From positions 480,632-544,631 of the forward strand of contig CAZYLF010000001.1 in assembly GCA_964648765.1 (NCBI GenBank): a DNA stretch of 64,000 bases. The letters are read 5' to 3'. This DNA is from an uncultured Candidatus Saccharibacteria bacterium. Lineage in GTDB: Bacteria > Patescibacteriota > Minisyncoccia > Phycocordibacterales > JACOZG01. How positions within the stretch are numbered: the first letter of the stretch is position 1; each line of letters starts with the position of its first letter. The notes under the pieces are model-generated. The model saw only the letters and a program-made list of their open reading frames with translations, was not told the DNA's origin and made no database searches. Shown one piece after another: positions 1 through 64,000 of this stretch. The translations under genes and the position numbers were made by a program.

Positions 1-86
1 GTGCACAACGTGCATTATATTGATCGAGGTTATGAGAAACTTGAAGAACGCTTGAGACAGATTGGTTTAAATATTAAAAAAGAATA

Positions 87-1103
87 ATGTCATTTTTAGT
101 TAGCAAATTAGGAATTGATTTAGGTACGGCGAATACGCTGGTTTTTTTGCCGGGCAAAGGGATTGTGCTTAATGAACCATCGGTGGTGGCGATGTCTTTA
201 ACTACTAACCAAGTGGTGGCCGTGGGTTTGGAGGCCAAAGAAATGATCGGCAAAACTCCAGATAACATTGTGGCTTACAGGCCAATGAAGGACGGCGTGA
301 TCGCGGATTACAAAGTTACAGAAGCGATGCTCCGATATTATATCCGTAAGTCGATTGGTAAATGGAATATTTTAAAACCCGACGTGATGGTGAGTGTGCC
401 AGCCGGCGTGACCTCCACCGAGCGCCGGGCAGTAATTGAGGCAGCGGTGAAGGCAGGCGCGCGCAATGCTTATGTAGTGAAGGAGCCAATTTTGGCGGCT
501 ATTGGCGCGGGTATCCCAATTAATGAAGCTCGCGGACATATGGTGGTAGATATTGGTGGTGGCACCACGGACGTGGCGGTAATCTCGCTTGGCGGTATTG
601 TGGCTTCCACTTCGGTAAAGTATGCCGGTAATAAAATTGATCAAGCAATTGCCGATTATATTAAAAAAACTTTTAACCTCGCGATTGGCGATAAAACTGC
701 CGAAGAAGTAAAAATTAAAATCGGCTCGGCGGTGCCAGTGGAGGAAGAACTAACTTACACAATAAAAGGCAGAGATTATTTAACAGGTTTACCTCGACCA
801 GCTGAAATTAAAACAAATGAAATTTGCAAAGCTATTGATAATGAATTGAGAGAAATTATCAAGGCCATTAAAGTGGTGTTTCAAGATACGCCACCAGAAC
901 TTTCAGCAGATATTATTGACCACGGCATCACTATGACGGGCGGATCATCACTACTCCGCAATTTACCTGAACTCGTTTTCCGTCGCACGGGAGTGAAGGC
1001 GCAAGTGGCGGAGAACGCGCTTTATTGTGTGGCTACTGGCACAGGTGTGGCCTTGGAACACTTAGGAGTTTATAAAAAATCGATAATTAGTAAAAAATAC
1101 TAA
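87..1103 (+). CDS. mreB: Rod shape-determining actin-like protein MreB
   Basis: N-terminal GIDLGTANTLVF phosphate-1 motif; actin/HSP70 fold motifs DIGGGTTD, VKEP. Length 338 aa is typical. Confidence 0.9.
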   Translation: MSFLVSKLGIDLGTANTLVFLPGKGIVLNEPSVVAMSLTTNQVVAVGLEAKEMIGKTPDNIVAYRPMKDGVIADYKVTEAMLRYYIRKSIGKWNILKPDVMVSVPAGVTSTERRAVIEAAVKAGARNAYVVKEPILAAIGAGIPINEARGHMVVDIGGGTTDVAVISLGGIVASTSVKYAGNKIDQAIADYIKKTFNLAIGDKTAEEVKIKIGSAVPVEEELTYTIKGRDYLTGLPRPAEIKTNEICKAIDNELREIIKAIKVVFQDTPPELSADIIDHGITMTGGSSLLRNLPELVFRRTGVKAQVAENALYCVATGTGVALEHLGVYKKSIISKKY

Positions 1104-1105
1104 AA

Positions 1106-1711
1106 TTGGATTTATTTACTCATCACGCCTATTTGTGTGTAAGTGAACCAGTTTTTACTTTTGATCTTGGGCAGTTTACGGTTAGACGCTACGATTTACC
1201 GACGCTTAATATTGAAACTTCACGAGCGATAATTACTGAAGCAAGCTTCAGGCCGGAGGGAGATAAAATTGGGAAGATTTTTATAATTATTTTTGATAAA
1301 ACTACGCTGGAGGCAGGGGAGGCTTTGCTTAAAGTTTTAGAAGAACCACCAGCAGATACAAAAATTTTTATTGTTACGCAGGATCATTCATCACTGCCAC
1401 TTACCTTACTTTCGCGTTTAATGATTTGGGATACAGAGCCGGTGGCAAGTTCGGGGGATTTAAAAAGTAAAGTGAAGAAATTTGTGGAATCCAATCCTGA
1501 GGAAAGACTCACGCAAATCACAAACTTTTTTGACTGTGCTGAAGAGGCCATAAACGAGCTTGAGGTTTTAGTAAATAAAAAGTTTAAAGGTGAAGATCGC
1601 GCCCGCGCTCTAAGTCTCCTCATTGAATCCCGCACCTTCCGCCGCGAACCCTCAATGGTCCCCAAACTTTTATGGGAACACCTCGCCCTATCGCTACCGC
1701 TTGACAGGTAG
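1106..1711 (+). CDS. DNA polymerase III delta'-like clamp-loader subunit (HolB-like, degenerate P-loop, short)
   Basis: ALLKVLEEPPADTKIFIVTQDHSSLPLTLLSRL matches the LLKTLEEPP...SRC sensor-1 region of clamp-loader delta'/gamma subunits. No intact Walker A. Track start is TTG; true start uncertain. Confidence 0.45.
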   Translation: MDLFTHHAYLCVSEPVFTFDLGQFTVRRYDLPTLNIETSRAIITEASFRPEGDKIGKIFIIIFDKTTLEAGEALLKVLEEPPADTKIFIVTQDHSSLPLTLLSRLMIWDTEPVASSGDLKSKVKKFVESNPEERLTQITNFFDCAEEAINELEVLVNKKFKGEDRARALSLLIESRTFRREPSMVPKLLWEHLALSLPLDR

Positions 1712-1729
1712 ACTAAATGGGTGTATAAA
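1701..1729 (+). promoter_or_regulatory. Sigma70-like promoter (TTGACA-17nt-TATAAA) upstream of small ORF 1778..2041
   Basis: TTGACA at 1701-1706, 17-nt spacer, TATAAA at 1724-1729. Confidence 0.45.
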
Positions 1730-1777
1730 GTTATTTGGTTTGAGTAGAATTGTACTACTCTGAAGGAAATGGTTTGA

Positions 1778-2041
1778 ATGCAAAAGGAAAGGCAGAAAAT
1801 GAAAAATAGGAGGTATAAACCAGCTAACTTCGAATCTATCAGTGTGGCACTCAGGAACATGAAAACAATCGCCAAGAAGGAAGGTGGAAAAGTGGAGGTT
1901 ATCTTCAATTCCACCAAGATTACCGTTAGTGCCAATAGCAATTTGAAGTTCATCCAAAGGCAGTGGTTCAAAACACAATACCCCACCAGTTGGCGTGATT
2001 ACTATCCCGACGGCAAGAACTTTGGTCCCGTTTGGCACTAA
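1778..2041 (+). CDS. Hypothetical small basic protein
   Basis: 87-aa ORF bracketed by its own promoter and a strong rho-independent terminator. No recognisable domain. Confidence 0.4.
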   Translation: MQKERQKMKNRRYKPANFESISVALRNMKTIAKKEGGKVEVIFNSTKITVSANSNLKFIQRQWFKTQYPTSWRDYYPDGKNFGPVWH

Positions 2042-2078
2042 TCGTTTATTTGGAAGCCCATGAGTGTCGTTGTGATCC

Positions 2079-2109
2079 AGCCCGCGCGCAAAGTGTGCGG
2101 GCTTTTTTT
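2079..2109 (+). terminator. Rho-independent terminator
   Basis: AGCCCGC...GCGGGCT 7-bp stem followed by TTTTTTT. Confidence 0.7.
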
Positions 2110-2137
2110 ATTTGTTAAAAAAGGTTAGACTAGGATT

Positions 2138-2692
2138 ATGTCTAACTACAATTTTGCGCCGTTTAAGAGTAAGACCAGTGAGATGATCGAGTGGTTGTCT
2201 AAAGAACTCGCCACTATCCGCACTGGGCGGGCCACACCCATGATTTTAGAACAAGTCATGGTTAAGGCTTACGATAGCAAAGTGCCAATCAAGCAAATTG
2301 CCTCAATCTCTATTGAGGACGCCCGTAGCCTTAAGGTAACTCCATGGGACAAATCTCAAACTAAGGATATTGAATCAGCAATTAGCCAAGCTAATCTCGG
2401 TGTCTCCGTTTCTGGAGATTCAACCGGACTCCGTGTAATCTTCCCTAGCCTTACTGAGGAGGGGAGAAATAATTTGATGAAGTTAGTTAAAAATAAAGCG
2501 GAGGAGGCTAAAGTAACCTTGCGCGGTGAGCGAGAGAAAACTCAAAATGATATTCAAGCTAAAGAAAAGGATGGTGAGATGAGCGAGGATGAAAAATTTA
2601 GATACAAGAATGAATTACAAAAATTAGTGGAGGAGAAAACAGCTGAGATGGAAGCTTTAGTGGCCAAAAAGGAGAAGGAGATAATGAGTTAA
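2138..2692 (+). CDS. frr: Ribosome recycling factor
   Basis: 184 aa; LATIRTGRATPMILEQVMVKAYDSKVPIKQIASI is typical of RRF. Confidence 0.9.
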   Translation: MSNYNFAPFKSKTSEMIEWLSKELATIRTGRATPMILEQVMVKAYDSKVPIKQIASISIEDARSLKVTPWDKSQTKDIESAISQANLGVSVSGDSTGLRVIFPSLTEEGRNNLMKLVKNKAEEAKVTLRGEREKTQNDIQAKEKDGEMSEDEKFRYKNELQKLVEEKTAEMEALVAKKEKEIMS

Positions 2693-2694
2693 AT

Positions 2695-3780
2695 ATGACG
2701 ATCATTATTTTCATCGCGATTCTCGCTATTCTTATTATCTCGCATGAGCTTGGGCATTTTTTAATTGCTAAATGGTCTGGCTCAAGAGTGGATGAGTTTG
2801 GACTTGGTTTTCCTCCACGTATTTGGGGTATTAAAAAAGGCGAGACAATTTATTCGATAAACTGGATTCCGTTTGGGGGGTTTGTAAAAATTTTTGGTGA
2901 GGATCCCACTAAAGACGCGTCCACTGACGAGCGGAGTTTGGCTAATAAGCCTCGGCTTTGGCAGGCGGCAGTGCTCGTGGCTGGCGTAACGTTTAATATG
3001 ATTTTTGCCTGGCTTTTGTTTGCTATTGGTTTTGCCACAGTTGGTTTGCCAGTTTCAACTAGTGAATTACCTGCACATTATCAGGCCACAGATGTTTTAA
3101 CCACCGTAATTGCCGTTACTCCTGAGTCACCAGCCTTTGCTTCGGGGGTAAAACCAGGCGATAAAATTAAAGCGATTACTGTTGGCTCAAATCGGATTGT
3201 GACTCCAAAAGTGGAAGAGATTCAAGCCTTAATTAAAAATTCAAACAAAAAAGATGTGGTGCTAGAGTATGAGAGAAATCAAAAAAATGAGATCATCTCA
3301 ATTACTCCCAAAGAGCTTGCTACGGGTTTAGGTATAGGTGTGGCACTTGATGAGATTGGCAAACTTAAATTAAATGTCCCTCAAGCTTTAGTGGCGGGCT
3401 GGCAATCCACATGGACAGCCGCTGTTTTCACTGTTCAGAGTTTTGGTGATTTGTTTGCCAGTCTGGGTAAGGGCGATAGCGAAGTTTTAAAACAAGTGAG
3501 CGGCCCGGTAGGGATTGTGGGTTTGGTGGGCGAGGCCTCGAGTGCAGGTTGGGCTTCATTGATCCTTTTAACCTCGCTTATTTCAATCAACCTCGCAGTT
3601 CTAAATTTGATCCCATTCCCAGCACTTGATGGTGGGCGTTTGGCAATCTTATGTATTGAGGCGATCTCACGTCGAAAAATCAAAACCTCAATTGTAAATG
3701 GTATTAACCTCGTCGGCTTCTCTCTCCTTATCATCATGATGCTCGCTGTAACCTTCTCCGATATTGCCAAGCTTTTTTAG
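2695..3780 (+). CDS. rseP: RseP-like site-2 zinc metalloprotease (M50) with PDZ domain
   Basis: HELGHF HExxH motif in TM1, central PDZ-like segment, C-terminal LDGG motif. Confidence 0.85.
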   Translation: MTIIIFIAILAILIISHELGHFLIAKWSGSRVDEFGLGFPPRIWGIKKGETIYSINWIPFGGFVKIFGEDPTKDASTDERSLANKPRLWQAAVLVAGVTFNMIFAWLLFAIGFATVGLPVSTSELPAHYQATDVLTTVIAVTPESPAFASGVKPGDKIKAITVGSNRIVTPKVEEIQALIKNSNKKDVVLEYERNQKNEIISITPKELATGLGIGVALDEIGKLKLNVPQALVAGWQSTWTAAVFTVQSFGDLFASLGKGDSEVLKQVSGPVGIVGLVGEASSAGWASLILLTSLISINLAVLNLIPFPALDGGRLAILCIEAISRRKIKTSIVNGINLVGFSLLIIMMLAVTFSDIAKLF

Positions 3781-3812
3781 CGTTTTGACCTTGTTAAAAT
3801 ATTAGCGTAAGA

Positions 3813-5069
3813 TTGGGGCAAATGCGTCAAAGTACTTTACCCACCAAAACCCGCAAAGAAGCCCCAAATAATGAGGTGGCTAAAAATGCCAGTTTGTTGA
3901 TCCGAGCGGGATTTATCGCTAAGGAGCTATCCGGAGTCTACTCATATTTACCTTTAGGTCTTAAAGTTTTAAATAAAATAAATAATCTCATCCGTAAAGA
4001 GATGGAGGGTTTGGGCGCCACTGAAGTCCAGATGTCATCCCTTCAAAACATGGACACTTGGCGGCTGAGCGACCGTCACGAGCTTGATGTGTGGTTTAAA
4101 ACTAAACTTCGCGAGGGTGGTGAACTTGGTTTGGGTTGGACTCATGAGGAAGCGGTGACAACGATGATGAAGGATCACATTGGATCATATCGTGATTTAC
4201 CTCGGGCGATTTATCAAATTCAAACCAAGTTTAGGAATGAGGAACGCGCCAAGAGTGGACTCTTGCGTGGTCGAGAATTTTTAATGAAAGATATGTATTC
4301 ATTCCACGTAGATGAAAAAAGTTTGGATGAATTTTATGACAAAGTTAAAAGTTCATATTTAAAAATTTTTAAGGAGGTTGGTTTGGGTAAATCTACTTAC
4401 CTCACCGTGGCTTCAGGTGGCGCATTCTCTGAGTGGAGTCATGAGTTCCAAACTGTTTCTGAAACAGGTGAAGATACGGTTTATATCCAAGACGGGAGCG
4501 ACGTGGCGATTAATGATGAAGTTTATAGTGAGGAGGTGGCACAAAAGTTTGGTCTGGATCCAAAACGTTTAACCACTAAAAAAGCGATTGAAGTTGGTAA
4601 TATTTTTAAATTAGGCACACGTTTTAGCGAGCCAATTGGTTTGAAGTATGTAGATGAAAAATCAGAATCAAAACCAGTAATTATGGGTAGTTATGGTCTT
4701 GGGCCTTCGCGATTGATGGGAGTGATTGCTGAAACGCTGTCGGATGATAAGGGTTTGGTGTGGCCCAAGAGCGTGGCGCCATTTAAAGTTCAATTAATTT
4801 TGATAACCAAAAATAAAGACAGTGAGACTGTAAAAAAAGCGAACGAATTTTACGATAATTTGATAAAAAGAAATGTGGAAGTGCTATACGACGACCGTGA
4901 GGCCACCGCTGGCGAGAAGTTAGCCGATGCGGATTTATTTGGTATTCCGCATCGTTTGGTAATTAGCGATAGGAGTTTGGAGGCCGGCGGAGCAGAGTGG
5001 AAGGAGCGCACAGGGAGTGAGGCAAAGGTAATAAGTTTTGCGGAAGCGCTTAAAAAAATTAATGAATAA
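3813..5069 (+). CDS. proS: Prolyl-tRNA synthetase (short form, no editing insertion)
   Basis: N-terminal LLIRAGFI(A)KELSGVYSYLPLG resembles bacterial ProRS; class II motifs; 418 aa. Confidence 0.8.
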   Translation: MGQMRQSTLPTKTRKEAPNNEVAKNASLLIRAGFIAKELSGVYSYLPLGLKVLNKINNLIRKEMEGLGATEVQMSSLQNMDTWRLSDRHELDVWFKTKLREGGELGLGWTHEEAVTTMMKDHIGSYRDLPRAIYQIQTKFRNEERAKSGLLRGREFLMKDMYSFHVDEKSLDEFYDKVKSSYLKIFKEVGLGKSTYLTVASGGAFSEWSHEFQTVSETGEDTVYIQDGSDVAINDEVYSEEVAQKFGLDPKRLTTKKAIEVGNIFKLGTRFSEPIGLKYVDEKSESKPVIMGSYGLGPSRLMGVIAETLSDDKGLVWPKSVAPFKVQLILITKNKDSETVKKANEFYDNLIKRNVEVLYDDREATAGEKLADADLFGIPHRLVISDRSLEAGGAEWKERTGSEAKVISFAEALKKINE

Positions 5070-6126
5070 ATGGTTACAAAAAATTTATCGGGCGTTTTCG
5101 CCTGATATTGGTGTTGATTTAGGCACCGCCAACACGCTGGTGTATTTGGCAGGTCATGGGGTAGTAATTAATGAGCCAACCATTGTGGCGCTTAATGAAA
5201 AGACCGGCCGCCTGGTGGCGATCGGTAATGATGCCAAGCAAATGATCGGCCGCACGCCTGCGCACATTTCAGTGATACGCCCTTTGGTAGACGGCGTAAT
5301 TTCTAACTTTGAGATTACTGAAGAAATGCTTGCATATTTTATTCGTCGAGCGCGTAAAATGGATTCTAAAAAGTTTTTACGACCGAGAGTTTTGGTGGGC
5401 GTGCCATCGGGTATTACTAACGTGGAGATCCGGGCGGTGCGTGACGCGGTAAAAAACGCTGGCGCGAGAGAGGTGCACATTGTGGAGGAGCCAATGGCCG
5501 CAGCAATTGGAATTAAGATGCCGATCCATGATCCCGTGGGTAGTTTTATTGTGGACGTGGGTGGTGGCACTTCAGATATTGCCGTGATCTCTCTTGGCGG
5601 AATTGTGAAGTCAAAAAATTTACGAGTGGCCGGTGATCATTTAAATCGTGACATTATCGCTTATGTGCGAGATGAATTTAAAATTTTGTTAGGAGAGAAA
5701 ACGGCTGAGGAGGTGAAGCTTGCGATTGGCTCAATTTGGAATGAGGGTGAAGCGCTGGAGGCAATTGTGCGCGGTAGAGATTTGGTAACTGGTTTACCAA
5801 AAGAGGTGGTGCTCACCGATGCTGATATTAAAGAAGCAATTGCCAAATCAATCGTTCTCTTAATTGAGGGGGTTAAGGAGGTTTTGGAGGCTACCCCGCC
5901 AGAAGTAATTTCTGATGTGATGCATAAAGGTATTGTGCTAGTGGGTGGCGGTTCGTTGGTACGCGGACTTAGAGAAGTGCTTGAAAAGGAGTTAAAAATC
6001 CCTGTTCATATGTCTGATGACCCGCTTACCGCTGTTGTGCGAGGCACAGGTGTTGTGCTTGAGAGATTTGATAATTATGCAGAAATTTTAATTGAAGACG
6101 ATGACATTAGACAACAAGACGTTTAA
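5062..6126 (+). CDS. mreB: MreB paralog (actin-like, in mreBCD-mrdA operon)
   Basis: IGVDLGTANTLVY and DVGGGTSD motifs. ATG at 5062 overlaps the proS stop; the track ORF starts at an upstream TTG at 5038. Confidence 0.85.
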   Translation: MNKWLQKIYRAFSPDIGVDLGTANTLVYLAGHGVVINEPTIVALNEKTGRLVAIGNDAKQMIGRTPAHISVIRPLVDGVISNFEITEEMLAYFIRRARKMDSKKFLRPRVLVGVPSGITNVEIRAVRDAVKNAGAREVHIVEEPMAAAIGIKMPIHDPVGSFIVDVGGGTSDIAVISLGGIVKSKNLRVAGDHLNRDIIAYVRDEFKILLGEKTAEEVKLAIGSIWNEGEALEAIVRGRDLVTGLPKEVVLTDADIKEAIAKSIVLLIEGVKEVLEATPPEVISDVMHKGIVLVGGGSLVRGLREVLEKELKIPVHMSDDPLTAVVRGTGVVLERFDNYAEILIEDDDIRQQDV

Positions 6127-6931
6127 GGATTCGTATACTTTTCGCCGTAAATCAAATTATGGCTGGCAAAAAGTTATTTGGTTAGTTGCAAGTTTAATTT
6201 TTGTGTATTTTGGTGGGCGCTATTTTTTTAATTTACTCCGACCAACAGCGGTAGATATTTCTCGCCCAATTTTAAAAGCTGAAAATGGTGCATATGAGAC
6301 GGCCGACACTTGGCAGGGTTTATTTAAATCAAAAGTAAGTCTTGAGGCAGAAAACGATCGTCTGAAAACAGAACTCGAGATTCTTCAATTACAAAGTCTT
6401 GGTTATGGAATTTTAATTGAGGAGAATAATCGTCTAAGAGAAATATTGGGACGTAGGAGTGGACAAGATACACCCATAATTGCTTCGATTTTAGCTACAC
6501 CTGATGATTTTCCTTACGGTTTAATTTTGATTGATGTTGGAAGAAGTAATAGTACTCGTTTAATAAAAGTTGGTGATGATGTAAGGGTGGGGAGTAATGT
6601 GATATTAGCGCGAATTGTGGAAGTGAGCGACACATACTCTAAGGCGAGATTGCTCTCGGCCAGTGGTGAGACCACGCCGGTTATAATTGGCGGTGACAAT
6701 CTGGCCGCGGAAGCCAAAGGTTTAGGTGGGGGTAACTTTTCTGTATCGCTTCCTCGTGGTGTGAACGTGGAAATCGGAGATCAAATTAAATTACCGAGTG
6801 AGAAAGTGGAATTAGTGCTTGGTGTAGTGGCTGAGATTAAAGGCGAACCAAGTGACCCATTTCAGGAAGTATTTTTCAAAAGTCCAATTAATGCAAATGA
6901 GGTAAGAAATGTTGAAATTTATGTTAATTAG
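6092..6931 (+). CDS. mreC: Rod shape-determining protein MreC
   Basis: Position after mreB; N-terminal TM plus coiled-coil (ENDRLKTELEILQ...ENNRLREILG) and a beta-rich C-terminus. Confidence 0.7.
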   Translation: MKTMTLDNKTFKDSYTFRRKSNYGWQKVIWLVASLIFVYFGGRYFFNLLRPTAVDISRPILKAENGAYETADTWQGLFKSKVSLEAENDRLKTELEILQLQSLGYGILIEENNRLREILGRRSGQDTPIIASILATPDDFPYGLILIDVGRSNSTRLIKVGDDVRVGSNVILARIVEVSDTYSKARLLSASGETTPVIIGGDNLAAEAKGLGGGNFSVSLPRGVNVEIGDQIKLPSEKVELVLGVVAEIKGEPSDPFQEVFFKSPINANEVRNVEIYVN

Positions 6932-7187
6932 ATTATTTTCATTTCTGACTATGTTTTTTGTGGCAATCCTATTACCGGCTTGGGGTGTACTCACAGTGTC
7001 ATTAATTGGTCTTGTCTTGTTTGATAAATTTTACGAAGCAATTTTTGCTGGGTTTTGGTTTGATCTACTGTATGGTTCAAGTGCGCTTTCAGTTACCACA
7101 ACATTTTATTTAACACTTATTTCCATTTTGATGTTCTTTTTAGTAATTTTTTTGAAACGAATTGTTTACACTCATGCTCAAATCTAA
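6909..7187 (+). CDS. mreD: Rod shape-determining protein MreD (small polytopic membrane protein)
   Basis: 92-aa hydrophobic ORF between mreC and the PBP2 gene. Confidence 0.5.
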   Translation: MLKFMLIRLFSFLTMFFVAILLPAWGVLTVSLIGLVLFDKFYEAIFAGFWFDLLYGSSALSVTTTFYLTLISILMFFLVIFLKRIVYTHAQI

Positions 7188-8868
7188 AAAGAATTACTCA
7201 ATTGATCCTGATGAAATTTTCCTCGACTCCACTAATTTACCATCTCTTGATGATCAACAATTTGAAGGGAGATTGGAAAAGCCAATTGCTCGGTCAAGTT
7301 TTTATCTTTTAGGTTCGATTTTCATACTAATTTCACTTGGATTTACAATTAAAGCAGCAAATCTACAATTAATTAAAGGCGACGAATTTGCCACTCGAAG
7401 CCAAAATAATACCTTACGCCACATTCCACTTTTTGCAGAGCGCGGGGTAATTTATGACCGTAATAAAGTTGAGCTTGCTAGAAATAATCCATCCCGAGAA
7501 TATTCTACAACTACTGGACTATCTAATCTCTTGGGTTACATCAGTTATCCATCTGAAGATGATTTAAAACAGACAAATTTCAATCACAAGGAGTTAATTG
7601 GTAAGGATGGAGCCGAAAAGCTTTTCGATACAGAGCTTAAGGGTGTTGTCGGTACCAAAATTGAGGAAGTAGATGTGCAGGGTGAAGTTCGTACAGATTA
7701 TATTCTTGTTGAGCCCAAAGATGGCCAAGAGGTCATCCTCTCGATAGATTCACGAGTACAAGGTGAATTGGCAAGGCTAATTGAGAATTTGGCCCAAGAT
7801 AAAGGCTTCGGTGGTGGGGCTGGAGTAGTTTTAGATATTAAAAGCGGGGAAATATTGTCCATTGTGACTTATCCCGAGTATGATTCTCAAATCTTGGCCG
7901 ATGGTAAGGATGTAAAAAAAATTCAAGACTTTTTGACTAACCCAAGTAATCCATTTCTTAATCGAGCGTTATTTGGTCTCTATACCCCCGGTTCAATTTT
8001 TAAACCAATTGTAGCTGTAGGTGCTTTAAGCGAGGGGATCATCGATCCAGAAAAAAAGATTTTGAGCACGGGCCAACTTGAATTACCAAATCCATATTTC
8101 CCCGATAAGCCATCAATTTTTAAAGACTGGAAAGCGCACGGTTATGTAAATATGCGAGATGCAATTGCGGTGTCCTCAAACGTTTATTTTTATAACATTG
8201 GTGGCGGATTTGAAAACCAAAAGGGTTTAGGAATTAAACAAATTGAGCACTACGCTAGGCTATTTGGTTTGGGGGAGTCCATGAATGTGGATGGAATTGA
8301 AACAGCAAAAGGTGTTGTAGCCAACCCCATCTGGAAGGCTGAAAATTTTGAAGATAAAGATTGGCGTGTGGGTGACACTTATCATACCTCAATTGGTCAG
8401 TACGGCATGCAGGTTACGCCACTCCAAATGGCGCGAGCGATTGGCGCAATTGCTAATGGCGGCGTGCTGGTGACTCCTACTTTTTTAAAAACCGAAAGGT
8501 TAAATGTTTCTGGCGCAGGGGGTATTAAGCTCCCGCTAAAAGATGAAAATTTAAAAATTGTGCGGGAGGGGATGCGACAAGGTGTGGAGAAAGGCACCGC
8601 CACCAGCCTTTCAGTACCGTTTGTAAAAGTGGCCGCCAAAACTGGGACGGCGGAAATTGGTTTGGTGAAAGCTGATGTGAACTCTTGGGTAGCGGGCTTC
8701 TTCCCATATGATGATCCGCAGTTTGCTTTTGCTGTGGTAATGGAAAAAGGTAGGAGAGAAAATTTAATTGGTAGCCCATCTATAATGCGAGCACTTTTAG
8801 ACTGGATGAATCACAACACTCCTGAGTACTTTAATAAAGAGATTGACCCGAGCCTCGATCCGAGGTAA
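7162..8868 (+). CDS. mrdA: Penicillin-binding protein 2 (elongasome transpeptidase)
   Basis: SxxK (SIFK), SxN and KTGTAE motifs; N-terminal TM; operon context mreBCD. Confidence 0.85.
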   Translation: MFTLMLKSKKNYSIDPDEIFLDSTNLPSLDDQQFEGRLEKPIARSSFYLLGSIFILISLGFTIKAANLQLIKGDEFATRSQNNTLRHIPLFAERGVIYDRNKVELARNNPSREYSTTTGLSNLLGYISYPSEDDLKQTNFNHKELIGKDGAEKLFDTELKGVVGTKIEEVDVQGEVRTDYILVEPKDGQEVILSIDSRVQGELARLIENLAQDKGFGGGAGVVLDIKSGEILSIVTYPEYDSQILADGKDVKKIQDFLTNPSNPFLNRALFGLYTPGSIFKPIVAVGALSEGIIDPEKKILSTGQLELPNPYFPDKPSIFKDWKAHGYVNMRDAIAVSSNVYFYNIGGGFENQKGLGIKQIEHYARLFGLGESMNVDGIETAKGVVANPIWKAENFEDKDWRVGDTYHTSIGQYGMQVTPLQMARAIGAIANGGVLVTPTFLKTERLNVSGAGGIKLPLKDENLKIVREGMRQGVEKGTATSLSVPFVKVAAKTGTAEIGLVKADVNSWVAGFFPYDDPQFAFAVVMEKGRRENLIGSPSIMRALLDWMNHNTPEYFNKEIDPSLDPR

Positions 8869-8878
8869 TATTACGCGG

Positions 8879-9343
8879 ATGCAAAAAGATAAAAATTACT
8901 TTAGCCCCGAGAAGTATGAGGAGCTAAAAGAGGAGTTAGTGGAATTATCAACCATTAAGCGTCGAGAGGTAGCTGAGCGTTTAGACTACGCTAAGTCACT
9001 TGGAGATCTATCAGAAAATGCTGAGTATCATGCGGCTCGTGAGGATCAGTCAGAACTTGAAAGTCGCATTGCGGCGCTAGAGGTAATGCTTAAGGACTCT
9101 GAAATTATTAAAGATAAACATGGCAGCACAGTGGAGGTAGGCACAACACTTACGGTACGAAAAAAAGATGGCAAGGAAGAGAAGTATACGATTGTGGGTG
9201 CTGAGGAAGTAGACATGGCCAATCACCGAATCTCGTTTCAGTCTCCTTTAGGTTCTAGTTTGCTTGGTAAAAAAGGTGGCAGCACTGTGGCCGTAGACAC
9301 TCCTCGTGGTAAAACAGAGTACACAATCGTCTCAATAAATTAA
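8879..9343 (+). CDS. greA: Transcription elongation factor GreA
   Basis: LGDLSENAEYHAAREDQ coiled-coil tip with acidic residues; FKBP-like C-terminal domain. Confidence 0.9.
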   Translation: MQKDKNYFSPEKYEELKEELVELSTIKRREVAERLDYAKSLGDLSENAEYHAAREDQSELESRIAALEVMLKDSEIIKDKHGSTVEVGTTLTVRKKDGKEEKYTIVGAEEVDMANHRISFQSPLGSSLLGKKGGSTVAVDTPRGKTEYTIVSIN

Positions 9344-9354
9344 CATAAAGCCAA

Positions 9355-10824
9355 ATGGCATCATTAGAGGAAATTAGGGAGGAACGTTTAAAAAAAATAA
9401 ACAAGCTTCGTGAAGAAGGTGTGGAGGTGTACCCAGCGGAATCAAATTATACCCACACTTTACTTGAGGCCAGTGAAGATTTTGAAAGTTTGAGTGAGAC
9501 CAAGGAGGTTCTCACGCTTGCGGGCAGAGTTATAGCCAAGCGCGGGCAGGGGGCGGTAAGTTTTTTGGATCTTAAAGATGGTACTGGTAAACTCCAGGCG
9601 CTTTTTCATCGTGAAAAAATTACCGAGAAAAATTGGAATCAATTTCAAGAGTCTTTGGATGTGGGAGACTTTGTGGAAGTGAAGGGATTTTTATTCAAAA
9701 CTAAAAGTGAGGAGAAAACAGTGGAGGTAAGTGAGTGGAGGATGCTAGCTAAAAGTTTGCGACCATTACCAGACAAATGGCATGGACTTAAAGATACAGA
9801 GGAGCGATTCCGCCGTCGCTATCTCGACTCCCTAATGGACGACGAGGTTAAGAATAGATTTATTTTGCGTTCTCGCTTAATTGCGGGTTTTAGAACAATG
9901 CTTGATAAAGCTGGTTACCTGGAAGTAGAAACGCCGGTTCTTCAAAATTTACCTGGCGGCGCTAGTGCTTTGCCATTTATTACGCATCACAATGCGCTTG
10001 ATATTGATTTATACTTGCGGATTTCACCAGAACTTTATTTAAAGAAAATGTTGGTGGGTGGCTTTGACCGAGTGTATGAGTTTGCAAGGGATTTTAGAAA
10101 TGAGGGGATTGATGTGACGCATAATCCGGAGTTTACGGTGCTTGAGTATTATGAGACTTACAGTGATGCCACTAAGCAGATGGCGTTTGTGGAGAAGTTA
10201 TTTAAAGGGATTTTAAAGTCCTTAGATTTAAAGTCTGTGGTCACCTATGGCGAACATCAGATTAATTTTAAACCAAAGTTTAAAGTAGTCACATATTTTG
10301 ACTTACTTAAAAAACACGCATTAATAAATGATCCAGGTAAAATTGAGGTAAAGGATTTGGCTTTAAAAGCTTCGCAGTTGGGTATTAAGCTTGAGGGTAA
10401 TGAGGCCAAGGAAGTGCTTTTTGATCTGATTTATAAAAAAGTTTGCCGACCAAAGTTAGTTGAACCAACATTTGTCACAGATTATCCTAAAGATTATTTG
10501 CCGTTAGCAAAAGCTAAACCAGAGAATCCGGAATTGGTGGACGCCTTCCAACTTATTGTGGGAGGAGTGGAGCTGGTGAAAGCCTTTTCAGAACTTAATG
10601 ATCCGCTTGATCAACGTGAGCGCTTTGCCGCTCAGGAGAAGCAGAAGGCCGAAGGTAATGCCGAAGCTCAACCTAATGATGAAGACTTTTTAGAGGCGCT
10701 TGAATATGGCATGCCACCAGCCGGCGGCGTGGGTATTGGGATTGATCGCTTAGTGATGCTACTTACTAACACGCACAACATCCGCGAAGTTATCTACTTC
10801 CCAACTCTCAGGCCAAAGCAATAG
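9355..10824 (+). CDS. lysS: Lysyl-tRNA synthetase (class II)
   Basis: OB-fold N-terminus; class II motifs FRNEG, LEYYETYSD, GMPPAGGVGIGIDRL. Confidence 0.9.
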   Translation: MASLEEIREERLKKINKLREEGVEVYPAESNYTHTLLEASEDFESLSETKEVLTLAGRVIAKRGQGAVSFLDLKDGTGKLQALFHREKITEKNWNQFQESLDVGDFVEVKGFLFKTKSEEKTVEVSEWRMLAKSLRPLPDKWHGLKDTEERFRRRYLDSLMDDEVKNRFILRSRLIAGFRTMLDKAGYLEVETPVLQNLPGGASALPFITHHNALDIDLYLRISPELYLKKMLVGGFDRVYEFARDFRNEGIDVTHNPEFTVLEYYETYSDATKQMAFVEKLFKGILKSLDLKSVVTYGEHQINFKPKFKVVTYFDLLKKHALINDPGKIEVKDLALKASQLGIKLEGNEAKEVLFDLIYKKVCRPKLVEPTFVTDYPKDYLPLAKAKPENPELVDAFQLIVGGVELVKAFSELNDPLDQRERFAAQEKQKAEGNAEAQPNDEDFLEALEYGMPPAGGVGIGIDRLVMLLTNTHNIREVIYFPTLRPKQ

Positions 10825-10906
10825 TATTTACAAACTCAATTTTTATGATAGTTTAAATTTGGTGTTTTGAGTAAATTTGTTCATTTTATGAAAGGTGAGG
10901 TGCGGT

Positions 10907-11635
10907 ATGTTTCAAAGATTTACTGATCGAGCAAATAAGGTCATGATGTTGGCGAACCAGGAGGCGCTACGCTTAGGTTCTAATCTTATACACACAGAGC
11001 ATGTACTGCTTGGTATTGCCAAAGAGGGAGGAGGTTTTGGCGCTCAAATACTCAGTAGTTTTGAAAGTGATTATAGTACCCTACGCGGTTTTGTGGAAAA
11101 GAGAACGCCACCTAAACCTGAGTCTGGCTATATGGGTAGGCTAGCACTTACTGCTCGAGCAATAAGGGTGATCGAATTTGCAACAAAAGTAGCATCAGTT
11201 GATAACGATGGTTATGTTGCTACTCACCACTTATTACTTGGATTGCTTCAGGAAAAGGATGGCACAGCAAGAGAGGTTATATTCGAAGATCTTAGAATCA
11301 CTCTGGAAGCTGTAACGGAAAAAATAAATTCTCTTGTTACTGAGCCGATTGATGAGGGGTTGAGAAGGGCGATTGAAGGTCTTGAAATTGATTTCCCAGT
11401 CACAATTAAACCTAAGTATGGTCCGGAGCAGGTAAAGACTTTCGGACCAGGTGTGCCTGAAGTTGAACCAAGAATTGAAGACCAGATAAATCTTTGGTTG
11501 GCTGAAAATGCAAACATGAAAGTTCTGGAGTTCACCGCGTTTCATTATGATGGTCGTGGTTTGATGGTAATTTACCGCTATCGTGCGCCCGAAAATCCAA
11601 AGTCAGTTGAGTGGAAGGAAAAAGAACCAACTTAG
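10907..11635 (+). CDS. Stand-alone Clp_N (ClpA/ClpC N-terminal repeat) domain protein with novel C-terminal region
   Basis: Two Clp_N-like repeats (FTDRANKVMMLANQEALRLGSNLIHTEHVLLGI; ARAIRVIEFATKVA...HHLLLGLL). No AAA+ module. RBS AGGTGAGG precedes the ATG at 10907. Confidence 0.55.
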   Translation: MFQRFTDRANKVMMLANQEALRLGSNLIHTEHVLLGIAKEGGGFGAQILSSFESDYSTLRGFVEKRTPPKPESGYMGRLALTARAIRVIEFATKVASVDNDGYVATHHLLLGLLQEKDGTAREVIFEDLRITLEAVTEKINSLVTEPIDEGLRRAIEGLEIDFPVTIKPKYGPEQVKTFGPGVPEVEPRIEDQINLWLAENANMKVLEFTAFHYDGRGLMVIYRYRAPENPKSVEWKEKEPT

Positions 11636-11666
11636 TTTTGAGGGAAAAAACTAGAAATCAGCACTA

Positions 11667-11695
11667 CCCTGTACCGTACGGTACAGGGTTTTTTG
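11667..11695 (+). terminator. Rho-independent terminator
   Basis: CCCTGTACCGTACGGTACAGGG perfect hairpin followed by TTTTTT. Confidence 0.75.
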
Positions 11696-11787
11696 TTGTG
11701 GATAAGTCTGTTGCAGGGTGGGAGAGAGTAGCATAAAATGTAAGAGTAGTGGGGCAAAGTGGCAAATAAGTTTTTTCTCTCCAACCA

Positions 11788-12222
11788 ATGCTAATTGGCG
11801 AATATCGACACACGATTGACGACAAAAAACGACTTTCGGTGCCGTCGGTGTTTCGTACCGAGTTGAAACAAAAAATTGTTATCACTCGTGGCTTGGATAA
11901 TTGTCTCTTTGTTTACCCTCTGCCAGCCTGGAAGCAGGTAGCAGAAAAACTCTCGCAACTATCAATGGGTACAGTAGACTCTCGAAGCTTTAATCGCTTT
12001 ATGCTTTCTGGCGCTGTGGAAGTAGAGCTAGACAGCATGGGCCGCATCTTGATCCCAGACTTCTTAAAAAGTTTTGCAGGCTTAAAAGTAAAGGTGGTTA
12101 TCGCTGGTGTATACGATCGCTTAGAGATTTGGGATGAAAAGCGTTGGCTTGAAAACACAATGCGCGTGGAGAAGATGGCTGATAGCTTAGCTCAAAAATT
12201 AGGTGAAGTTGGAGCAATATAA
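11788..12222 (+). CDS. mraZ: Transcriptional regulator MraZ
   Basis: Duplicated MraZ fold; first gene of the dcw cluster; GEYRHTIDDKKRLSVP. Confidence 0.9.
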   Translation: MLIGEYRHTIDDKKRLSVPSVFRTELKQKIVITRGLDNCLFVYPLPAWKQVAEKLSQLSMGTVDSRSFNRFMLSGAVEVELDSMGRILIPDFLKSFAGLKVKVVIAGVYDRLEIWDEKRWLENTMRVEKMADSLAQKLGEVGAI

Positions 12223-13120
12223 AAAACTTATGAGTCACGATCCAGTTCTTTTAAATGAAGTTTTAGTTGGCTTAAATCTTAGGTCTGGCGAAACATTTCT
12301 AGATGCCACACTCAATCGCGGTGGTCACTCAAAAAAGTTGGGTGAGGCACTTGAGGAAGGTGGACATCTTATCGGTATTGATGCTGATAGTGTGGCGCTA
12401 GGTGAAGCCAAAGAGAATTTGAGTAAGCTTAAATGCAAGAAAGATTTTTTACTTGGTAATTTCCGAAATCTCAAAAGCTTACTTAATATAGTTGGTGTTA
12501 ATAAAATTGACGCCGCACTCTTTGACCTTGGTTTAAGCTCACAGCAGTTAGCTGAAGGCGAGAGGGGATTCTCATTCCAACTTAATGGACCACTTAAGAT
12601 GACGTTGGGGCGAGAGGCGAGTGACGGGCTAACAGCCGAAGAAATTATAAATAATTGGGATGAAGAAAATCTGATCACAATTATTAAAAATTACGGCGAA
12701 GAAACATTCGCCAACTCAATTGCCCGAGCAATTGTGGATCATCGTAAATTAAAAGAGCTTAAAACTACTTTTGATTTAGTTGAAGTGATCCGAAGTGCGG
12801 TACCACATTGGTACCAAAAAAGAAGAATGCATTTTGCAACTAAAACATTTCAAGCTCTCCGGATGACAGTTAATGATGAACTCCGAACGCTTAGAGATGG
12901 GATGGAGGGCGCATGGGAGTTACTTACCTCGGGTGGCAGGTTAGCAGTAATAAGCTTTCACGGACTTGAAGCCAAAACAACCAAAATATTTTTTAAAGAA
13001 AAGGAGGCAAATGGTGAGGGTAGACAAACTCCTCGCAAAGCCATAAAGCCAACTCGAGAAGAAGTTATAAGCAATCCGCGCTCACGCAGTGCAAATTTAA
13101 GAATCCTAATAAAATCATGA
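12203..13120 (+). CDS. rsmH: 16S rRNA (cytosine1402-N4)-methyltransferase RsmH (MraW)
   Basis: HDPVLL...LDATLNRGGHS SAM-binding motifs; follows mraZ. Confidence 0.9.
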   Translation: MKLEQYKKLMSHDPVLLNEVLVGLNLRSGETFLDATLNRGGHSKKLGEALEEGGHLIGIDADSVALGEAKENLSKLKCKKDFLLGNFRNLKSLLNIVGVNKIDAALFDLGLSSQQLAEGERGFSFQLNGPLKMTLGREASDGLTAEEIINNWDEENLITIIKNYGEETFANSIARAIVDHRKLKELKTTFDLVEVIRSAVPHWYQKRRMHFATKTFQALRMTVNDELRTLRDGMEGAWELLTSGGRLAVISFHGLEAKTTKIFFKEKEANGEGRQTPRKAIKPTREEVISNPRSRSANLRILIKS

Positions 13121-13443
13121 AACGTAACAGCACACAAACAATTGAATTAAGACATAACCAGCTATTGGGGTTATTGTTCATCACTATAACTTTGGTAGTT
13201 TTGTATTTAGGATTTCTCGGAAAAGTTGTGACGATTACGGTGGCACGCCAAGAGTCACTCAAAAGCGTATCTAACCTTGAACCTAAAATTGCCGAACTAG
13301 AGTCACAATATTTAGCATTAACCTCGGCCATTGATCTTGATGTGGCAGCAAGTTTAGGCTACTTACCCTCTACAAATGAAGTAATATTTGCCTCTCTCGA
13401 ACGTGAGAATTTGGCTTTAAATCTCAACAATAATGAAATCTAG
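13117..13443 (+). CDS. ftsL: Cell division protein FtsL-like (TM plus coiled-coil)
   Basis: 108-aa single-TM protein between rsmH and the PBP3 gene. Confidence 0.5.
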   Translation: MKRNSTQTIELRHNQLLGLLFITITLVVLYLGFLGKVVTITVARQESLKSVSNLEPKIAELESQYLALTSAIDLDVAASLGYLPSTNEVIFASLERENLALNLNNNEI

Positions 13444-15139
13444 CAGCCAGTGGCGATTGCGGTTTATCGCAATCATTATTCTTATTGGTGGAGTTGCTCT
13501 AATCTCAAAATTATTTTTTATAACTGTTGTGAGGGGTGAGCATTACGCAGATGAGGCTTCTCTCCAGCTTACTGGTGGGAGGAGCTATTTTAATCGTGGT
13601 TCAATTTTTTTTACTGAAAAAAATGGTAATTTGGTATCTGCCGCCACACTTCAGAGTGGTTACACTTTGGCCATCAACCCCACTTTTGTGCAAGACAAAG
13701 AAGAGTTATATGAAGCGCTATCGAAAATTGTAACTTTAGATCAGGAGTCATTTTTTAATAAAGCAAACAAAGCAAATGATCCATATGAGGAGTTGATCGC
13801 TCGCATTGATGAAGACACTGCAACTAAAATTAAGGAGCTAAAAATCTCTGGTGTGATTTTGGTGCCAGTCCGGACGCGCTTTTATCCAGGCGCGGATCAA
13901 GCGTCCCATGCTATTGGATTTATGGGTTATAAAGGTGAGGAGTTTGGTGGATTATATGGTCTTGAGAGGCAATATGATGAGGTGCTTAAGCGCAAACCCT
14001 CACTATCTTTTTCAGACTTTTTTGCACAACTTTTCGCCGGAGTTACTCATGGTGCACTTAGTGCTGGGGTGGCAGGTGAGGGGGACATCGTGACGACGAT
14101 TGAACCCTCGGTGGAAAGTTATGTGGAGAATGAGTTAAAGAGTCTGTTTGAAAAATGGAAGCCTAAACAGATTGGCGCAATTATTATGGATCCGCAAACA
14201 GGGGCAATAAAAGCCATGGCTGCATTGCCTACCTTTGACCCTGGCGCCAAACAAACGGACCTGAATATCTTAAAAAATCCACTGGTGGAAAATATTTATG
14301 AAATGGGTTCTGTTGTAAAACCGCTTACTATAGCTGCGGCAATAGATGGTGGGGCAATTACTTCTAAAACAAAATATGTAGATAATGGATCCCTCACAAT
14401 TGCAGACAGAAAAATTAGTAACTTTGATGGTAAGGCGCGAGGCGAGGTAACGTTTCAAGAAGTATTAAATCAGTCACTAAATACTGGCGCCGTGGAGGCA
14501 ATGCGAAGGTTGGGTCAGGTAGAGTTCCAGAATTATTTTTTTGCTCTTGGTTTAGAAGATAAAACTGGAATTGATTTACCTAATGAGGCAAAGGGTCTGT
14601 TAAAAAATCTAGATAGCGGGAGAGAAGTGGAGTTTGCCACCGCCTCATTTGGCCAAGGGATTGCCATTACTCCACTTGCTATTACCAGAGCCTTTGCTGC
14701 GCTCGCAAACGGTGGGTATTTAGTGACCCCTCACTTAGTGCAAAAAATAAATTATGACTCGCAGCTTAGTGATGACGTTACTCCAGAAAAGGGGAGGCAA
14801 GTTTTAAAAAAAGAAACCAGTGATGAAATTACCAAAATGCTCGTTGAAGTAGTAGACACAAGCTTGCTGAATGGTAAGGCAAAGAATGAGCATTATAGTG
14901 TCGCAGCAAAAACTGGAACAGCTCAGCTGGTTGCTAGCGGAGGCGGAGGCGGTTATTATAAGGATAGGCATCTCCATTCCTTTTTTGGTTACTTTCCGGC
15001 CTCTAAACCTGAGTATCTGATATTTATGTATATGGAGGACCCACAAAATGTGACCTATGCCTCACAAACTTTGGCTGACCCGTTTGTGCGTATTGTGAAC
15101 TTTTTGATCAATTATTATCAAATTCCTCCAGACCGCTAA
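13433..15139 (+). CDS. ftsI: Penicillin-binding protein 3 / FtsI-type transpeptidase
   Basis: SVVK (SxxK), KTGTAQ motifs, N-terminal TM, dcw context. Confidence 0.85.
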   Translation: MKSSSQWRLRFIAIIILIGGVALISKLFFITVVRGEHYADEASLQLTGGRSYFNRGSIFFTEKNGNLVSAATLQSGYTLAINPTFVQDKEELYEALSKIVTLDQESFFNKANKANDPYEELIARIDEDTATKIKELKISGVILVPVRTRFYPGADQASHAIGFMGYKGEEFGGLYGLERQYDEVLKRKPSLSFSDFFAQLFAGVTHGALSAGVAGEGDIVTTIEPSVESYVENELKSLFEKWKPKQIGAIIMDPQTGAIKAMAALPTFDPGAKQTDLNILKNPLVENIYEMGSVVKPLTIAAAIDGGAITSKTKYVDNGSLTIADRKISNFDGKARGEVTFQEVLNQSLNTGAVEAMRRLGQVEFQNYFFALGLEDKTGIDLPNEAKGLLKNLDSGREVEFATASFGQGIAITPLAITRAFAALANGGYLVTPHLVQKINYDSQLSDDVTPEKGRQVLKKETSDEITKMLVEVVDTSLLNGKAKNEHYSVAAKTGTAQLVASGGGGGYYKDRHLHSFFGYFPASKPEYLIFMYMEDPQNVTYASQTLADPFVRIVNFLINYYQIPPDR

Positions 15140-15145
15140 TTGCGA

Positions 15146-16444
15146 ATGTCCAAAAATTTAATTAAAAAAACCCTAGTATCTTTACTTGCGCTTGAGGCGC
15201 GTTTGGTGGTGCGTAAATACAAACCAAAAATCATTGGTGTTACTGGTAGCGTGGGCAAAACAATGGTTAAGGATGCGATTTTTGAAGTACTTAAAGATCT
15301 ACCCGGGGGAGTGGGCAAGAGCCAAAAGAGTTTTAATAGCGAGTTTGGTGTGCCTCTTAGTATTTTGCGAGTTGATAATCCCTGGGGCAGTGCGCTCGGC
15401 TGGTTAAAAAATTTAATTGAGGGTTTGGCTTTAATTATTTTCCGCTATCCATATCCAAAATGTTTGGTGCTTGAAATTGGCGTAGACAGGCCAGGCGATA
15501 TGCTGCGCACTTTGCGGGGGATCAAACTCGACGTGGCGGTAATTACCCGACTGCCCGACCTCCCGGTGCATGTGGAATATTTTAAAAGTAAGGAGGCGGT
15601 AATTGCAGAAAAATTAAAAATTATAAAAACTTTAAAACCATCTGGATATGTGGTGGCTAATGGTGATGATGAAAAGATCTGTGCTGGGTTAAAAGAGACA
15701 AGTAAAAAAGTTTTGTATTATGGTTTTAATGAGGGTGCGGATTATCTGCTTAGTAACGAGCATTTAATTTATGATGAGAATACTTATTGGCCAATGGGCA
15801 TGACGTTTAAGATTAATTATAAAGGCAATAGTTTGCCAGTGAGGGCAAAAGTTTATAGCAAAGAGCATGTTTTAGGACTTGCTCCAGCTTTAGTGCTGGC
15901 GGGCGAAAGTAATATGGAAATGTTGAAGGCGATCGATGCGATAGATAATTACCATCTGCCACCTGGACGCTTGCAGCCGCACAAGGGTAATAAAGATTCA
16001 ATTATTTTTGATGACACTTATAACTCGTCACCAGCGGCTTTAGAATCGGCTTTAACTATGCTTAGTAATTTACGTGTTTTGGGTCGGAGGATTGTGGTGC
16101 TTGGCGACATGATGGAGCTTGGGACTTATACCATGGAGGCACATCAAAATGCAGGAATCATGGCGAGTAACGTTGCCAACATAATTATTGGTGTGGGGAT
16201 GAGGGCTAAATATATTGTGGATGAAGCAGTAAAGAAAAGATTTGGTAAACGTAAAACCGCGCACTTTATTGAGGCCCTGGAAGCGGGGAAATACTTAGAA
16301 CGACTTTTAAAACCAGGTGACGTGGTGCTGGTGAAAGGTTCGCAGTCAATGCGCATGGAGCGGATTGTGGAGGAGGTAATGGCAGAACCTGCGCGCGCGC
16401 CAGAGCTCCTTTGTCGGCAAGAAGCAGAGTGGAAGAAGAGATAA
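15146..16444 (+). CDS. murF: Mur ligase family protein, likely UDP-MurNAc-tripeptide--D-Ala-D-Ala ligase MurF
   Basis: GVTGSVGKT P-loop of Mur ligases; size and position after ftsI. Confidence 0.7.
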   Translation: MSKNLIKKTLVSLLALEARLVVRKYKPKIIGVTGSVGKTMVKDAIFEVLKDLPGGVGKSQKSFNSEFGVPLSILRVDNPWGSALGWLKNLIEGLALIIFRYPYPKCLVLEIGVDRPGDMLRTLRGIKLDVAVITRLPDLPVHVEYFKSKEAVIAEKLKIIKTLKPSGYVVANGDDEKICAGLKETSKKVLYYGFNEGADYLLSNEHLIYDENTYWPMGMTFKINYKGNSLPVRAKVYSKEHVLGLAPALVLAGESNMEMLKAIDAIDNYHLPPGRLQPHKGNKDSIIFDDTYNSSPAALESALTMLSNLRVLGRRIVVLGDMMELGTYTMEAHQNAGIMASNVANIIIGVGMRAKYIVDEAVKKRFGKRKTAHFIEALEAGKYLERLLKPGDVVLVKGSQSMRMERIVEEVMAEPARAPELLCRQEAEWKKR

Positions 16445-16450
16445 TTTGAA

Positions 16451-16479
16451 TAAAAAAGCCACGCGATGTTTTGCGTGGC
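16451..16479 (-). terminator. Repeated A-tract + CCACGCnnnnGCGTGG hairpin terminator, copy 1 (minus strand; possibly bidirectional with murF)
   Basis: AAAAAAGCCACGCGATGTTTTGCGTGGC. On the minus strand this is a hairpin followed by a T-run, directly 3' of ORF 16507..16950. Confidence 0.65.
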
Positions 16480-16506
16480 AGTGTAAACTTACCGAAGTAA
16501 GCCGAG

Positions 16507-16950
16507 CTACTTGATCCAACCTTTCTGACGTCCCTCTGCGAGCACGGCACCATGTACATCTCGTGCCCTGTCCAGTTTCTCTTTTGAGCGCTCCCGCTCT
16601 TTCTTCCAAGCCTCCTTTTCTTTTCTGTCAGAGTGGTCGGTATAAAGTTCCAGTCTTTCAAGCGCCACCCCGGTGATAACTTTCTCAAAACCTTGACCGT
16701 GGCCACAACCGGGCTTCATGCACTCAACTTCTCCAGTGTTCATGTGCATTGAAAGAAATCCTGGCCAACCACATTTGCTGCATCTTTGGGGCAGGATTGG
16801 AATTTCAAACTCCACTAATGCAGCACCACCCTCAATTTTTTTGATTATGCCCACCCCAAGACCAGACCTCCCCGGTTTGATCTCGATTGGCTCCTTGGGT
16901 ATGACCTTTGTGCCCACCTTCATGACATTGGCGTTCAAATTCTTCGGCAT
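16507..16950 (-). CDS. Hypothetical protein with Cys-rich zinc-ribbon-like segment and charged C-terminal tail
   Basis: CSKCGW...ECMKPGCGHG cysteine cluster; GC content visibly above flanks; own terminator. Confidence 0.4.
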   Translation of the reverse strand: MPKNLNANVMKVGTKVIPKEPIEIKPGRSGLGVGIIKKIEGGAALVEFEIPILPQRCSKCGWPGFLSMHMNTGEVECMKPGCGHGQGFEKVITGVALERLELYTDHSDRKEKEAWKKERERSKEKLDRARDVHGAVLAEGRQKGWIK

Positions 16951-17061
16951 CTTTTGCTCCTTTCAGCGAGTTAATGAGCTATAATTTATGTTCTGACTCG
17001 TGCCAGACTCCAGTTAGACGTTAGCATATTTAGCGGAAAAGTCAAGCATAGTGAATATAAT

Positions 17062-17088
17062 AAAAAAACCACGCAATGTTTTGCGTGG
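17062..17088 (-). terminator. Repeated hairpin terminator, copy 2
   Basis: AAAAAAACCACGCAATGTTTTGCGTGG, directly 3' of ORF 17107..17469. Confidence 0.65.
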
Positions 17089-17106
17089 CGGGGTATTTGA
17101 TGTTGC

Positions 17107-17469
17107 TTACGGGGCGCATGAGTTCTCATCGTAAGGAATGGGGACCATTATCACCAAGCGATATCTCCACTCACTTGATGGGCCGGTATCATCATCAGTG
17201 TGAAGTCTGTAGATCTTCATACCTATCGGTGGATCAATTAATCTCTTGTTAATTTGCACAATCAGTTTGTTTGCAACTTCCTTCAATATTCCCTCAAGAA
17301 GCTCCGCTCTTTTTGTTAGCTGATTGTTATTATTTCTCAAACGCTCAAGTACTATGCTTCGTGGTGTGATCCACCCTGTTCCCATGTTCATGACTGCGTC
17401 CCAGTCATCATTAGTTACGATTTCAGCGGACAGCTGAAGTGAACTGCTCCTGTGGTAATGCTTCTTCAT
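17107..17469 (-). CDS. Hypothetical protein
   Basis: 120-aa ORF flanked by copies of the repeated terminator. Confidence 0.35.
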   Translation of the reverse strand: MKKHYHRSSSLQLSAEIVTNDDWDAVMNMGTGWITPRSIVLERLRNNNNQLTKRAELLEGILKEVANKLIVQINKRLIDPPIGMKIYRLHTDDDTGPSSEWRYRLVIMVPIPYDENSCAP

Positions 17470-17547
17470 CTTATGACTCCTTAAGTAAGTATTTTGTCCA
17501 ATCCGAAACCAACCCTAAAACTAATCTATAATAACAGGGGAGTCAAA

Positions 17548-17599
17548 TAAAAAAAGAGCTGGTCAGTTTCTCCCGTGGGAGTTACTAAAACCAGCTCTT
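17548..17599 (-). terminator. Rho-independent terminator with long loop
   Basis: AAGAGCTGGT...ACCAGCTCTT 10-bp stem with inner CTCCCgtgGGGAG hairpin. A T-run follows on the minus strand, 3' of ORF 17611..18291. Confidence 0.55.
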
Positions 17600-17610
17600 G
17601 TGATTAATTC

Positions 17611-18291
17611 TTAAACTTCTGAAGTTTCTTCTTCATCTTCGATCGCGTCTTCCTCGTCGTCATCCCACACATCAATGTAGTGAGCACGACCATCGCGGCA
17701 AACAAGAAGGAGGGAATGAAGAACTTCTCCCTTGCAAATATATTGCTCAATTGCAAAACCAACAGACGGCATCTCTTCTTTAATCTTGAGCGCCAGCGCT
17801 AAAACTCTAGAGGGGACGTAGCCATCGTAGGTTGCCAAGGCAATCATTTGCCACTTGCCTGGGTCCTTTTGTTTACGGCCGCTCAATAGGCCAAAACAAA
17901 TGATGGATAGAGCCAACCCAATTAGAAAGGTTGCACCGACCGTTATCGACACAAACCAACCCAGGATTGCCGGACCAAAGCAGAAAACGGCAACAAACAA
18001 AAGAGTGTAATCAACCACCACAAGAAGACGATCTAAGAAACTTGGTCTAACTTCACCACCAACTTGCGTTTGATACTTCCCAACTGATTCAACGGTGTAG
18101 GGGAGTACGTCGAGATACTGAAGTCCTTGTCGCAAGTAGGCGTCACTATTCTTGCTTTTCAAGGTGTCGTAACCAAGTTTCTCGGCAGCGTCCAAGGCAA
18201 AACTATTGCCTAGTTTACTACCTAAGTTTGCCAAATGGCCGTCCTCAGTTGGGACCATCCGTTCCAAGATACTCATATCGGGATCCATCAT
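17611..18291 (-). CDS. Hypothetical membrane protein (2 central TM helices, acidic C-terminal tail)
   Basis: Hydrophobic core LLVVVDYTLLFVAVFCF...FLIGLALSIICFGLL; DDDEEDAIEDEEETSEV tail. Confidence 0.4.
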   Translation of the reverse strand: MMDPDMSILERMVPTEDGHLANLGSKLGNSFALDAAEKLGYDTLKSKNSDAYLRQGLQYLDVLPYTVESVGKYQTQVGGEVRPSFLDRLLVVVDYTLLFVAVFCFGPAILGWFVSITVGATFLIGLALSIICFGLLSGRKQKDPGKWQMIALATYDGYVPSRVLALALKIKEEMPSVGFAIEQYICKGEVLHSLLLVCRDGRAHYIDVWDDDEEDAIEDEEETSEV

Positions 18292-18382
18292 TTTATCTCC
18301 TTTCCTTATCTCAATTTCGAATCAAAAAAACAATCTAGTCAAAGAGTAACGTATATTGTGCAGATAGTCAAATCCTTAGTAT

Positions 18383-18409
18383 AAAAAAACCACGCGATGT
18401 TTTGCGTGG
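18383..18409 (-). terminator. Repeated hairpin terminator, copy 3
   Basis: AAAAAAACCACGCGATGTTTTGCGTGG, directly 3' of ORF 18442..18789. Confidence 0.65.
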
Positions 18410-18441
18410 TGAGTGAACTATTATTACGATTCGGAAGAATT

Positions 18442-18789
18442 TTATTTTGTTTGGAAGATCATCACATCTCTGCCGTCGGGATCTTTAAGATAGAAGAATC
18501 TCATGGTGTGAGAATCAAGTATGGTCGTTTGAGGCTCGACGCCAAGTTGCTTTACAGTTTGAAGTGTAGCTTCAAGTGAATCTACTTCAATCAAAATTGC
18601 ATCACCCGTAAAAGCTGGTGACAGAAGATAAATCTCTACTACACAATTTGGGGAAAGTGGACCAACTTCATGATGCTTTGGACCACCATGTGCGTGTTCA
18701 TGTGTCGTTAGTCCAAGACTTTCATAAAACTGAGCAGTTTCTCTTCGGTCTGCCGCCCTAAAAACTACACCAGCAATCCGTGTTGCCAT
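18442..18789 (-). CDS. VOC-family (glyoxalase/bleomycin-resistance-like) protein
   Basis: 115 aa. Beta-alpha-beta-beta-beta pattern with His/Glu metal ligands (HEHAHGG...E); weak family-level call. Confidence 0.5.
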   Translation of the reverse strand: MATRIAGVVFRAADRRETAQFYESLGLTTHEHAHGGPKHHEVGPLSPNCVVEIYLLSPAFTGDAILIEVDSLEATLQTVKQLGVEPQTTILDSHTMRFFYLKDPDGRDVMIFQTK

Positions 18790-18873
18790 AGTTGCCTCTT
18801 TCGGTAAAAAATTTAATTAGAACCTAAAGACCAAATTTTTGCACCGAGTTTAACATTACTAAACCCCAAAAAG

Positions 18874-18902
18874 TTGTCAATATTAATACAGTTCTTTATA
18901 CT
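18874..18902 (+). promoter_or_regulatory. Sigma70-like promoter TTGTCA-17nt-TATACT (near-leaderless transcript)
   Basis: TTGTCA 18874-18879, TATACT 18897-18902, ATG at 18911. Confidence 0.45.
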
Positions 18903-18910
18903 TATTAATC

Positions 18911-19189
18911 ATGTCAGAATCTATCGAGCAACCTGAACTAATCTTGGAGCAAGGTTTAATTGATCAAGTTAGAGAGGCTTGGGCCGAGCGTATGGAAGAG
19001 ATTTATACTGATCCAAATACCCAAACTCCGCTCACCGAAGATCGTGTCGCTTTTATCGAAAAAATCAGGGGTGGTGAAAAAATTAACTGGAATACTTGGG
19101 AAGGGGATGCTTTGGTCAATTTGCCAATCATGCGGCGTTTACCAATCGACCAGATAGAGGCCTTAAGAAACTTGCTTTTGCACTTCTGA
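18911..19189 (+). CDS. Hypothetical protein
   Basis: 92-aa ORF with a good upstream promoter. Confidence 0.4.
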   Translation: MSESIEQPELILEQGLIDQVREAWAERMEEIYTDPNTQTPLTEDRVAFIEKIRGGEKINWNTWEGDALVNLPIMRRLPIDQIEALRNLLLHF

Positions 19190-19194
19190 TATTG

Positions 19195-19266
19195 TGACCC
19201 TACGCGGAATCGAACCGCGCTTTGAGCCTTGAGAAGGCTCCGTCCTAGCCGATAGACGATAGGGCC
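19195..19266 (-). tRNA. tRNA-Glu (anticodon CUC), CCA not encoded
   Basis: Hand-folded cloverleaf. Acceptor GGCCCTA/TAGGGTC (one GU pair); D-stem GTCT/GGAC; anticodon stem GAGCC/GGCTC with loop TTCTCAA (U33, CTC, A37); T-arm CGCGG-TTCGATT-CCGCG; discriminator A. Confidence 0.7.
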
Positions 19267-19360
19267 GTTTATTGACAGTTACAATAACATTTTTTAACTT
19301 TTCTGCAATTGGTGGCTTAGCTCTTTATTTTATTGCTTAGAGAACTTACAATTAATAATT

Positions 19361-20020
19361 ATGATCGAACACAAGAATATTAATGGTCTAGACTATTGGC
19401 AAAAAGGGGAGAAGCCGACAGTGCTAATTTTGAGTGGGATGCATGGCGATGAGTTTGGGGTTATTGAAGTGGTAAGGAATTATCTTGTTGCAAATGCGAA
19501 TATCTTACCAAACTTTCTCTATATTCCGGCTGTGAGCCCTAGTGCGGTACGTTTACGGACTAGAGTTAATGAGCGCGGCCTTGATCTCAACCGTTCATTT
19601 AAAGATTCTATTGTTGATCATGAAATTGATGCGATTAAGAAATTGCTTATGCCACATCGTTTTCAACTTTGTTTAGACTTTCATGAAGACCTTGAGCAAG
19701 TTAATGAATTTTATATGTACGATAGTGCTAAATTACCCGCTGATAATTTAGAAAAGTTGAGAGATAATTTACTTATAACTGGCGTAGAGTTATATTCCGG
19801 ACCAGATGACCCTCATGATTCAACTTTGAGTAATCACATTGAGCGAGGATATTTATCTTTACCTTTCTCTGAACATAAAGGTGAAAGTGGATTTTTTGGC
19901 ACATGGGCAAACCGAGCGGGGATTATTGAGAGAGAAGTAACGTTAGAAGTTCCAGGACAAGTGGCAGGGGAGTTAAAGAGCAAATTGGTAGAGGTGCTGT
20001 TTGGTTCCATAATGTTATAA
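19361..20020 (+). CDS. AstE/AspA-family (succinylglutamate desuccinylase/aspartoacylase-like, M14-type) zinc hydrolase, short form
   Basis: SGMHGDE (HxxE zinc site), DLNR and DFHE motifs in the spacing typical of the family. Only 219 aa, so the C-terminal domain is absent. Confidence 0.5.
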   Translation: MIEHKNINGLDYWQKGEKPTVLILSGMHGDEFGVIEVVRNYLVANANILPNFLYIPAVSPSAVRLRTRVNERGLDLNRSFKDSIVDHEIDAIKKLLMPHRFQLCLDFHEDLEQVNEFYMYDSAKLPADNLEKLRDNLLITGVELYSGPDDPHDSTLSNHIERGYLSLPFSEHKGESGFFGTWANRAGIIEREVTLEVPGQVAGELKSKLVEVLFGSIML

Positions 20021-20027
20021 TATTCAC

Positions 20028-22673
20028 ATGTCTTTGAAAGAAGCTGGGGTGCTTTGGTATCAGATGCCACTTAAGGTGGTAGAGGCCAAGCTGTTTTCAA
20101 ACTCGGTTGTTGGTCTTAATCACGCTCAAGTAGAGGCGCATCGCAGGCGTTATGGCGCCAATATTATTGAAGGTGGCAAACAACGGAGTCGGTTACTTCT
20201 ACTGTGGGATCAAATTAAAAGCCCTCTTGTTTTGGTGCTTTTTTTGGCGGGTTTAATAACTTTATTTTTAGGCGAGTACGCTAACTTTTTTGTAATATTT
20301 GCCGTGGTGGTGGCCAACACCGTGGTGGGCTTTACGCAAGAGGAGAAGTCCGCGCGAATTTTTAAAGATCTATCAGGCAATCTAAAATATTTTGTTCCAG
20401 TAATCAGGAATTCTGAAAAAAAGAATATTAATGTGGAGGAGCTAGTGCCAGGTGATCTAATCTCACTTTCTGCTGGTGAGCTGGTGCCGGCTGATGCGCG
20501 GCTGGTGGAATCTCGAAATTTGTCTGTAGATGAAGCGATTTTAACAGGGGAGTCGATGCCGGTTTCTAAAAACGCTCGGGAGATTGCTGAAGCTAATCGC
20601 ATTACTGATCAAATTAATATGGTCTGGAAGAGTACTTTAATTACTTCAGGCTCAGGTCTTGCCTTAGTAACCTCAATCGGCAGAGAAACAGAGATTGGTA
20701 AGATTGCTGAACTCACAGAAAGTTTAAATGAAACGGAAACGCCTTTTCAAAAAAGTATTAAAAAACTTTCATACTTCCTCACTTTAATTGTGACCGGCGC
20801 CACGCTCGTTATTTTTATTTTGGGTTTTGCTCGGGGAGTTCCATTTTGGGATTCATTACTCACTGCGATGGCTGTGGCAGTAGCAGCAATTCCTTCTGGC
20901 TTACCCATCGCCGTCACTGTGGTGCTCGCGTTTGGTGTGCAGTCTATTTTCCGTAAGGGTGGGCTAGTTAAAAATTTGACCGCTGTGGAGACTTTGGGAG
21001 GTGTAAGTACAATTATGACCGACAAAACAGGCACACTCACCAAGGCTGAAATGACAGTGGAGATTATTGCGCCGAGGAGTGATGTGATCTCTGACAGGCG
21101 TGATATTTTAGCTATGGCAATAGTGGCTACTGAAGGTTTTGTGGAAGCTGGTGAGAAGGTAAAAATAATTGGCCGACCAATCGAGCGGGCCATTATCAAA
21201 GCGGGTTTAGACATAGGGCTAAAGCAAACTGATTTATTGTCTGTAGAAAATCAAATTGATTTTCTCCCGTTTGATTCTCGTAGACGCTTTTCAGCTTCAC
21301 TTAATCAGAGTCTGGAAGGCAAACGTAAGCGTATATATGTCACCGGAGCCCCAGAGTTATTTTTAAATAAAGCTAAATATTATTATGTTGATGGCAAACC
21401 GAAACTGTTCAGTAAAATTCATCGTCAATTCTTTCATAACATTTTAAACACTCACGCTAAAAATATGGTGCGATTTGTGGCCACTGGTTACATTAGTGCC
21501 AATACTAAAAAAACTCTAGCGCACGATATGGAACTTGATGGTTTGGTATTTGGCGGTTTAATTGGTGTTAAAGACGAGATCCGTGCTGATGTGCGTGAGT
21601 CGATGCTTTTGGCGGAAAGTGCTGGCGCGCGCGTGGTGATGGTGACGGGTGACAATGAACTTACAGCCCTAGCCGTGGCTAAGGAGGTTGGGATTGGTGA
21701 GAATGACCTAAATGTGATATCGGGTGATGCTTTTGAAATTCCAGATAATGAACCGGTTAAACCTACAATAAACGAAACAAATGTTTTTGCCCGAATGCTC
21801 CCAGAGCAAAAGTTAAACTTACTCAAGTATTATCAGGCCGATGGTGAGATCGTGGCCATGACGGGGGACGGCGTAAATGATGCGCCGGCACTTAAGCATG
21901 CAGACATTGGCATAGCGCTTGGCTCTGGCACCGCGGTGGCTAAGGCTGCTTCAGATATGGTTCTTGTAAACAACAGTTTTAGCACGATTACTGCGGCTAT
22001 AAGAGAAGGACGAAGGATTTTAGATAATTTAAAAAAGATCGTTGCCTACTTACTCTCGACTGGTTTTAGTGAAATTGTGCTGGTGGGTGGAGCGTTACTT
22101 TTTGGCGCACCGATCCCGCTCTTTCCGATTCAAATAATTTGGAACAATATTATTGGTGAAGGTCTTATGACCTTTGCTTTTGCTTTTGAAGATGCTGAGG
22201 ATGACGTGATGAAGCGTAAACCTAAGCAAGCAGATCTTCGCCGCGTACTTACCCCTAATTTAATCTTTTTAATTATCGTTATTGCTACGATTACTGGATT
22301 AATAAGTTTGCTCACCTTCCTCTTTTTATTAAAAAATGGCATGCCGATTGAAAAATTACGGAGTATCATGTTTGTGATTCTCTCACTTGATTCACTTTAC
22401 TTCTCATTCTCACTTAAAAATCTTAAGCGTCCAATTTGGAAGATTAAACCATTCTCCAATCATTACTTAGTGGCGAGTTTTTTTGCTAGTCTGGGGATTT
22501 TATCCCTAACCTTTATTGTTCCTGGATTAAGTAAAATTCTTAGTCTTGTGCCACTTTCCTTCGCAGAAGTATTGATGATTATTGTGCTTGGCCTAATCAA
22601 TTTACTCTTAATTGAGGTAACTAAATTCATTAGTTTTTCATCTGGTTGGTTTGATGATAAGATGAGCCGATAA
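20028..22673 (+). CDS. P-type cation-transporting ATPase (type II, Ca2+/Mg2+-like)
   Basis: DKTGTLT phosphorylation site; TGES, MVTGDN and GDGVNDAPALK motifs; about 10 TM helices; 881 aa. Confidence 0.9.
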   Translation: MSLKEAGVLWYQMPLKVVEAKLFSNSVVGLNHAQVEAHRRRYGANIIEGGKQRSRLLLLWDQIKSPLVLVLFLAGLITLFLGEYANFFVIFAVVVANTVVGFTQEEKSARIFKDLSGNLKYFVPVIRNSEKKNINVEELVPGDLISLSAGELVPADARLVESRNLSVDEAILTGESMPVSKNAREIAEANRITDQINMVWKSTLITSGSGLALVTSIGRETEIGKIAELTESLNETETPFQKSIKKLSYFLTLIVTGATLVIFILGFARGVPFWDSLLTAMAVAVAAIPSGLPIAVTVVLAFGVQSIFRKGGLVKNLTAVETLGGVSTIMTDKTGTLTKAEMTVEIIAPRSDVISDRRDILAMAIVATEGFVEAGEKVKIIGRPIERAIIKAGLDIGLKQTDLLSVENQIDFLPFDSRRRFSASLNQSLEGKRKRIYVTGAPELFLNKAKYYYVDGKPKLFSKIHRQFFHNILNTHAKNMVRFVATGYISANTKKTLAHDMELDGLVFGGLIGVKDEIRADVRESMLLAESAGARVVMVTGDNELTALAVAKEVGIGENDLNVISGDAFEIPDNEPVKPTINETNVFARMLPEQKLNLLKYYQADGEIVAMTGDGVNDAPALKHADIGIALGSGTAVAKAASDMVLVNNSFSTITAAIREGRRILDNLKKIVAYLLSTGFSEIVLVGGALLFGAPIPLFPIQIIWNNIIGEGLMTFAFAFEDAEDDVMKRKPKQADLRRVLTPNLIFLIIVIATITGLISLLTFLFLLKNGMPIEKLRSIMFVILSLDSLYFSFSLKNLKRPIWKIKPFSNHYLVASFFASLGILSLTFIVPGLSKILSLVPLSFAEVLMIIVLGLINLLLIEVTKFISFSSGWFDDKMSR

Positions 22674-23728
22674 TGAGCGAAACCACGTATTATCTCCTAA
22701 TTATTTTGGCTTTGGCGGCCCTTAGTGTGTGGTTATACTTTCGGGCTAAAAAAGTCCCCGTTGCTAGTCGAGATGACGGCGCCTTAGTGCTAATGCAAAA
22801 TCAGCTCCACGAGCTTACGCGTTTGCTAGATAGCAAACTCACCGAGTCGAGCACCAATCTCCACCGCTCAATGCAAACGCAAAGTAGTGAGACCAATCGC
22901 ATTATCCGTGACGTGACGGAACGTTTAACTCGTTTAGATGAGACCAACAAGCAAGTGGTGGGCTTTACCGAGCAATTGCAATCACTTCAAGATATTTTAA
23001 AAAATCCTAAGCAGCGCGGGATTTTGGGTGAGTACTATTTGGAGACATTACTGAAAAATGTCTTGCCACCGGGAAATTACCAAATGCAATACGCGTTTAA
23101 AAATGGTGAGATTGTGGACGCTGCCGTGTTTGTAAAGGATAAAGTAATTCCGATTGACTCTAAATTTTCACTCGAAAATTACAATCGTTTAGTTGAAGAA
23201 AAAAATCAAGCTGAAAAGGATAAATTAGAAAAGATTTTTATTGGCGATCTTAAAAACCGAATTTTGGAGACTTCAAAATATATTCGCCCGTCAGAAAACA
23301 CAATGGACTTTGCCTTTATGTTTATTCCGCATGAGGCAATTTATTATGATCTTTTAATTAACAAAATTGGCGCAGTAACTGAGGATACTGAGAATTTGAT
23401 CCAGCGCGCCGCGAGTAAATATAAAGTAATTATTGTTTCGCCAACTTCATTTTTAGCCTATTTGCAAACGGTGCTTCAGGGACTTAAGGCGATGCAAATC
23501 GAGGAGCAAGCTAAAGATATTGTGAAGAGAGTAGAGGATTTGGGTAAGCATATTGGCGCCTATGAGCAATATATGCGCTCACTTGGTAGCTCACTCGGCA
23601 CCACAGTTAATCATTACAACAAGGCGTATAAAGAGTTGAAGAAGGTGGATAAGGATGTGATGCGAACAATTGGTGGCACCTCAGCCATGGACCCTTTGGC
23701 TATTCCACCGCCCGAGCTTGATGATTGA
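22673..23728 (+). CDS. rmuC: DNA recombination protein RmuC
   Basis: N-terminal TM, long coiled-coil, C-terminal nuclease-like domain (FAFMFIPHEAIYY). Confidence 0.7.
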   Translation: MSETTYYLLIILALAALSVWLYFRAKKVPVASRDDGALVLMQNQLHELTRLLDSKLTESSTNLHRSMQTQSSETNRIIRDVTERLTRLDETNKQVVGFTEQLQSLQDILKNPKQRGILGEYYLETLLKNVLPPGNYQMQYAFKNGEIVDAAVFVKDKVIPIDSKFSLENYNRLVEEKNQAEKDKLEKIFIGDLKNRILETSKYIRPSENTMDFAFMFIPHEAIYYDLLINKIGAVTEDTENLIQRAASKYKVIIVSPTSFLAYLQTVLQGLKAMQIEEQAKDIVKRVEDLGKHIGAYEQYMRSLGSSLGTTVNHYNKAYKELKKVDKDVMRTIGGTSAMDPLAIPPPELDD

Positions 23729-23778
23729 GGCCAATGTTGTGTATAATCAAAGATATTATTAATCTTAATTTTTAAATA

Positions 23779-24321
23779 ATGAACGGAGAACAAAATAGTG
23801 GTAAGGAAACAGGAATCGCCATTGCCATCGTGCTTTTACTGGCTCTTTTTTTAAGTGGGTATCTATCATTCCCTGGACCAGGCACTACCGCAAGCCAAAC
23901 AGCCTCTCTTGGTGAGGTGGCAAATAGAGTGGCAGGTACTGAAGAGAATACAGCCGTCTCGGGTGAGAATAATCAACTAGTTGTCACAATTACCAATCCT
24001 GGCACTGGCGCGGAGGTAAAGGCGGGGGATTCAGTTTCAATTAATTACCGAGCTAAGTTTGTGGATGGAAGAGAGTTTGATAACAGCTTCCAGCTTAATG
24101 CTCCATTTGTTTTTACTATTGGTGCTGGCGCTGTGATTCAAGGCGTTGAGTTAGGTATTTTAGGTGTAGGTGGTGAGAATGTGGGACCTATGAGGGTGGG
24201 AGAATCACGAACCATTTTTATCAGCCCAAGTTTAGCCTATGGCGAAGCTGGCTCACCCGAGGGCGTGGTACCTCCAAATACTCCGCTCGTCTTTGAAGTT
24301 GAACTTTTGGGAATTAATTAG
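23779..24321 (+). CDS. Membrane-anchored FKBP-type peptidyl-prolyl cis-trans isomerase
   Basis: N-terminal TM; FKBP domain VSINYRAKFVDGREFDNSF...FTIGAGAVIQGVELG...PLVFEVELLGI. Confidence 0.85.
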   Translation: MNGEQNSGKETGIAIAIVLLLALFLSGYLSFPGPGTTASQTASLGEVANRVAGTEENTAVSGENNQLVVTITNPGTGAEVKAGDSVSINYRAKFVDGREFDNSFQLNAPFVFTIGAGAVIQGVELGILGVGGENVGPMRVGESRTIFISPSLAYGEAGSPEGVVPPNTPLVFEVELLGIN

Positions 24322-24387
24322 TAATCACATACAAATACCACTCTGTCAACTAGAAAAGAGTGGTATTTTGTGTAGAATTTAGCAACT

Positions 24388-24702
24388 ATGAAATCAGCAG
24401 TAATTAAGACAGGGGGCAAGCAATATCTCGTTAAAGAGGGGGACACTTTGCGCGTGGAAAAGCTTGCTGACTTAAAGGTGGGAGATAAGGTGACTTTTGA
24501 CCAAGTTCTCATGACTTTAGATGGTGATAAGGCCACTTTAGGTAAGCCTCTAGTTGAGAAGGCTAATGTGGAAGCAGTAGTGCACGAGCAAGATCGCGCC
24601 GCTAAAGTTACAGTAATTAAATTTAAACAAAAAGTTCGTCAGCGCAATAAGCGCGGCCACCGCCAACCCTACACTGCGGTAACTATTAAGAAGATTAGTT
24701 AA
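24388..24702 (+). CDS. rplU: 50S ribosomal protein L21
   Basis: MKSAVIKTGGKQYLVKEGD is a typical L21 N-terminus; 104 aa. Confidence 0.9.
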   Translation: MKSAVIKTGGKQYLVKEGDTLRVEKLADLKVGDKVTFDQVLMTLDGDKATLGKPLVEKANVEAVVHEQDRAAKVTVIKFKQKVRQRNKRGHRQPYTAVTIKKIS

Positions 24703-24722
24703 GCAGAATTAATTTAAAATCT

Positions 24723-25355
24723 CTAAAGCGCTCGGCGATTGGCCAGAGCGTTTTTTAGTGTTGAGGAATCAGAATATTCGAGCTCTGTGCCGGTGGAGAG
24801 GCCGCGGCCGAGGACAGAGATTTTTAAGTCTTTAAAGTTCGCGATTTTGTGCAATTCAGTTTCTAAATATTCTGCGGTGTGATCACCTTCCACGCTGGCG
24901 GTGAGGGCAATAATAATTTCTTTAAGTTTGCCACTCTTTTGTAAACGATTTAAAAGGGCGACAAGTTCACGCCAGTTTAACTTCTCAAGTGGTGCCTTTT
25001 CTAAAATTGGCACAAGTCCACCAAGGATAAAAAATCTGCCCGAGTAAGTGCCAGAGCGTTCCACATTCTCCAAATCTACATCCTTCTCTACAATTAAAAT
25101 CGTTTCTTGATCGCGACCAGTTTCCGCGCATAGTTGGCAAAGGTTTTTTTGGCCACTCCCATTTAATGGGAAGTAGCGTTGGCAATCCGCGCAACGCGCC
25201 ACACTTCGCTTCAGCATTTCTAAATTTCTGATCAAACCATCAATCTCACCCGCGCCCTGATGGAGTAAATAATATACAAATCTTTTAGCCTGCCTCGGAC
25301 CAATGCCAGGGAAGTGGCGGAAGTGTTCAGCAATTTTACCTAATAAATCATTCAT
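24723..25355 (-). CDS. recR: Recombination protein RecR
   Basis: HhH N-terminus, C4 zinc finger (CxxC...CxxC), Toprim domain. Confidence 0.9.
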   Translation of the reverse strand: MNDLLGKIAEHFRHFPGIGPRQAKRFVYYLLHQGAGEIDGLIRNLEMLKRSVARCADCQRYFPLNGSGQKNLCQLCAETGRDQETILIVEKDVDLENVERSGTYSGRFFILGGLVPILEKAPLEKLNWRELVALLNRLQKSGKLKEIIIALTASVEGDHTAEYLETELHKIANFKDLKISVLGRGLSTGTELEYSDSSTLKNALANRRAL

Positions 25356-25358
25356 GAT

Positions 25359-26717
25359 TTAAAAGTCACCGAACGACTGTTTCTCCAGATCACAAAATGA
25401 CACGCGCTTCTCGTCGAAGTAGAGATCAGCTTTACCAGTAGGACCGTTACGATGCTTCTCGATCATAATCTCGGCAATATTTTTGCGATCAGAATTTTCA
25501 TCATACTTATCTTCACGATGGATAAACATCACCACGTCGGCATCTTGCTCAATGGATCCAGAGTCGCGGAGGTCGGAGAGGCGAGGTTTGCCACCGCGCT
25601 GTTCCACGTTACGACTGAGCTGTGAGAGAGCGAGCACGGGCACTTCAAGTTCACGGGCAAGAGCTTTAAGTGAACGGGAAATTTCGGTGACTTGTTGCAC
25701 AAGGTTGTCGCTTTCTTTCTTCGGCACCATGAGTTGGAGGTAGTCGACGATAATTAAAGATAAACCATTTTCGGCTTTTAAACGGCGCGCCACGGAGCGC
25801 ATGCGCGTGATGTTGTTTGAAGAATCGTCATCAATATAAATTGGTGCTTTTGAGAGCACATCTAAACTATCGCGGATGCGCGAGAATTCATCATCGGCTG
25901 AGAGTTTGCCGGTGCGGAGCTTCCACGAGTCCACGCGGCTTTCGGCGGCGATCAAGCGGTCCACAAGTTGCTGCGTGCTCATTTCAAGTGAGAAGATGGC
26001 CACAGGCAAATTCTCTTTAATCGCCACGTTCCGCGCAATGTCGAGCGCAAGCGAAGTTTTACCCATTGAGGGTCGCGCAGCGAGAATAATTAAATCGGAC
26101 TTTTGTAAGCCAGCCAGTTTGCTGTCTAGATCTTTAAAACCGATCGGCACACCGCGGATTCCTTCCTTAGACTTGTGCATATTCTCGAAGCGATCCCAAG
26201 CTTCGGTAAGCGTGTCTTTAATATGAATGAATGACTTTTTCGTAAAATTGGCTAAGCCTAAAATTGCCTTCTCTGCTTTGTCAATAATTGAGTCAACATC
26301 TTCAACCTCGTTGTAACCCAAACCTAAAATATAATCGGCGGACTCGATGAGCCCTCGCAATGAAGATTTCTTTTTTATTATCTCCGCGTAATAAAGCGCG
26401 TTGGAAGTGGAGGGGACGTTGTTAACTAGTTCCGCTAAATAACTTGAGCCACCAATTGAGTCGAGAACTTTAGCAGTTTTAAGATGTGAGGTTACGGAGA
26501 CGAGATCGATAGGATTATTGCCGCTTGCGAGCTCAAGCATGACTTTAAAAATCTTACGATGCTTCTCCGCGTAAAAGTCACGGACTTCGAGAACTTCTAA
26601 AATGTCATTTATAATTTGCGGTTTAAGCATTACTGCACCAAGAATTGCCACCTCCGCCGAGAGATCTTGTGGTGGTAATTTAAGGGGTCGATTTATTTGA
26701 TTTTCACGCTCTGCCAT
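25359..26717 (-). CDS. dnaB: Replicative DNA helicase DnaB
   Basis: DnaB N-domain followed by RecA-like domain with Walker A ARPSMGKTSLAL. Likely ATG at 26717 (MAERENQ); the track ORF extends to a TTG at 26762. Confidence 0.9.
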   Translation of the reverse strand: MAERENQINRPLKLPPQDLSAEVAILGAVMLKPQIINDILEVLEVRDFYAEKHRKIFKVMLELASGNNPIDLVSVTSHLKTAKVLDSIGGSSYLAELVNNVPSTSNALYYAEIIKKKSSLRGLIESADYILGLGYNEVEDVDSIIDKAEKAILGLANFTKKSFIHIKDTLTEAWDRFENMHKSKEGIRGVPIGFKDLDSKLAGLQKSDLIILAARPSMGKTSLALDIARNVAIKENLPVAIFSLEMSTQQLVDRLIAAESRVDSWKLRTGKLSADDEFSRIRDSLDVLSKAPIYIDDDSSNNITRMRSVARRLKAENGLSLIIVDYLQLMVPKKESDNLVQQVTEISRSLKALARELEVPVLALSQLSRNVEQRGGKPRLSDLRDSGSIEQDADVVMFIHREDKYDENSDRKNIAEIMIEKHRNGPTGKADLYFDEKRVSFCDLEKQSFGDF

Positions 26718-26762
26718 TGGCCTGATTGTATCACAATCGCCATCTTGCCCCGCAACCTCCAA

Positions 26763-27326
26763 ACAGGGGATTAAAGGGGGATAATTTTAAAGATCATAAC
26801 CCCCTTAATCCCCCTTACCTTAAGTGGGAAATAATATGGTACTTACGGTGTCGCATTTATCCTCCCCTTAGAGTAAGGGGAGTTAGAGGGGTTAGAAATT
26901 GTTACACTAATCTTGAGTTTGATCGTAAAAAAATAAATTTAAACAAAAAGAAAACCCGCTTGCCGATGACGACAAACGGATCTTCGTTTGTGCGCCTCGG
27001 AGGCGGGGTGTGTGGTCAGGCCTAGCTGAACAAGCTTAACCAGACTAGTGTTGCTAGGCGCTCCATCACCCTTTCAATTTGTTCTGTATCTCCAGATAGT
27101 ATGATCGCAAGCATGCATAGACAGGGTATGAATGCCAGCAAAAGAACAATCTCGAACAATAAAACAACAACGCATCGTGAAAATCTAACGAAAGTCATAA
27201 ATCCCCTGTGTAAGGATTTGAAAAATCTCGTAACCATGATCCTCTTCTCCTTCCTGTTACTATTCTCAAATGCGAACCACTTAGTCCGCTAACTATTTCG
27301 TAGGTTATCAGTTAATTTCTATTTTG
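26763..27326. other. Long (~560 bp) noncoding region with clustered G/C-run hairpins between dnaB (start) and cysS (end)
   Basis: GGGGATTAAAGGGGG...CCCCCTTAATCCCCC imperfect palindrome (26766-26814); CCCCTTAgagTAAGGGG perfect hairpin (26864-26880); GCGCCTCggaGGCG hairpin; GCCTAGC...GCTAGGC 7-bp stem (27029-27060). No long conserved ORF. Confidence 0.5.
27022..27237 (-). CDS. Hypothetical small membrane protein (71 aa) with strong SD
   Basis: AGGAAGGAGAAGAGG immediately upstream of ATG at 27237; one hydrophobic helix VVVLLFEIVLLLAFIPCLCMLAIIL. Confidence 0.35.
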   Translation of the reverse strand: MVTRFFKSLHRGFMTFVRFSRCVVVLLFEIVLLLAFIPCLCMLAIILSGDTEQIERVMERLATLVWLSLFS

Positions 27327-28613
27327 TCAACCTCGCGTAACCTTGGTCTCGGAGTCGGTGTCTTTGATGAGGTAGCCGAGGGATTCGATTTGGGCGCGCA
27401 GGGTGTCGGAAAGGGGCCAATTTTGGGCTTTACGGGCTTCTTCACGCTCTCTTACTAGCTTAGATACTTCAGCCGGAATTTCCTCAATTTCTGGCGTTTT
27501 TGAGAGGTTTAAACCAAAGACTTTATCGAATTCTAACCAAGTGGCTTTTTCATCGGCTGGATCAAGGTCGGTGGCTGAATCTATGATCGCTAAGGCTTTC
27601 GGCGTATTTAAATTATCTTCTAAACTTTCAATAAATTGCTGGCGCAAACTTTCATCAACTTTACCGCCGTCGGGCAAAGATGCCACGCGATTACGAATTT
27701 TATTTAAACGATTCTGCGCCGCTTGCACACTCTCATCTGTGTAATTTAAATCAGTTTGATAGTGCGCTTGAAGAACCAAATAACGGTAGGCGAGGGGATC
27801 AATATTTTTTTTCTTTAAATCGTTTAGTGTATAAAAATTATTGAGAGATTTACTCATCTTCTCATTATTAATATTTACGAAGTGTGAGTGAAGCCAATAT
27901 TTGGCGAGAGGTTTGCTGGTCGCGGCTAGAGCTTGCGCCAACTCATTTTCATGATGAGGGAAAATTAAATCAATCCCGCCGGTATGGATATCGATACTCT
28001 CACCAAGTAAATCTAAAATCATGGCCGCGCACTCGGTGTGCCAACCTGGTCGGCCTTTACTGAACGGTGCATCCCAAACTGTGTCACCATCCGTTTCTTT
28101 CCAAAATTTCCATAAAGCAAAATTTCCCTCGTCAGTTTTTTCTACTTTCCTAAATCTGCCATATTCGGAATCTTTAGCGAGTGAAAAATAAATTCCGTCT
28201 TCATCTTTTACTGCTTTACCGCTTTCAAGTAATCGTGAGATTAGGCTAATCATCTGCGCGATATAATCTGTGGCGCGCGGAGTAACGTCAGGCCTTAGCA
28301 TATTAATTTCCGACATTTCACTTAAAAATGCTTCTTCGTATTCTTTAGTAAAATCAAGTAATTTTTTGCCAGCTTTTTGACTGCCTAAAATGGTTTTATC
28401 ATCCACATCGGTAATGTTCATTACAGATTTAGTTTGGTAACCGAGATAATTTAAGGAGCGACGCAAAGTGTCGGAGAAGATAAATGATCGCCAATTGCCG
28501 ATATGTGGATAATCATAAACCGTTGGTCCGCATGTGTAGATCTTCACCACGTCAGATAGGGGAGTGAAGTCTTCAAGCTCGCGTGTCAGAGTGTTGTAAA
28601 GTTTTAACGACAT
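27327..28613 (-). CDS. cysS: Cysteinyl-tRNA synthetase
   Basis: CGPTVYDYPHIGN (HIGH), KMSKS, zinc-binding Cys; 428 aa. Confidence 0.9.
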   Translation of the reverse strand: MSLKLYNTLTRELEDFTPLSDVVKIYTCGPTVYDYPHIGNWRSFIFSDTLRRSLNYLGYQTKSVMNITDVDDKTILGSQKAGKKLLDFTKEYEEAFLSEMSEINMLRPDVTPRATDYIAQMISLISRLLESGKAVKDEDGIYFSLAKDSEYGRFRKVEKTDEGNFALWKFWKETDGDTVWDAPFSKGRPGWHTECAAMILDLLGESIDIHTGGIDLIFPHHENELAQALAATSKPLAKYWLHSHFVNINNEKMSKSLNNFYTLNDLKKKNIDPLAYRYLVLQAHYQTDLNYTDESVQAAQNRLNKIRNRVASLPDGGKVDESLRQQFIESLEDNLNTPKALAIIDSATDLDPADEKATWLEFDKVFGLNLSKTPEIEEIPAEVSKLVREREEARKAQNWPLSDTLRAQIESLGYLIKDTDSETKVTRG

Positions 28614-28689
28614 AATATTAATTATTATAACGTAATTTGCATAGACTTTCTATTTGACCAGTGAGTTGGAATTTGCGATAATTTAGATA

Positions 28690-29922
28690 ATGTTAAATAA
28701 AAATTTTGGAAAAAGTTTTTTTATAAATCTCGCGCTTAGTCTTGGGGCAGTCGCTCTGTTTTTCTCTGGTGTTTACTTTGCCGACACAATTAAAGTTTCT
28801 ACACTTGACGCTGCCACCGAGCGCGCCTCGCTTGATGAGTTCTGGCGAGTTTGGGATATCCTCGATGAACGATATGTAGATACCCATGTAGGCACCACCA
28901 CTAAGGAAATTACTTCACAAATTAAAATGGAAGGAGCGATTGCTGGGTTAGTAGACTCACTTGGCGATCCGTACACAGTTTTCTTACCTCCAGAAGAAAA
29001 AAAGTCATTTGAGGAGGATATTAGCGGTAATTTTGGTGGAGTAGGGATGGAGGTTGGGTTTAGAGATAAACGGCTCACCGTTATTGCCCCATTACCCGAC
29101 ACACCAGCTAAGCGTGGTGGGATTGAGTCTGGCGATTTAATTTTAGAAATTGACGGCCTGTCTGCTGATGGCATGTCAGTTTACGATGCTGTGCAAAAAA
29201 TCCGTGGTGAGATCGGCACAAATGTTAAAATTACTGTACTAAAAAAAGATGCCACCGAACCAGTAGAGATCACCTTAAAACGTGCTGCAATAAAAGTTCC
29301 AACTCTTAAAACTCAAGTAATAAATAGTGACGGCAAAAAAGTGTTTCTAATTCGTCTTTATAATTTTAATGCTGAAGCCTCAGGTGATTTCCGAACGTCT
29401 CTTAAAGAGTTTGTGGATTCTGGATCAAGTCGTTTGGTGCTTGATTTGCGTGGTAATCCTGGTGGTTATCTTGAATCATCGGTTGATATTGCGAGTTGGT
29501 TTTTGCCAGTTGGTTTGCCTGTGGTAGTAGAGGATCGTGGCGTAGGCGAGGAGAAAAAAGTTTACAAAAGTCGCGGTTATAATATCTTTAATAAAAACTT
29601 AAAGATGGCAGTGCTTATTGATGGAGGGAGCGCGTCGGCTTCAGAGATTTTAGCTGGAGCACTTTCAGAACATGGCAAAGCTACTTTGGTTGGTGAAAAA
29701 ACTTTTGGTAAAGGATCGGTGCAAGAGGTGGTAAACGTGGGTGAGGGGAGCGCTCTTAAGGTTACGATTGCTAGGTGGCTCACGCCGTTTGGTCACTCTA
29801 TCTCTGGTAATGGACTTACCCCGAAGGTTGAAGTCAAGTATGAAAAACCTGAAAAAGATGATAATTTAGACCCCGATCGAATTGATAACCAGATTAAAAA
29901 AGCACTTGAGCTTGTAAAATAA
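28690..29922 (+). CDS. ctpA: Carboxy-terminal processing (tail-specific) protease, S41 family
   Basis: N-terminal TM, PDZ domain ([13 protein letters not shown]), S41 core [13 protein letters not shown]. Confidence 0.85.
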
Positions 29923-29923
29923 A

Positions 29924-30367
29924 ATGAAAGTAATTTTTCTAAATGATGTACGTGGCGTGGGACGTCGCGGGGATGTGAAGGAGGTTAAGGATGGTTACGC
30001 TAGGAATTTTTTATTCCCTCAAAAATTAGCACTTGAAGCTAGTGCTGGTAATTTAAAAACGGCTGAAAAAAATAGACAAAACAAACTTGAAGGGCAAAAA
30101 ATTCAAGACGAACTTGGCCGTGAGTTAGTGGTTAAACTTAAAGAGATCACCGTCATTATTAAGGCCAAGGCTAGCGAGAAGGGCCACTTGTTTGTAGGTT
30201 TACACGCTAAAGAAGTTGCCGAAGCCTTAAATAAGCAATTTAATATCTCATTGAGTCCAGATTGGATTGAACTTGATAAACCACTAAAGGCCACTGGCGC
30301 ACATGTGCTACCAGTGACCTTGGGTAATAGTAAAGGAGAAATTAAACTTGAAGTAGAAGCAATTTAG
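29924..30367 (+). CDS. rplI: 50S ribosomal protein L9
   Basis: [30 protein letters not shown] is a typical L9 N-domain. Confidence 0.85.
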
Positions 30368-30636
30368 AGAACCTCAACTACGTGCACGCGAGTGACGCGG
30401 TTATTGAAACCGGTCTTCCTTTTTTCTTTGATTACGACGTTACCAGTTTTGATAGCGAAAAGAGTGTGGTCCTTACCCATATCTACGCCGCGTCCGGCCA
30501 CAAAGCGTGTGCCACGCTGACGCACAATAATCATGCCTGGTTTTGCCACTTCACCCACGTATAATTTAACACCCAAATATTGGGCATTAGAATCTCTTAA
30601 GTTACGAGCTGTACCGCCAGCTTTACGATGTGCCAT
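30364..30636 (-). CDS. rpmA: 50S ribosomal protein L27
   Basis: [24 protein letters not shown] is the typical L27 N-terminus; 90 aa. Confidence 0.9.
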
Positions 30637-30668
30637 AAACTAAAATTTGTTAAAATATTTAATGAACC

Positions 30669-31061
30669 ATGATTCTAACAGAATGGCTAGAAAAAATCAA
30701 ACAACAGGAGAGGCCGTTGGTTTGGCTAGGTTTTTTACTGCTTACCAACCTCTTAGCCTTCGGTTTAGGCAGACTGACGATCTTAGTAGGGGAATCGGAG
30801 CCTATTACTGTGGATTATCAGCCACAGGTTATGGCAAGCCAGGTGGCTCAAGTTGCACCAGCAACGACCCAAGAAAAACCAAAGGTAAGCCTCGGTAAAG
30901 TTACCCAACTTGTGGCTTCAAAAAGTGGAACAAAATATCATTTGCCAAACTGCCCGGGCGCTAAGCAAATTAAAGAGTCAAATAAAATCTTCTTCGCCTC
31001 GGTGGAGGAGGCAATTCGTGCCGGCTACACCCCCGCCGCCAATTGTCCGGGTTTAAAATAA
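30669..31061 (+). CDS. Membrane-anchored protein with C-terminal Ada-like (YHxPxCP...C) zinc-binding motif
   Basis: N-terminal TM; C-terminal KYHLPNCPGAKQIKESNKIFFASVEEAIRAGYTPAANCPG fits the metal-binding pattern of Ada N-terminal-like domains. Confidence 0.45.
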   Translation: MILTEWLEKIKQQERPLVWLGFLLLTNLLAFGLGRLTILVGESEPITVDYQPQVMASQVAQVAPATTQEKPKVSLGKVTQLVASKSGTKYHLPNCPGAKQIKESNKIFFASVEEAIRAGYTPAANCPGLK

Positions 31062-31090
31062 AAAAGCCGCGGACAAGTGTGTCCGCGGTG
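31060..31090. terminator. Bidirectional hairpin terminator
   Basis: CCGCGGACAagtgTGTCCGCGG perfect 9-bp stem; A-run upstream on + gives a T-run on the minus strand for ORF 31122..31451. Confidence 0.65.
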
Positions 31091-31121
31091 GAATAAGTTA
31101 TGGTAAAAACGTCATTACCCC

Positions 31122-31451
31122 CTACTCTAATAGGGCAGAGGGGACCCCAAATCTTTGAACTGTAGATGGGTGCGCAACCGGATCTCCGTAATGCTTCTCA
31201 TGCCATTTGCATGGGCGCAGATTAGAAACCAGAAATGTCCCAGAGTATCGTCCGATGACCTTACCGTGATCGTCTTCCAGTTCAACTTTCACAAAAGCCC
31301 AATCACCATTGATGTGGCCCACAATACCGGAGAGCCCGCAATACTTGCCTTGAGCAGTAATGATTACCTCCATGTTCGGCATAATTTGCGACATTACAAG
31401 TTCCTCCCTAAAGAACAAGTCACTCCCTTCCTTCCAAAGAGGGGAGATCAA
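31122..31451 (-). CDS. Hypothetical protein (probable start at internal Met, MSQIMPN...)
   Basis: ORF with terminator; no recognisable domain. Confidence 0.35.
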   Translation of the reverse strand: MISPLWKEGSDLFFREELVMSQIMPNMEVIITAQGKYCGLSGIVGHINGDWAFVKVELEDDHGKVIGRYSGTFLVSNLRPCKWHEKHYGDPVAHPSTVQRFGVPSALLE

Positions 31452-31593
31452 CCGTAGATTTTAGCATTCAGACAAAGTGGTTGTCTAGGAAGCAGTTTCT
31501 GTGTAAAATAGTAGTATCTAAAATATCTATCATGTTGTAACTAAGAAACGAGGATAGCTGTCAGATTATTAGGTTTGATAACCTCGTTTCAAC

Positions 31594-32556
31594 ATGAATA
31601 AACTCTTTGTTAAAAACCTCGTTATTCGCGGTCGTCACGGTCAAACTGGTCGCGAGCGGGTGGAAGATCAAGTTTTTGAAGTCGATATTAAAATTAGCTT
31701 AGACACCAGTATTCCAGCTAAAACCGATTCTTTAGCTGATGCCTATGATTATAAACAGGCCGTAGCGATTGCTAGCGCTGTGATTACTGGTACTAGTTCG
31801 AGCCTACTTGAGCAATTAGCTGATCGAATTGCCACGCATATTGTAAATGATGATAAGGTCGATGGTGTGGAAGTAATAATCCGCAAACCCGGTAGTGGGG
31901 GAGATGGTGTGCCGGGGATTAAAGTAAAAAAGAAACGAACACTTCATCAGCTGCCAGTTGGTTTTTTGCCATTTGATTTTTCTCACGCAGTTGGAGAGAT
32001 TAGAGAGCACGGTGCTACCTCTTTTCCCCTACTTGAGGAGTATTATCGCTTGATGCTTTTACGTGAAGCTGAAAAATTGAACTATAAAAATCAGCCCGAG
32101 TTTGTGGGGCCAGCTAAAGTTCATGAACAGCTATCTTCAGTAGAAAAAATTCCTGAGCCCAGTATATTTACCGCGCTTAAAAAAGAATTTGAAACTCTGC
32201 TGGCCTGCTCGGTAATGAACCTTGGAGCAGAGGAGAGGCCCTTTGAAGTCCCCTTTATATTTAATGAAATATCACTTCAAAAATATAATGCCGGATCAAT
32301 TGGTATTACAGCTCACCTCGACAGTGCTCGTTGTCAGAATTTAATCGTTATTTTCGTACTTAAGGGAGAAGCAAAATTTGCTACATGTAAGGACCGAAGT
32401 GGCACAGATGCTCATGACGTTAATCCTAAGCCAGGCAATGTAATCTTAATGCGCGCTAGTGGTTTTGATGAATCAGATTTCCGACCTTTTCACTTTTTAA
32501 GTGATGTGACGGAAGAGAGGATTGCCTTTGGCTTACGAGGTCTTAGAAAAACATAA
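31594..32556 (+). CDS. Fusion protein: N-terminal dihydroneopterin aldolase (FolB)-like domain + C-terminal uncharacterised domain with HxD...H motif (2OG-Fe(II)-oxygenase/cupin-like?)
   Basis: N-terminus FVKNLVIRGRHGQTGRERVEDQVFEVDIKISLD...DYKQAVAIA matches the FolB/tunnel-fold pattern. C-terminal 200 aa contain GITAHLDSAR ... DAHDVNPKPGNVILMRA. Confidence 0.5.
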   Translation: MNKLFVKNLVIRGRHGQTGRERVEDQVFEVDIKISLDTSIPAKTDSLADAYDYKQAVAIASAVITGTSSSLLEQLADRIATHIVNDDKVDGVEVIIRKPGSGGDGVPGIKVKKKRTLHQLPVGFLPFDFSHAVGEIREHGATSFPLLEEYYRLMLLREAEKLNYKNQPEFVGPAKVHEQLSSVEKIPEPSIFTALKKEFETLLACSVMNLGAEERPFEVPFIFNEISLQKYNAGSIGITAHLDSARCQNLIVIFVLKGEAKFATCKDRSGTDAHDVNPKPGNVILMRASGFDESDFRPFHFLSDVTEERIAFGLRGLRKT

Positions 32557-32598
32557 CGTCGCACAATATATCTTTTGCGACGTTAGGCTTGAGTTGAT

Positions 32599-33045
32599 TT
32601 AGGACTTGGCTTGGTACTTACCCCAGCACGGTTTGCTCCACTTCCAGTGTTTAATACCGTTGGGTTCACTCATAAGTTGGATGGCGTACTCAATGTTACC
32701 GTTAATGGTGTTGATATTTAAGCCACGTTTTACGCTGGCTTCTTTATGAAATTGTTCATTGATTTGGAAAACACCCACGTCGTCTGGGTTCTTAATACCG
32801 CGTAAAGGCTTACCATTGGTATCATACTGCCTTAAATTACTCTCACATGAGGCGATTCTGAGCGCTAATGAAGCGTCCACACCATCGTAAGCGTTGGCAG
32901 TCTTAATGATTTGCTCCTCAATACCGGCTGGCTCCTCAAACACGCGAGCTAAATTAGCGTCGTTTAAATTGGCCGAGATATTGGCTTGGTTAAGCTGAGT
33001 GATAGCGATAAGGCTTGCTAAGCCGGTTTGAATTAATGTATGCAT
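32599..33045 (-). CDS. Lysozyme-like / GH23 lytic transglycosylase-like protein
   Basis: ASCESNLRQYD (catalytic E-S) and GVFQINEQFH (GLMQ-like) motifs; N-terminal signal or TM. Confidence 0.5.
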   Translation of the reverse strand: MHTLIQTGLASLIAITQLNQANISANLNDANLARVFEEPAGIEEQIIKTANAYDGVDASLALRIASCESNLRQYDTNGKPLRGIKNPDDVGVFQINEQFHKEASVKRGLNINTINGNIEYAIQLMSEPNGIKHWKWSKPCWGKYQAKS

Positions 33046-33147
33046 ATTGGTATAAAATGGCTTATTAAAGCCAAAAAATTGAGGGCTTAACCCTCAATCT
33101 CTATAAGACTAGCATACTTTCTTCCTCCTGTCAATACGGTGAAACGT

Positions 33148-33342
33148 TTAACTCAAACTGTCAAACCAGGGTTTTAAGACGTCATTCCAGAGATATTTTA
33201 GCCTTTCCCAGAGGAAGGCCGACCATTTTTGGACCACTTCTGACTCAAATAGATTCTGTAAATCAACTTTAAAGTAGGCGAGTAAGACAATAATAAAGAT
33301 TATGATCAAAATTCCCCTGATAAATCCCCTGTTTGATTTCAT
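33148..33342 (-). CDS. Hypothetical small membrane protein
   Basis: 64 aa, one TM (ILIIIFIIVLLAYF). Confidence 0.3.
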   Translation of the reverse strand: MKSNRGFIRGILIIIFIIVLLAYFKVDLQNLFESEVVQKWSAFLWERLKYLWNDVLKPWFDSLS

Positions 33343-33349
33343 AAATATA

Positions 33350-34615
33350 TTATAGATAAATTAAGGGATCTAAGTAAGCGTCTGTGGGGGCAACTGGCAA
33401 AGTGTAAGTACCTCCACATACCTGGCTTTTCTTTTGAATAATTTGCACCGCGTCAGCCACATAGACTGTAAAGTGTAGATGTGGGCCGGTGGTATAGCCT
33501 GTGTTCCCACTATAACCAATTACCTCGCCACTACCAACTGCCTGATTAGCCACAACTTTAATAAGTGATAAATGAGCGTATAGAGTTGTTAGGCCATTAG
33601 GGTGCTTAACCAAGACCCATTTGCCGTATGAGGCACCTGGGCAAACTCGGTCGGTATCGCCCACTCCCATTATTGTTCCTGCGCCAGCCGACATTACTCT
33701 GGTGCCTTCACTTGCACGAAAATCAACACCATTATGACTGCCTGAAGTATAAAGACGTTTAGAGTCGGAGGTAACCCCAAATTGTTGAGTAAGAGTAACT
33801 TGATCTAGTGGCCAAGCAAGTACGCCTTTACCAGCTGGCGGGATTTTAGTTGGGTCAAGCACAAACTTGAGTTGAGATTCAAAGTCGAATAGTTCACGCT
33901 CAAAGGCATCTTTCTTAGCCTTACGATCAGCTAGTAGTTTAATATACTCTGATTCCTTGTTTTTTGTTTGTGATAAAAGTTTATTAGTGCTTTGTTTGTT
34001 TGCTTCAGCAATTGATTTTTGGTCAGCAACTTCAGTTTTATAATTTTCCAGGACTTTTTTTGCCTTGCTTGCCTCCGTTTCTTTATTTGAAAGGTCAATC
34101 TTAATATCTTCAAGTTCTATTATTTTATCCTTAGTAGCATTCTCAAATTGCTCAAAAGAACTTGCCTCCAAGACAACTTCTGCCCAGGTTTGGTGGGAAA
34201 GTAGCGCCTCAACTAAAGACACAGAGTTATTTTGATGAATTTTTCTCAGTGATTCTTTAATTGCATCCTTGTGTTTTGCAATACTTGTACTTTTTTCACC
34301 TATCTCACCTTTCAGTCCCTCAATTTTAAGTTGAGTTGCGGTAATTTTATTTTCAGTTAATGAAATATCAGCATTAAGTTTTTTCTTCAAGGTTTCAAGT
34401 CGAGCCACTTCACTGCTTAGAGTTTTGGACTGTGCTGAGGTTTTACTAAGTTCAGCATTATATTTTGCAATTTCCACTTCAATTTCTTTAATGGCTTTTT
34501 GTCGGTCTTCAATTTTTTGCTTTAGTGCGTCAATTTCATCTGCACGTGCAGGTACGCCAAATATAATTTGAAAAGTAAAAATCAGTAATGTTAATTTAAC
34601 TAATTTATTAACCAA
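33350..34615 (-). CDS. M23-family peptidoglycan endopeptidase with N-terminal coiled-coil (EnvC/LytM-like)
   Basis: Signal/TM, about 230 aa of coiled-coil, C-terminal M23 domain (HNGVDFRA...GNTGYTTGPHLHFTV). Confidence 0.8.
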   Translation of the reverse strand: MVNKLVKLTLLIFTFQIIFGVPARADEIDALKQKIEDRQKAIKEIEVEIAKYNAELSKTSAQSKTLSSEVARLETLKKKLNADISLTENKITATQLKIEGLKGEIGEKSTSIAKHKDAIKESLRKIHQNNSVSLVEALLSHQTWAEVVLEASSFEQFENATKDKIIELEDIKIDLSNKETEASKAKKVLENYKTEVADQKSIAEANKQSTNKLLSQTKNKESEYIKLLADRKAKKDAFERELFDFESQLKFVLDPTKIPPAGKGVLAWPLDQVTLTQQFGVTSDSKRLYTSGSHNGVDFRASEGTRVMSAGAGTIMGVGDTDRVCPGASYGKWVLVKHPNGLTTLYAHLSLIKVVANQAVGSGEVIGYSGNTGYTTGPHLHFTVYVADAVQIIQKKSQVCGGTYTLPVAPTDAYLDPLIYL

Positions 34616-35894
34616 GATTTAAAGCGTTATTTAAACGAGTAATTGTATCATTCTTGCCTAGAACTTCTGCCACAGTAAATGGGTCAGGTGACTTCTCTTT
34701 GCCAGTTAGGGCCACGCGCATTGGCCAAAGAACCTCCCCTCTCCCCTTCTCATCTGCGTAGGGCATTATCGCCTCTTTAATTTTTTCTTTTGTAAATTGA
34801 GCTTCTGGAATTGGTTCTAATAATTTAATTATTTCTGTAAAGTGTTCGGAATTCTTGAGCATATCTTTTTCAATCTTTGGTGAGCTAAAAAAGTATTCTA
34901 ATTCGCCGGCTTCCTTCATCAACTTAATATCACCAAAATTATTAATTCTTTCTCTAACTATCGGTAAAACTTTTTCTGGTAGTTTAGTGCCATACCAAGA
35001 TTCGCAAATTTTTGAAAAGTTATCGTCGCTTAACTTTTTAATATATTCGCGGTTAAACCAGTTTAGTTTTTCAGGATTAAAAATTGCTGGAGATTTTTGC
35101 ACTTTTGTTAAATCAAAAACTTGCACAAGTTCATCCCGGGTAAAAAGTTCTTGCTCAGTGCCAGGATTCCAGCCAGTCATAGCCACCATGTTAAGTAGGG
35201 CCTCGGGTAAGTAGCCAGTATCCCGGTAACTTGTAACAGGTAAAGCTCCGCGGCGTTTAGAGAGCTTTAATTTATCTGGGCCCAGTACTAGTGGTAAATG
35301 TGCGTACACCACTGGCGTTGCCCCAATTGCTCTGGCAATTAAAATTTGTCTTGGGGTGTTTGAAACGTGATCGTCCCCCCTGATTACATGGGTCACACCC
35401 TCGTCAAAGTCGTCCACCACAACTGCGAGGTGAAAGAGTGGTTCATTAATATTTTTAGCGAGTACAAAATCACCCAAATCAGTTGTGTTAATTGTGATCC
35501 CACCTTTTATTTCATCTTGAAAAGTGATGTCGATGTTTGGATTTCTAAATCTCACAATCTCCTTAATTTCTCCGCTGCCATCTTTAGAAGCTTCTTTAGA
35601 AATGTAGGCTTTATCTTCAGCGATTAATTTTTGTAGAACTTCCTTGTGCCGCTCTACATGCTCACTCTGGCGATAAAATTCGTCATAATCTAGCCCAAGC
35701 CACTTAAGAGATTCCAGAATATTTTCTTCATTTTCTTTTGTGGATCTGGCTCGGTCTGTGTCTTCAATCCGCAAAATAAATTTACCAACATGTTTACGCG
35801 CATAAAGATACGAAAATATTGCCGTGCGGTAAGAACCGGAGTGGAGTAACCCCGTTGGACTAGGAGCAAAACGGGTAATAACTTTAGGATTCAT
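34608..35894 (-). CDS. gltX: Glutamyl-tRNA synthetase (short form)
   Basis: RFAPSPTGLLHSGS (HIGH-like), KLSKR; 428 aa. Confidence 0.85.
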   Translation of the reverse strand: MNPKVITRFAPSPTGLLHSGSYRTAIFSYLYARKHVGKFILRIEDTDRARSTKENEENILESLKWLGLDYDEFYRQSEHVERHKEVLQKLIAEDKAYISKEASKDGSGEIKEIVRFRNPNIDITFQDEIKGGITINTTDLGDFVLAKNINEPLFHLAVVVDDFDEGVTHVIRGDDHVSNTPRQILIARAIGATPVVYAHLPLVLGPDKLKLSKRRGALPVTSYRDTGYLPEALLNMVAMTGWNPGTEQELFTRDELVQVFDLTKVQKSPAIFNPEKLNWFNREYIKKLSDDNFSKICESWYGTKLPEKVLPIVRERINNFGDIKLMKEAGELEYFFSSPKIEKDMLKNSEHFTEIIKLLEPIPEAQFTKEKIKEAIMPYADEKGRGEVLWPMRVALTGKEKSPDPFTVAEVLGKNDTITRLNNALNLG

Positions 35895-37011
35895 GTTCTA
35901 GGGCTAACGTTAAGATTTCTTTGGCAATTACTTGTCCAGCATCCTTGCGAGCAAAGTTTGCCAAGGCTTGAGACATTTGATCACGAAGAGTTTGGTTCGT
36001 CATGAGTCGGTTAATTTCTGAAGCGAGAACGGAAGCCGTAAGATTGTCCTGCTCAATTACTACTGCGCCTCCTGAAGCGGCAAAGGTGAAAGCGTTGGTG
36101 CGCTGATCGTGACTAATTGGCTCTGGGATCGGGATAATAATTGAAGGTAAACCCCAAAGAGCAATTTCAAAAATTACTGATCCAGCGCGCGAGACCACCA
36201 GCGATGAGGCCCCGGCCGCCATTTTGATAGCGCTTGAGTCTAAGTAATCAAAAAGTTTATAACGATCTTTGTTTGGGTTCTTCTCTAAGATTACTGAAAC
36301 TCGCTTTTTTATATCCTCATAATTATCTTTACCAACTTGGTGAATAACCTGATACTTCTCAATAATTTGTGGCAAAGCATCAATAAGAGTTTCGTTAATT
36401 GCGCCCGCCCCTTGCGAGCCGCCAGTTACAAAAACGATCGGTAAGTTTTTATCTAAGCCTAAGAATTCATGAGCGCCATTTTTAATTGGCGTCATGATTT
36501 CAGTGCGGATCGGATTACCGGTGATTGCTGTTTTGTCGGCGGGGAAATATTTTGATGCTTCAGGATAAGAGATGGCTACTCGTCGGGCAAATTTTGCAGA
36601 CCACAAATTTACTTTGCCAGGATGAGAGTCTGACTCATGAATAATGACTGGGATGCCAAGAAATCTCGCTGCAAATAATGTGGGGAAGCTCGCATAAGCA
36701 CCCTTACTAAAGATTACATCTGGGTAAATACGGTAAAGCTTCCAAAAGGCACCTAATATACCAAAAAAAGTTTTGACTCCATCGGTAAAGTTTTTTAAAG
36801 AAAAGTAGCGACGCATTTTGCCGGCTGAAACTTTTACGAAGGTGATGTTGTTTTCATAAAGTAATTTTTCGTTGTAAGGATCTGGCGCAAAATAATAAAG
36901 CTTAGGTTGAACTAATTTTTGTTCGCGGATCTGATTATTGATTTCTTCAGCAACGGCAATGATTGGGTAAAAGTGCCCACCTGTGCCACCGCCAGTAAAT
37001 ACTATTTTCAT
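35884..37011 (-). CDS. murG: UDP-GlcNAc:lipid I GlcNAc transferase MurG
   Basis: MKIVFTGGGTGGHFYP G-loop; GT28 fold. Confidence 0.9.
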   Translation of the reverse strand: MKIVFTGGGTGGHFYPIIAVAEEINNQIREQKLVQPKLYYFAPDPYNEKLLYENNITFVKVSAGKMRRYFSLKNFTDGVKTFFGILGAFWKLYRIYPDVIFSKGAYASFPTLFAARFLGIPVIIHESDSHPGKVNLWSAKFARRVAISYPEASKYFPADKTAITGNPIRTEIMTPIKNGAHEFLGLDKNLPIVFVTGGSQGAGAINETLIDALPQIIEKYQVIHQVGKDNYEDIKKRVSVILEKNPNKDRYKLFDYLDSSAIKMAAGASSLVVSRAGSVIFEIALWGLPSIIIPIPEPISHDQRTNAFTFAASGGAVVIEQDNLTASVLASEINRLMTNQTLRDQMSQALANFARKDAGQVIAKEILTLALEHES

Positions 37012-38114
37012 GTTTTTGAAATTTGTTGCTTAGCCACGTTTAAAATTAACCCCACTCCCACGAGCACAAAGAATAATGAACTCCCACCCTGACTGATAAA
37101 CGGTAAAGTGGTGCCAGCCAGCGGGATTAAGCCAAGCATTGAGGCCATATTAGTGAAGGCGCCCAAAAGCACGCTTGTTACCACTCCCACTACTAATAGT
37201 CTACCAAATTGATCGGGTGCGCGCGAAGCAATGCGAACTCCCCAAAGTCCAAATATCGTGAAGGCCAGAATAATTAAGGAAGCACCTAGAAAGCCAAATT
37301 CTTCCCCCGCTACAGCAAATACTGAATCCCCAATTGGTTCTGGTAATAATCTAAATTTATGAATGCTCTGACCGAAGCCTCGCCCAAACCACTGTCCTGA
37401 ACCAATAGCGATTAACGACTGCGTAACTTGATAGGCACTACCCTGCTTATCTGGATTGTCGTCAAAAAAAGTTTGAATGCGATCTCTAACGTGTGGTTGA
37501 GTAGATAGCACCGCTCCGCCTACAACAATAAATACCAAAAGAATAACAGCGAGTTTTTTAAGTTTAGTGCCTGCAGCAAAAAAAATGGCAAAGCTGCTCG
37601 CAATCATTATTCCCAAAGCATCAATGTCTGGTTGTAAAACAAGCACCAAACCAACTAGACCGATAAGAATAAAAAAAGTAATATACTGAGCAACACTCTC
37701 TTCGTTTAAATTTCGAATTTTGGCAATTAAAGCCGCTAAGTAGATTACAAATGCAAGCTTAAGAAATTCTGAGGGTTGAAATGAGACTGGACCAATTGGG
37801 ATCCAACGCTTGGCACCACCTGATTCAATGCCAAAATTTGGGATAAAGACAAGAGCCGAAAGGATAAGAGAAACTACAAAAAAAGGTAAAGCATATTTAC
37901 GCCACAAGCGGTAATCAAATCTTGAAACTAAAACCATAGCTGCGATTCCGAATCCAAGAATAAGAAGTTGCTTGATGGCAATTGCACTAAAACTTGGCCC
38001 ATCGCGACCAAGCAGACCAAGTGAAGCTGAGGCAAAAATAAAGAAGCCAAAGAAAACAAAAAAAAGAATATATATAAAAAATAATCGAGATGTTGCGCGC
38101 GTGCGTAAAGCCAT
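37008..38114 (-). CDS. ftsW: SEDS-family peptidoglycan glycosyltransferase FtsW
   Basis: About 10-TM SEDS protein between mraY and murG. Confidence 0.8.
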   Translation of the reverse strand: MALRTRATSRLFFIYILFFVFFGFFIFASASLGLLGRDGPSFSAIAIKQLLILGFGIAAMVLVSRFDYRLWRKYALPFFVVSLILSALVFIPNFGIESGGAKRWIPIGPVSFQPSEFLKLAFVIYLAALIAKIRNLNEESVAQYITFFILIGLVGLVLVLQPDIDALGIMIASSFAIFFAAGTKLKKLAVILLVFIVVGGAVLSTQPHVRDRIQTFFDDNPDKQGSAYQVTQSLIAIGSGQWFGRGFGQSIHKFRLLPEPIGDSVFAVAGEEFGFLGASLIILAFTIFGLWGVRIASRAPDQFGRLLVVGVVTSVLLGAFTNMASMLGLIPLAGTTLPFISQGGSSLFFVLVGVGLILNVAKQQISKT

Positions 38115-39172
38115 TACTTACCTATTAAGCTAATAATCATGCCGATGACGGCGAAGACGATACTAAACACCCAGTAGCGCATTACAACTTTACTTGCGGG
38201 CCAACCTTTGGCCTCAAAGTGGTGATGGAGAGGCGCTACAAGAAATACCTTTTTGCCATTTCTTAACTTTTTGGAACTTAATTGGATAATTACTGAGAGC
38301 GTGGTGAGCAAAAGCGGCATGGCGATAATTGGTAAAAGGAAAACTGTTTCAGTGAGGAAAGCGATAACAGTGAGCGTGGTGGTGAGACCTAAAATGCCAG
38401 TTTCTGACATATAAAAGCGTGCCGGCGGGATGTTGAACCACAAAAAGGCCAGTGTGCCACCAGTGATCGCAGCGCAAAGTGCGGCGAGGTCAATCTGGTT
38501 TTGGAAGTATGCGATGCCAGTGTAAGCAGCAAAAATAATCGCCATGACTCCCCCAGCTAATCCATCCAAGCCATCAATAACGCCACTAGAGAAAAGTCCA
38601 ACCATGGTGATAACGAAAAGTGGCATGATCCACCAACCAATTGCGAACTCGCCAAAAAACGGAATTAAAACACTCGACTGTTCAAGCTTAAAGTAAAACC
38701 ACCACGCGCCCACTGCTCCTAAAATTGCCACAAGAAGTAAGCGCTTTTTAAACGGCATTCCGCCTGCTAAGTACGTGCCTGTGCCGCGGACTTCAAGCCA
38801 ATCATCAATTAACCCGATGATTGAGGCGACGAGCAAAGTAAATATTGGAAGCCAAGTTTGGTTACGACTTAAAAAGCTCAACTTAGAACTAATGTCGGAA
38901 GGGAAAATTATAGAATAAAGCCAAAGTAAAAGTACGGTGAGGATAACGCTGGCCCAAATTATAATTCCGCCCATGCGTGGCGTGCCCACCTCTTTGTCTT
39001 TATGAAGACCATTAAAAATAGTGGCTTCGCGACCATCGGGAGCTATCTTACCCGCGCGCTTCTTCCACATTTGGTATTTGTATAAATAGAAGGTTAAAAG
39101 CGGAGTAAGAAGAATGCCCAAGGCAAAGGTGATGGTTATAGGGGTGAAGACTTTGAAAAGGCTAATAAACAT
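38114..39172 (-). CDS. mraY: Phospho-N-acetylmuramoyl-pentapeptide transferase MraY
   Basis: PLHHHFE motif and D-D-x-x-D regions (GLIDD); polytopic. Confidence 0.9.
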   Translation of the reverse strand: MFISLFKVFTPITITFALGILLTPLLTFYLYKYQMWKKRAGKIAPDGREATIFNGLHKDKEVGTPRMGGIIIWASVILTVLLLWLYSIIFPSDISSKLSFLSRNQTWLPIFTLLVASIIGLIDDWLEVRGTGTYLAGGMPFKKRLLLVAILGAVGAWWFYFKLEQSSVLIPFFGEFAIGWWIMPLFVITMVGLFSSGVIDGLDGLAGGVMAIIFAAYTGIAYFQNQIDLAALCAAITGGTLAFLWFNIPPARFYMSETGILGLTTTLTVIAFLTETVFLLPIIAMPLLLTTLSVIIQLSSKKLRNGKKVFLVAPLHHHFEAKGWPASKVVMRYWVFSIVFAVIGMIISLIGK

Positions 39173-39184
39173 AGATTTAATAGA

Positions 39185-40069
39185 TTATAGGCTATAATAT
39201 TGCATCGTTCTATGGATAAGTTGCTCCATATCACTAAAGCGTCCATCCACACTAGAGCCTAACACAATGGCCACAATTGGTTGAGCCAAACCTCGATCGA
39301 AGGCAATTACAAGATTACCTGATGCTACGTCAGTAAAACCAGTTTTAGAACCAATTAAACCTGGGATTTTACCTACTAACTTATTAGTATTTTGTCCTGA
39401 GTACGCGTTATGACTCAGTGATGTAACGTTTACGGCTTCATGAGTTGTGGCTTCAAAAATTTCCGGCTTATTTTTTAGAATATATGCAAAAAGACGACTT
39501 AGATCGTAAGCCGAACTCTGGGCGCTTGGTAGCTTGTCTAAATAATCAAGGCCGGTAGCGTTGGTGAAATATGTTTGATTTAAATTTAATTCTTTTGCGC
39601 GAGAGTTCATGACTTCACTTGGCGTGGCGTCGCTCGGAGAAAAGGCTTGGGCTAAAGCAAAAGCACCATCATTAGCTGAAGTTACTAAAGTAAAGTTTAG
39701 TAAATCATTAAGTTCCATTTTTTCTCCAACCGAAAAACCGTAATCACCAAATTGCCGAATGGCTTCAGCGGTGATCTCCACTTGGCTGTCAGTTTTAAGT
39801 CTCTCGCTGGCCACAAGAGCGGTCATGACTTTGGTAAGAGAGGCAATCGGCAACTGAGTATTAGAATTTTTACTATAAACAATTTCACCAGTTTCAGGAT
39901 CATACACAATTGCCGCTTTAGCTTCTAAATTTAGATCACGAAAGGCAATTTCACTAGCGCTTGGTTCATTGATAACTGTCTCAGCAGCTTTTGGTTTAAT
40001 AAAAAAAGAACCTACACCGATTAGTAGTAAAAGTAGGGCGACAGATTTAAATATTATTTGCGTTTTCAT
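39185..40069 (-). CDS. dacA: D-alanyl-D-alanine carboxypeptidase (S11, PBP5-like)
   Basis: Signal peptide; SLTK (SxxK), SAN (SxN), KTGFT (KTG) motifs. Confidence 0.8.
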   Translation of the reverse strand: MKTQIIFKSVALLLLLIGVGSFFIKPKAAETVINEPSASEIAFRDLNLEAKAAIVYDPETGEIVYSKNSNTQLPIASLTKVMTALVASERLKTDSQVEITAEAIRQFGDYGFSVGEKMELNDLLNFTLVTSANDGAFALAQAFSPSDATPSEVMNSRAKELNLNQTYFTNATGLDYLDKLPSAQSSAYDLSRLFAYILKNKPEIFEATTHEAVNVTSLSHNAYSGQNTNKLVGKIPGLIGSKTGFTDVASGNLVIAFDRGLAQPIVAIVLGSSVDGRFSDMEQLIHRTMQYYSL

Positions 40070-40646
40070 TTTCAGGATTTTCCTTTTTAGCTAAAAAGTC
40101 TTCTAGTTTACCTTGGAGTGTGTCGAATTCAGGAAGTTCGCTAATTTGTTTGATGCCCAAGTGCGAGAGTAGTTCAAAAGTTGGTTGGTAGAGAAAGCTG
40201 CGTGAGTCATTCGGGTTAGTAATGCGTTCCACTAACCCACGGATTTGCAGATGTCGGAGGGTGAAGGATGAATTAACGCCCCTGATATAATCAATCTCCG
40301 CGCGCCCTACGGGCGCGCGGTAAAGCACAATCGTCAGTGTCTCCAAACTTGCTTTCGATAGTTCACTAGATAATTCTTCCTTAGTTAAACTTTCAAAAAT
40401 GTTTGCTAAAACGGGCGCAGTGCCGAGTGTGACCTCGGCATCTTTACGGACCAAACAAAGCCCGCGATTGATAAGCGCCGCCTCAAGCTCCTTCAGTCCA
40501 TTCTCAATTTCATCTTTAGTTGCACTTAAACTTTTGGCTAAAAAGTCCACCGTCACCGGTTCGGCTTTCCAAAATAAAACGGCTTCAATTTTCCCCGTCA
40601 AGCTCATTTCCATGGCTTGAATTATAACCCTTTTCTCATTACTCAC
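40047..40646 (-). CDS. scpB: Segregation and condensation protein B
   Basis: Tandem winged-helix ScpB pattern IEAVLFW...LVR...DYIRGVNSSFTLRHLQIRGLV. Confidence 0.8.
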   Translation of the reverse strand: MSNEKRVIIQAMEMSLTGKIEAVLFWKAEPVTVDFLAKSLSATKDEIENGLKELEAALINRGLCLVRKDAEVTLGTAPVLANIFESLTKEELSSELSKASLETLTIVLYRAPVGRAEIDYIRGVNSSFTLRHLQIRGLVERITNPNDSRSFLYQPTFELLSHLGIKQISELPEFDTLQGKLEDFLAKKENPENENANNI

Positions 40647-40650
40647 AGTC

Positions 40651-40679
40651 TTGACAAATAATAACTAATTTACTACGAT
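40651..40679 (+). promoter_or_regulatory. Promoter of the TTGACAAAT family (TTGACA-17nt-TACGAT)
   Basis: TCTTGACAAATAA at 40649-40661; drives small ORF 40764..40964. Confidence 0.4.
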
Positions 40680-40763
40680 TCTGAATAGAGATGATAGGAC
40701 AATCTGCGTTGATTGCTTCACAAAAACTATTGTTTGAAATCTGTTTGATATGGGGAGATCAAA

Positions 40764-40964
40764 ATGAAATGGACCCTGAGAAATGTAATCATTTTCTTTC
40801 CAATAATTAGTTTAAGTTTTGCTATCGGTGCTTTTTTAGGTCTTTTTGTCTGGGAGCATATTCCTAATGCGGTATCTCCTGTTGCGTATGTGACCGTTTT
40901 CGGTCTCGTGGGAGCAATCATTGGAACATCAGTTTCCCTATGGTGGATTCTCTCACGTAGGTGA
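40764..40964 (+). CDS. Small 2-TM membrane protein (66 aa) inserted between scpA and scpB on the opposite strand
   Basis: GGGGAGA RBS before ATG; two hydrophobic helices. Confidence 0.45.
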   Translation: MKWTLRNVIIFFPIISLSFAIGAFLGLFVWEHIPNAVSPVAYVTVFGLVGAIIGTSVSLWWILSRR

Positions 40965-41086
40965 GCTGGTGAAAATCCCGACCACCAACAAACATCCCTC
41001 GTTGTTAGCTAGCGATAGCAAAACAGTGAGGGTGTTTTTTATTCTTAAACTTTTCTCTATAAGATCCAAAGTCGATTTAAAATACT

Positions 41087-41818
41087 TTAGTATCTCGGCA
41101 CAGAGCTTGAGTTCAAATTCTCGATACTTATGTCGGAGAAGTGGGCATCTTGGCGCACATCCACAATCCCCTGCTTAACCAACTCAAGCATGCCTAGAAA
41201 TGAGACGATGATATTTACCCTATCCTTTTTATCTGCTACAAATTGCCCAAAATTCATTTTAAAAGCTGACTGCACGCGCGTGGCCAGATCCTGCATCACC
41301 TCCTCTAAACTTAAAATTTTCTTCACAATCACCTGCGGAATAATTTCTGCGATGGGCAAACTGGCAATTAAACCTTTTAACAAATTAGTTAAATTCTCCA
41401 AACTAATTAATTTAGTGGGAGTGAACACTGGCGTGCGGTCACTGGCGCCTTGGCGGAAATTAATTTTGGCGGGACCATATAGACCTTTCACATTTACACT
41501 TAAATTTTTAATTTTTTGGTAAATTCTTAAACGATTCTCTAGATCCTCAATACTCGCCTTCTCCTCCTCCGTTACCTGGATGTTAGGTAAAAGGGAAATT
41601 GATTTGATCAGCATCAAGGTTGCTGCGACCATAATAAAGTTGGCCATCTCACCCATCGGCTTTTGTTCACCAAGACCATTTAAATAGCTCACATAACTAT
41701 CCGCCACGAGCGCCAGTGACACCTCGCTAATATGTAATTTCCGCTTTTCAATCAAATCCAAAAGCAAAGGCAACGGCCCCTCAAACTCCCCTACTTTAGT
41801 CTTAAATTCCACGTCCAT
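41087..41818 (-). CDS. scpA: Segregation and condensation protein A
   Basis: FEGPLPLLLDLIEKRKLHISEVSLALVADSYVSYL is a typical ScpA N-terminus. Confidence 0.85.
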   Translation of the reverse strand: MDVEFKTKVGEFEGPLPLLLDLIEKRKLHISEVSLALVADSYVSYLNGLGEQKPMGEMANFIMVAATLMLIKSISLLPNIQVTEEEKASIEDLENRLRIYQKIKNLSVNVKGLYGPAKINFRQGASDRTPVFTPTKLISLENLTNLLKGLIASLPIAEIIPQVIVKKILSLEEVMQDLATRVQSAFKMNFGQFVADKKDRVNIIVSFLGMLELVKQGIVDVRQDAHFSDISIENLNSSSVPRY

Positions 41819-41874
41819 AATTATTACCCTAAATTATAACTTTATTTAATCTTTTCGCCGATACTTGACAAATG

Positions 41875-41903
41875 TTAACCAACATGCTAAGCTCCAAGCG
41901 GAT
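41875..41903 (+). promoter_or_regulatory. Promoter of the TTGACAAAT family (TTGACA-17nt-TAAGCT)
   Basis: ACTTGACAAATGTTAA at 41873-41888. Confidence 0.45.
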
Positions 41904-41979
41904 TGTCAAACGTGCCTATAGATAGGATCGAAGTCTTATTTTAAAAGCACATATAGTTAAAATTAACAGGAGATTCGTC

Positions 41980-42261
41980 GTGAAATGGCTTGTTGCTTGT
42001 TCGATAGCGCTGATTGCAGTGACGTTTTTTTATCTGGGATCGTGGGTGAGCAGCTCAAATTCAACTTCTCAAACTATTGTCAAAGTTGCCAACAACATGG
42101 ATGCTGAGATCCCCTACCTGAAACAGAGAACGGTCGTTAAGATTGAGGGGATTGGACTGAGAGAGCTAGTCTGCGAGGGAAAGGAGCTCGGTAATGAGTG
42201 CCGGGTTTTGTTTTCACCAGTCCCGTTGGGGCCTCGAGCTCAGACTTTTCCCTGGGGTTAA
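41980..42261 (+). CDS. Small secreted/membrane-anchored Cys-containing protein (93 aa)
   Basis: AGGAGA RBS, GTG start, N-terminal signal-like helix, two Cys (CEGKELGNEC). Confidence 0.45.
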   Translation: MKWLVACSIALIAVTFFYLGSWVSSSNSTSQTIVKVANNMDAEIPYLKQRTVVKIEGIGLRELVCEGKELGNECRVLFSPVPLGPRAQTFPWG

Positions 42262-42354
42262 ATCGTTCACCGCCTGCTCTCGTGCCAAAGTGAATCAGCT
42301 GGAGTGTTCAGAAGATGATTGAACATTGGCAGCGTTACAGAAAGGAAACTGATC

Positions 42355-42540
42355 ATGAAAAACTCACCAGCTGTGTTTTTCAATTCTGCTTTAGTTCTTT
42401 CTGGGCTCTGTGCTGGAATGAACTGTCGGGCAGACATTGTAGCAAAGTTCTTAACAGTATTTCTTGGAATCTGGGCAGTAGGGTCGTTTACAATGGCAGC
42501 TGCCCATCTGATCGCAAATGCGATTAAAGAAAAGAAGTAA
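42355..42540 (+). CDS. Small 2-TM membrane protein (61 aa); paralog of 43423..43620
   Basis: AGGAAA RBS; pattern A(V/I)FF...AKF..VF...WA.GS...I..AI..KK is shared with the downstream paralog. Confidence 0.45.
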   Translation: MKNSPAVFFNSALVLSGLCAGMNCRADIVAKFLTVFLGIWAVGSFTMAAAHLIANAIKEKK

Positions 42541-42566
42541 AGAGGCCACTGACGAAGCTTTATGCA

Positions 42567-42636
42567 AAGGCGCTCGGATGAATAATCCAAGCGCCTTTTT
42601 TATTTCCCGATTTTTATGCCTAACTCTTTAAGTTGC
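42567..42636. repeat. Duplicated segment: terminator hairpin + relic of the aspS 3' end (copy of 43648..43712)
   Basis: About 85% identity to 43648-43712. The minus strand would still encode ...QLKELGIKIGK* (the aspS C-terminus) but has no upstream ORF. Confidence 0.7.
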
Positions 42637-42728
42637 CCACATAACTACTCGTTACCGAAGCCAGTAACACATCAAAAATATGCAATTATTAGCTTAAATT
42701 ATACCCTTTTCAGCCATTTCCACAGCTA

Positions 42729-42757
42729 TTGACAAATAACAAACTATTTGCTATCAT
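42729..42757 (+). promoter_or_regulatory. Promoter of the TTGACAAAT family (TTGACA-17nt-TATCAT)
   Basis: TATTGACAAATAACAA at 42727-42742. Confidence 0.5.
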
Positions 42758-42825
42758 TGTGTTTGGAAATTTACTGGTTGATACCAGTTTGGACATACCA
42801 TCTGAAAGCCGAAAGGAAACCTTGC

Positions 42826-43014
42826 ATGTATTTTATTTTTGGAATAGTCTGCGCTATCTGGTCCGGAAATTCTTACCTTAATCACAACTACCCGCTTTGC
42901 ATTATAATGGCGTTGATTTCCATCGGGCTGTTCATCTCTAGTGGCGCAATGAAAATTTCAGACGCTATTGAGTACGCAGCATCAGAAAAGTCGGAAGAGG
43001 AATCTGAAGAATAG
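42826..43014 (+). CDS. Small 2-TM membrane protein (62 aa) with acidic C-terminus
   Basis: AGGAAA RBS; ATG at 42826; terminator follows. Confidence 0.45.
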   Translation: MYFIFGIVCAIWSGNSYLNHNYPLCIIMALISIGLFISSGAMKISDAIEYAASEKSEEESEE

Positions 43015-43030
43015 GTTACTCAAAAAAACA

Positions 43031-43066
43031 GGCGCCGGTCGTTATACACGATTCGGCGCCTTTCAT
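43031..43066 (+). terminator. Rho-independent terminator
   Basis: GGCGCCG...CGGCGCC stem followed by TTTCAT. Confidence 0.55.
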
Positions 43067-43074
43067 ATTGAACG

Positions 43075-43102
43075 TTGACAAACTACGTGTAAATGATATT
43101 AA
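43075..43102 (+). promoter_or_regulatory. Promoter of the TTGACAAA family (TTGACA-16nt-TATTAA)
   Basis: CGTTGACAAACTACG at 43073-43087. Confidence 0.4.
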
Positions 43103-43138
43103 GTAATGAGTCAGTTATTTTGAAAGGACAGGTGAGCC

Positions 43139-43390
43139 ATGACTTCAGATGCATTTGGTTTGGGTCTGCAAATTACGGGAGGAATATTGCTCTCAGTTGG
43201 GGCAGCGGGTATCCCTCTTTGTATCCTTTTCGCAATCTACCGTAAGCCGAAGTTTGGTGTATCGTTTGAGCCATTAGCCATGGTCATACTGTGTGTGGTT
43301 CTTTCATTCATCGGTGCCGTTGTGCTTCAAACTAGGGCATCAATGATGAAAAAAATTGCAGCTCAAGCTGAAAACAAACAAGTTGAATAG
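43139..43390 (+). CDS. Small 2-TM membrane protein (83 aa)
   Basis: AGGACAGGTGAG RBS; two hydrophobic helices. Confidence 0.45.
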   Translation: MTSDAFGLGLQITGGILLSVGAAGIPLCILFAIYRKPKFGVSFEPLAMVILCVVLSFIGAVVLQTRASMMKKIAAQAENKQVE

Positions 43391-43422
43391 TTGAGCGGAA
43401 ATTTCTTGAGAAGGGAGAAAAA

Positions 43423-43620
43423 ATGAGAGGCAAAGACCATGCAATTTTTTTCTGGATTTTGGGTTTCTTGCTTTCTATCGGTAGTGCTACTGTACATTGC
43501 GCCTGGGATGATAGTAGTGCCGCAAAATTTTTTTCAGTATTCTGGGCACTATGGGCACTTGGATCCTATTGCAAAGCTGTCTCAATTGAGATTGTTGGTG
43601 CGATTCAATCAAAAAAATGA
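43423..43620 (+). CDS. Small 2-TM membrane protein (65 aa); paralog of 42355..42540
   Basis: GGGAGAAAAAATG RBS; shared sequence pattern with 42355..42540. Confidence 0.45.
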   Translation: MRGKDHAIFFWILGFLLSIGSATVHCAWDDSSAAKFFSVFWALWALGSYCKAVSIEIVGAIQSKK

Positions 43621-43644
43621 GTTTTAGCACAAAACAAGCATGCA

Positions 43645-43677
43645 GACGCGCTCGGATGAATAATCCGGGCGCTTTTT
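43645..43677. terminator. Bidirectional terminator shared by the small gene (+) and aspS (-)
   Basis: GCGCTCGG...CCGGGCGC stem, T-run on + and A-run upstream. Confidence 0.6.
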
Positions 43678-45075
43678 TTATTTCCCAATTTTAATCCCTA
43701 ATTCTTTAAGTTGTTTAGCTTCAATTTCTGACGGGGCGTTCATCATTAAGTCGCGACCTTCGCCGGTTTTGGGGAAGGCGATCACTTCACGGATGTTAGG
43801 CTCACCTGCTAGTAAGGTCACGAGACGGTCGAGTCCCCAAGCAATACCACCGTGAGGTGGCGCGCCGGAACCAAGCGCCTTCAACATATGGCCGAAGTTC
43901 GCCTCAATCCGCTCATCGCTGTAACCTAAAATTTTGAAAACTTGTTTAAGCATTTCTGGTTTATGATTGCGGATACTCCCGCCACCAATTTCAAAACCAT
44001 TTAATGCCACGTCGTATTGAGTGGTTAAGATATCACCAATTCCCTCGCCTTTGCTTAACGCTTCTTCATGTTCTGGCGTAGCGCGTGAGAATGGATTGTG
44101 AGTAAAAGTCCACGAACCATCATCCGCTTTTTCAAAAAATGGGAAATCGATAACCCAACAAAAGGCAAGTAAATTCGGATCCTCTTTATTTTCCCTCATA
44201 TCTGGACGGTCAGTGCCATATTTACTCATCGCTTCTTTGTAAGTAATCCGAGGGAAGGGTACGGTTTGGATTTTCTTCTCCGGCATTAATTCCGCCACAA
44301 TTTTAATTAAAAGTTCTTCATTAAGTGCCATCACATCTTCACGATTCACAAAGCTCATCTCGAGGTCGAGTTGAGTAAACTCCGGTTGACGGTCACCACG
44401 CGTATCTTCATCGCGGAAGCAGCGCGCGATTTGGAAGTAACGTTCAAGCCCCGCCACCATTAGGAGTTGCTTGTATTGCTGTGGAGATTGAGGTAAAGCA
44501 TAAAATTTGCCGGTGTAGAGACGCGAAGGCACCACGTAATCCCGCGCGCCTTCTGGCGTACTCTTAGTAAGCACTGGTGTTTCCACTTCAGTAAAGTTTT
44601 TAGAAGAAAGGTGATCTCGAATGAGCTTTGTGATTTTGTGTCTCAAGCGTAAATTTTTCTGCATTCGCTCTCGGCGTAAATCTAGATAACGACTCTCAAG
44701 TCGTAGCTCCTCGCCCACTTCACGACCATCAGTGCCAATGTCGAACACAGGCGTTGTCGCCTCGTTTAGCACTTCAATTGCTAAAATTTCAAGCTCAATA
44801 TCGCCGTTAACTTTATCTTTTTGAATATTTTTCTCGGGGCGTTTGTTGACCTTACCCTGCACGCTCACCACCCATTCGGTGCGCAACTTCTCACCCACTG
44901 CGTGAGCGTCTTTGGCATTAGGAAGAATAACCCCCTGCACAGTGCCGGAAGTATCGCGGAAGTCGAAGAAGATCATCTTGCCCTGATCGCGCCTCACGGC
45001 CACCCAGCCGGAGATCTTAACCTCCTCACCCACGTGTTTATTTAACTCACCAATCATTGTTCGTTCCATGTTCAA
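43678..45075 (-). CDS. aspS: Aspartyl-tRNA synthetase (short bacterial form, no GAD insertion)
   Basis: OB-fold N-terminus; class II motifs FRDED, GGGSIR, GLDRL; 465 aa. Confidence 0.9.
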   Translation of the reverse strand: MNMERTMIGELNKHVGEEVKISGWVAVRRDQGKMIFFDFRDTSGTVQGVILPNAKDAHAVGEKLRTEWVVSVQGKVNKRPEKNIQKDKVNGDIELEILAIEVLNEATTPVFDIGTDGREVGEELRLESRYLDLRRERMQKNLRLRHKITKLIRDHLSSKNFTEVETPVLTKSTPEGARDYVVPSRLYTGKFYALPQSPQQYKQLLMVAGLERYFQIARCFRDEDTRGDRQPEFTQLDLEMSFVNREDVMALNEELLIKIVAELMPEKKIQTVPFPRITYKEAMSKYGTDRPDMRENKEDPNLLAFCWVIDFPFFEKADDGSWTFTHNPFSRATPEHEEALSKGEGIGDILTTQYDVALNGFEIGGGSIRNHKPEMLKQVFKILGYSDERIEANFGHMLKALGSGAPPHGGIAWGLDRLVTLLAGEPNIREVIAFPKTGEGRDLMMNAPSEIEAKQLKELGIKIGK

Positions 45076-45088
45076 TATATTATAGAAT

Positions 45089-46087
45089 TTAATTCACCCC
45101 CACAAGTTCGCGCACTTTTTTCATCTTTGTATCAGCTACTTGCTTTGCCTTCTCTCCTCCCAACTCTAAAATCTTCCTAATCTTATCTGTGTCCTTTGCA
45201 ATCTCCTCCCGTCGTGCGCGAAGTGGCGCAAGAAATGCATTTAAATTTTTAAACAAAATCTCCTTAGATTCTTTATAACCAATCCCGCCTTCCACGTACC
45301 TTTTCTTCAATTCCGGCAAATCATTTTGGCTAACTAATTTATGTAAAGCATACACATTGCACTCTTCAGGATTCTTCGGCTCCTCGGGCGTTTTAGAATC
45401 AGTTTTAATACTCATTACTAATTGTTTTAGCTCCGTCTCGTTTACGAAAAGTGGAATGGTATTTTTATAACTCTTACTCATCTTCTGACCGTCGAGTCCG
45501 GGCACCACGGCTACGTCTGGCATGATGAGCGGTTCAGGTAATTTAAAGCCTTCGCCATACACGCGATTAAACTTCTCCGCTGTGTCGCGAGCGATCTCAA
45601 TGTGTTGCTTCTGATCCGCGCCCACTGGCACCACGTCAGCATCGTAGAGTAAAATGTCAGCCGACATGAGCAATGGGTAATCAAAGAGCCCCACGCTCAC
45701 TTCATGATTTTTAGCTTCCGCATCCTTAAACGCATGCGCGCGCATTAAGTAAGGCATGGTGGTGAGACAATTGAAGATCCATGTGAGTTCCGTATGTGCC
45801 GGCACGGATGATTGTTTAAAAAGTGTGACTTTTTCTGGATCCAAACCAATTGCGAGATAATCAATCGCGAGATCAAGAGTGTCTTGGCGTAATTCTGCCG
45901 CATTTTGCTCTTTTGTAATTGAGTGGTAGTCAGCCAGCATAAAAAAGCAATTATAATTATCTTGCAGGTCCACAAATTGCTTCATCGCGCCGAAATAATT
46001 GCCCACATGTGGCCGACCAGTGGGCTTTACGCCGGAAAGGAGAATCTTTTTATCAGAATTCATGATTTTAATCATAACAAACTTCAA
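45089..46087 (-). CDS. trpS: Tryptophanyl-tRNA synthetase
   Basis: SGVKPTGRPHVGNY (HIGH-type) and KMSKS motifs. Confidence 0.9.
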   Translation of the reverse strand: MKFVMIKIMNSDKKILLSGVKPTGRPHVGNYFGAMKQFVDLQDNYNCFFMLADYHSITKEQNAAELRQDTLDLAIDYLAIGLDPEKVTLFKQSSVPAHTELTWIFNCLTTMPYLMRAHAFKDAEAKNHEVSVGLFDYPLLMSADILLYDADVVPVGADQKQHIEIARDTAEKFNRVYGEGFKLPEPLIMPDVAVVPGLDGQKMSKSYKNTIPLFVNETELKQLVMSIKTDSKTPEEPKNPEECNVYALHKLVSQNDLPELKKRYVEGGIGYKESKEILFKNLNAFLAPLRARREEIAKDTDKIRKILELGGEKAKQVADTKMKKVRELVGVN

Positions 46088-46099
46088 GCCTCGCCAATA

Positions 46100-46128
46100 T
46101 TGACAAATAAACAGTAGTATGCTAACCT
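46100..46128 (+). promoter_or_regulatory. Promoter of the TTGACAAAT family (TTGACA-17nt-TAACCT)
   Basis: TATTGACAAATAAACA at 46098-46113. Confidence 0.5.
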
Positions 46129-46223
46129 ATATGCAGTTGGTTAGAGAAGAGTGGAATATGGCTCTGATGAGCCGTTCTCTAGCCTAGTCGCCTCAATGAT
46201 TGAGGCTTTGACAGGAGAATATC

Positions 46224-46988
46224 ATGCAGTTCATCAAGAGGTTTGGTGTTTGTATCGCGGTACTTTCCGCGGTCGTGCTTTCCGGGGGGTTGCAGAAGGC
46301 GACTGCAAATCCGGTGTACATGAGCTCGGGGTACGGAACTGACGGTTCCGGCAGTGGCCACATGGACGGTCAGACGATTGTTCCGTACCGAGTTCACAAC
46401 TCGGTGCAGGTTACCCCGTTTTATAACGGTGACAATCAGCTCATCGGCGCCAACTGGTATGCGAGTTTGACTATGGAAGGTTCACTGAACAGCGATGGCA
46501 CGATTACGCAGGAAATGCGTGATCTCGCGGCCAATCAGATGAACATCCATTCTCACTATCGCATCAACCAAATCAATTTCGTCGAGGGTGATGAATATGG
46601 ATACTATCTCATTGATGGTATTGCAGAAGTCATTCTTGACGGGAGCGTCGGCGCCAACATCTACACATACACAGACGGTGGTGGCAAGGGTGTAATGGGC
46701 CTCGGAGAAACTTTCGAGTCTTACGTTGGGTACATGAATGCTAACGTTAACGTCAACGGTCCTGGTATGTCCATCGATAACATTTCGATGCACTTCCGCG
46801 AGTACCAAGACGGGAACGTGCCGAAGCCCGACTGGTGGGGTGGTGATTATGCCGCTGATATTGACATCAGCGGGTATGTGGATTTCGCCGGTGGTGGTCT
46901 TGGGATCAGCCGTGTCGTTGTTCCCGAGCCGGCTTCATTAGCGCTCCTTTTGATCGGCGCTGTGGCTGGACTACGCCGCAAGAAGTAA
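46224..46988 (+). CDS. Secreted PEP-CTERM-anchored protein (high-GC gene)
   Basis: N-terminal signal peptide; Gly/Asn-rich beta-type body; C-terminal VPEPASLALLLIGAVAGLRRKK equals the PEP motif plus TM plus basic tail. GC is clearly above the genome background. Confidence 0.7.
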   Translation: MQFIKRFGVCIAVLSAVVLSGGLQKATANPVYMSSGYGTDGSGSGHMDGQTIVPYRVHNSVQVTPFYNGDNQLIGANWYASLTMEGSLNSDGTITQEMRDLAANQMNIHSHYRINQINFVEGDEYGYYLIDGIAEVILDGSVGANIYTYTDGGGKGVMGLGETFESYVGYMNANVNVNGPGMSIDNISMHFREYQDGNVPKPDWWGGDYAADIDISGYVDFAGGGLGISRVVVPEPASLALLLIGAVAGLRRKK

Positions 46989-47032
46989 TGGAGGGGGGAA
47001 GCACCTAGCTTAATGGGGGTTAGCTAGGCAAG

Positions 47033-47076
47033 GCGGCCGGTGTGAGGATTTATCCTTGCACTGGCCGTTTTTTTAT
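47033..47076 (+). terminator. Rho-independent terminator
   Basis: CGGCCGGTG...CACTGGCCG stem followed by TTTTTTT. Confidence 0.65.
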
Positions 47077-47127
47077 GGTAGAGTACTTCCAGTTGGTTTT
47101 TCCCAGTTCTTTTGAAAGGAGTCTACA

Positions 47128-47397
47128 GTGAAGAAACCATCGGCCTTTGGGATGTCTCCCACAATGATTTTGTTTTTTATAATTTTTGTTATCATAGCTG
47201 GTGTGATCACAGGCTGTGATCGGGAGTTGGTAACCTACTACTATCCTATCCCCTCGTATTATGATGATACGGCGTATGAGGTTGTGGACATTGTAGATAT
47301 TCATTATGTGCCGTATGATCCATTTTTCTACTCTGAGATCCATTACTACGATGATTGCCCTTACGACCTATTCTATTGCAAGCAAATAAAAAAATGA
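47128..47397 (+). CDS. Small Tyr/Asp-rich putative lipoprotein (89 aa)
   Basis: AAGGAG RBS, GTG start, signal peptide ending ...VITGC (lipobox-like), Y/D-rich mature part with Cys. Confidence 0.4.
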   Translation: MKKPSAFGMSPTMILFFIIFVIIAGVITGCDRELVTYYYPIPSYYDDTAYEVVDIVDIHYVPYDPFFYSEIHYYDDCPYDLFYCKQIKK

Positions 47398-47449
47398 GTC
47401 GTGATGTGGTTGACCAAGCTCCCCAAACTTTAAGTGCGGGGAGCTTTTC

Positions 47450-50053
47450 TTATGCTGATTTTTTGCGCAAAATTTTCTTTAAATACTTAGCAGTGTGTGA
47501 ACCTGGTGTATACGCCACTTCTTCTGGTGTGCCAATCGCCACAATTTGCCCACCACCAAGGCCACCTTCCGGTCCCATATCTATAACATAATCTGAGCAT
47601 TTTATAATTTCTAAATTATGCTCGATCACCACCACACTATTCCCCTTCTCCACTAATTTATTCATAATCTCAATCAACTTTCGCACATCTTCATAATGTA
47701 AACCTACTGTCGGTTCATCAAGTAAATAAATTGTGCGTTCGGTGAACGGCCTATAAAGTTCTGATGAAATCTTCACTCTCTGCGCCTCACCGCCCGATAG
47801 CGTGGTAGCCGATTGCCCAAGCTGGAGATATCCTAAACCCACGGCCAATAAAGTTTCTAACCTATCGGCGATCGCTGGAATATCATGGAAGAATTCCAAA
47901 GCTTCCTCTACGGTTAAGTGAAGCACATCATCAATATTCTTTTTCTGATATCTCACTTCAAGTGTTTCTTTATCAAATCTTTTTCCTCGACACACGTCAC
48001 ATTCCACATACACAGTGGGGAGAAAGTTCATTTCTACTGCAATTGTGCCGTTACCTTGGCAAGCTTCACATCTGCCGCCTTTAACGTTAAACGAGAAGCG
48101 ATTGGCCTTCCAACCCTTTAGTCTCGCGCCTTCCGTGGCAGCGAAAAGGTCTCGGATGTGCGTAAAGGCGCCAGTGTATGTGGCTGGGTTGGAGCGTGGT
48201 GTACGACCAATTGGTGATTGATCAATTAATACGGCGCGATGCACATATTCTGTTCCTGAGAATTCTTTACAGTTATAAACGGCGCTTGAGCGATAACGGC
48301 GATCAAATCTGGCTTGCAAATTCTTGTGTAAAATTTCGTAAACTAAAGATGATTTGCCGGAACCAGACACGCCGGTGATGGACACTAAACGCCCGAGTGG
48401 AATATCAACCTTCAAGTTTTTAATATTAAAGATATTGCCACCGCGGATTTTAATTAAGCCCTTTTCCGACGCGCGGCGTTTGTCTGGAATGGGGATAGAA
48501 ACATCACCGCGCAGGTAATCCACTGTTACGGAATTAAAAGTATTCTTCTTGGCCGTTAGCAACTTCTCTATGTCGTCGGCCACCACGATTTTGCCACCAT
48601 GCACGCCAGCGCCCGGACCGATGTCTACCAGATAATCTGATGCGTAAATTGTGTCTTCATCATGCTCCACCACAATGATTGTGTTGCCGATGTCGCGGAG
48701 ATCTTGAAGCGTTTTAATTAAACGATCGTTATCGCGGGAGTGAAGACCGATGGTAGGTTCATCAAGTACGTAAAGTGCGCCTACTAAGCGCGAGCCGAGC
48801 TGCGAGGCTAAACGAATACGCTGGGCTTCACCGCCCGAGAGCGTGTGAGCGCGACGGTCGAGCGTGATGTAATCCAAGCCGACGTCGAGTAAGAACTTTA
48901 AACGCGATTCAATCTCCTTAAGAATTACTTTAGAAATTTCTTTCTCCTTTTCCGTTAGTTTTAAATTATTAAAAAAATTATTAGCCTTCTCAATTGAGAG
49001 CGCGGCTACTTCCACAATGTTTAATCCCCCGCTCTCTTTACTCCCGTTCAAGCGCACCTCAAGCGCTTCTGGTCGTAAACGATTGCCATGGCAAGTGTCA
49101 CAAGAATCAGAACCGAAAAAGTGTTTGGTCCCCAAACCATGACAAGCCGGACAAGCACCGTAAGGTGAATTAAAGGAGAAAAGACGTGGTTCAATTTCAG
49201 GATATGAGAAGCCGTCAAATGGGCAAGCAAATTTAGCAGAGAAAATGTTACTTTCCTCGCCTACTATAATCTTCACCAAGCCATCACTCTCGTTTAAGGC
49301 GCGTTCCACCCCCTCACTTAAACGTTCATTGGAGGAGTCCACGGTGGCTTGCCCAACCTCCTTACCGATTTTACTCCCTGTGCTTTTGCCACCAGTGAAA
49401 TCAATAAGCGGAATCTCATCCACAATCACATCAATCTCGTGCTTTTTATTTTTATCGAGCAAGATGCGCTCGCGCAGAAGTTTACGCGCGCCATCAATAA
49501 TTACCTCGCGATAACCTTTATCTAAGAGATCATAAAGTAGTTGATAATATTCGCCTTTTCTTCCCCGAATTAATGGAGAAGTAATTAAAAGTGAATCGCC
49601 CTTAGCGCCTTTTAAATTCTCCTTCACCAAACCCACAATCTCAGCATTTGAGAGTTTAACGATCGGGCGGCTACAGGTTAAACAATATGGTCGGCCCACG
49701 CGCGCGTAGAGCACACGGAGGTAATCATAAATTTCAGTAATCGTGGCTACTGTGGAACGTGGATTATTAGAGCGCGACTTCTGGTCTATTGAAATGGCTG
49801 GCGAGAGTCCGCGGATCTCATCCACGTCGGGCTTTTGCATCTGCTTTAAAAATTGTCGGGCGTAAGAAGAGAGGGATTCCACATAACGTCGCTGACCTTC
49901 AGCGAAAATAGTGTCGAAGGCCAGGGATGATTTACCTGAACCAGAGAGACCAGTGAACACCACCATTTTACCACGTGGAATTTCGAGATTTACGTTTTTG
50001 AGATTATGAGTTCTCGCACCCTTAATCACAATTTTATCTTCCTCGCTTTTCAT
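47450..50053 (-). CDS. uvrA: Excinuclease ABC subunit A
   Basis: Two ABC ATPase modules ([14 protein letters not shown]; [11 protein letters not shown]) and C4 zinc fingers. Confidence 0.9.
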
Positions 50054-50086
50054 AAATTAGCGTTGATTATAGCAGGAATATGGTAT

Positions 50087-50110
50087 CTTGACAAATGTAA
50101 AGGTATATAA
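50087..50110 (+). promoter_or_regulatory. TTGACAAAT motif copy upstream of TATAAT (spacing atypical, 12 nt)
   Basis: TCTTGACAAATGTAAAGGTATATAAT. The motif is conserved, but the -35/-10 spacing does not fit canonical sigma70. Confidence 0.35.
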
Positions 50111-50173
50111 TAGGGTAATTATCAGCTGGGTTGAGTCCCCCGGGTATTGGTGTCACTTACTGAAAGGCGAGAA

Positions 50174-50395
50174 ATGAGGAGTGTTAAGGTAATTCACACG
50201 CAGGAATCTGAAAATTATGCGAAACTTCATCAGTCCAAAATTGACGAAGAAGTCGCGAAGATGGCGAAATGTGGAGCAATTGTGATAGGTGCTAGCACGG
50301 CCTTTGGCACATACAGTCGTGAATATTTAACAATAGCCACGACCATCGTATTTGAGGAGTCAAAAAAGCTGGACAGTGTATTTGAGGAGTGCTAG
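50174..50395 (+). CDS. Hypothetical small protein (73 aa)
   Basis: GAAAGGCGAGAA RBS, own terminator; the track ORF extends to 50147. Confidence 0.35.
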   Translation: MRSVKVIHTQESENYAKLHQSKIDEEVAKMAKCGAIVIGASTAFGTYSREYLTIATTIVFEESKKLDSVFEEC

Positions 50396-50426
50396 CAAGA
50401 ACTGACTTTGGTAAATTTTCTCAAGT

Positions 50427-50462
50427 GTCCTGTTGGGCTCATAGCTCACAGGACATTTTTTA
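50427..50462 (+). terminator. Rho-independent terminator
   Basis: GTCCTGT...ACAGGAC stem followed by TTTTTT. Confidence 0.65.
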
Positions 50463-50463
50463 T

Positions 50464-52476
50464 TTAAACCTCCTCCCCTCTCAACATTTTAATTTCGTCG
50501 CGGAGTAAGGCGGCGGTTTCGAAGTCGAGTTCTTTAATCGCAGCGGACATTTGCTTCTGTCGGTCACGGATAAGTTTGCGTTTATCTGTGCCTGAAGCTT
50601 TATCAATCTTCACAATCTCAAACAACGCTTTACCACGCTCACTCTCAAGCGTGTTGGTAATATCACTAATCGTCTTTATGATCGTCATCGGTGTGATGCC
50701 GTGCTTTTTATTATATGCTAGCTGAATGTCACGTCGGCGATTAGTCTCATCAATCGCAGCCTTCATTGAGCGGGTGATATTGTCACCATACAAGATCACC
50801 CAACCTTCAGAATTCCGCGCTGCGCGACCAATAGTTTGAATGAGCGAAACTTCCGAACGTAAAAATCCTTCTTTATCTGCATCAAGAATTCCGATTAACG
50901 AAACTTCCGGTAAATCCAAACCTTCACGCAACAAGTTCACACCCACCAAACAATCAAATTTACCTTTCCGAAAATCCGTCAAAATTTTAATTCGCTCAAT
51001 CGTTTTAATTTCACTATGCAGATACTCGGCTTTAACCCCTTTCTCTTTTAAATACGTACTTAAATCCTCTGCCATTTTTTTGGTCAGCGTGGTGGCAATC
51101 ACGCGCATGCCGCCCTTAATCACCTTCTCCGCTTCAGCAATAAAGTCCTTAATTTGTCCGGGGTAATTGGCCTTTTGAATAATCGGCCGCACATCAATTT
51201 TAGGATCCACCAAACCAGTAGGACGGATAATCTGCTCCACAATTTGCGTAGAACGTTCGCGCTCAAAGTCGCTTGGTGTGGCTGAAGTATAAATAATCTG
51301 CCCCACACGCTCCATAAATTCATTAAATTTAAGCGGTCGGTTATCGGCCGCTGAAGGCAAACGGAAACCGTGTTCGATCAATGTCTTCTTGCGGCTCTGA
51401 TCGCCAGCATACATGCCACCAACCTGCGGAATTGTGACGTGAGATTCATCGATGATGGTTAAAAAATCTGGCTTACCATCGGGAGTCTGGGGGAAGTAGG
51501 CAAGCAAAGTATCTGGTGGTTCACCGACGGGCCGGCCAGACATGTGACGCGAGTAATTCTCAATACCCGAGCAATATCCCGTCTCGCGGATCATGGCAAT
51601 ATCGTAATTGGTGCGACGCTTTAAACGTTCAGCTTCTAGGATTTTACCTTCTTTATTTAGCCACTTTAAATGTTCATCAAGCTCATCTTTAATTAATTTT
51701 ATCGCGCGAGTCACTTCCTCTTTAGTGGTCACAAAATGTTTGGCGGGGAAGAGAAAGGCTTCCGCCAGATTCTCTAAAATTTCCCTACTCACTGGATCAA
51801 CTTTTTCAATTTGAGTTACACCAGATGGCGCAAGAGTGATCGAAAAAATCACTTCTTCTCCCGTCGGCATCACCTCCACTCTATCACCCGTGGCGCGGAA
51901 GGTGCCTGGTGTGAGATCGGCGGAAGTGCGCGTGTAATGATTTTTAATTAAATTAGTAAATAATTCTTGGCGAGATAAATGTTCGCCAACGCGGATTAAA
52001 AGATTCGCCTTCTCATATTCCTTCGGACTGCCGAGACCATAAATGCAAGAGACCGAAGCCACAATAATTACGTCCGGCCGAGTAAGTAAAGCCTGAGTGG
52101 AAGCGTGACGGAGCCGATCGATTTCTTTATTAATCTGTGCGTCCTTCTCAATATATGTATCCGTAATCGGCATATAAGCCTCGGGTTGATAGTAGTCGTA
52201 GTAGGAGACGAAATAATGCACGGCGTTGTCGGGGAAGAAGTCACGATACTCTTGCGCCAGCTGGGCGGCGAGAGTTTTATTGTGAGCGATAACGAGTGTG
52301 GGTTTATTAACTTGGGCAATAAGATTGGCGGCGGTGAAGGTTTTACCCGAGCCGGTTACGCCGAGTAGAGTTTGCTCTCTGTCGCCACGCTTAAGACCGA
52401 GCATCAATTGCTCGATCGCCTTGGGCTGATCCCCCGCCGGCTCAAACTTGGACTTTAAAATGAATTTATTAGGCAC
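50464..52476 (-). CDS. uvrB: Excinuclease ABC subunit B
   Basis: GVTGSGKT Walker A, helicase motifs, C-terminal UVR domain (ALLRDEIKMLR). Confidence 0.9.
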   Translation of the reverse strand: MPNKFILKSKFEPAGDQPKAIEQLMLGLKRGDREQTLLGVTGSGKTFTAANLIAQVNKPTLVIAHNKTLAAQLAQEYRDFFPDNAVHYFVSYYDYYQPEAYMPITDTYIEKDAQINKEIDRLRHASTQALLTRPDVIIVASVSCIYGLGSPKEYEKANLLIRVGEHLSRQELFTNLIKNHYTRTSADLTPGTFRATGDRVEVMPTGEEVIFSITLAPSGVTQIEKVDPVSREILENLAEAFLFPAKHFVTTKEEVTRAIKLIKDELDEHLKWLNKEGKILEAERLKRRTNYDIAMIRETGYCSGIENYSRHMSGRPVGEPPDTLLAYFPQTPDGKPDFLTIIDESHVTIPQVGGMYAGDQSRKKTLIEHGFRLPSAADNRPLKFNEFMERVGQIIYTSATPSDFERERSTQIVEQIIRPTGLVDPKIDVRPIIQKANYPGQIKDFIAEAEKVIKGGMRVIATTLTKKMAEDLSTYLKEKGVKAEYLHSEIKTIERIKILTDFRKGKFDCLVGVNLLREGLDLPEVSLIGILDADKEGFLRSEVSLIQTIGRAARNSEGWVILYGDNITRSMKAAIDETNRRRDIQLAYNKKHGITPMTIIKTISDITNTLESERGKALFEIVKIDKASGTDKRKLIRDRQKQMSAAIKELDFETAALLRDEIKMLRGEEV

Positions 52477-52479
52477 AAG

Positions 52480-53742
52480 CTAATTTAACCACGATTTCTT
52501 AAACTCTGTAAATCTATTATCTAAGATTGATTGGCGGATATTTTTTACTAAATTAACGATAAAATAGAGATTATGCACTGAGGCTAAGGTGTTGGCGAGA
52601 ATTTCTTTAGCTCTAAATAGGTGGGCAATGTAGGATCGAGTAAAATTTTGGCAAGTGTAACATTGGCAACCCTTTTCAATTGGCGAAAAATCTTCACGGA
52701 ATTCTTGATTTAAAATATTTATTCTTCCTGCTTTAGTCCACAATGCGCCATTCCTCGCCTCGCGCGTGGGCGCCACGCAGTCAAAGGTGTCCACACCCAT
52801 TTCCACCGCGGCAAAAATGTCTTCCACCGCGCCAATACCTAAAAGATGTCGCGGTTTGTCTTCTGGTAAAATTTGATTGACCCAACCCACCGCCATATCA
52901 ATATCCTTTTTAATAAACGAGCCACCAATGCCGAAGCCATCAAAGTCCATTGCTCCAATTGTTCTGGCACTTTCTTCTCGTAGATCTTGATGTCTTCCAC
53001 CTTGTACTATGCCGAACAAAGCTTGTGTGCCGCCAAGCTTTTTATGTTCATCAAGTGATCTTTTGGCCCAAGCGTGGGTACGAGCAAGTGCTTCTTTTTG
53101 GTATTCATACGTGGCCGTTGAAGCGGTGCACTCGTCGAAGGCGAAGATGATGTCAGCGCCCAAATCGTGCTGGATCTGCATTGATTTTTCTGGAGTGAAG
53201 CGATGCTCGCTGCCATCGCGAGGTGAACGAAAGGTTACGCCATCATCATCAATTTTGGCAGGGGCACCCAAGGCAACTGATTCAAAATTTTGTTCGTGTA
53301 GCCCGCCAGCATCGATCGCATTTTGATGCGTTCGGGCGGGGGTTCCCGTACCAACGGGATGAAGCAACGAGAATTCGGATTTGTCTGCGGAATCTTCCTT
53401 TGCGATTTTGCTAACACTTTTTCCAAAGGCTTCACCGAGCGAGAAAACTTGAAAGCCACCAGAGTCTGTGAGAGTCGGCCCGGACCAATTCATAAACTTT
53501 CCTAATCCCCCGCCCGCCTTTACAATTTTTTCTCCTGGTTCGAGATATAAGTGATAAGTGTTTGCGAGCACAGCTTCCGCTCCCAAACTTGAGATCATCT
53601 CCGGAGTTAGAGCTTTAACGGTTGCTTTCGTTCCAACCACAGTAAAAGCTGGCGTGTGTATTTCGCCATGCGGAGTTTTAATTACCCCGGCGCGCCCAAG
53701 GCTTCCAGGGATTCTGGCTTCAATTTTAAACGAGGACGACAT
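52480..53742 (-). CDS. tgt: Queuine tRNA-ribosyltransferase
   Basis: TIM-barrel TGT pattern (TPAFTVVGTKATVK, LANTYHLYL, catalytic Asp region) and CxCxxC...H zinc site (CQCYTC). Confidence 0.85.
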   Translation of the reverse strand: MSSSFKIEARIPGSLGRAGVIKTPHGEIHTPAFTVVGTKATVKALTPEMISSLGAEAVLANTYHLYLEPGEKIVKAGGGLGKFMNWSGPTLTDSGGFQVFSLGEAFGKSVSKIAKEDSADKSEFSLLHPVGTGTPARTHQNAIDAGGLHEQNFESVALGAPAKIDDDGVTFRSPRDGSEHRFTPEKSMQIQHDLGADIIFAFDECTASTATYEYQKEALARTHAWAKRSLDEHKKLGGTQALFGIVQGGRHQDLREESARTIGAMDFDGFGIGGSFIKKDIDMAVGWVNQILPEDKPRHLLGIGAVEDIFAAVEMGVDTFDCVAPTREARNGALWTKAGRINILNQEFREDFSPIEKGCQCYTCQNFTRSYIAHLFRAKEILANTLASVHNLYFIVNLVKNIRQSILDNRFTEFKKSWLN

Positions 53743-53759
53743 TCACCTATTCTTACCCT

Positions 53760-55742
53760 TTAAGACACAGGATTGCAAGCCGCACACACACCAAATTCTT
53801 CTAACTTATCTAAATATTTAATTACAGCTCTCACATATTCCGCATGGCTCCAAACCAAAGGCGCCACAGAGAGAGATTCGCCAGTATGAGGATTCAGTTG
53901 CTCAGACAAGATACCAGAGGGCGAAGCGTACTTAAGTACCCAACGAAAAATTTCTCTAACTGGTTCAAGATCCTTCTCATTTTTAGCTTGATCAATTATG
54001 TAGTGAGCTGACCACAAACTTGGCACAAACCAAGGGTTACCAGGGGTATTCTTATCAATTTGATAATAGTTATCACCGGTATATCTTGCCACTCCACCCA
54101 CCAAAGTTTTAACTCTTAAAGCTTGATCTGTAACCTTAAGTGCCTTTATCAACCTTTCATCGTCATGAGTTAAAACTTTAAATTGATAAACTCCAAACGC
54201 GCTTGAGGCGTCAATTGCTTCGTCATAAACTAGCTCGTCTTGATTAAATGAAAGCATTTTATAAAAACAGCCACGTTTTTCATCATACAGGTGCCGTAAA
54301 ATTGCCTCTTTAACCTCACGCGCAGCCCGGCGATAAGTGTCCTCATTTTTTATTTTACCTAAAAGTTTAGCAAACTCACTGGCTACGGTTAGCGCACCAT
54401 ATACAGCCGATGAAGAAAATGTCGTCACCCCTAGCTTCTCCTCCCAAAGATCGTAACTCTCTTTAGGCAAACCAGTGCGCGGATCGCGATAAAGTACCAT
54501 AAAGTCCGCAGCTTTTTTAATTAGTGAGTTATAAATTTCCTCAATAAATTCTAAATCTTTAGTGACGGTGTAATACTCCCAAAGTGAGTAAATTACCAAA
54601 GCGGTTTCATCTTCTTGAATTGGCAATTGAGCTTGACCATTTCTAAACCACGGATGCCATGAACTACCGAGTGAGCCGTCAGGACTGTATTTATGCATAA
54701 AGTAGCCTTCGTCAGAAATAATTTTATTACAAAATGCAAAAAAGCTTCTTGCCACTGAACCGTCTCCTGCAAGAGTGAGTGCAAGTGCGGTAAACGAAGC
54801 ATCGCGTGGCCATACATAAGCATAAGTATCCTTGCCTTTTTGCAAAGTATTGGAATCTCCGGAAGCAATAATCGCCCCATTAGTGCTGGCATGGGCCCTC
54901 ATTATTAATAGCGATTGATTAAAAAGTTTTACCAGATCAGGCTCAAGACCATAAAAGCTAAAATTTTGGCGGGTTACCCAGGCTTGCCAATAATTTTTTG
55001 TAGTCTCGACTAAATGCCCCGCACCCTTGGCAAGCACATAATTGTTAAGTTCCGTGGCCTCTTTAATTGATGTGGCAACCGTGAGCCAGTAATATAAAAT
55101 TTTTGTCTCATCTGGCTTATAAACTCCAGTGAGTGCTATAAATGAATCGGCGGGGCCATGCTCAATTGGGTTTTTTTCTAACTTTCCGTCGATTGCGTCG
55201 TACTCTGTACCCTCTTTACCATCCACACCAAATACTCCAGTACTAAAGTCATCAAAATTGCGACCTTCAAGTTGAGCATTAATTAAAATGGCGCGCTGGT
55301 TACGGTAATGGATTACTGTGTTGTTTGAAGGGTTAAAGTAGGCCGTGTGTGCCGAGCGGGATTCTGTGAGCTCAAATTTATGACCAAAGAAAATCTTAAT
55401 CTTGCGCTCGCGATAGGCCAAGTTTTTTATTAAAATTTTACGAACAAAAATATCCTTTTCATTATAAACAAGATCGTTGAAGAAAATTGAAAGTTCAAGA
55501 TCCTTATTTATAGCCATAGTCTCGCCCGCTAGCACATTTGTTTCAGTTTTAATTTCAATCTTCCAGGCGCCGTCATCAATAAATGAAAAAACTCCATCCA
55601 CCCACACGCCCACGCGGTGAGCAAAACGCCCACCGACTTGGTTCTCTAACCCAATATAGGGGAAGTACAAATCTCTCACCTCGGCACGCTCGTCGAGATT
55701 AATTAGGATACGTCCATTACCGAGGGTGAGCGCCTTCGACAT
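53760..55742 (-). CDS. GH15-family glycoside hydrolase (glucoamylase/glucodextranase/trehalase-like)
   Basis: 660 aa, an N-terminal beta-sandwich region followed by an (alpha/alpha)6-barrel-like region rich in W/Y/E; weak family-level similarity only. Confidence 0.55.
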   Translation of the reverse strand: MSKALTLGNGRILINLDERAEVRDLYFPYIGLENQVGGRFAHRVGVWVDGVFSFIDDGAWKIEIKTETNVLAGETMAINKDLELSIFFNDLVYNEKDIFVRKILIKNLAYRERKIKIFFGHKFELTESRSAHTAYFNPSNNTVIHYRNQRAILINAQLEGRNFDDFSTGVFGVDGKEGTEYDAIDGKLEKNPIEHGPADSFIALTGVYKPDETKILYYWLTVATSIKEATELNNYVLAKGAGHLVETTKNYWQAWVTRQNFSFYGLEPDLVKLFNQSLLIMRAHASTNGAIIASGDSNTLQKGKDTYAYVWPRDASFTALALTLAGDGSVARSFFAFCNKIISDEGYFMHKYSPDGSLGSSWHPWFRNGQAQLPIQEDETALVIYSLWEYYTVTKDLEFIEEIYNSLIKKAADFMVLYRDPRTGLPKESYDLWEEKLGVTTFSSSAVYGALTVASEFAKLLGKIKNEDTYRRAAREVKEAILRHLYDEKRGCFYKMLSFNQDELVYDEAIDASSAFGVYQFKVLTHDDERLIKALKVTDQALRVKTLVGGVARYTGDNYYQIDKNTPGNPWFVPSLWSAHYIIDQAKNEKDLEPVREIFRWVLKYASPSGILSEQLNPHTGESLSVAPLVWSHAEYVRAVIKYLDKLEEFGVCAACNPVS

Positions 55743-55744
55743 TC

Positions 55745-56104
55745 TTAAATTTTATAGCCTTTCAAACTTTTATTAACCGCAGTTAGTGTGGCGCTTATTG
55801 TTTTGGCTTTAGAAATTGCTTGGGCAGTTTTGTCATCTTTAAGTACATGCTTTACCCAATTGGCGAAATCATTACCGCCGTTTTTAGTGTGGAAGTTGTA
55901 ACGTGCCACATCAATTACTTCAAAGTAATTTGCTAACTCTTTTAGACTGCGAAGTACTGGCCCACTACTAACCCAAAACTCTTGACCACTTGGGGCGTAT
56001 ACCAAACTTGGTAAATCGGATTTTGTTTTTGTTACTTTTTTTGGAGTAACCACCTTTGTTGTTTGCACTTTTGGTTTCATAAAATTTAAAATAAAATCTT
56101 TCAT
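55745..56104 (-). CDS. Hypothetical protein within the glucan-metabolism cluster
   Basis: 119-aa ORF tightly packed between the GH15 and GH57 genes. Confidence 0.35.
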   Translation of the reverse strand: MKDFILNFMKPKVQTTKVVTPKKVTKTKSDLPSLVYAPSGQEFWVSSGPVLRSLKELANYFEVIDVARYNFHTKNGGNDFANWVKHVLKDDKTAQAISKAKTISATLTAVNKSLKGYKI

Positions 56105-56137
56105 ATTAATTAATTATTGTTACTATATTTTAACAAA

Positions 56138-57349
56138 CTAGGATTTTTGTGCATTAGCGCTATCCACTCTTAGCTCTAAATCGTGCGCAGCGTTCATGTA
56201 TGCAATATAAGCGTCGTATGGAGATTGATAAGGATTAAAGTAAGCATGCACGTCGCCATCAGCAAACCACTTTGTGCACATGTAGTAAAAGTGGTCAGAA
56301 GTTTGAAGACGACGCCAAGATTCTTGAAGACTTTTACTTTTAACATTTGCCATCCGAGGCTCAAGGGCATAGATACGATCAAGAGCCGAGCGTTGCATCT
56401 CATTTCCTGTCCAAGCGGAGAGATCGCGCTCGGTGTCGGCCCAAGTGAGGATGTGCGGCACATCGAGATCGTCAGACACCGGGAACTTCCTTACTGCTTC
56501 ATCCACAGTGACAAAGTTATTGTCGGGGTGTTTAAGAATCTCGCCCGGCAAATGACGTAAGAATTCAAAGATGCCCGTGTCAGCCCATTGATGCTCACCA
56601 AAAGTCTCGTAATCCATAAAAAGATTAACGAGGTGTCCATTGCCGTTGATGGCGTTTACCCACTGGGCAAATTTAGGAGCATTGAGTGGGTACTCCTTCC
56701 ACGACTTCTCGCCGAAGCGGAAGGCCATGTCGTCAGATAAGCGGTAATTTTTTAAAAGTAATTTAATCTTCTTGGCACCCTTCGGTCGGTATAAAAAGTT
56801 GGGGCTCCGCCAGCCAAGATAATGATCCCAACCTTCGGTTACAACACCCTCATAACCCTTTTTATCGGCCCAGACGCCTACGTCGTTACGATATGAGAGC
56901 TCAGTATTGCGGAAAACTTTAGGTTTAATTCCAAATAATTTTTTAATTTTAGCTTCGTGGAGTTTAACTTGCCGCTCAAACTCTTGTGGTGAATAGAAAA
57001 AGGCTAAGGAATGATAGTAAGTCTCGCCAAGCACACTCACCCGCCCCGTCTCCACTAACTTTTGGAAGACTTCAATAACTTCTGGCGCATTTTCCTCAAG
57101 TTGCTCGAGAGCCAGGCCAGAGAAAGAAAAACTTATTTTAAATTCTGGATGTTTTTTTAATAATTCTAAAAAGGTTAGGCTGGCCGGTAAATATGACTTC
57201 TCCGCGACTTTCCGCAAAATCCGCGCGTTGTTTAAATTAGTTTCCGAATCGTCATTAAAATATTCACTATCACGTCCAACGTCAAAAATTCGATACTTCT
57301 TAACCCGAAGTGGTTGATGAACCTGAAAATATAAACAGACCGCTGGCAT
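56138..57349 (-). CDS. GH57-family alpha-glucan-active enzyme (alpha-amylase/4-alpha-glucanotransferase/branching-type)
   Basis: N-terminal CLYFQVHQP and central MDYETFGEH (catalytic Glu region) are hallmark GH57 segments. Confidence 0.75.
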   Translation of the reverse strand: MPAVCLYFQVHQPLRVKKYRIFDVGRDSEYFNDDSETNLNNARILRKVAEKSYLPASLTFLELLKKHPEFKISFSFSGLALEQLEENAPEVIEVFQKLVETGRVSVLGETYYHSLAFFYSPQEFERQVKLHEAKIKKLFGIKPKVFRNTELSYRNDVGVWADKKGYEGVVTEGWDHYLGWRSPNFLYRPKGAKKIKLLLKNYRLSDDMAFRFGEKSWKEYPLNAPKFAQWVNAINGNGHLVNLFMDYETFGEHQWADTGIFEFLRHLPGEILKHPDNNFVTVDEAVRKFPVSDDLDVPHILTWADTERDLSAWTGNEMQRSALDRIYALEPRMANVKSKSLQESWRRLQTSDHFYYMCTKWFADGDVHAYFNPYQSPYDAYIAYMNAAHDLELRVDSANAQKS

Positions 57350-57364
57350 GCCAATAGTTTAACA

Positions 57365-57405
57365 TAAAAAAACCGGCAACGACTCACATAGTGAATCGCT
57401 GCCGG
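57365..57405. repeat. Direct repeat copy 1 (A-tract + CCGGCAACGA...TCGCTGCCGG hairpin)
   Basis: AAAAAACCGGCAACGACTCACATAGTGAATCGCTGCCGG; near-identical copy at 59430..59468. Confidence 0.7.
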
Positions 57406-57467
57406 CCGAGGCTGGTGGGCAAATTCGCGCTCCAGCTTGCAAGGTAAACTTAAAAGATCAAATGGTT

Positions 57468-57512
57468 GGCCAGCGCAGGAAACGTCTCCTTGGAAACACT
57501 CCTGCGCTGGCC
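57468..57512. repeat. Perfect 13-bp inverted repeat with 19-nt spacer
   Basis: GGCCAGCGCAGGA-N19-TCCTGCGCTGGCC; no flanking T-run, so it is not a canonical terminator. Confidence 0.6.
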
Positions 57513-57681
57513 CCGCTGCCGAGTAGCTGATATGGATTTTTGCACATCTGAGTTTCGATGTCAATTTTTCTTACCCACACTTTTTAGGTTTTTAATTTCA
57601 CCCTTTTTGCTTATAAACCTAAAATCTGGTAGTTTAACGATAGTTTGGTCCTAGAAATTGCTCATGTTTGAGAGGGTGAAA

Positions 57682-57834
57682 ATGACTCAACAAATGTGGA
57701 CTCTAATCACGATATGTGCCGTATTGCTTTTGTTTTGTCTCAAACGATGGCTTGGTAACAATCCCAAATTCATGAAATGGCTTGAAGATGAGTATGATGA
57801 AAATGGTCCAGAAAATCGAAAGGAGAAAAAATGA
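57682..57834 (+). CDS. Small membrane protein (50 aa), translationally coupled (ATGA overlap) to the next gene
   Basis: GAGAGGGTGAAA RBS; hydrophobic LITICAVLLLFCL; below the 60-aa track cutoff. Confidence 0.3.
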   Translation: MTQQMWTLITICAVLLLFCLKRWLGNNPKFMKWLEDEYDENGPENRKEKK

Positions 57835-58094
57835 AGACGACAGAGATGCCTAGCGGTTCGAGTTGTCCGCATTGTAGTGGCCCAGTCTTAGCCGATATTG
57901 TGGCTGAGGAAGTGACACCGGCAGGGACAGCGGAAAAAGAAAAGATCACAAAGGTTTCTGCAACGTATCGATGCGCCAATGAGAACTGTGCGACGAGTTT
58001 CGCACACCCTCCCGGTCAACCAGATTGGTTACCGAATTTGAAGGATTCAATTATAAAAGAATTTGCCGGTAAGGTGACCGACAAAATGAAATAA
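57831..58094 (+). CDS. Small zinc-ribbon protein (87 aa)
   Basis: CPHCSG ... CANENC (CxxC-N41-CxxxC). Confidence 0.45.
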   Translation: MKTTEMPSGSSCPHCSGPVLADIVAEEVTPAGTAEKEKITKVSATYRCANENCATSFAHPPGQPDWLPNLKDSIIKEFAGKVTDKMK

Positions 58095-58106
58095 GTACGA
58101 CCCCTA

Positions 58107-58134
58107 CCCGCGCTACACCAGCGCGGGTTTTTTG
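58107..58134 (+). terminator. Rho-independent terminator
   Basis: CCCGCGCT...AGCGCGGG stem followed by TTTTTT. Confidence 0.7.
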
Positions 58135-58232
58135 TATCTTAAAATTGACTGGCACTTATATAAATGGTAGTTATTTAAGTGGAATTAGTAAGAAACCAAT
58201 GTGGTTTCTTTGACATAGTTTTTGGGTAGAAA

Positions 58233-58934
58233 GTGAGGAATAGTATGTTACCAAGTAGCGCAAAAACCTCTTTGGAACTCCGCACAGAGGCGGCAACACT
58301 TCGTTTTTTGGGTAACCAAATAAGAGAGGGTACCCCCATTTGCGAAGCAATCACAGAAACAGTAAAAAACTTCCCTGATTTTTCGGAAGCTCTCCAGACC
58401 GCCCTTCATCAAATCCGGGAGGGAGACTCATTCCATACTGGCTTGATTGGTTATGAATGGTGCTTCCAAGATTTTGTCCCCGGTATGATCGGAATTGGGG
58501 AAGAAACAGGTCTACTGGACGTGACGTTACTCCAAGCGGCTAATTTAGTCGATCAAATGGCCACCGTGGTTGAGGGCGGAAAGAAGTCCAGTCGAGATCA
58601 GATTGCAGCCATGATTGACTTTTGGATGCTCGCGGAACTCATGAGCGCCGGTTTACCCCTTGTGCGCTGTTTCGAAATTTTGGAACAGACGTCAAGAAGT
58701 CGCTCAAAGAGTTATTGGGGTGTTTTGAGTGGTATGATTGCGCACCAGAGCCTGAGTATAGTAATGGGTTGGCATGCTGAGCACTATCTCCTATTCAACA
58801 CAAACGATGTGAGTAAAATGTTTCAAGTTGAAACCAAGTATATGGCTGATCATGAGGCCCGACGCAAAGATGAGCTACGACCGCAAGTGATCCGAGATAT
58901 TTACGAACGACATTATAAGGAGATCTTCGGTTAG
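58233..58934 (+). CDS. Truncated PilC/GspF-like protein (single T2SSF domain, no TM platform)
   Basis: FPDFSEALQ...FVPGMIGIGEETGLLDVTLLQAANLVDQ matches the F-P-x-(L/M)-x3-(M/I)-x3-GE-x-(S/T)G-x-LD core of T2SSF domains. Second-repeat start AELMSAGLPLVRCFEILEQ. Only 233 aa. Confidence 0.45.
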   Translation: MRNSMLPSSAKTSLELRTEAATLRFLGNQIREGTPICEAITETVKNFPDFSEALQTALHQIREGDSFHTGLIGYEWCFQDFVPGMIGIGEETGLLDVTLLQAANLVDQMATVVEGGKKSSRDQIAAMIDFWMLAELMSAGLPLVRCFEILEQTSRSRSKSYWGVLSGMIAHQSLSIVMGWHAEHYLLFNTNDVSKMFQVETKYMADHEARRKDELRPQVIRDIYERHYKEIFG

Positions 58935-59063
58935 TAATAACCGACCAGCTCAGAATTTAGAACCGCTTTGGCAAACACCAAAGCGGTCTTTTTTTGTTCA
59001 TGTAAATATGCTAAAGTGCATTTGGAAATTGGTCTCGAAACGCTCTCTTGAAAGGAGGGGTAT

Positions 59064-59333
59064 ATGTGCCAACATCAGGCCAATGGAGAAAGAAGCTTCT
59101 GGATCTTGTTGTGGGTAGTTACTATGTTTACGTCCGCAATTCCCTTTGCTAGGGGCGAGCGTGGAATACTCGACAAGGTTGGACTAGGAATCGGTATTCT
59201 CATGGCAGTCATTCTAATTCTGGGTTTTGCTTTTGAATTTTATTGTCACAGGCATCCAGAATTTGTAGAACAAATGGAAAATGAATTTCAAAATGAGGAA
59301 GAAGAGCGGCGAAAAAAACTAGAGACCAAATGA
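59064..59333 (+). CDS. Small 2-TM membrane protein (89 aa) with charged C-terminus
   Basis: GAAAGGAGGGG RBS; two hydrophobic helices; terminator follows. Confidence 0.4.
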   Translation: MCQHQANGERSFWILLWVVTMFTSAIPFARGERGILDKVGLGIGILMAVILILGFAFEFYCHRHPEFVEQMENEFQNEEEERRKKLETK

Positions 59334-59354
59334 AGAAGTAGTGTCCCTACACAC

Positions 59355-59385
59355 AACCCGTCATTAATTTGGCGGGTTTTTTTAT
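59355..59385 (+). terminator. Rho-independent terminator
   Basis: ACCCG...CGGGT stem followed by TTTTTTT. Confidence 0.5.
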
Positions 59386-59429
59386 TTAACATTCTTTTCA
59401 CGACCGTTAAAACATTACACACTTTACAT

Positions 59430-59468
59430 AAAAAAACGGCAACGAGTCACATAGTGAATCATTGCCGG
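59430..59468. repeat. Direct repeat copy 2; also acts as minus-strand terminator of the glycogen-synthase-like gene
   Basis: AAAAAAACGGCAACGAGTCACATAGTGAATCATTGCCGG. On the minus strand this is a hairpin followed by a T-run, 3' of ORF 59610..60812. Confidence 0.7.
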
Positions 59469-59609
59469 TTATAAATAAAGTTGAGGGGGAAGCAGTGGCA
59501 ATAAGCCTCACTAGGCACCAGATAAAGGCCCTAATCTCCCGCAATCCCCCCCTATCACATCTGAATCTAATATATTATAAAAAAATATTTTTGCAATATT
59601 TTAATAGCT

Positions 59610-60812
59610 TTATCTCGTCACCTGCTGATAAATCCCTAAACACTTCTTGGCCGATTCAAGCCAGGTGGTGCGGCGAGCTTCGGCTTCGCCGTGGAGAGCC
59701 AAAGTGCGCTGAAGTGGCGCGTGATTAATAACGCTTAAAATTTTATCGGTCATATCATCAATATCCCAAAAGTCTGCCTTAAGCGCATGTTTGAGCACCT
59801 CGGCCACGCCAGATTGGTTAGAAACTAAAACCGGCGTGCCATTCACCAACGACTCAAGCGGCGTAAGTCCAAACGGTTCGGAGATGGAAGGGAGCACATA
59901 AAGATCAGCCGAAGCATAAAGATCATTTAACTCTTGCCCGCGCAAGAAGCCACAGAAGATCACGCGGTCAGAAATGCCAAGCCGCGCGGCGTCATCAATG
60001 GTTTGCCTTTCCATATCGCCTGAACCGGCGACAATAAAATATACTTTCGGATTAAATTCTAAAACTCTTTTCGCCACTTTTATAAAATAATCGGGACCTT
60101 TTTGGAGGGTAAGACGACCAACAAACAGTACGATTTTATAACCCGCCTCTTTTAATTCTTTCAATCTCACATTTTGTCCGCGATATTCATCAGAGTCGAT
60201 CCCGTTGTGGACTACTTCAATTTTATGTTCCGGAATGCCGTAATGCTTCATCACGATATTTTTGGTCCAACGACTTATAGCAATCACCTTATCAGCCAGA
60301 GTCATCCCAGCCTTCTCAATTTCATAAACTTGCTGGTTTACTCCACTGCCACCCGTGCGATCAAACTCCGTGGCGTGAACATGCACCACTAACGGTTTAC
60401 CACTCAATTTCTTCGCCATCATACCGGCCGGGTACGCCAACCAATCGTGCGCGTGGATCACATCAAACTTTTGATTTTTAATTACTGCGCGCGCCCGCTC
60501 ACCATAAAGCCGCACCTCATCGATTAAATTGCGACCATAAATACTTGGTCCACTACCTCTGATCTCCCCGTACTTTTCTGAAGTAATGTAGGGGTAAACT
60601 AAAGTGTCGACTGTTTGGAGCGAGAACTTCTGAATATCAGCGAAGATCATTTTCATAAAGTCGGCACTCACATCCACTCTTTTTGGGAGCACGAAGATCA
60701 CCTCGGTGGGTAAGGTGCACATGGCTTTAGTTAAGCCAAAGCAAGCTGTGCCTAATCCCCCACTATTATGAGGGGGGAACTCCCAGCCAAACATTAGAAC
60801 CTTTAAATTCAT
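59610..60812 (-). CDS. Archaeal-type glycogen/starch synthase-like glycosyltransferase (GT-B, GT4/GT5-like)
   Basis: N-terminus KVLMFGWEFPPHNSGGLGTA resembles archaeal GlgA; C-terminal E-x7-E GT-B motif (EPFGLTPLESL); sits beside GH57/GH15 genes. Confidence 0.6.
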   Translation of the reverse strand: MNLKVLMFGWEFPPHNSGGLGTACFGLTKAMCTLPTEVIFVLPKRVDVSADFMKMIFADIQKFSLQTVDTLVYPYITSEKYGEIRGSGPSIYGRNLIDEVRLYGERARAVIKNQKFDVIHAHDWLAYPAGMMAKKLSGKPLVVHVHATEFDRTGGSGVNQQVYEIEKAGMTLADKVIAISRWTKNIVMKHYGIPEHKIEVVHNGIDSDEYRGQNVRLKELKEAGYKIVLFVGRLTLQKGPDYFIKVAKRVLEFNPKVYFIVAGSGDMERQTIDDAARLGISDRVIFCGFLRGQELNDLYASADLYVLPSISEPFGLTPLESLVNGTPVLVSNQSGVAEVLKHALKADFWDIDDMTDKILSVINHAPLQRTLALHGEAEARRTTWLESAKKCLGIYQQVTR

Positions 60813-60821
60813 GATGTGTCA

Positions 60822-62564
60822 TCAAGGTGCAATGTCCTTGATCTCTTTTCGGACAAGCTTCTCTGCTTCATTTAGATCACTCTTCAACCTATGCATTATT
60901 TTGGTCTCTTCGTCTGTTAAAGCGCGAGCAATTTTAGTTTTTTCAAGTATCTTCAAATGTTCCTGCAGATCTTCTCGTAAAATATCAAACGCTTTCTCAA
61001 GTGTTGTTTGCGCCTCACCTACCTCTTTACGCACATGATACTTATAACGCCTTGCCTGTCGCCAACTTGAAAGAATTAATAAAATCAAGATTAAGAGTAA
61101 GGCGAGCATTGGGATGAACAAGGTCAAAAAGTTTACCGTCCAATTACTTACCCTATTTAACCAGCTACGCTCCACCACAATTATTACTGGATCGCTACGT
61201 AAACTCTTTACACCATTTTGTTTGGTGACAATACCTGAAAAAAGGTAAACGCCATTTTTAAGTGACTTGGCATCAAAACTAAAAGCAAACTCACCGTTAT
61301 CATCACTTGTGACTTTTTGCTCAATTTCCCTTTCAGCATTTCGGCCGTAGTAGATTGTGACTTCTGAATTCAGATAAGTACGTCCCTTAATAGTAGCCAC
61401 TTCATCGGCGGCAATTCGGGATGGATATTCAGTAAATAATGGTGGGTTGATTGATTCAACTTCGATATCTAAATAGTCTGTAAGGTAATTACCGGCAAAG
61501 TCGATAGCGCGGGCAATTATAGTATGCTTGCCACTTGGCAGATTGTCGGCTTGGTAAATTGTTTTGCTGCCATTCTCAACATCTATCTGTGCAGGAATAA
61601 TTATGGCTTCACCATCACCAACTTTAATTTCATATTCTTTAATACCAGAGCCGCTATCGCTTGCACTTAGACTAAATCGCACAAAGGCCTCTGAATTATC
61701 CGATCTTGGGATTTCTTCAAACTCAAAAGTTTCTGGTTTAAGTGTGTCAATTTGGAAGCGAAAGTGAGAAACTGGGCCCCAACCAGCGGCATTACGTGCT
61801 TGAGCATGGAAGTAGTACGCGCCATCTTTAACATCAGGTAGAGCTTTTTCAGTTAGACGATAGTCATAAAACACACTTGGCTGGGAAGCTGCGTTTCTGT
61901 CGTATAGCAGTCTTACGGCCAACACGTCACGTGGCAGACTCCAATTAAATTCTGGGTCACTGTTTGCATACCAATTATCTGGTTCGGCGTGAGTGTCGGA
62001 TTTAATTACAATAGCTGATGGCAAAGTCCCCGCAATTGGCGCAGTTGGAGTAACTGGCACGGGAGTCGTAAGTAAACCCGGAGTCGGTCCAATTACAAAA
62101 TTTGCTGTACCAAGATTGGTGAGCACATTTGTGCCAAGTCCGTCATTAGCAAGCACCGCGCCTTGAGAGAACTTTAAGCCGGCATTACCCTCAGCTTTGG
62201 CTCTAAAGGTTAAAGTAATTAAATTTGTGCCAACACCTTGATAGCCTGGATTTAAAATAATGCCCTCAAAACTTGCAGTGCCATTAGTGTTAGAGAATGT
62301 TGGTTCTTGTACCCATAAACCTATACCTTGTGACACTTTAACTAAGCTAACGAGAGTTAGTTTATCGGTAGGGAAAGAAATATTTGATTGGATGGCGTTA
62401 ACCGCCTTGTCGGTGCTGGCAACTAAAACAGAAACGGAAAATACGTCACCAATTTTGTAACTACCTGTGGCCGGAGTAAATCTAAGATCCGCTGCGTTAG
62501 TTACTGTTGTAAGACAAAACAGCAATATAATGAGCGCTGCTATTTTTATGATAAATTTTTCCAT
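60822..62564 (-). CDS. Large cell-surface protein: signal peptide, beta-rich ectodomain (cohesin-like?), C-terminal TM anchor + cytoplasmic coiled-coil tail
   Basis: Signal peptide MEKFIIKIAALIILLFCLTTVTNA; TM LTLFIPMLALLLILILLIL near the C-terminus followed by a charged tail. Confidence 0.45.
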   Translation of the reverse strand: MEKFIIKIAALIILLFCLTTVTNAADLRFTPATGSYKIGDVFSVSVLVASTDKAVNAIQSNISFPTDKLTLVSLVKVSQGIGLWVQEPTFSNTNGTASFEGIILNPGYQGVGTNLITLTFRAKAEGNAGLKFSQGAVLANDGLGTNVLTNLGTANFVIGPTPGLLTTPVPVTPTAPIAGTLPSAIVIKSDTHAEPDNWYANSDPEFNWSLPRDVLAVRLLYDRNAASQPSVFYDYRLTEKALPDVKDGAYYFHAQARNAAGWGPVSHFRFQIDTLKPETFEFEEIPRSDNSEAFVRFSLSASDSGSGIKEYEIKVGDGEAIIIPAQIDVENGSKTIYQADNLPSGKHTIIARAIDFAGNYLTDYLDIEVESINPPLFTEYPSRIAADEVATIKGRTYLNSEVTIYYGRNAEREIEQKVTSDDNGEFAFSFDAKSLKNGVYLFSGIVTKQNGVKSLRSDPVIIVVERSWLNRVSNWTVNFLTLFIPMLALLLILILLILSSWRQARRYKYHVRKEVGEAQTTLEKAFDILREDLQEHLKILEKTKIARALTDEETKIMHRLKSDLNEAEKLVRKEIKDIAP

Positions 62565-63388
62565 CAGCGACGTCTAAAAAATATTTTCAATGCCAAAAAG
62601 CCGAGACCAACGGCCATGATAATAATTATACTCCATAAAAAATATGGATGAAACGGAAAACTTGGATTACTGGGGTGGATAACTTCAATTTTTGAGTTTT
62701 CAAACTTATCTACGGCCTTGATATATACAAAACTACTCAAGTTTTGATCCTTTAACTCAGCTGGGCTAGTCACTTTTTGCCAATCTAAGCGCGATTCTCT
62801 GACCGGAAACCAACTTTGACCCTCTGCTATTTCGTAATGGTCAATACTGCTTTGTTTATCAACGGTTGAGAATACAATGAAATTTTTACCATCATATAAA
62901 TCCTCTGATTTAGAAATTAGTGGTGTAAACGACTCTGGAGGTAATAAATCAGTTACCTCTGTTTTATTATTAAGCTCTAAATTTACTAAGTTTTTAGCTT
63001 CTAAATTTTTAAAAACAACAACTGATTTTGTCCCTGCACCATCGTTAAGCAAAACTTCAGTATTTGTTTTGTCCCAACTTAGCGAATTCAATTTTGGCTC
63101 ACTCAGCATTGTAAGTGAAAAGATTTCGCCATTTTTGCCAACAAAGCCCCCCGGACGGATACCGGAAAAAACAAGTTTATTATCTATAATTTTAGGTTCT
63201 TCAAGCCAAAAATTAATAATTGAACTATTGATTTTCAAACTTTCTACTTTGGTTTGAGGCGAAAGGTAAATAGATCCAGAAATTGCATTTATAGATACTT
63301 CAGAATCTATATTAACTAACACTTCATATGTGCCACTCAAGTTCTTTAAAACTTTAAAATATAGTTCAGCCATAATTACCCAGTCCAA
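62564..63388 (-). CDS. Cell-surface protein with C-terminal TM anchor (beta-rich, cohesin-like?)
   Basis: C-terminal LWSIIIIMAVGLGFLALKIFFRRR anchor; start/stop overlap with both neighbours. Confidence 0.4.
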   Translation of the reverse strand: MDWVIMAELYFKVLKNLSGTYEVLVNIDSEVSINAISGSIYLSPQTKVESLKINSSIINFWLEEPKIIDNKLVFSGIRPGGFVGKNGEIFSLTMLSEPKLNSLSWDKTNTEVLLNDGAGTKSVVVFKNLEAKNLVNLELNNKTEVTDLLPPESFTPLISKSEDLYDGKNFIVFSTVDKQSSIDHYEIAEGQSWFPVRESRLDWQKVTSPAELKDQNLSSFVYIKAVDKFENSKIEVIHPSNPSFPFHPYFLWSIIIIMAVGLGFLALKIFFRRR

Positions 63389-64000
63389 TAATAAGCCATA
63401 ATACTAAAGTCGATCAGGTCAACTTTAGTATCGCCGTTTAATTGACCTGTCTCCTTAACTGCAAACTCTGTACTTAGTACTCGTTTATACCAGTACGCCG
63501 CAATAGAGAAATCAACTAGATTTACCTTACTATCGCAATTTAAATCTGCTTTTACTGCACACCCCGTAGGTTGCGCGCCAATTGGTATATTTTGAGTACC
63601 CACCTTAAATGCAGCCGCCACACCGAAGGCACTGATTTCACTCGAAGTTGCGGCTTTGGATTTTGCACTATGATCACCAAACTCAAGGGGCGCCGTATCT
63701 AAATTGTAGAGATAGATACCCGATGTGTCAGAATTAGTGTTAAAGAAAAATGGCACAGGAGAGTTTACGTTGATTGTTACATTGGCACTTGGAGTCGTTT
63801 GGCCAAAAATTGCTAAATTATCTCCTTGTTTTACTTCTTGTTTGTCTACCGCAAGCGTAGGGGTGATGAAAATCCCACTAATTTTCGTTACGGCACCACT
63901 TGTGATCTCAAGAGGAAAGGAGAAAAGGCTGGAACGTCTGCCAGCATTATCTTCTCCGTAAAGCGAAAAATTATAATCACCTGAAGAAAGACTAGTGAGC
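63376..64000 (-). CDS. Dockerin-repeat-containing protein, 5'-truncated by window edge
   Basis: The minus-strand frame stays open to position 64000 (manual translation ...NVTINVNSPVPFFFNTN...). The C-terminus carries two tandem 22-aa dockerin-like Ca-binding repeats: DLNCDSKVNLVDFSIAAYWY and QLNGDTKVDLIDFSIMAYYW. Confidence 0.5.
   Translation of the reverse strand, partial: LTSLSSGDYNFSLYGEDNAGRRSSLFSFPLEITSGAVTKISGIFITPTLAVDKQEVKQGDNLAIFGQTTPSANVTINVNSPVPFFFNTNSDTSGIYLYNLDTAPLEFGDHSAKSKAATSSEISAFGVAAAFKVGTQNIPIGAQPTGCAVKADLNCDSKVNLVDFSIAAYWYKRVLSTEFAVKETGQLNGDTKVDLIDFSIMAYYWTG

Follow-up and report, generated by a model that had tools for sequence, protein, structure and literature searches.

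Repeated terminator hairpins and a candidate exchanged promoter module in a variable gene block of a Patescibacteria chromosome

The hyperplastic regions of T4-type phages contain mobile regulatory cassettes called promoter-early stem-loops, or PeSLs (Arbiol et al. 2010, PMC2839356; Comeau et al. 2014, PMC4122927). They share about 100 bp and number about 50 per phage genome, and both empty-site comparison and mini-circles have been demonstrated for them (PMC2839356; PMC4122927). The locus described here is similar in several respects. Its intergenic regions join a predicted terminator stem-loop to what may be a sigma-70-like promoter. They flank orphan genes in a variable region between conserved blocks, and conservation is higher in these regulatory ends than in the adjoining genes. 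Gain, loss and reordering may take place by recombination between the ends, without a dedicated recombinase. Unlike PeSLs, however, the locus belongs to a cellular chromosome (Patescibacteria) and not to a phage, the shared sequence is about 37 nt (hairpin and T-run) rather than about 100 bp including the promoter, and there are three copies instead of about 50 per genome. The empty-site comparison and the mini-circles are phage results.

Other systems share some of these features. Phage "morons" are independent units of promoter, gene and terminator (PMC3594210). The locus recalls them in having self-contained units of accessory or uncharacterised function, located between conserved genes and deviating in composition, but it has no prophage context or phage homologues, and morons are not defined by one common terminator. 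As in an integron array, unrelated single genes point in one direction, each is followed by an imperfect palindrome, and an apparent module boundary falls at the palindrome edge. Unlike in an integron, there is no intI, attI or attC core site, the length of the element is 37 nt where attC has 57-141 nt, and the units have predicted promoters of their own. Like a tRNA-adjacent island, the block lies against a tRNA gene, at its 3' end, and relatives have this tRNA gene directly beside murF; it also varies in content and has atypical codon usage in three of its five genes; unlike one, it has no integrase, no repeat of the tRNA 3' end and a length of only 2.7 kb. Finally, REP/BIME elements are also short, GC-rich, 3' intergenic palindromes that are able to stop transcription (as is predicted here), whereas the present element has three local copies, is linked to its gene in another genome and comes with no RAYT-type enzyme that could be found. 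To our knowledge, the swapping of terminators and promoters between units has until now been described in certain phage genomes and nowhere else.

The host genome is a tiny genome of Paceibacteria-type Patescibacteria (CPR) from groundwater. The whole stretch of DNA that was analysed, called the window below, is 64 kb long. An accessory-gene hotspot (16445-19193) lies in it, bordered by murF on one side and on the other by a tRNA-Glu(CTC) gene whose 3' end faces the hotspot. It holds five lineage-specific genes, ORF1 to ORF5, the first four of which are on the minus strand (Table 1). On the left, murF ends the block mraZ-rsmH-ftsL-ftsI-murF, and relatives have the same order upstream. The nearest homologues of murF, all from Patescibacteria, are 83%, 57% and 52% identical to it. 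Both murF and aspS have TTG starts and are not on record as called genes.

Table 1. Features of the gene block and its borders, in window coordinates.
Feature	Position	Strand	Description
murF	15140..16444	+	left conserved border; Pfam Mur_ligase_M/C
T1 copy 1	16449-16485	-	GCCACGC-AAAACATC-GCGTGGC + T6; predicted ORF1 terminator; 13 nt from murF stop, convergent genes
ORF1	16507-16950	-	147 aa; N-terminal part rich in beta structure, zinc-ribbon motif of the Cys4 type, basic helix at the C-terminus
ORF1 promoter/5'UTR region	16951..17058	-	candidate TTGACT-N16-TAACGT, GGAG ribosome-binding site (predicted)
T1 copy 2	17059-17095	-	GCCACGCAA-AACA-TTGCGTGGT + T7; predicted ORF2 terminator
ORF2	17107-17469	-	120 aa; no recognisable family
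P2 module	17495..17556	-	T-run + TTGACT + ORF2 5'UTR; homologous to L016 sequence past terminator
T2	17554..17599	-	predicted ORF3 terminator; long bulged hairpin, 11 bp + 3 bp + 4 bp stems, then T7
ORF3	17611-18291	-	226 aa; two TM helices, acidic tail; AlphaFold2 pLDDT 88.6
ORF3 promoter/5'UTR region	18292..18379	-	two TTGACT boxes, GGAG ribosome-binding site (predicted)
T1 copy 3	18380-18416	-	ACCACGC-AAAACATC-GCGTGGT + T7; predicted ORF4 terminator
ORF4	18442-18789	-	115 aa; single-domain glyoxalase/VOC-family protein
ORF5	18911..19189	+	92 aa, no family; ends 4 nt before tRNA 3' end
tRNA-Glu(CTC)	19194-19266	-	right border, 3' end toward block; ARAGORN + Rfam

The spot between murF and the tRNA is variable, and the gene set differs in every relative. 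In two relatives (L014 and L019; murF identities of 51% and 57%), tRNA-Glu(CTC) follows 30-31 nt past murF. In L008, a single orphan gene lies between the two. The relative with the 83% identical murF has an entirely different content at the locus: a 131-aa orphan, tRNA-Glu and a toxin-antitoxin-like pair. The contigs of two relatives stop about 160-220 nt past murF. None of the four minus-strand genes was found at the murF locus of any relative examined, so the synteny check proposed in an earlier note on this DNA comes out in favour of a non-conserved block. No structural variants of the strain were found in four independent assemblies, and the contigs that encode the exact proteins all have the same arrangement.

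The earlier note had placed the block at a break in the dcw cluster, where murF and mraY are separated. That split is common to all relatives examined. It is ancestral and was not made by the block; the insertion point is the junction of murF and tRNA-Glu, and these two genes are the real neighbours. The tRNA itself, ORF5 and the exchange of a promoter module proposed below had all been missed. An island integrated at the tRNA was considered and rejected, as the window has neither a tRNA-fragment repeat nor an integrase. Positions 15001-21000 contain no tRNA-derived 10-mer besides the tRNA, and thus no repeat of its 3' end at the distal border. Pfam scans of the larger ORFs of the window gave no integrase, transposase, HUH or recombinase domain, and the called genes in the 10 kb upstream of the window include no integrase, transposase or HUH enzyme. 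The sole Rfam match over the block is the tRNA.

The earlier descriptions of the four minus-strand proteins (zinc-ribbon-like, a 120-aa protein, two TM helices with an acidic tail, VOC/glyoxalase) hold up. ORF1 and ORF2 have no match in Pfam, PHROG, PADLOC or NCBIfam, and the structure model of ORF1 (pLDDT 42) is too poor for use. ORF3 is a divergent member of an uncharacterised family of two-TM proteins of about 220 aa, with 227 representative clusters at E <= 1e-3. No Pfam family was found in 33 members, the ORF3 model has no fold match in the PDB (Foldseek), and tblastn found no match to the family in phage or plasmid sequence. ORF4 matches PF00903 (Glyoxalase) over residues 5-109 with 24.1 bits (cut-off 20.6, E = 5e-5) and has no PDB match by sequence. 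It shares a divergent promoter region with ORF5. A phage or defence origin of the block was rejected, given the lack of PHROG or PADLOC matches and of phage homologues; IMG/VR holds no relatives of ORF1 or ORF3.

The composition of the genes is uneven. The block had been called GC-elevated, which is clearly true of ORF1 (0.495), but the elevation is weak overall: ORF3 has 0.464, while ORF2 (0.435) and ORF4 (0.425) are near the 0.425 +/- 0.031 of 49 core genes. GC3 is 0.52 in ORF1, 0.48 in ORF2 and 0.27 in ORF4. Codon adaptation is low in ORF1, ORF2 and ORF3 (length-matched p of 0.024, 0.002 and 0.09). ORF2 is the most atypical gene of the block, and ORF1 ranks among the bottom 2.4% when set against core segments of matched length. 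The pooled value for ORF1-3, 0.66, is below that of every core gene of at least 300 codons. The codon usage of ORF4 and ORF5 is inside the core range, as is the GC content of ORF4. ORF1-3 are near-orphans with atypical codon usage, and ORF4 looks native rather than acquired.

Three of these genes, ORF1, ORF2 and ORF4, are followed by copies of one near-identical element, as was noticed earlier. This element, T1, is about 37 nt long and forms a minus-strand hairpin with a stem of 7-9 bp, followed by six or seven T residues. The stems lie 27, 17 and 31 nt past the respective stop codons. A 25-mer search with three mismatches allowed finds exactly three copies where 0 are expected (100 shuffles), and the copies are 78-89% identical to copy 1, the reference. 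In a 61-nt context they fold at -12.6 to -15 kcal/mol (z -3.3 to -4.2), with 0/200 shuffles as stable; the RNA of copy 1 folds at -15 kcal/mol (z = -4.2), and over all copies of the hairpin with its U-tract z runs from -3.3 to -5.0. Changes in the stem are compensatory, with a closing pair that is G-C, G-U or A-U across the three copies. An RNA-stable, GC-rich stem and a U-tract on the gene strand soon after the stop codon are what is expected of an intrinsic terminator, and T1 is accordingly predicted to end minus-strand transcription independently of Rho. The shared sequence also takes in the 8-nt loop and about 7 nt 5' of the stem. Because identity in the loop and flank goes beyond the product of selection for termination alone, the three copies are homologous and not convergent.

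One way to account for this would be that T1 is the commonest ordinary terminator of the genome and that the four genes are native. The contig measures at least 553 kb and the search covered about 74 kb of it, which leaves some room for such a reading, as does the native-like character of ORF4 and ORF5. However, no further copy of T1 is present in the other ~72 kb searched, so T1 is not a generic terminator, and the window has ten or more further terminator hairpins, each of a different sequence. The genes are also missing from the locus in all relatives, with ORF1-3 being near-orphans. This explanation is largely refuted and very hard to credit.

Beyond this genome, T1 is rare. A degenerate 27-mer covering all of its variants has 0 matches in JGI metagenomes and 0 in IMG/VR. 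The core 20-mer gives four matches in 185,579 species genomes, against an estimated ~2 expected by chance. One of them (L001) is within a coding region, and two (L002, L004) are in GC-rich Acidobacteriota sequence. The fourth (L003) comes from a Saccharibacteria MAG, where an orphan gene is followed by a hairpin that resembles a terminator; this is suggestive and is not counted as evidence.

A repeated terminator can also arise by segmental duplication. A gene and its T1 would be copied in tandem, and the coding parts would then be replaced or diverge until no longer recognisable, while selection for termination kept the hairpin. This route exists in the genome. In a second small-gene island of the window, island B, a 74-nt repeat called D1 (42562-42635 and 43640-43713, 88% identical) lies behind two small two-TM genes that are paralogues (35% identity, E = 3e-9), so segmental duplication can also yield terminator repeats here. 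In the block, by contrast, no sequence similarity exists among the four minus-strand ORFs; the predicted folds of ORF1 (zinc-ribbon type), ORF2 and ORF4 (VOC fold) differ, their GC3 values are sharply different, T1 is linked to ORF1 in another genome as well, and selection on the stem leaves the identity of the loop unexplained. Duplication is therefore unlikely, though it ranks ahead of the other alternatives.

REP/BIME-type elements are typically short palindromes repeated in 3' intergenic positions. The identity among the copies would suit a small mobile repeat of REP or MITE type that inserted behind three genes in separate events and terminates their transcription by chance. The aligned flanks of T1, however, have no target-site duplication, and no terminal inverted repeats were found beyond the hairpin. 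The three copies all lie within 2 kb, and T1 keeps its position with the ORF1 gene in the other genome. An origin of this kind is highly improbable.

That other genome is represented by L016, a 630-bp contig from Hainich groundwater well H51. It carries the sole homologue of ORF1 among 5.8 billion proteins (P0122, 56% identity). The two genes have diverged to saturation (dS ~1.6, dN/dS 0.19), and the motif C-x2-C...C-x4-C(GH) is invariant between them. The ORF1 5'UTR aligns as well, inside a 542-nt match of 66.6%. In L016 the gene is followed by the T1 hairpin, with 26/29 bases identical (7/8 within the loop) and with an inner pair that is G-C in the window replaced by A-T. Directly after the hairpin, L016 has 62 nt that are 80.6% identical to the promoter/5'UTR of ORF2 (blastn, E = 7e-11), or 85% over 48 nt. 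In the window, this P2 region follows a different hairpin, T2. Since the same hairpin and a P2-like sequence are found together in L016, while T2 precedes P2 here, the modules are conserved and their neighbourhoods differ. The P2 promoter module thus appears to have been exchanged between units, as judged from this one 630-bp contig.

T2 differs from T1 and is longer (fold of -26 kcal/mol, z = -4.9). A subset of ten sequences of the ORF3 family was used for locus retrieval, the alignment of 33 being too diverse. In the closest homologue (L020, 34% amino acid identity), the gene is followed by a hairpin of T2 geometry with 31/46 bases identical, the best match to T2 among 528,850 positions (the next best has 26). 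With T1 retained behind the homologue of ORF1 and T2 behind that of ORF3, the terminator travels with the gene. It follows that the idea put forward in the earlier note, of units with their own terminators acquired serially, is a fair reading, except that ORF4 looks native.

The conserved loop also invites the explanation that T1 serves as a common signal in the 3'-UTR, for instance a site bound by a protein or small RNA, through which ORF1, ORF2 and ORF4 are co-regulated. This would be compatible with any origin. The loop is conserved in all copies and in L016, beyond the needs of termination. On the other hand, T1 matches no Rfam family, ORF3 in the middle of the block has none, there is no candidate binding protein, and it is left unexplained how unrelated genes obtained the same 37 nt. 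Such a role is improbable.

Loop conservation of 7/8 across saturated divergence suggests sequence-specific recognition, and this would also fit insertion directed to hairpins by an enzyme. T1 and T2 would then be folded sites for a recombinase encoded elsewhere, either one like an integron integrase acting on attC or an HUH/Y1 enzyme as in IS200/IS605 or RAYT. Consistent with this, module boundaries lie at the 3' base of the hairpins (T2/P2 here and T1/P2 in L016 share sequence from the T-run on), and all four units have the same orientation. Against it, no candidate enzyme is encoded in the larger ORFs of the window or the called genes 10 kb upstream, and T1 has no GTTRRRY/RYYYAAC core sites, with GTTRRRY missing from the hairpin borders on both strands. 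T1 is also shorter than the 57-141 nt of attC, and the units have predicted promoters of their own. A spreading system should moreover leave more copies than none in the public collections searched. This alternative is rather unlikely, somewhat less so than a regulatory signal.

The regions upstream of the genes complete the units. In 3/3 internal spacers, a TTGACT box is found 9-19 nt past the T-run, with TAnnnT 16-17 nt further on, although a consensus scan at its threshold lists none of them. The promoters P1, P2 and P3 cannot be aligned, and conservation among the T1 copies is confined to about 37 nt. A GGAG-type ribosome-binding site precedes each of ORF1-ORF4. On sequence features of this kind, the P1-P3 regions are candidate promoters. 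Similar hairpin / T-run / TTGAC junctions are present in other small-gene islands of the window and in the relative L014, where a separate pair of similar terminators brackets an orphan gene.

Taken together, the gene-linked hairpins and a promoter module that appears to have moved indicate that the units carry their own regulatory ends and that these ends are exchanged. The reading preferred here is that the block consists of self-contained expression cassettes, gained and rearranged by PeSL-like recombination at terminator/promoter junctions; its probability is put at roughly 0.55. Each minus-strand unit would comprise a sigma-70-like promoter region, a GGAG site, one ORF and an intrinsic terminator. 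T1 would insulate each unit from the next promoter, and copy 1 would keep ORF1 transcripts from extending antisense into murF. The three T1 copies would have arisen as units were gained and reordered through recombination at the hairpin/T-run/promoter junction. For instance, incoming DNA with a T1-type unit end could recombine with a resident T1, most likely that of the native-looking ORF4, which is probably a resident gene and the first owner of this terminator. The outcome would be a T1 copy on either side of the insert. Insertion with duplication of T1 is a proposal; the nearest relative, with 83% murF identity, has other gene content at the locus. Homology of 37 nt is close to the minimum for RecA-dependent recombination. 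The order of events and the mechanism are conjectural, and RecA acting on about 35 nt of homology or an enzyme encoded elsewhere may have been responsible.

The tiny genomes of Patescibacteria contain few mobile elements that can be recognised, yet a large fraction of their genes are lineage-specific orphans. At this locus, compact self-contained units have terminators and promoters that are better conserved than their coding sequences and appear in new combinations. It is a doubtful, though conceivable, generalisation that orphan genes enter Patescibacteria chromosomes and are reshuffled there by means of exchangeable regulatory ends (3' hairpins like T1 and T2 with the promoter modules behind them) used as recombination handles or, if the conserved loop is a recognition site, as hairpin-directed cassettes with a recombinase acting in trans. 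In practice, a repeated terminator in a metagenome-assembled genome can flag an accessory hotspot and a likely assembly breakpoint. If the process is general, recombination at regulatory hairpins would be a testable route of gene turnover in ultra-small genomes devoid of classical mobile elements. If the reading is true, PeSL shuffling, so far a phage-only process, would be extended to cellular genomes.

Five small genes (ORF1 to ORF5) lie between murF and tRNA-Glu(CTC), and their coordinates are collected below with those of the hairpins. Each of the four minus-strand ORFs has a GGAG ribosome-binding site. In every internal spacer a TTGACT, by its sequence a candidate promoter, is found 9-19 nt past the T-run, and a TAnnnT box, a candidate promoter element, lies a further 16-17 nt beyond it. 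This arrangement recurs in independent assemblies from three sequencing runs, and is therefore no assembly artefact.

Features of the block between murF and tRNA-Glu(CTC), and repeats of two further islands
Feature	Position	Strand	Description
murF	15140-16444	+	left neighbour of block
T1 copy 1	16449-16485	-	after ORF1, hairpin 27 nt past stop
ORF1	16507-16950	-	147 aa
T1 copy 2	17059-17095	-	after ORF2, hairpin 17 nt past stop
ORF2	17107-17469	-	120 aa
T2	17554-17599	-	longer bulged hairpin ending ORF3; -26 kcal/mol, z = -4.9
ORF3	17611-18291	-	226 aa
T1 copy 3	18380-18416	-	after ORF4, hairpin 31 nt past stop
ORF4	18442-18789	-	115 aa
ORF5	18911-19189	+	92 aa
tRNA-Glu(CTC)	19194-19266	-	
D1 repeat	42562-42635 and 43640-43713		island B; 74 nt, 88% identical
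D5 repeat	57367-57405 and 59430-59468	-	island C; 39-nt hairpin terminator, 90% identical

The hairpin T1 (search motif CCACRCAAAWCATYGYGTGG) reads (G/A)CCACGC-AAAACAT(C/T)-GCGTGG(C/T) on the minus strand, followed by T6-7. All copies fold as hairpins (z-scores -3.3 to -4.2), with closing pairs of G-C, G-U and A-U over the three copies in the window. A T1 25-mer, allowed up to three mismatches, matches just these copies in 64 kb, and matches nothing in 100 shuffles of the sequence. The observation in the earlier note that three genes end in one shared hairpin terminator is thus accurate, and the sharing is non-random. Nor is T1 a generic terminator: no copy occurs in the rest of the window or in the 10 kb beyond its start, and the remaining terminators of the window are all unlike it in sequence.

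T1 has no match in the JGI metagenomes or IMG/VR, and its 20-mer has four matches in 185,579 species genomes, about the chance expectation. One of the four, an exact T1 core with its loop, CCCCACGC-AAAACATC-GCGTGGGG plus a T-rich tail, lies at 4329-4348 of locus L003, from a MAG labelled Saccharibacteria (CPR). It occupies the terminator position after an orphan gene of about 100 aa, which is convergent with the gene of an aminoacyl-tRNA synthetase of class II (Asp/Lys/Asn-type). The setting (trpS, orphan genes, then scpA-scpB) resembles island B of the window. With database matches at chance level, homology of this core to T1 is unproven, and the core is not counted.

The block had also been described as GC-elevated. 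Compared with 49 core genes (0.425 +/- 0.031), this applies mainly to ORF1 (0.495); ORF3 stands at 0.464, and ORF2 (0.435) and ORF4 (0.425) do not fit it as a general framing. Against core-gene segments of equal length from the window, codon adaptation falls in the lowest 2.4% for ORF1, 0.2% for ORF2 and 9% for ORF3, and is unremarkable for ORF4 (22%) and ORF5 (17%). Pooled, ORF1-3 have a codon adaptation of 0.66, below every core gene of at least 300 codons. Elsewhere, the highest GC (0.524) and GC3 (0.61) of the window's genes belong to the gene of a PEP-CTERM-motif protein (46224-46988), which was possibly acquired.

A search of 5.8 billion proteins yields a single ORF1 homologue, a combined query of ORF2 and ORF3 matches nothing except ORF3 itself, and ORF4 is a glyoxalase/VOC-family protein. 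None of the block's proteins matches the phage and defence libraries searched. A full HMMER scan assigns ORF3, as a divergent member, to a family of uncharacterised two-TM proteins of about 220 aa (227 representative clusters), a family with a confidently predicted fold (pLDDT 88.6), no PDB fold match and no Pfam family. Family members are solitary genes amid housekeeping genes (L020 414-1396; L029 1667-3061; L031 1829-2746; L028 488-3103), often shortly downstream of a same-strand tRNA gene (Ser-GCT, Ile-TAT twice, Arg-TCT). Their conserved motifs are LGY, PFT.ESV, VPEFAL, DPFLVV and VW.EP.F; the window's ORF3 has lost DPFLVV and EP.F and gained an acidic tail.

The best matches of murF are in Patescibacteria of Paceibacteria type (Vogelbacteria, Nomurabacteria). 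In the closest relative (murF 83% identity; L008-L013, Hainich groundwater well H52), the order mreB ... mraZ-rsmH-ftsL-ftsI-murF is retained, with a P-type ATPase further on. Between murF and the ATPase lie, in this order, a minus-strand 131-aa orphan with its own, different A-run and hairpin, tRNA-Glu(CTC), an HTH/SocA-Panacea gene and a 127-aa gene. The tRNA follows murF by 30-31 nt in relatives of 51% and 57% murF identity; contigs from the relatives at 52% and 57% stop about 160-220 nt past murF. In the genome studied here (source contig 553 kb), mraY, ftsW and murG lie on the opposite strand at 35884-39172. Because relatives have tRNA-Glu after murF and mraY-ftsW-murG sits elsewhere, the split between murF and mraY is ancestral to the clade, and murF originally stood next to tRNA-Glu. 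The description of the block as inserted at a break in the dcw cluster is therefore not borne out, as the split predates the block. Instead, the block (16445-19193) fills the murF/tRNA-Glu junction and faces the tRNA 3' end; neither an integrase nor a repeat of the tRNA end was found at it.

The cell-wall cluster's second half (D-Ala-D-Ala carboxypeptidase, mraY, ftsW, murG; 35884-40646), about 20 kb off, directly follows scpB and precedes gltX, and no murC, murD or murE was seen within the window. Two MreB paralogues occur within 5 kb (87-1103 and 5038-6126), with mreC and a PBP2-type gene after the second. Beside murF, tRNA-Glu(CTC) is on the minus strand in the window and in L019 (5651-5724), and on the plus strand in L008 (12002-12073) and L014 (11335-11409), a pattern that implies small inversions have happened there repeatedly. 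In L008 (11886-12246) the tRNA is surrounded by its own fragments: a 13-mer from its 5' part some 115 nt upstream, a piece in inverted orientation (12133-12146) and a 3' 12-mer (12234-12246). These look like scars of earlier integration or rearrangement at the tRNA. The two genes after it form a toxin-antitoxin-like pair.

Evidence that the hairpins travel with their genes can be found in two short homologous loci, the key comparative support. The ORF1 homologue (P0122) lies on the 630-bp Hainich contig L016 (well H51). Its alignment with the ORF1 locus spans 542 nt, 66.6% identical, and takes in the 5'UTR, the ORF and the hairpin. Purifying selection acts on the coding sequence (dN/dS 0.19), whose synonymous sites are saturated (dS about 1.6). 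The L016 hairpin, GCCACAC-AAATCATC-GTGTGGC, shares 26 of 29 bases with T1; one stem pair is changed on both sides from G-C to A-T, and the loop is identical at 7 of 8 positions. Directly past its T-run, a 62-nt stretch matches window 17495-17556 at 80.6% identity (E = 7e-11). In the window this putative promoter/5'UTR of ORF2 stands behind T2, not T1. One candidate promoter module is thus found behind two hairpins, and the neighbours of the ORF1 unit differ between the two genomes.

The second locus, L020, carries the closest ORF3 homologue (34% identity), followed by a hairpin with the exact T2 geometry and 31 of 46 bases identical, the single best match of 528,850 scanned positions (runner-up 26). 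Over three family members, 92.6% of cells are paired and seven pairs are changed on both sides, counts to be read knowing that aligned hairpins of any kind tend to look compensatory. These non-coding ends form conserved functional modules that have changed less than the proteins beside them, with module boundaries at the hairpin base or the T-run. The earlier cassette reading is largely right in that the hairpins stay with their genes across genomes; its dcw-break and GC-elevated framing is what falls away.

Locally repeated hairpins bound two further small-gene islands of the window as well. In island B (42319-43713), between scpA and aspS, a unit of a small two-TM gene, a hairpin and the last 11 codons of aspS occurs twice, with two more small membrane-protein genes between the units. 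The orphaned aspS tail (42600-42635) differs from the live tail at four positions, each of them synonymous, and looks derived from a functional but diverged aspS, in an imported or xenologous segment. Within a duplicated or imported segment, D1 is the stretch kept best. Segmental duplication accordingly offers a live alternative source of repeated terminators in this genome: D1 follows two paralogous small membrane genes (42319-42540 and 43423-43620, 35% identity), whereas ORF1, ORF2 and ORF4 are unrelated to one another.

In island C (57367-59468), D5 stands on both sides of an insert of about 2 kb with plus-strand small genes, including those of a zinc-ribbon-like 87-aa protein and a half-size T2SSF (PilC/GspF-like) protein of 233 aa. 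The insert lies between a GT4/5 glycogen-synthase-like gene and a GH57 gene, which were probably once adjacent. The otherwise gene-less left end of island C holds a long perfect hairpin (57468-57512, GGCCAGCGCAGGA ... TCCTGCGCTGGCC) with no Rfam match. In the 51% relative (L014), two minus-strand terminators of its own resemble each other (16785-16835 and 17301-17345; stem CCCCAGA...TCTGGGG, differing loops, each then TTTTATTTG(AC)); they bracket a 129-aa orphan gene in its variable region.

The most economical account is that the murF/tRNA-Glu spot gathers self-contained one-gene units. T1 would terminate their transcription and insulate them, and copy 1 would additionally shield murF from antisense transcription. 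T1 may have multiplied when recombination joined units with a T1-type end to a T1 already present, probably the one behind the native-looking ORF4. Given its conserved loop, T1 could also be recognised sequence-specifically, whether by a recombinase or by a regulator.

A parallel is provided by the promoter-early stem-loop (PeSL) cassettes of T4-type phages, in which a stem-loop terminator and a sigma-70 promoter flank orphan genes in hyperplastic regions, with recombination between cassettes and mini-circles (PMC2839356). Recombination between shared terminator ends around orphan genes is proposed for the block and demonstrated for PeSLs. Unlike PeSLs, T1 has only three copies sharing a short segment (about 37 nt), and the block lies in a cellular genome; the literature found describes no PeSLs outside phages. 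The block is best filed as PeSL- or moron-like regulatory modularity, with a mechanism that we infer, in a Patescibacteria chromosome.

Follow-up and report, generated by a model that had tools for sequence, protein, structure and literature searches.

What do six copies of one short motif, standing before small genes that run against the housekeeping genes around them, have in common? In the Paceibacteria genome (Patescibacteria/CPR) studied here, uvrB, uvrA, trpS, aspS, scpA and scpB form an array on the minus strand of the window (the whole 64,000-nt stretch of DNA analyzed), and nine further genes, referred to as A to I, lie on the plus strand. We inspected 79 kb of this genome, which measures at least 553 kb.

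Accessory genes in a housekeeping array

The nine genes form seven units (A, B-C, D, E-F, G, H and I; Table 1). The motif starts six of the seven, H excepted, which has its own promoter, weaker than the motif promoters. D was missed by the public gene caller, and the terminator of F adjoins the aspS stop. The sequence-only reading had described these genes as wedged between minus-strand housekeeping genes, and we find them to be accessory insertions in reverse orientation. Of 80 related genomes, 58 keep trpS-aspS-scpA-scpB collinear, and the gaps in related genomes range from overlapping genes up to 4.7 kb.

Two close relatives, with ScpA 95% identical (relative 1) and 81% identical (relative 2), reveal gain and loss of cassettes at the same slots. 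Relative 1 is without A, B-F and I. Relative 2 has an ortholog of A and genes like G and H, with B-F and I absent. D, E and I are absent from both, the cassette of I in its entirety. The A ortholog keeps its position in relative 2 (L092, 10923-11123; 26% identical, z 7.7), and H is 34% identical to a 78-aa protein there. Orthologs of A, G and H in relatives are 24-34% identical, the flanking housekeeping proteins 81-95%.

Regarding the products, A, C and E carry two hydrophobic segments, B a Cys pair, and G is a PEP-CTERM protein (PF07589, E 4e-5; TIGR02595), as had been read from the sequence; in D and F there are one or two such segments, and I is soluble. The elevated GC content that had been noted by eye applies to B (0.49) and G (0.52) only, the others (0.39-0.44) lying at genome level. 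Nor do the genes make one protein family: paralogy is confined to C and F (38% identity, z = 12), C-D is marginal and all other pairs are unrelated. Among 5.8 billion proteins, neither B, in a word-indexed search, nor a C/F profile found a homolog, and none is detectable for B, C or F. We infer that the cargo products are envelope or surface proteins; the cargo would be lineage-specific genes for small membrane or secreted proteins, lying between essential genes in the tiny genome of a groundwater-type bacterium. Outside the range first noted, an eighth cassette of the same build lies at 27330(-), with TTGACAAAA-17-TAACCT followed by a 71-aa hydrophobic ORF (27022-27237).

Table 1. Predicted features of the locus, in window coordinates
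Feature	Position	Strand	Description
P1	40651-40679	+	TTGACAAAT -35, 17-nt spacer, TACGAT -10; for A
P2	41865-41893	+	TTGACAAAT, 17 nt, TGcTAAGCT; for B and C
P3	42729-42757	+	TTGACAAAT, 17 nt, TGcTATCAT; for D
P4	43075-43102	+	TTGACAAAC, 16 nt, TATTAA; for E and F
P5	46100-46128	+	TTGACAAATAAAC..TGcTAACCT; for G; kept in relatives 1 and 2
P6	50088-50111	+	TTGACAAAT, 12 nt to TATAAT (50106-50111); 5' of I
H promoter	47056-47084	+	TTGCAC-17-TGgTAGAGT, within G terminator
A	40764-40964	+	66 aa, two hydrophobic segments; SD GGGGAG; terminator about 40993-41042
B	41980-42261	+	93 aa, N-terminal hydrophobic segment, Cys65/Cys74
C	42355-42540	+	61 aa, 2-TM, paralog of F
D	42826-43014	+	62 aa, hydrophobic; terminator about 43031-43066
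E	43139-43390	+	83 aa, 2-TM
F	43423-43620	+	65 aa, paralog of C; terminator 43648-43679
G	46224-46988	+	254 aa, signal peptide and PEP-CTERM; terminator 47030-47078
H	47128-47397	+	89 aa, Tyr/Asp-rich lipoprotein, lipobox ITGC
I	50174-50395	+	73 aa, soluble; terminator about 50426-50462
scpB -10	40621-40626	-	TATAAT, 7 nt before ATG (40613), 24 nt from P1 -35
scpA -10	41833-41838	-	TATAAT, 14 nt before ATG (41818), 26 nt from P2 -35
trpS -10	46071-46076	-	TATGAT, 7 nt before ATG (46063), 23 nt from P5 -35
uvrA promoter	50066-50094	-	TTGTCA, 17 nt, TGcTATAAT, 12 nt before ATG (50053)
aspS 3'-end pseudo-fragment	42600-42635	-	QLKELGIKIGK and stop; 32/36 identical to real aspS end
scpA pseudo-fragment (nt 80-140)	42627-42687	-	72%, E 8e-5
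Terminator hairpin 3' of C	42569-42601	+	copy of hairpin 3' of F

The motif and its promoters

The motif had been written as (C/T)TTGACAAA(T/C), an observation that is real but was drawn too generously. Its core TTGACAAA is present on the plus strand at 40651, 41865 (given as 41875 by a slip), 42729, 43075, 46100 and 50088, but the C/T prefix fits only three of these, the preceding bases being C, C, A, G, A and C in site order. Five sites read TTGACAAAT, and 43075 reads TTGACAAAC. All six copies are intergenic, 59-124 nt upstream of small plus-strand ORFs, in agreement with the 60-125 bp proposed: the distances to the start codons are 113, 115, 97, 64, 124 and 86 nt, the last becoming 59 nt with a TTG start.

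The form with both flanking bases occurs three times against 1.27 expected, not above chance (at least three in 13 of 100 shuffles), and TTGACAAAY six times against 2.56, a mild excess only (at least six in 5 of 100). Meanwhile, the six copies share one strand and span 9.45 kb, with none in the remaining ~70 kb of the same contig. We estimate the chance of such clustering at ~6 x (9446/158494)^5, roughly 5e-6. The placement is non-random, though the count is only mildly high. Across 1.26 Mb of related Paceibacteria loci, TTGACAAAT occurs just 11 times.

In the six motif-led units, TTGACA stands 16-17 nt from a TAnnnT -10 box, which is TG-extended (TGn) in P2, P3 and P5; after it come a leader of 30-90 nt, a small ORF with a strong Shine-Dalgarno site, and a terminator. 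With all these elements present, it is very probable that the motifs act as promoters for the small plus-strand genes, as had been suggested, and the six predicted promoters are ordinary near-consensus ones of the primary-sigma (sigma-70) type. The copy at the wrong distance from its TATAAT is indeed found at 50088, with a 12-nt spacer. Its complement, TTGTCA, would serve as the uvrA -35 at a perfect 17 nt, which would explain the wrong spacing of P6. The uvrA promoter is an 11/12 match, the best of the region, and both relatives have TAAACT at the position orthologous to its -10. The 23-nt spacing between the trpS -10 and the P5 -35 recurs in L001, and P4 is without a divergent partner promoter.

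Related promoters and traces of duplication

P3 aligns with P1 (40615-40692 with 42692-42770; 74% over 81 nt, E 1.5e-6) and with P2 (71% over 72 nt, E 1e-3). The likeness of P1-P3 runs ~45 nt upstream into the promoter of the neighbor, which argues for descent rather than a binding site, and from these alignments we take the three to be paralogs over about 80 nt, of common descent. When the 79 kb was searched with a P1-P3 profile, P5 was the best non-self match (E 0.064), and it probably comes from the same duplicated promoter module. P4 and P6 showed no wider relation in this search and have little in common with P1-P3 beyond a 9-15-mer; these two are only possible descendants of the module.

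The upstream half of P3 is 88.9% identical to the promoter upstream of scpA in relative 1 (TTGACAAAA), and P2 is 73% identical to it. The former value resembles that of scpA DNA between the two genomes (86.7%), an orthologous level of divergence, and this half of P3 is taken as the ortholog of that promoter; the cargo downstream of that promoter is unrelated to that after P3. In orthologous promoters of relatives, the extension AAT becomes ACT, AGT or AAA; the P1 ortholog of relative 2 reads TTGACAACT and the P5 ortholog of L001 reads TTGACAAGT. The first seven spacer bases of P5 (AATAAAC) are identical in three genomes, with the upstream flank and mid-spacer diverging, a hint that more than the hexamer is under constraint.

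At 42600-42687, a scrap of the aspS 3' end and an adjoining scrap of the scpA 5' part compose what we read as a tandem-duplication scar. The terminator and aspS scrap after C match the terminator and real aspS end after F (42562-42635 with 43640-43713, 88% identical). The C/F pair has a dN/dS of about 0.3 and saturated synonymous sites. Set against the 88%, this saturation means that a single simple duplication is not the whole history, and either gene conversion at a later time or a second event is needed.

We consider it probable that the locus holds seven accessory units with look-alike primary-sigma promoters, mostly by descent of a divergent promoter module. The units, independent in their transcription, would have been inserted backwards into the conserved array, and the bases common beyond TTGACA would mostly reflect this descent, not a regulator site. 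In the module, a minus-strand TATAAT would start the housekeeping neighbor almost without a leader, and a plus-strand TTGACAA.. promoter would lie 16-26 nt away. Segmental or tandem duplication would have copied it, as demonstrated for P1-P3 and probable for P5, and a mild preference of the clade for A-A-(A/T) behind the -35 hexamer adds to the likeness. We speculate that an insertion into an operon survives only if the essential gene downstream regains a promoter, which would explain cassettes carrying or sitting on back-to-back promoters. The cargo genes turn over and diverge very fast, as accessory genes of the envelope or surface typically do. Against descent alone stand, even with P1-P3 counted as a single lineage, three AAT and one AAC among four lineages, which we estimate at ~1e-3 under the clade background.

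Alternative explanations and known systems

The sites might share nothing beyond the strong-promoter consensus of the clade (TTGACAAW...), with the cluster arising from local independent genes by convergence or chance. A motif count only mildly above shuffles would fit, as would the absence of wider homology at P4 and P6 and the use of TTGACAAAA by the cassette at 27330(-). In 2.05 Mb of DNA from relatives, 144 promoter-like sites show a general preference for A-A-(A/T) after TTGACA: the first base behind the hexamer is A at 45% of them and the second at 46%, with AAA at 15% and AAT at 6.9% (2.5% at other TTGACA sites). However, AAT at five of six sites against this 6.9% gives about 9e-6 by our binomial estimate, the TTGACA promoters at 18880, 33134 and 58210 in the window lack the extension, and the significant P1-P3 homology is accompanied by gene-fragment scars; we find this explanation unlikely. 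The same identical 9-mer at five of six sites would also suit a small-protein regulon, co-regulated by an alternative sigma factor or a dedicated transcription factor that recognizes the extended motif or has it as operator, for which the sequence-only reading had cited the AAAT and the mis-spaced copy. P5's TTGACAAATAAAC is invariant in three genomes, P2 and P6 both carry the quasi-palindrome CTTGACAAATGT(T/A)AA, and the P6 core GACAAATGTA fits KACANNTGTA, the core of operators of the CopY/BlaI family (PMC7253601). With TTGACAAAT fixed, however, this match needs only two or three more bases at one of five sites. The AAAT follows a preference of the clade, the mis-spaced copy is the predicted uvrA -35, the spacing and -10 boxes are of the primary sigma type, the extension varies among orthologous promoters, the P1-P3 likeness points to descent, and the downstream genes are heterogeneous. 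Neither a sigma factor nor a BlaI/CopY-type regulator was found among the precomputed Pfam matches for the genes called in the 79 kb. Such a regulon seems quite improbable to us, and we see no evidence of a special regulator or alternative sigma factor.

The gene pairs had further been compared with bacteriocin/immunity or small hydrophobic, type I-like toxin/antitoxin modules, which would account for promoters, duplication and turnover. B, secreted or anchored and with its Cys pair, precedes C, a 2-TM protein, E and F make up a 2-TM pair, and the cassettes show tandem duplication, quick divergence and presence or absence among close relatives. On the other hand, Pfam, NCBIfam, PHROGs and PADLOC returned no matches, B and the C/F profile have no homologs, and neither a double-glycine leader nor a dedicated exporter is encoded nearby. 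Promoter-like sites on the minus strand inside the cassettes are at chance (19 against 20 +/- 4 expected), and a structured leader is present only at G. The genome is tiny and probably that of an episymbiont, where it is just as good to read the products as small envelope proteins. We regard these modules as highly improbable. What stands of the earlier interpretation is promoters and accessory insertions, and not the protein family, the regulator or the modules.

Like type I toxin-antitoxin and class II bacteriocin pairs, the units encode short hydrophobic peptides behind strong promoters, in tandem copies of patchy distribution; they differ in lacking an antisense RNA gene, leader peptide, transporter and any sequence or profile similarity, and most products have two hydrophobic segments and 61-83 aa. 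G resembles PEP-CTERM/exosortase substrates in its N-terminal signal peptide, C-terminal VPEP motif, TM helix and basic tail. It differs in its host, a Patescibacterium, and in a nearly orphan mature domain, for which three or four proteins show 24-33% identity; within the 79 kb we saw no exosortase.

The promoters share with sigma-70/sigma-A extended -10 promoters (TGnTATAAT) the TTGACA, the 16-17 nt spacer, the TAnnnT box, the TGn (P2, P3, P5 and the uvrA promoter) and the position 30-90 nt upstream of a Shine-Dalgarno-led gene. In contrast, the copies here have AAT after the hexamer in common, three are paralogous over ~80 nt, and one serves the opposite strand. As in the divergent promoter pairs, back-to-back or face-to-face, of bacterial intergenic regions, the motifs lie 16-26 nt from the opposite-strand -10 of a housekeeping neighbor, and at P6 two promoters use one quasi-palindromic -35 (TTGACAA / TTGTCAA). 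Unlike such pairs, the housekeeping TATAAT lies 7-14 nt from the ATG, predicting leaderless or nearly leaderless transcripts, and four of five housekeeping partners have no recognizable -35 at 17 nt. The locus also resembles flexible genomic islets: the slots uvrB|uvrA, uvrA|trpS, aspS|scpA and scpA|scpB hold different genes or none among genomes whose housekeeping proteins are 81-95% identical, and the cargo consists of fast-diverging membrane or surface proteins. These islets, however, are very small (0.4-1.9 kb), have no integrase, tRNA or attC-like site, and keep the slot-adjoining promoter while the cargo changes.

Motif cluster and promoter anatomy

A sequence search located six TTGACAAA sites on the + strand, upstream of small + strand genes that lie among nine such genes, here called A to I. 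The sequence is TTGACAAAT at five sites and TTGACAAAC at one; TTGACAGCG is the comparison variant to TTGACAAAT for probing the extension, that is, the three bases after TTGACA. All six sites proposed in the sequence-only reading exist, with the second moved from 41875 to 41865. The proposed C/T prefix is present at three sites only, and the prefixed 10-mer is not above chance. The count of TTGACAAAY is mildly high (6 observed, 2.56 expected), and its placement is clearly non-random: every site is intergenic, on one strand and inside 9.45 kb. The inspected sequence of this genome amounts to 79.2 kb (the window with its flanks) of at least 553 kb, and no further site occurs in the remaining ~70 kb of the contig sequence examined. 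In related genomes, TTGACAAAT is rare (11 occurrences in 1.26 Mb). The motif cluster is real, and each copy precedes a small + strand ORF as described, at a distance of 59–124 nt.

At all six sites the −35 element is an exact TTGACA. Downstream of the −10 element, the units continue with a leader of 30–90 nt, a GGAG-type Shine-Dalgarno sequence, the ORF, and finally a G+C-rich hairpin and T-run. The units P1–P5 are thus predicted to have a primary-sigma promoter architecture. The idea of an alternative sigma factor does not agree with these promoters, of which the hexamers and spacing are those of the primary-sigma consensus. We notice that, within 41865–41909, an inverted TTGTCAA (a minus-strand TTGACA at 41909) faces the TTGACAA of P2 from a distance of 31 nt on its downstream side, and the spacer between them contains ATGTTaaccAACAT. 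Gene H has its own promoter, and its −10/start region resembles that of P5 (47074–47098 versus 46118–46142, 72%).

P6 is the copy that had rightly been said to stand at the wrong distance from its TATAAT, which follows after 12 nt on the + strand; at 17 nt there is only TAGGGT. Its complement on the minus strand, TTGTCA-17-TGcTATAAT, is the best promoter match of the whole region and is directed at uvrA, whose ATG lies 12 nt beyond the TATAAT. The orthologous position of this −10 element reads TGtTAAACT and TGaTAAACT in two relatives. A likeness of P6 to the CopY operator, which surfaced from the literature for the 9-mer, is probably due to chance.

In five of the six cases, P4 being the exception, a minus-strand −10 box is located 16–26 nt from the motif, and this partner precedes the ATG of the adjacent housekeeping gene by only 7–14 nt. 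The motif and the minus-strand −10 close to a housekeeping ATG therefore make up back-to-back promoter pairs. The minus-strand partner of P3 belongs to the decayed scpA copy beside it. Genes scpB, scpA, trpS, uvrA and cysS have no Shine-Dalgarno sequence, and the accessory genes carry long leaders with a strong one. The spacing alone suggests that the mRNAs of these five housekeeping genes are leaderless or near-leaderless.

Promoters, gene scraps, cassettes and repeats of the region (window coordinates unless a relative is named; L086 and L092 are the first and second close relatives; the −10 rows of scpB, scpA, trpS and uvrA take in the ATG)
Feature	Position	Strand	Description
P1, upstream of A	40651	+	−10 TACGAT, 17-nt spacer
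P2, upstream of B and C	41865	+	−10 TGcTAAGCT, 17-nt spacer
P3, upstream of D	42729	+	−10 TGcTATCAT, 17-nt spacer
P4, upstream of E and F	43075	+	−10 TATTAA, 16-nt spacer
P5, upstream of G	46100	+	−10 TGcTAACCT, 17-nt spacer
P6, upstream of I	50088	+	off-spaced
Gene H promoter	47056–47098	+	TTGCAC-17-TGgTAGAGT; −35 within the stem of G's terminator
scpB −10	40613–40627	−	TATAAT, 7 nt before ATG
scpA −10	41818–41838	−	TATAAT, 14 nt before ATG
trpS −10	46063–46076	−	TATGAT, 7 nt before ATG
uvrA −10	50053–50071	−	TATAAT, 12 nt before ATG
cysS −10-like box	28613–28630	−	TATAAT-like; same close-to-ATG layout
aspS 3' scrap	42600–42635		abuts the scpA 5' scrap
scpA 5' scrap	42627–42687		precedes a copy of the scpA-upstream promoter
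Eighth cassette	27022–27335	−	TTGACAAAA-17-TAACCT, Shine-Dalgarno AGGAAGGAG, 71-aa hydrophobic ORF (MVTRFFKSLH...), terminator
Terminator hairpin, three copies	16433–16489, 17044–17095, 18376–18419		CCACGCAAAACATCGCGTGG and T-run, 81–97% identical
Palindromic REP/MITE-like element, 38 nt	L086 3514–3551, L092 10752–10789		TTGTAGCAAAAT..ACGATCGT..ATTTTGCTACAA
G-rich repeat	26770–26890 (upstream of dnaB), L086 10735–10760 (scpA-scpB spacer)		GGTAAGGGG(G)ATTAAGGGG(G)

Promoter duplication and the question of a regulator

We compared the promoters by blastn, nhmmer and explicit alignments, and set aside a free-end-gap identity matrix that was judged unreliable. Self-comparison of the region matched P3 to P1 (74% over 81 nt, E 1.5e-6) and to P2 (71% over 72 nt, E 1e-3). 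It also revealed that nucleotides 80–140 of scpA are copied as a scrap of 61 nt (72%, E 8e-5), and that 43522–43713 corresponds to 42442–42635 (70.5% over 200 nt, E 1e-21), a match that takes in a terminator and the final 12 codons of aspS including the stop (QLKELGIKIGK*). The succession of aspS 3' scrap, scpA 5' scrap and scpA-upstream promoter copy is what one would expect at the junction left by tandem duplication of the entire scpA-to-aspS interval, and it unites both ends of the duplicated unit. Genes C and F are duplicates as well (38% identical, z = 12), with dN/dS about 0.3 and saturated synonymous sites, and their terminators are also duplicated. Because the terminator with the aspS scrap is still 88% identical while the synonymous sites of C and F are saturated, one has to postulate either a second event or conversion at a later time. 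With a profile of P1–P3, the best other match in 79 kb was P5 (E 0.064), running from the −10 on the minus strand to that on the plus strand; P6 was matched over 23 nt only, and P4 gave no match in the same search.

The likeness beyond TTGACA had been taken as a sign of a dedicated regulator. As background we used 144 promoter-like sites (TTGACA, 16–18 nt, TAnnnT) from 2.05 Mb of 162 related loci, where the hexamer is followed by A (45%), then A (46%), then T (43%) or A (38%). This A/T preference indicates that the extension is in part a trait of Paceibacteria promoters at large, and the TTGACAAAA of the eighth cassette is consistent with it. AAA follows at 15% and AAT at 6.9% of these sites, and AAT at 2.5% of other TTGACA sites. 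AAT at five of the six motif sites exceeds this background, and the demonstrated descent leaves aside P4 and P6, so a sequence-specific constraint on the extension may exist. Among orthologues, P5 keeps AATAAAC in both close relatives; the extension is AGT in a more distant relative (L001), ACT in the P1 orthologue of the second close relative and AAA in the scpA-upstream promoter of the first. The three bases after the hexamer thus appear not to be fixed. The genes called in the inspected 79 kb include no cognate regulator or sigma factor. Given consensus hexamers and spacing, an extension that varies in some orthologues, and a likeness owed mainly to duplication of the back-to-back promoter module and to the clade-wide A/T preference after the −35, we consider a dedicated regulator unlikely.

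Small products and further cassettes

A public gene caller independently called eight of the nine ORFs, D being left uncalled, and, judged by housekeeping codon usage, the annotated frame is the best of six in all except C. The elevated GC content that had been reported holds for B (0.49) and G (0.52), and the others are not raised. By hydropathy, A, C and E each have two hydrophobic segments and D and F have one or two; B, G and H start with an anchor or signal, and I has no hydrophobic segment. The AlphaFold model of I (pLDDT 52) was left unused. G is a PEP-CTERM protein, with PEP motif, TM helix and basic cluster at its C terminus, and it scores above the curated cut-offs of PF07589 (23.9 bits, cut-off 20.7) and TIGR02595 (23.5 bits, cut-off 16). 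No exosortase was found among the genes called in 79 kb.

The products do not form one family of small 2-TM proteins as proposed: on alignment, C and F are the sole significant pair, C and D are marginal (z = 3) and the other pairs are unrelated. Scans of the nine products with Pfam, NCBIfam, PHROGs and PADLOC returned nothing besides the PEP-CTERM of G. The collection contains eight of the nine proteins, all but D; at 90% identity seven are singletons and H clusters with one further member. Neither B nor the C/F profile has another homologue among 5.8 billion proteins, and G has only four among 1.84 billion representatives, namely a truncated orthologue at 82% and others at about 33%. The comparison with bacteriocin/immunity pairs finds no known family match, leader peptide or exporter, and the neighbours are scpA/B, aspS and trpS. 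No evidence points to a bacteriocin/immunity or a toxin/antitoxin function. Minus-strand promoter-like sites within the cassettes are weak 9/12 matches at chance frequency.

A common 5' leader structure was considered and dismissed, as the leader of G alone is structured; Rfam contains no known RNA family for the region, nor a match for the hairpins of this leader. The G leader (46135–46215, +) folds (−33.7 kcal/mol, z = −3.7) into two hairpins, one of them long. The first close relative preserves the long one, and so does the second, with compensatory changes (AGAGA/UCUCU to GAAAA/UUUUC). This leader may be stabilising or regulatory.

Outside the range of the earlier reading, a similarly built eighth cassette is located between cysS and dnaB and shares their strand. 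At 16–18 kb, three terminator copies flank three orphan genes of 147, 120 and 226 aa that are unrelated, and every one of these has a TTGACT-type promoter and a Shine-Dalgarno sequence of its own; here the terminator is a regulatory part reused among unrelated cargo. The REP/MITE-like element occupies the uvrB-uvrA gap of the first close relative and the scpA-scpB slot of the second, and does not occur in the 79 kb inspected here. The G-rich repeat is another small repeat populating intergenic slots of this clade.

Cassette turnover in relatives

The window belongs to a Patescibacteria (CPR) genome placed in the class Paceibacteria; it is found unchanged within an 84-kb Logan contig of sample SRR14271332, and its proteins recur on a 553-kb NCBI contig. 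TrpS matches Paceibacteria-type MAGs only, the best species representative being 74% identical, and a metagenome scan with it gave no relative closer than 71%. Through ScpA homologues we reached two close relatives with full synteny, in which the order uvrB-uvrA-trpS-aspS-scpA-scpB is that of the window. The first (L086; ScpA and UvrA 95%, TrpS 89% identical) has gene-free scpA-scpB (55 nt) and uvrB-uvrA (161 nt) gaps. Its aspS-scpA gap of 481 nt carries the promoter CCACAGCTATTGACAAAAT, which is 88.9% identical to the upstream half of P3 and only 73% to P2. The former value is an orthologous level of divergence, because the scpA DNA is 86.7% identical. The cargo behind it (L086 9520–9960), a CxxC..CxxC ORF, is unrelated and carries a TAG stop in frame, and the G orthologue (L086 6369–6908) is truncated to 179 aa, with 82% identity over 130 aa. 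Cassettes appear to be decaying in this lineage.

In the second relative (L092; ScpA 81% identical), the position of A is occupied by a 66-aa ORF starting MKWT (26% identical to A, z = 7.7) under the promoter TTGACAACT..TGCTAACAT, and there is no aspS-scpA or uvrB-uvrA gap. Between trpS and uvrA it encodes a PEP-CTERM protein (24% to G), a lipoprotein rich in Tyr (34% to H) and three more secreted Cys-containing proteins. P5 is kept in both close relatives as TTGACAAATAAAC..TGCYAACCT. In the more distant L001, a G homologue diverges from trpS under TTGACAAGT-17-TAGTAT, 23 nt from the trpS −10 as at P5; it was the sole find when the small proteins were searched by tblastn against 80 GTDB loci. 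A metagenome scan for the −10/leader signature of P5 gave 0 matches. The same gene order extends across 58 more distant genomes, with gaps from overlapping genes to 4.7 kb; we had considered opposite-strand small TM genes in these slots, which turned out variable and filled mostly with unrelated same-strand genes. Divergent positional orthologues of A, G and H stand in the same slots of the second relative; elsewhere the slots are often empty or contain unrelated genes. The promoter modules are probably old paralogues predating the split of these genomes, and their cargo, which is gained, lost and replaced, diverges far faster than the genes around it.

Our findings support the idea that the cluster represents ordinary, putatively primary-sigma promoters of lineage-specific accessory cassettes. 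We also considered that the conserved promoter module, with the conserved terminator at 16–18 kb, might be a fixed 'socket' of ultra-small CPR genomes into which unrelated small envelope-protein genes are swapped by recombination or duplicated, or that TTGACAAAT marks a small regulon of some factor; both are unlikely. If true, the socket would allow rapid surface diversification with the essential operon undisturbed. What remains of evolutionary interest on the reading as ordinary promoters of accessory cassettes is a set of apparently fixed slots between essential genes, where promoter-equipped small envelope-protein genes would be duplicated, swapped and lost. Orphan cassettes for small membrane or secreted proteins sit reversed between essential genes and are tandemly duplicated, each paired with a promoter predicted to maintain expression of the essential gene downstream. 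Among genomes whose housekeeping proteins are 81–95% identical, these cassettes are replaced or deleted, and positional orthologues reach only 24–34% identity. If general, such slots would be where to seek the surface repertoire with which CPR bacteria interact with hosts or phages, and they would also suit the study of the origin of orphan small proteins. The locus adds a clean small-scale picture of accessory gene turnover in a streamlined Patescibacteria genome.

Follow-up and report, generated by a model that had tools for sequence, protein, structure and literature searches.

The question raised by this locus is why a CPR bacterium should carry, beside trpS, a gene of high GC content for a protein with the C-terminal sorting tail of diderm bacteria, and whether an enzyme that reads this tail accompanies it. 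The stretch of DNA analysed, hereafter the window, comprises 64,000 nucleotides of a Patescibacteria/Paceibacteria MAG, and the relatives of its TrpS all come from Patescibacteria/Paceibacteria MAGs as well. The gene probably encodes a native PEP-CTERM surface protein of the Paceibacteria (CPR/Patescibacteria), of a family that has been inherited vertically beside trpS in this clade. The features on which this reading draws, in positions of the window, are:

45089-46075, minus strand: trpS, conserved and divergently transcribed, the neighbour by which the syntenic slot is recognised (synteny)
46100-46128, plus strand: sigma-70-type promoter, with -35 element TTGACA at 46100-46105, a 17-nt spacer and extended -10 element TGc-TAACCT at 46120-46128
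46136-46223, plus strand: structured 5′ UTR with two hairpins (RNA fold) and a Shine-Dalgarno sequence, AGGAG, at 46213-46217
46224-46988, plus strand: ORF and CDS of the PEP-CTERM protein (254 aa), which belongs to the family so far restricted to Paceibacteria (ORF, HMM matches, family alignment)
46224-46310, plus strand: predicted signal peptide, residues 1-29, cut after ATA (inspection)
46284-46289, plus strand: G6 homopolymer in signal-peptide codons, G8 in the sister species (sequence comparison)
46311-46913, plus strand: ectodomain of ~200 aa, predicted all-beta with ~10 long strands (AF2, family alignment A4)
46914-46985, plus strand: PEP-CTERM sorting signal, VVPEPAS followed by the TM helix LALLLIGAVAGL and RRKK (TIGR02595, PF07589, AF2)
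47030-47078, plus strand: intrinsic-terminator-like hairpin of 19 pairs (9 G-C), then a T-run (sequence)
47128-47397, plus strand: 89-aa Tyr-rich lipoprotein gene with lipobox ITGC, the downstream neighbour, with no functional tie implied (ORF)

The protein begins with MQFIKRFGVCIAVLSAVVLSGGLQKATA / NPVY, with the predicted cleavage between the two, and the signal peptide claimed in an earlier note on this DNA is present by inspection as a predicted Sec-type signal with a basic n-region (K5/R6), a hydrophobic core and an ATA / N cleavage site. N-termini are alignable across members of the PEP-CTERM family. The C-terminus, VVPEPASLALLLIGAVAGLRRKK, holds the tail at residues 231-254, which runs up to the stop codon and presents the motif, the TM helix and the basic cluster in the expected order. 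The same note had called this tail a textbook PEP-CTERM signal and had named the TIGR02595 model beforehand as a possible refutation; the description survives, as the tail exceeds the cut-off of 16 bits for TIGR02595 (score 23.5) and that of 20.7 bits for PF07589 (score 23.9). There is no LPXTG-type motif before the TM helix, where the sequence is VVPEPAS, and no LPXTG model among the NCBIfam matches. Against the curated full-length PEP-CTERM families (PepA NF033554, NF038129, NF038120, XDP1 NF041927 and others) the window protein falls below the cut-offs, with best scores of 10-17 bits (cut-offs 50-125) that come from the tail region alone. The AF2 model, a confident one (pLDDT 85.4, pTM 0.70), places a beta domain between an N-terminal helix at residues 3-19, within the signal peptide, and a C-terminal helix at residues 236-253, within the tail. 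Foldseek comparison of the ectodomain model with the PDB and with BFVD (predicted viral protein structures) returned no match, and the motifs dPxPGniGtF, NxWxGxGPxPxW and SGxIT are common to the ectodomains of the family (alignment A4).

The expression signals around the gene are of the native type that had been claimed for them: a TTGACA/TGc-TAACCT promoter, the 9-mer TTGACAAAT that recurs in the window, and behind the gene a 19-bp hairpin with a T-run. Five copies of TTGACAAAT occur in the window (1.3 expected), all on the plus strand and each ahead of a small ORF for a secreted or membrane protein, and four other small ORFs have the same promoter layout. It should be noted that a generic promoter scan missed this promoter, the -10 hexamer of which fits at 3/6 positions only. 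The leader folds at -33.7 kcal/mol (z = -3.4 vs shuffles). A riboswitch or ribozyme suggested by the string CUGAUGAG in the leader was rejected, the Rfam match reaching 18 bits against a threshold of 49 bits.

Homologues were sought with a HMMER profile, which took in the tail, scanned against 1.84 billion representatives, and the 83 matches include ~16-20 full-length homologues (~250 aa), the others being tail-only. Members of the family are PEP-CTERM proteins of about 220-270 aa, for which there is no library description. Every full-length homologue with usable context in this set lies in a CPR-type genome among housekeeping genes; members outside the trpS slot lie in compact MAG gene runs, yebC-ruvC-dnaN-dnaA and rpsP-khpA-[gene]-trmD-rpoBC. 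By these sequence contexts the family appears confined, to date, to Paceibacteria (CPR) of ultra-small size. Against the A4 HMM the score of the window protein is 207.5 bits (E = 1e-61), a value that is partly circular as the protein is a seed sequence; an independent pairwise comparison with the syntenic protein of lineage L002 gave 30% identity (E = 4e-8), and the profile matches P0005, P0007, P0008 and P0009 have E values from 4e-19 to 1e-12. Word-indexed searches with the window protein (5.8 billion sequences) and with the L002 orthologue returned only the queries themselves and the pseudogene of the sister species, and a profile from the 19-member alignment was swamped by tail-only candidates in the word-indexed database. 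Among the matches listed for a VPEPA pattern in metagenome contigs there were only unrelated PEP-CTERM proteins. L099 was rejected as a family member, its large beta-helix-type proteins being from a high-GC organism. TIGR02595 is matched by 16 of the 19 members. PEP is invariant in 19/19 and PEPA[ST] nearly so, and pairs of members share on average 46-53% identity in the tail vs 22-23% in the ectodomain, an apparent invariance of the tail that is inflated by its inclusion in the retrieval profile. On one CPR contig a further protein, encoded 3 kb from the family gene, ends in a VPDP / TM / RRRR tail.

The slot divergent from trpS is occupied in six lineages, namely this genome, the sister species (L082-85), where the copy is a remnant, L114 (TrpS 78% identical, family protein 27%), L002 (TrpS 74%, family protein 30%), L093 (TrpS 71%) and L090 (TrpS 70%). 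A small lipoprotein ORF also follows the copy in L002, and none follows the copy in L093. Between the gene and its sister copy dS is 0.94 and dN/dS 0.09, and the dS values of trpS, uvrA and uvrB (0.88-1.02) and of neighbouring genes overall (0.88-1.86) are of the same order. The gene is a long-resident, fast-evolving one and not a recent import. The copy in the sister species has been inactivated, by a frameshift because its G tract is G8 instead of G6 and by a 518-bp deletion in which the tail is lost together with the promoter and signal peptide of the Tyr-rich lipoprotein gene; the protein is therefore dispensable in the sister species. The window contains seven G runs of at least six, and the tract is not a feature of the family; phase variation through it would be speculative.

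Three readings of the locus give the gene a foreign origin, and the composition of the gene is what commends them. The contrast with the flanks that had been claimed for it was confirmed, with a GC content of 52.4% for the gene, 43.2% for trpS and 38.9% for the Tyr-rich lipoprotein gene; together with a GC3 of 60.8% this is the highest among the 51 ORFs of the window (mean GC 43.0%, sd 3.0; mean GC3 40.2%, sd 7.0), at about +3 sd. High expression as the source of the GC3 was considered and rejected as unsupported, since rplI, the sole ribosomal protein gene of the window, has a low GC3 and frr and greA are ordinary or low. The abrupt rise in composition at 46.2 kb and fall at 47.0 kb could mark a GC-rich foreign fragment inserted into a CPR contig by chimeric assembly, which had been named beforehand as a refuting condition. 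This is hardly credible, as the exact protein is found on four contigs, one of them an independent 84-kb Logan assembly of SRR14271332 with 100% identity across the gene and over 20.8 kb in all, the same junctions recur in nine sister-species contigs from several runs, and orthologues hold the same position, in the same order, in the MAGs of five other lineages. The suggestion of a recently acquired horizontal cargo gene under a host promoter could point to the same top values of GC and GC3, and to the position of the gene at a synteny breakpoint (trpS/uvrA), but it did not hold up and is very improbable: the slot is shared by six lineages, dS is no different from that of the genes on either side, dN/dS is 0.09, the sister species retains ~91% identity in promoter and leader, every full-length homologue with usable context comes from a CPR-type genome, and a donor-like homologue is absent from both the 5.8 billion and the 1.84 billion sequences. 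The composition itself tells against recent transfer, with an excess over the flanks of 3-13 points in 9/9 genomes with an intact copy. The GC and GC3 excess is a maintained trait of the family and no scar of recent transfer, because it recurs in the nine intact copies and, more weakly, in the sister-species remnant. A local GC excess thus need not signal recent horizontal transfer.

The third of these readings is an ancient acquisition, by which an ancestor of the Paceibacteria clade would have obtained the gene from a diderm, possibly its host and possibly together with a sortase, and the family would have inherited the GC-rich codons of the donor. Elsewhere PEP-CTERM is a trait of diderms (PMC1569441), the codon usage of the gene looks foreign (A-ending codons 9% vs 26%, AAG 100%, CAG 78%), several members show weak similarity beyond the tail to PepA- and NF038129-type families (24-26 bits vs 65-80), and the distribution is patchy, with the family gene at the trpS locus in only 1 of the 80 GTDB representatives that have this locus. 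Against it, no full-length homologue was identified outside CPR, a donor signature would have decayed over a dS near 1 since the split from the sister species unless it was actively maintained, and the excess is seen in every host across genome GC contents of 42% to 57%. We consider such an acquisition rather unlikely, and vertical inheritance of a native family remains the preferred account of the locus.

The absence of an exosortase from the window, the remaining claim of the earlier note, was upheld, the proteins with at least four TM helices that were scanned there being a P-type ATPase, RseP/M50, FtsW and MraY. A further ORF of this kind, at 1384-1998 on the minus strand, overlaps a holB-like gene on the opposite strand and is taken to be a shadow ORF. 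The hunt covered the 64-kb window, 10 kb to its left and ~80 kb flanking the family genes of five other CPR genomes. Neither an exosortase nor an archaeosortase turned up in these ~156 kb, which surround family genes of six CPR genomes and amount to under a quarter of each genome. All ORFs with at least four TM helices were assigned to families other than exosortase, except a 281-aa membrane protein of L002 and the window ORF at 1384-1998. Likewise, in 80 trpS loci from Paceibacteria none of the multi-TM proteins (24 clusters) matched an exosortase model; those with scores are transporters, histidine kinases, MraY, FtsW, Lgt-like proteins and similar, and a few have no family. The window has one PEP-CTERM tail, the only one in 74 kb of this genome.

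How the tail works is where two readings meet. It could be a plain TM anchor in a cell with no exosortase, its VPEP a relic or a structural element such as a helix cap or a membrane-interface motif. This would suit the lack of an exosortase in the DNA searched, the single substrate per sampled genome, the minimal genomes of CPR and a literature search that found no paper tying exosortase or PEP-CTERM to CPR, and it is plausible without being likely, since a plain anchor would have no need of the motif, which is kept in every member despite ~22% identity in the ectodomain, and since exosortase genes can be unlinked from their substrates and the sample amounts to under a quarter of each genome. 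The retention of the tail over a fast-diverging ectodomain is an argument for a cognate processing enzyme, and the strong conservation of VPEPA[ST] suggests a recognising enzyme, exosortase- or archaeosortase-like, encoded elsewhere. The lineage is indeed an unexpected one for an exosortase system, CPR being presumed monoderm. With less than even confidence, we propose a PEP-CTERM-type sorting or processing pathway with essentially one dedicated substrate per genome in these presumably monoderm cells, served by a highly divergent exosortase or archaeosortase homologue as yet unrecognised in CPR or by an enzyme of unrelated origin that recognises VPEPA[ST], with the protein as a main determinant of host or phage interaction.

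CPR have tiny genomes and an episymbiotic lifestyle and are not known to possess an outer membrane (cryo-ET literature). For a native surface protein in such a cell, the gene would be transcribed alone, from the strong sigma-70 promoter through the structured leader to the intrinsic terminator, the product would be exported by Sec, and the beta-rich ectodomain of ~200 aa would be displayed outside the cell, where the VPEPAS / TM helix / RRKK signal at the C-terminus may hold the protein or be its site of processing. Surface display, a role in interaction and the existence of a processing enzyme are all putative here, and the fast divergence of the ectodomain would fit exposure of the protein and its contact with a host or phage. 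As the surface proteins by which CPR attach to their hosts are, to our knowledge, largely unknown, the family offers a useful candidate that is easily recognised, strongly expressed by its signals and rapidly diversifying.

Among the closest counterparts is the PEP-CTERM/exosortase (EpsH, XrtA) system that Haft et al. (2006, PMC1569441) described for diderm bacteria producing EPS. Its classical hosts without exception possess an outer membrane and genes for EPS, and they carry a median of eight PEP-CTERM proteins per genome (PMC1569441). The window protein shares with this system the signal peptide, a VPEP motif, TM helix and Arg/Lys cluster above both cut-offs, an ectodomain without characterised homologues and a tail better conserved than the remainder. 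It differs in its host, a member of the CPR/Paceibacteria with a genome of ~0.5 Mb or more, in the single substrate per genome sample, and in its surroundings: no EPS locus is adjacent, the window holding no such locus (glycogen-type GH15, GH57 and GT5 genes are present), and in the DNA reached neither EpsI nor PrsK/R/T genes were found, as with exosortase. NCBIfam PepA (NF033554, the Zoogloea flocculation protein), NF038129 and NF038120 resemble the family in size (~190-260 aa) and layout, and several members match them weakly over ~100 residues past the tail; unlike members of those families, however, the family here scores 17-26 bits against cut-offs of 65-80, and the window protein matches in the tail only. 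Anchoring by LPXTG and sortase in monoderms offers the same succession of motif, TM helix and basic tail in an envelope of the same kind, and sortases have been reported in CPR; in contrast, VPEPAS lacks the Thr-Gly scissile pair and the tail is of the PEP-CTERM type by its scores.

The best functional analogy for a PEP-type tail on a CPR envelope may be the archaeosortase A / PGF-CTERM system of archaea, reportedly described by Haft et al. in 2012, in which an exosortase-family enzyme of a single-membrane cell recognises a C-terminal signal of three parts and processes S-layer or surface glycoproteins. The analogy is qualified by a motif that is PEP and not PGF, by a bacterial host and by the lack of an archaeosortase homologue in the DNA searched. 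A conserved, vertically inherited PEP-CTERM family in CPR lies outside the diderm, EPS-producing environmental bacteria for which the trait was defined: either the sorting system reaches a new type of envelope and a new phylum, as archaeosortases do in the archaea, or a PEP tail can work without an exosortase.

The gene examined here encodes a PEP-CTERM protein, a known protein kind, in an unexpected phylum. It is a member of a new and rapidly evolving family that has so far turned up only in genomes of Paceibacteria type. As read from the sequence, the N-terminus of its product is organized like a Sec signal peptide (MQFIKRFGVCIAVLSAVVLSGGLQKATA / NPVY), and the C-terminus consists of VVPEPAS-LALLLIGAVAGL-RRKK, in which the motif is followed by a transmembrane (TM) helix and a basic cluster. 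Both curated HMMs recognize this tail (TIGR02595, 23.5 bits against a cut-off of 16; PF07589, 23.9 bits against 20.7), and the signal peptide and true PEP-CTERM tail proposed in the earlier note, which had named TIGR02595 as the check, are borne out. It is the only PEP-CTERM tail in the window (n = 1), and the protein matches none of the full-length NCBIfam PEP-CTERM families, with tail-only scores far under the cut-offs. The protein is a predicted secreted surface protein, anchored or processed at its C-terminus. The elements of the locus are:

From 46100, + strand: promoter read from sequence, -35 TTGACA at 46100-46105, 17-nt spacer, extended -10 TGc-TAACCT
46136-46223, + strand: 5' UTR with two stable hairpins (fold -33.7 kcal/mol, z = -3.4)
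46224..46988, + strand: PEP-CTERM protein CDS (ORF), 254 aa
46284-46289: G6 homopolymer in signal-peptide codons; G8 in the sister species (sister contig L082, ~10061-10068)
~46688-47205: 518 bp deleted in the sister species (L082 10440-10460), flanked by a short TGGTG repeat (microhomology)
47030-47078, + strand: terminator-like 19-bp hairpin and T-run, 3' of the stop codon
47128-47397, downstream of the PEP-CTERM gene: Tyr-rich lipoprotein gene, 89 aa, lipobox ITGC

The promoter and terminator had been described as native in type, and both descriptions hold; additionally, a Shine-Dalgarno AGGAG lies just 5' of the ATG. Five copies of the 9-mer TTGACAAAT lie in the window, always on the + strand (40651, 41865, 42729, 46100 and 50088), where 1.3 would be expected. 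In every case the 9-mer supplies the -35 element of a promoter (TTGACA / 17 nt / (TGn) -10), and ~100 nt downstream lies a small ORF (61-93 aa) for a secreted or membrane protein. Several of these ORFs start MKW, and together they resemble a group of small envelope proteins, strongly promoted and dispersed among minus-strand housekeeping genes. The leader contains a CUGAUGAG string, and a search of 46136-46223 against Rfam gave one sub-threshold match only (Mu-gpT-DE, 18 bits vs 49). The gene is native and monocistronic, and its expression signals are strong. The mature lipoprotein encoded downstream is 22% Tyr (YYYPIPSYYDD...HYYDDCPYDLFYC) and had no match in a Pfam search; a small lipoprotein ORF (8792-8995, IGGC lipobox) also directly follows the family gene at L002, a locus in a GTDB representative.

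The window belongs to a Patescibacteria/Paceibacteria MAG. Neighboring genes in the window include murG, ftsW, mraY, scpAB, aspS, trpS, uvrA, uvrB, tgt, GH15 and GH57, and the closest 80 TrpS loci among GTDB species representatives all (80/80) derive from Patescibacteria/Paceibacteria (Parcubacteria) MAGs, the best being 74% identical. The exact protein was found on four contigs, the longest of 553,057 bp, and a Logan assembly of SRR14271332 matches two parts of the window at 100% identity, a 20.8-kb stretch centered on the gene and an 11.1-kb stretch at the left edge. A chimeric join, against which the earlier note had advised checking, is rejected by this independent assembly and by the recurrence of the junctions in other species. 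Elsewhere, ~2.2 kb between the GH57 and GT4/GT5 genes (57350-59609), missing from the same site in the sister species, holds a 233-aa T2SSF/PilC-like fragment (58233-58934) beside small ORFs and could represent either an insertion or a pilus gene in decay. In L112, which covers 10 kb to the left of the window, lies a four-gene cluster (3376-8681; 228, 281, 533 and 686 aa) with no Pfam match. Its 533-aa protein is secreted and has repeated STNY(R/E/Q) motifs, and its 686-aa protein combines a secreted N-terminal half with several TM segments toward the C-terminus; the cluster may be a further locus for a surface structure.

The earlier note had advised a homology search and a look at the taxonomy of the best hits. 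Word-indexed searches with the window and L002 proteins returned the sister copy only and nothing further. A HMMER profile built from the same two proteins had 83 matches among 1.84 billion representatives; ~16-20 of these are full-length (210-267 aa) and share the layout, and the others align in the tail only and include annotated Planctomycetota PEP-CTERM proteins. All family members with usable genomic context lie in CPR-type genomes, where the probable assignment of L115, L118 and L086 to the CPR draws on gene content and accession series. The distribution is patchy, as the trpS-flanking gene is present at only one (L002) of the 80 GTDB loci.

Loci of the family genes, with TrpS identity to the window and GC of gene / flanks
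Window: divergent from trpS; 52.4% / 42.3%
L114: divergent from trpS, TrpS 78%; P0068, 27% identical to the window protein; 53.5% / 44.9%
L002: divergent from trpS, TrpS 74%; 243 aa, tail VVVPEPATLVMLGLGGVGTVWRKRRRLA, 30% identical, E = 4e-8; 52.2% / 46.7%
L093: divergent from trpS, TrpS 71%; P0009; gltX...murG-ftsW-mraY-scpBA-aspS-trpS block wholly conserved; 61.3% / 49.1%
L090 (Hainich groundwater): divergent from trpS, TrpS 70%; P0007; 53.1% / 48.8%
L089: 57.0% / 44.4%
L115 (MAG GCA_964567425.1): between yebC-ruvC and other housekeeping genes; 55.2% / 46.9%
L118 (MAG GCA_016181425.1): between khpA and trmD, upstream of rpoBC; 60.2% / 52.4%
L086 1-16385 (GCA_964455675.1, CAYVYK010000007.1): P0035 among consecutive small ORFs without annotation; 60.4% / 57.2%
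Sister remnant: 45.7% / 42.0%

A PaaX_M-like neighbor protein is 55% identical between L118 and L093. P0035 is surrounded by ~28 small ORFs without a Pfam match and adjoins a 932-aa protein with Vault/MVP-shoulder domains, an unusual context, perhaps a mobile or hypervariable region.

An alignment of 19 family sequences, including the window protein, shares the signal peptide, the motifs dPxPGniGtF, NxWxGxGPxPxW and SGxIT, and a C-terminus of short linker, VPEPA[ST]L, TM helix and Arg cluster, often with a final ...[RN]x[IV][AG]. This extension past the cluster (e.g., RERNLIA, ERNPIG, HNRIA) is conserved in many members (P0005, P0009, P0028, P0037, P0044, P0049 and others), and the window protein stops at RRKK without it. 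TIGR02595 recognizes 16 of the 19 at E <= 0.01, and no member scores high enough to pass as any full-length NCBIfam family. On average, pairs of members are 22-23% identical in the ectodomain and 46-53% identical over the last 25 residues, with PEP invariant (19/19), albeit in members found with a profile that contained the tail. Ectodomain identity falls from 84% where TrpS is 90% to 27% where TrpS is 78%, far more steeply than in housekeeping proteins, a pattern typical of exposed proteins subject to diversifying pressure or to allele replacement.

In composition the gene (GC 52.4%, GC3 60.8%) is the outlier among the 51 ORFs of the window (mean GC 43.0%, sd 3.0; mean GC3 40.2%, sd 7.0), and the excess lies mostly in the third base of codons. 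Codons ending in A account for 9% vs 26% in the background, NNC is favored over NNT, Lys is always AAG and Gln is CAG in 78%. The observation of a gene GC-richer than its flanks is upheld, and indeed what the earlier note observed, as opposed to how it interpreted it, is confirmed in every detail. The interpretation as horizontally acquired cargo does not fare as well. The sister species, known from nine Logan contigs of several runs (TrpS 90%, AspRS 94% and UvrA 96% identical), has the same gene order (trpS <-> gene -> uvrA), ~91% identity in promoter and leader, and 81% DNA identity over the first 125 mature codons. Over these codons dS is 0.94 and dN/dS 0.09, and the dS is comparable to that of trpS (1.02), uvrA (0.90) and uvrB (0.88), so the gene has been resident under purifying selection as long as its neighbors. 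Wherever the copy is intact (nine genomes), its GC is above that of the surroundings and its GC3 equals or exceeds the local maximum; the sister remnant retains a smaller GC excess. Because a dS of ~1 since the sister split should have erased an unmaintained donor signature, the excess has been maintained; it is a family trait kept by selection or biased gene conversion, and is no sign of recent transfer. Recent transfer is rejected, given neighbor-like dS, the same slot in relatives and the family-wide GC excess. A simple link from high expression to high GC3 is unsupported, as rplI, the sole ribosomal protein gene in the window, has a GC3 of 0.32.

The sister copy is itself broken twice, by a G-tract frameshift and the 518-bp deletion. 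The G8 tract puts the mature domain out of frame with the signal peptide, which may reflect slipped-strand phase variation or mere decay; such G runs do not characterize the family, and G6 in its place would give back a perfect signal peptide. The deletion takes out the C-terminal 100 residues, the PEP-CTERM tail and the terminator, along with the promoter and signal peptide of the lipoprotein gene, of which the lipobox Cys (GCDRE) and a diverged, out-of-frame Tyr/Cys-rich mature part remain.

Two readings of how the tail is used were weighed. The window encodes no exosortase, as had been claimed: the proteins scanned there that have at least four TM segments comprise a P-type ATPase, RseP, FtsW and MraY, and a further such ORF (1384-1998, minus strand), which overlaps an opposite-strand holB-like gene, is presumably a shadow ORF. 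Nor did an exosortase turn up in the adjoining 10 kb on the left, in the 11-21 kb flanks of the family genes at L002, L093, L086, L115 and L118, or in 24 clusters of multi-TM proteins from the 80 Paceibacteria loci. The tail may act as an anchor without processing, a reading to which we give somewhat less than even credence. The ~156 kb from six family-bearing genomes is too small for a call of absence, and since the tail is conserved, a cognate processing enzyme is plausible, though none was found in the sequence reached. More than one substrate in the L115 genome is hinted at by an unrelated secreted protein 3 kb from the family gene, a VPDP / TM / RRRR variant that fails TIGR02595:

L115 6452-7039, - strand: second secreted protein, 195 aa, ending ...GVPDPTTLVLLGASSVMLAKRRRRG

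That these bacteria possess a PEP-CTERM-type sorting or processing pathway is a proposition to which we give the same credence as to the anchor-only reading, and the balance is assigned to neither. No paper linking exosortase or PEP-CTERM with the CPR was found in the library searched. As defined by Haft et al. (PMC1569441), PEP-CTERM is confined to bacteria that possess both an outer membrane and EPS genes, and an EpsH homologue is always present; their genomes carry a median of eight substrates each, compared to the one tail in this window.
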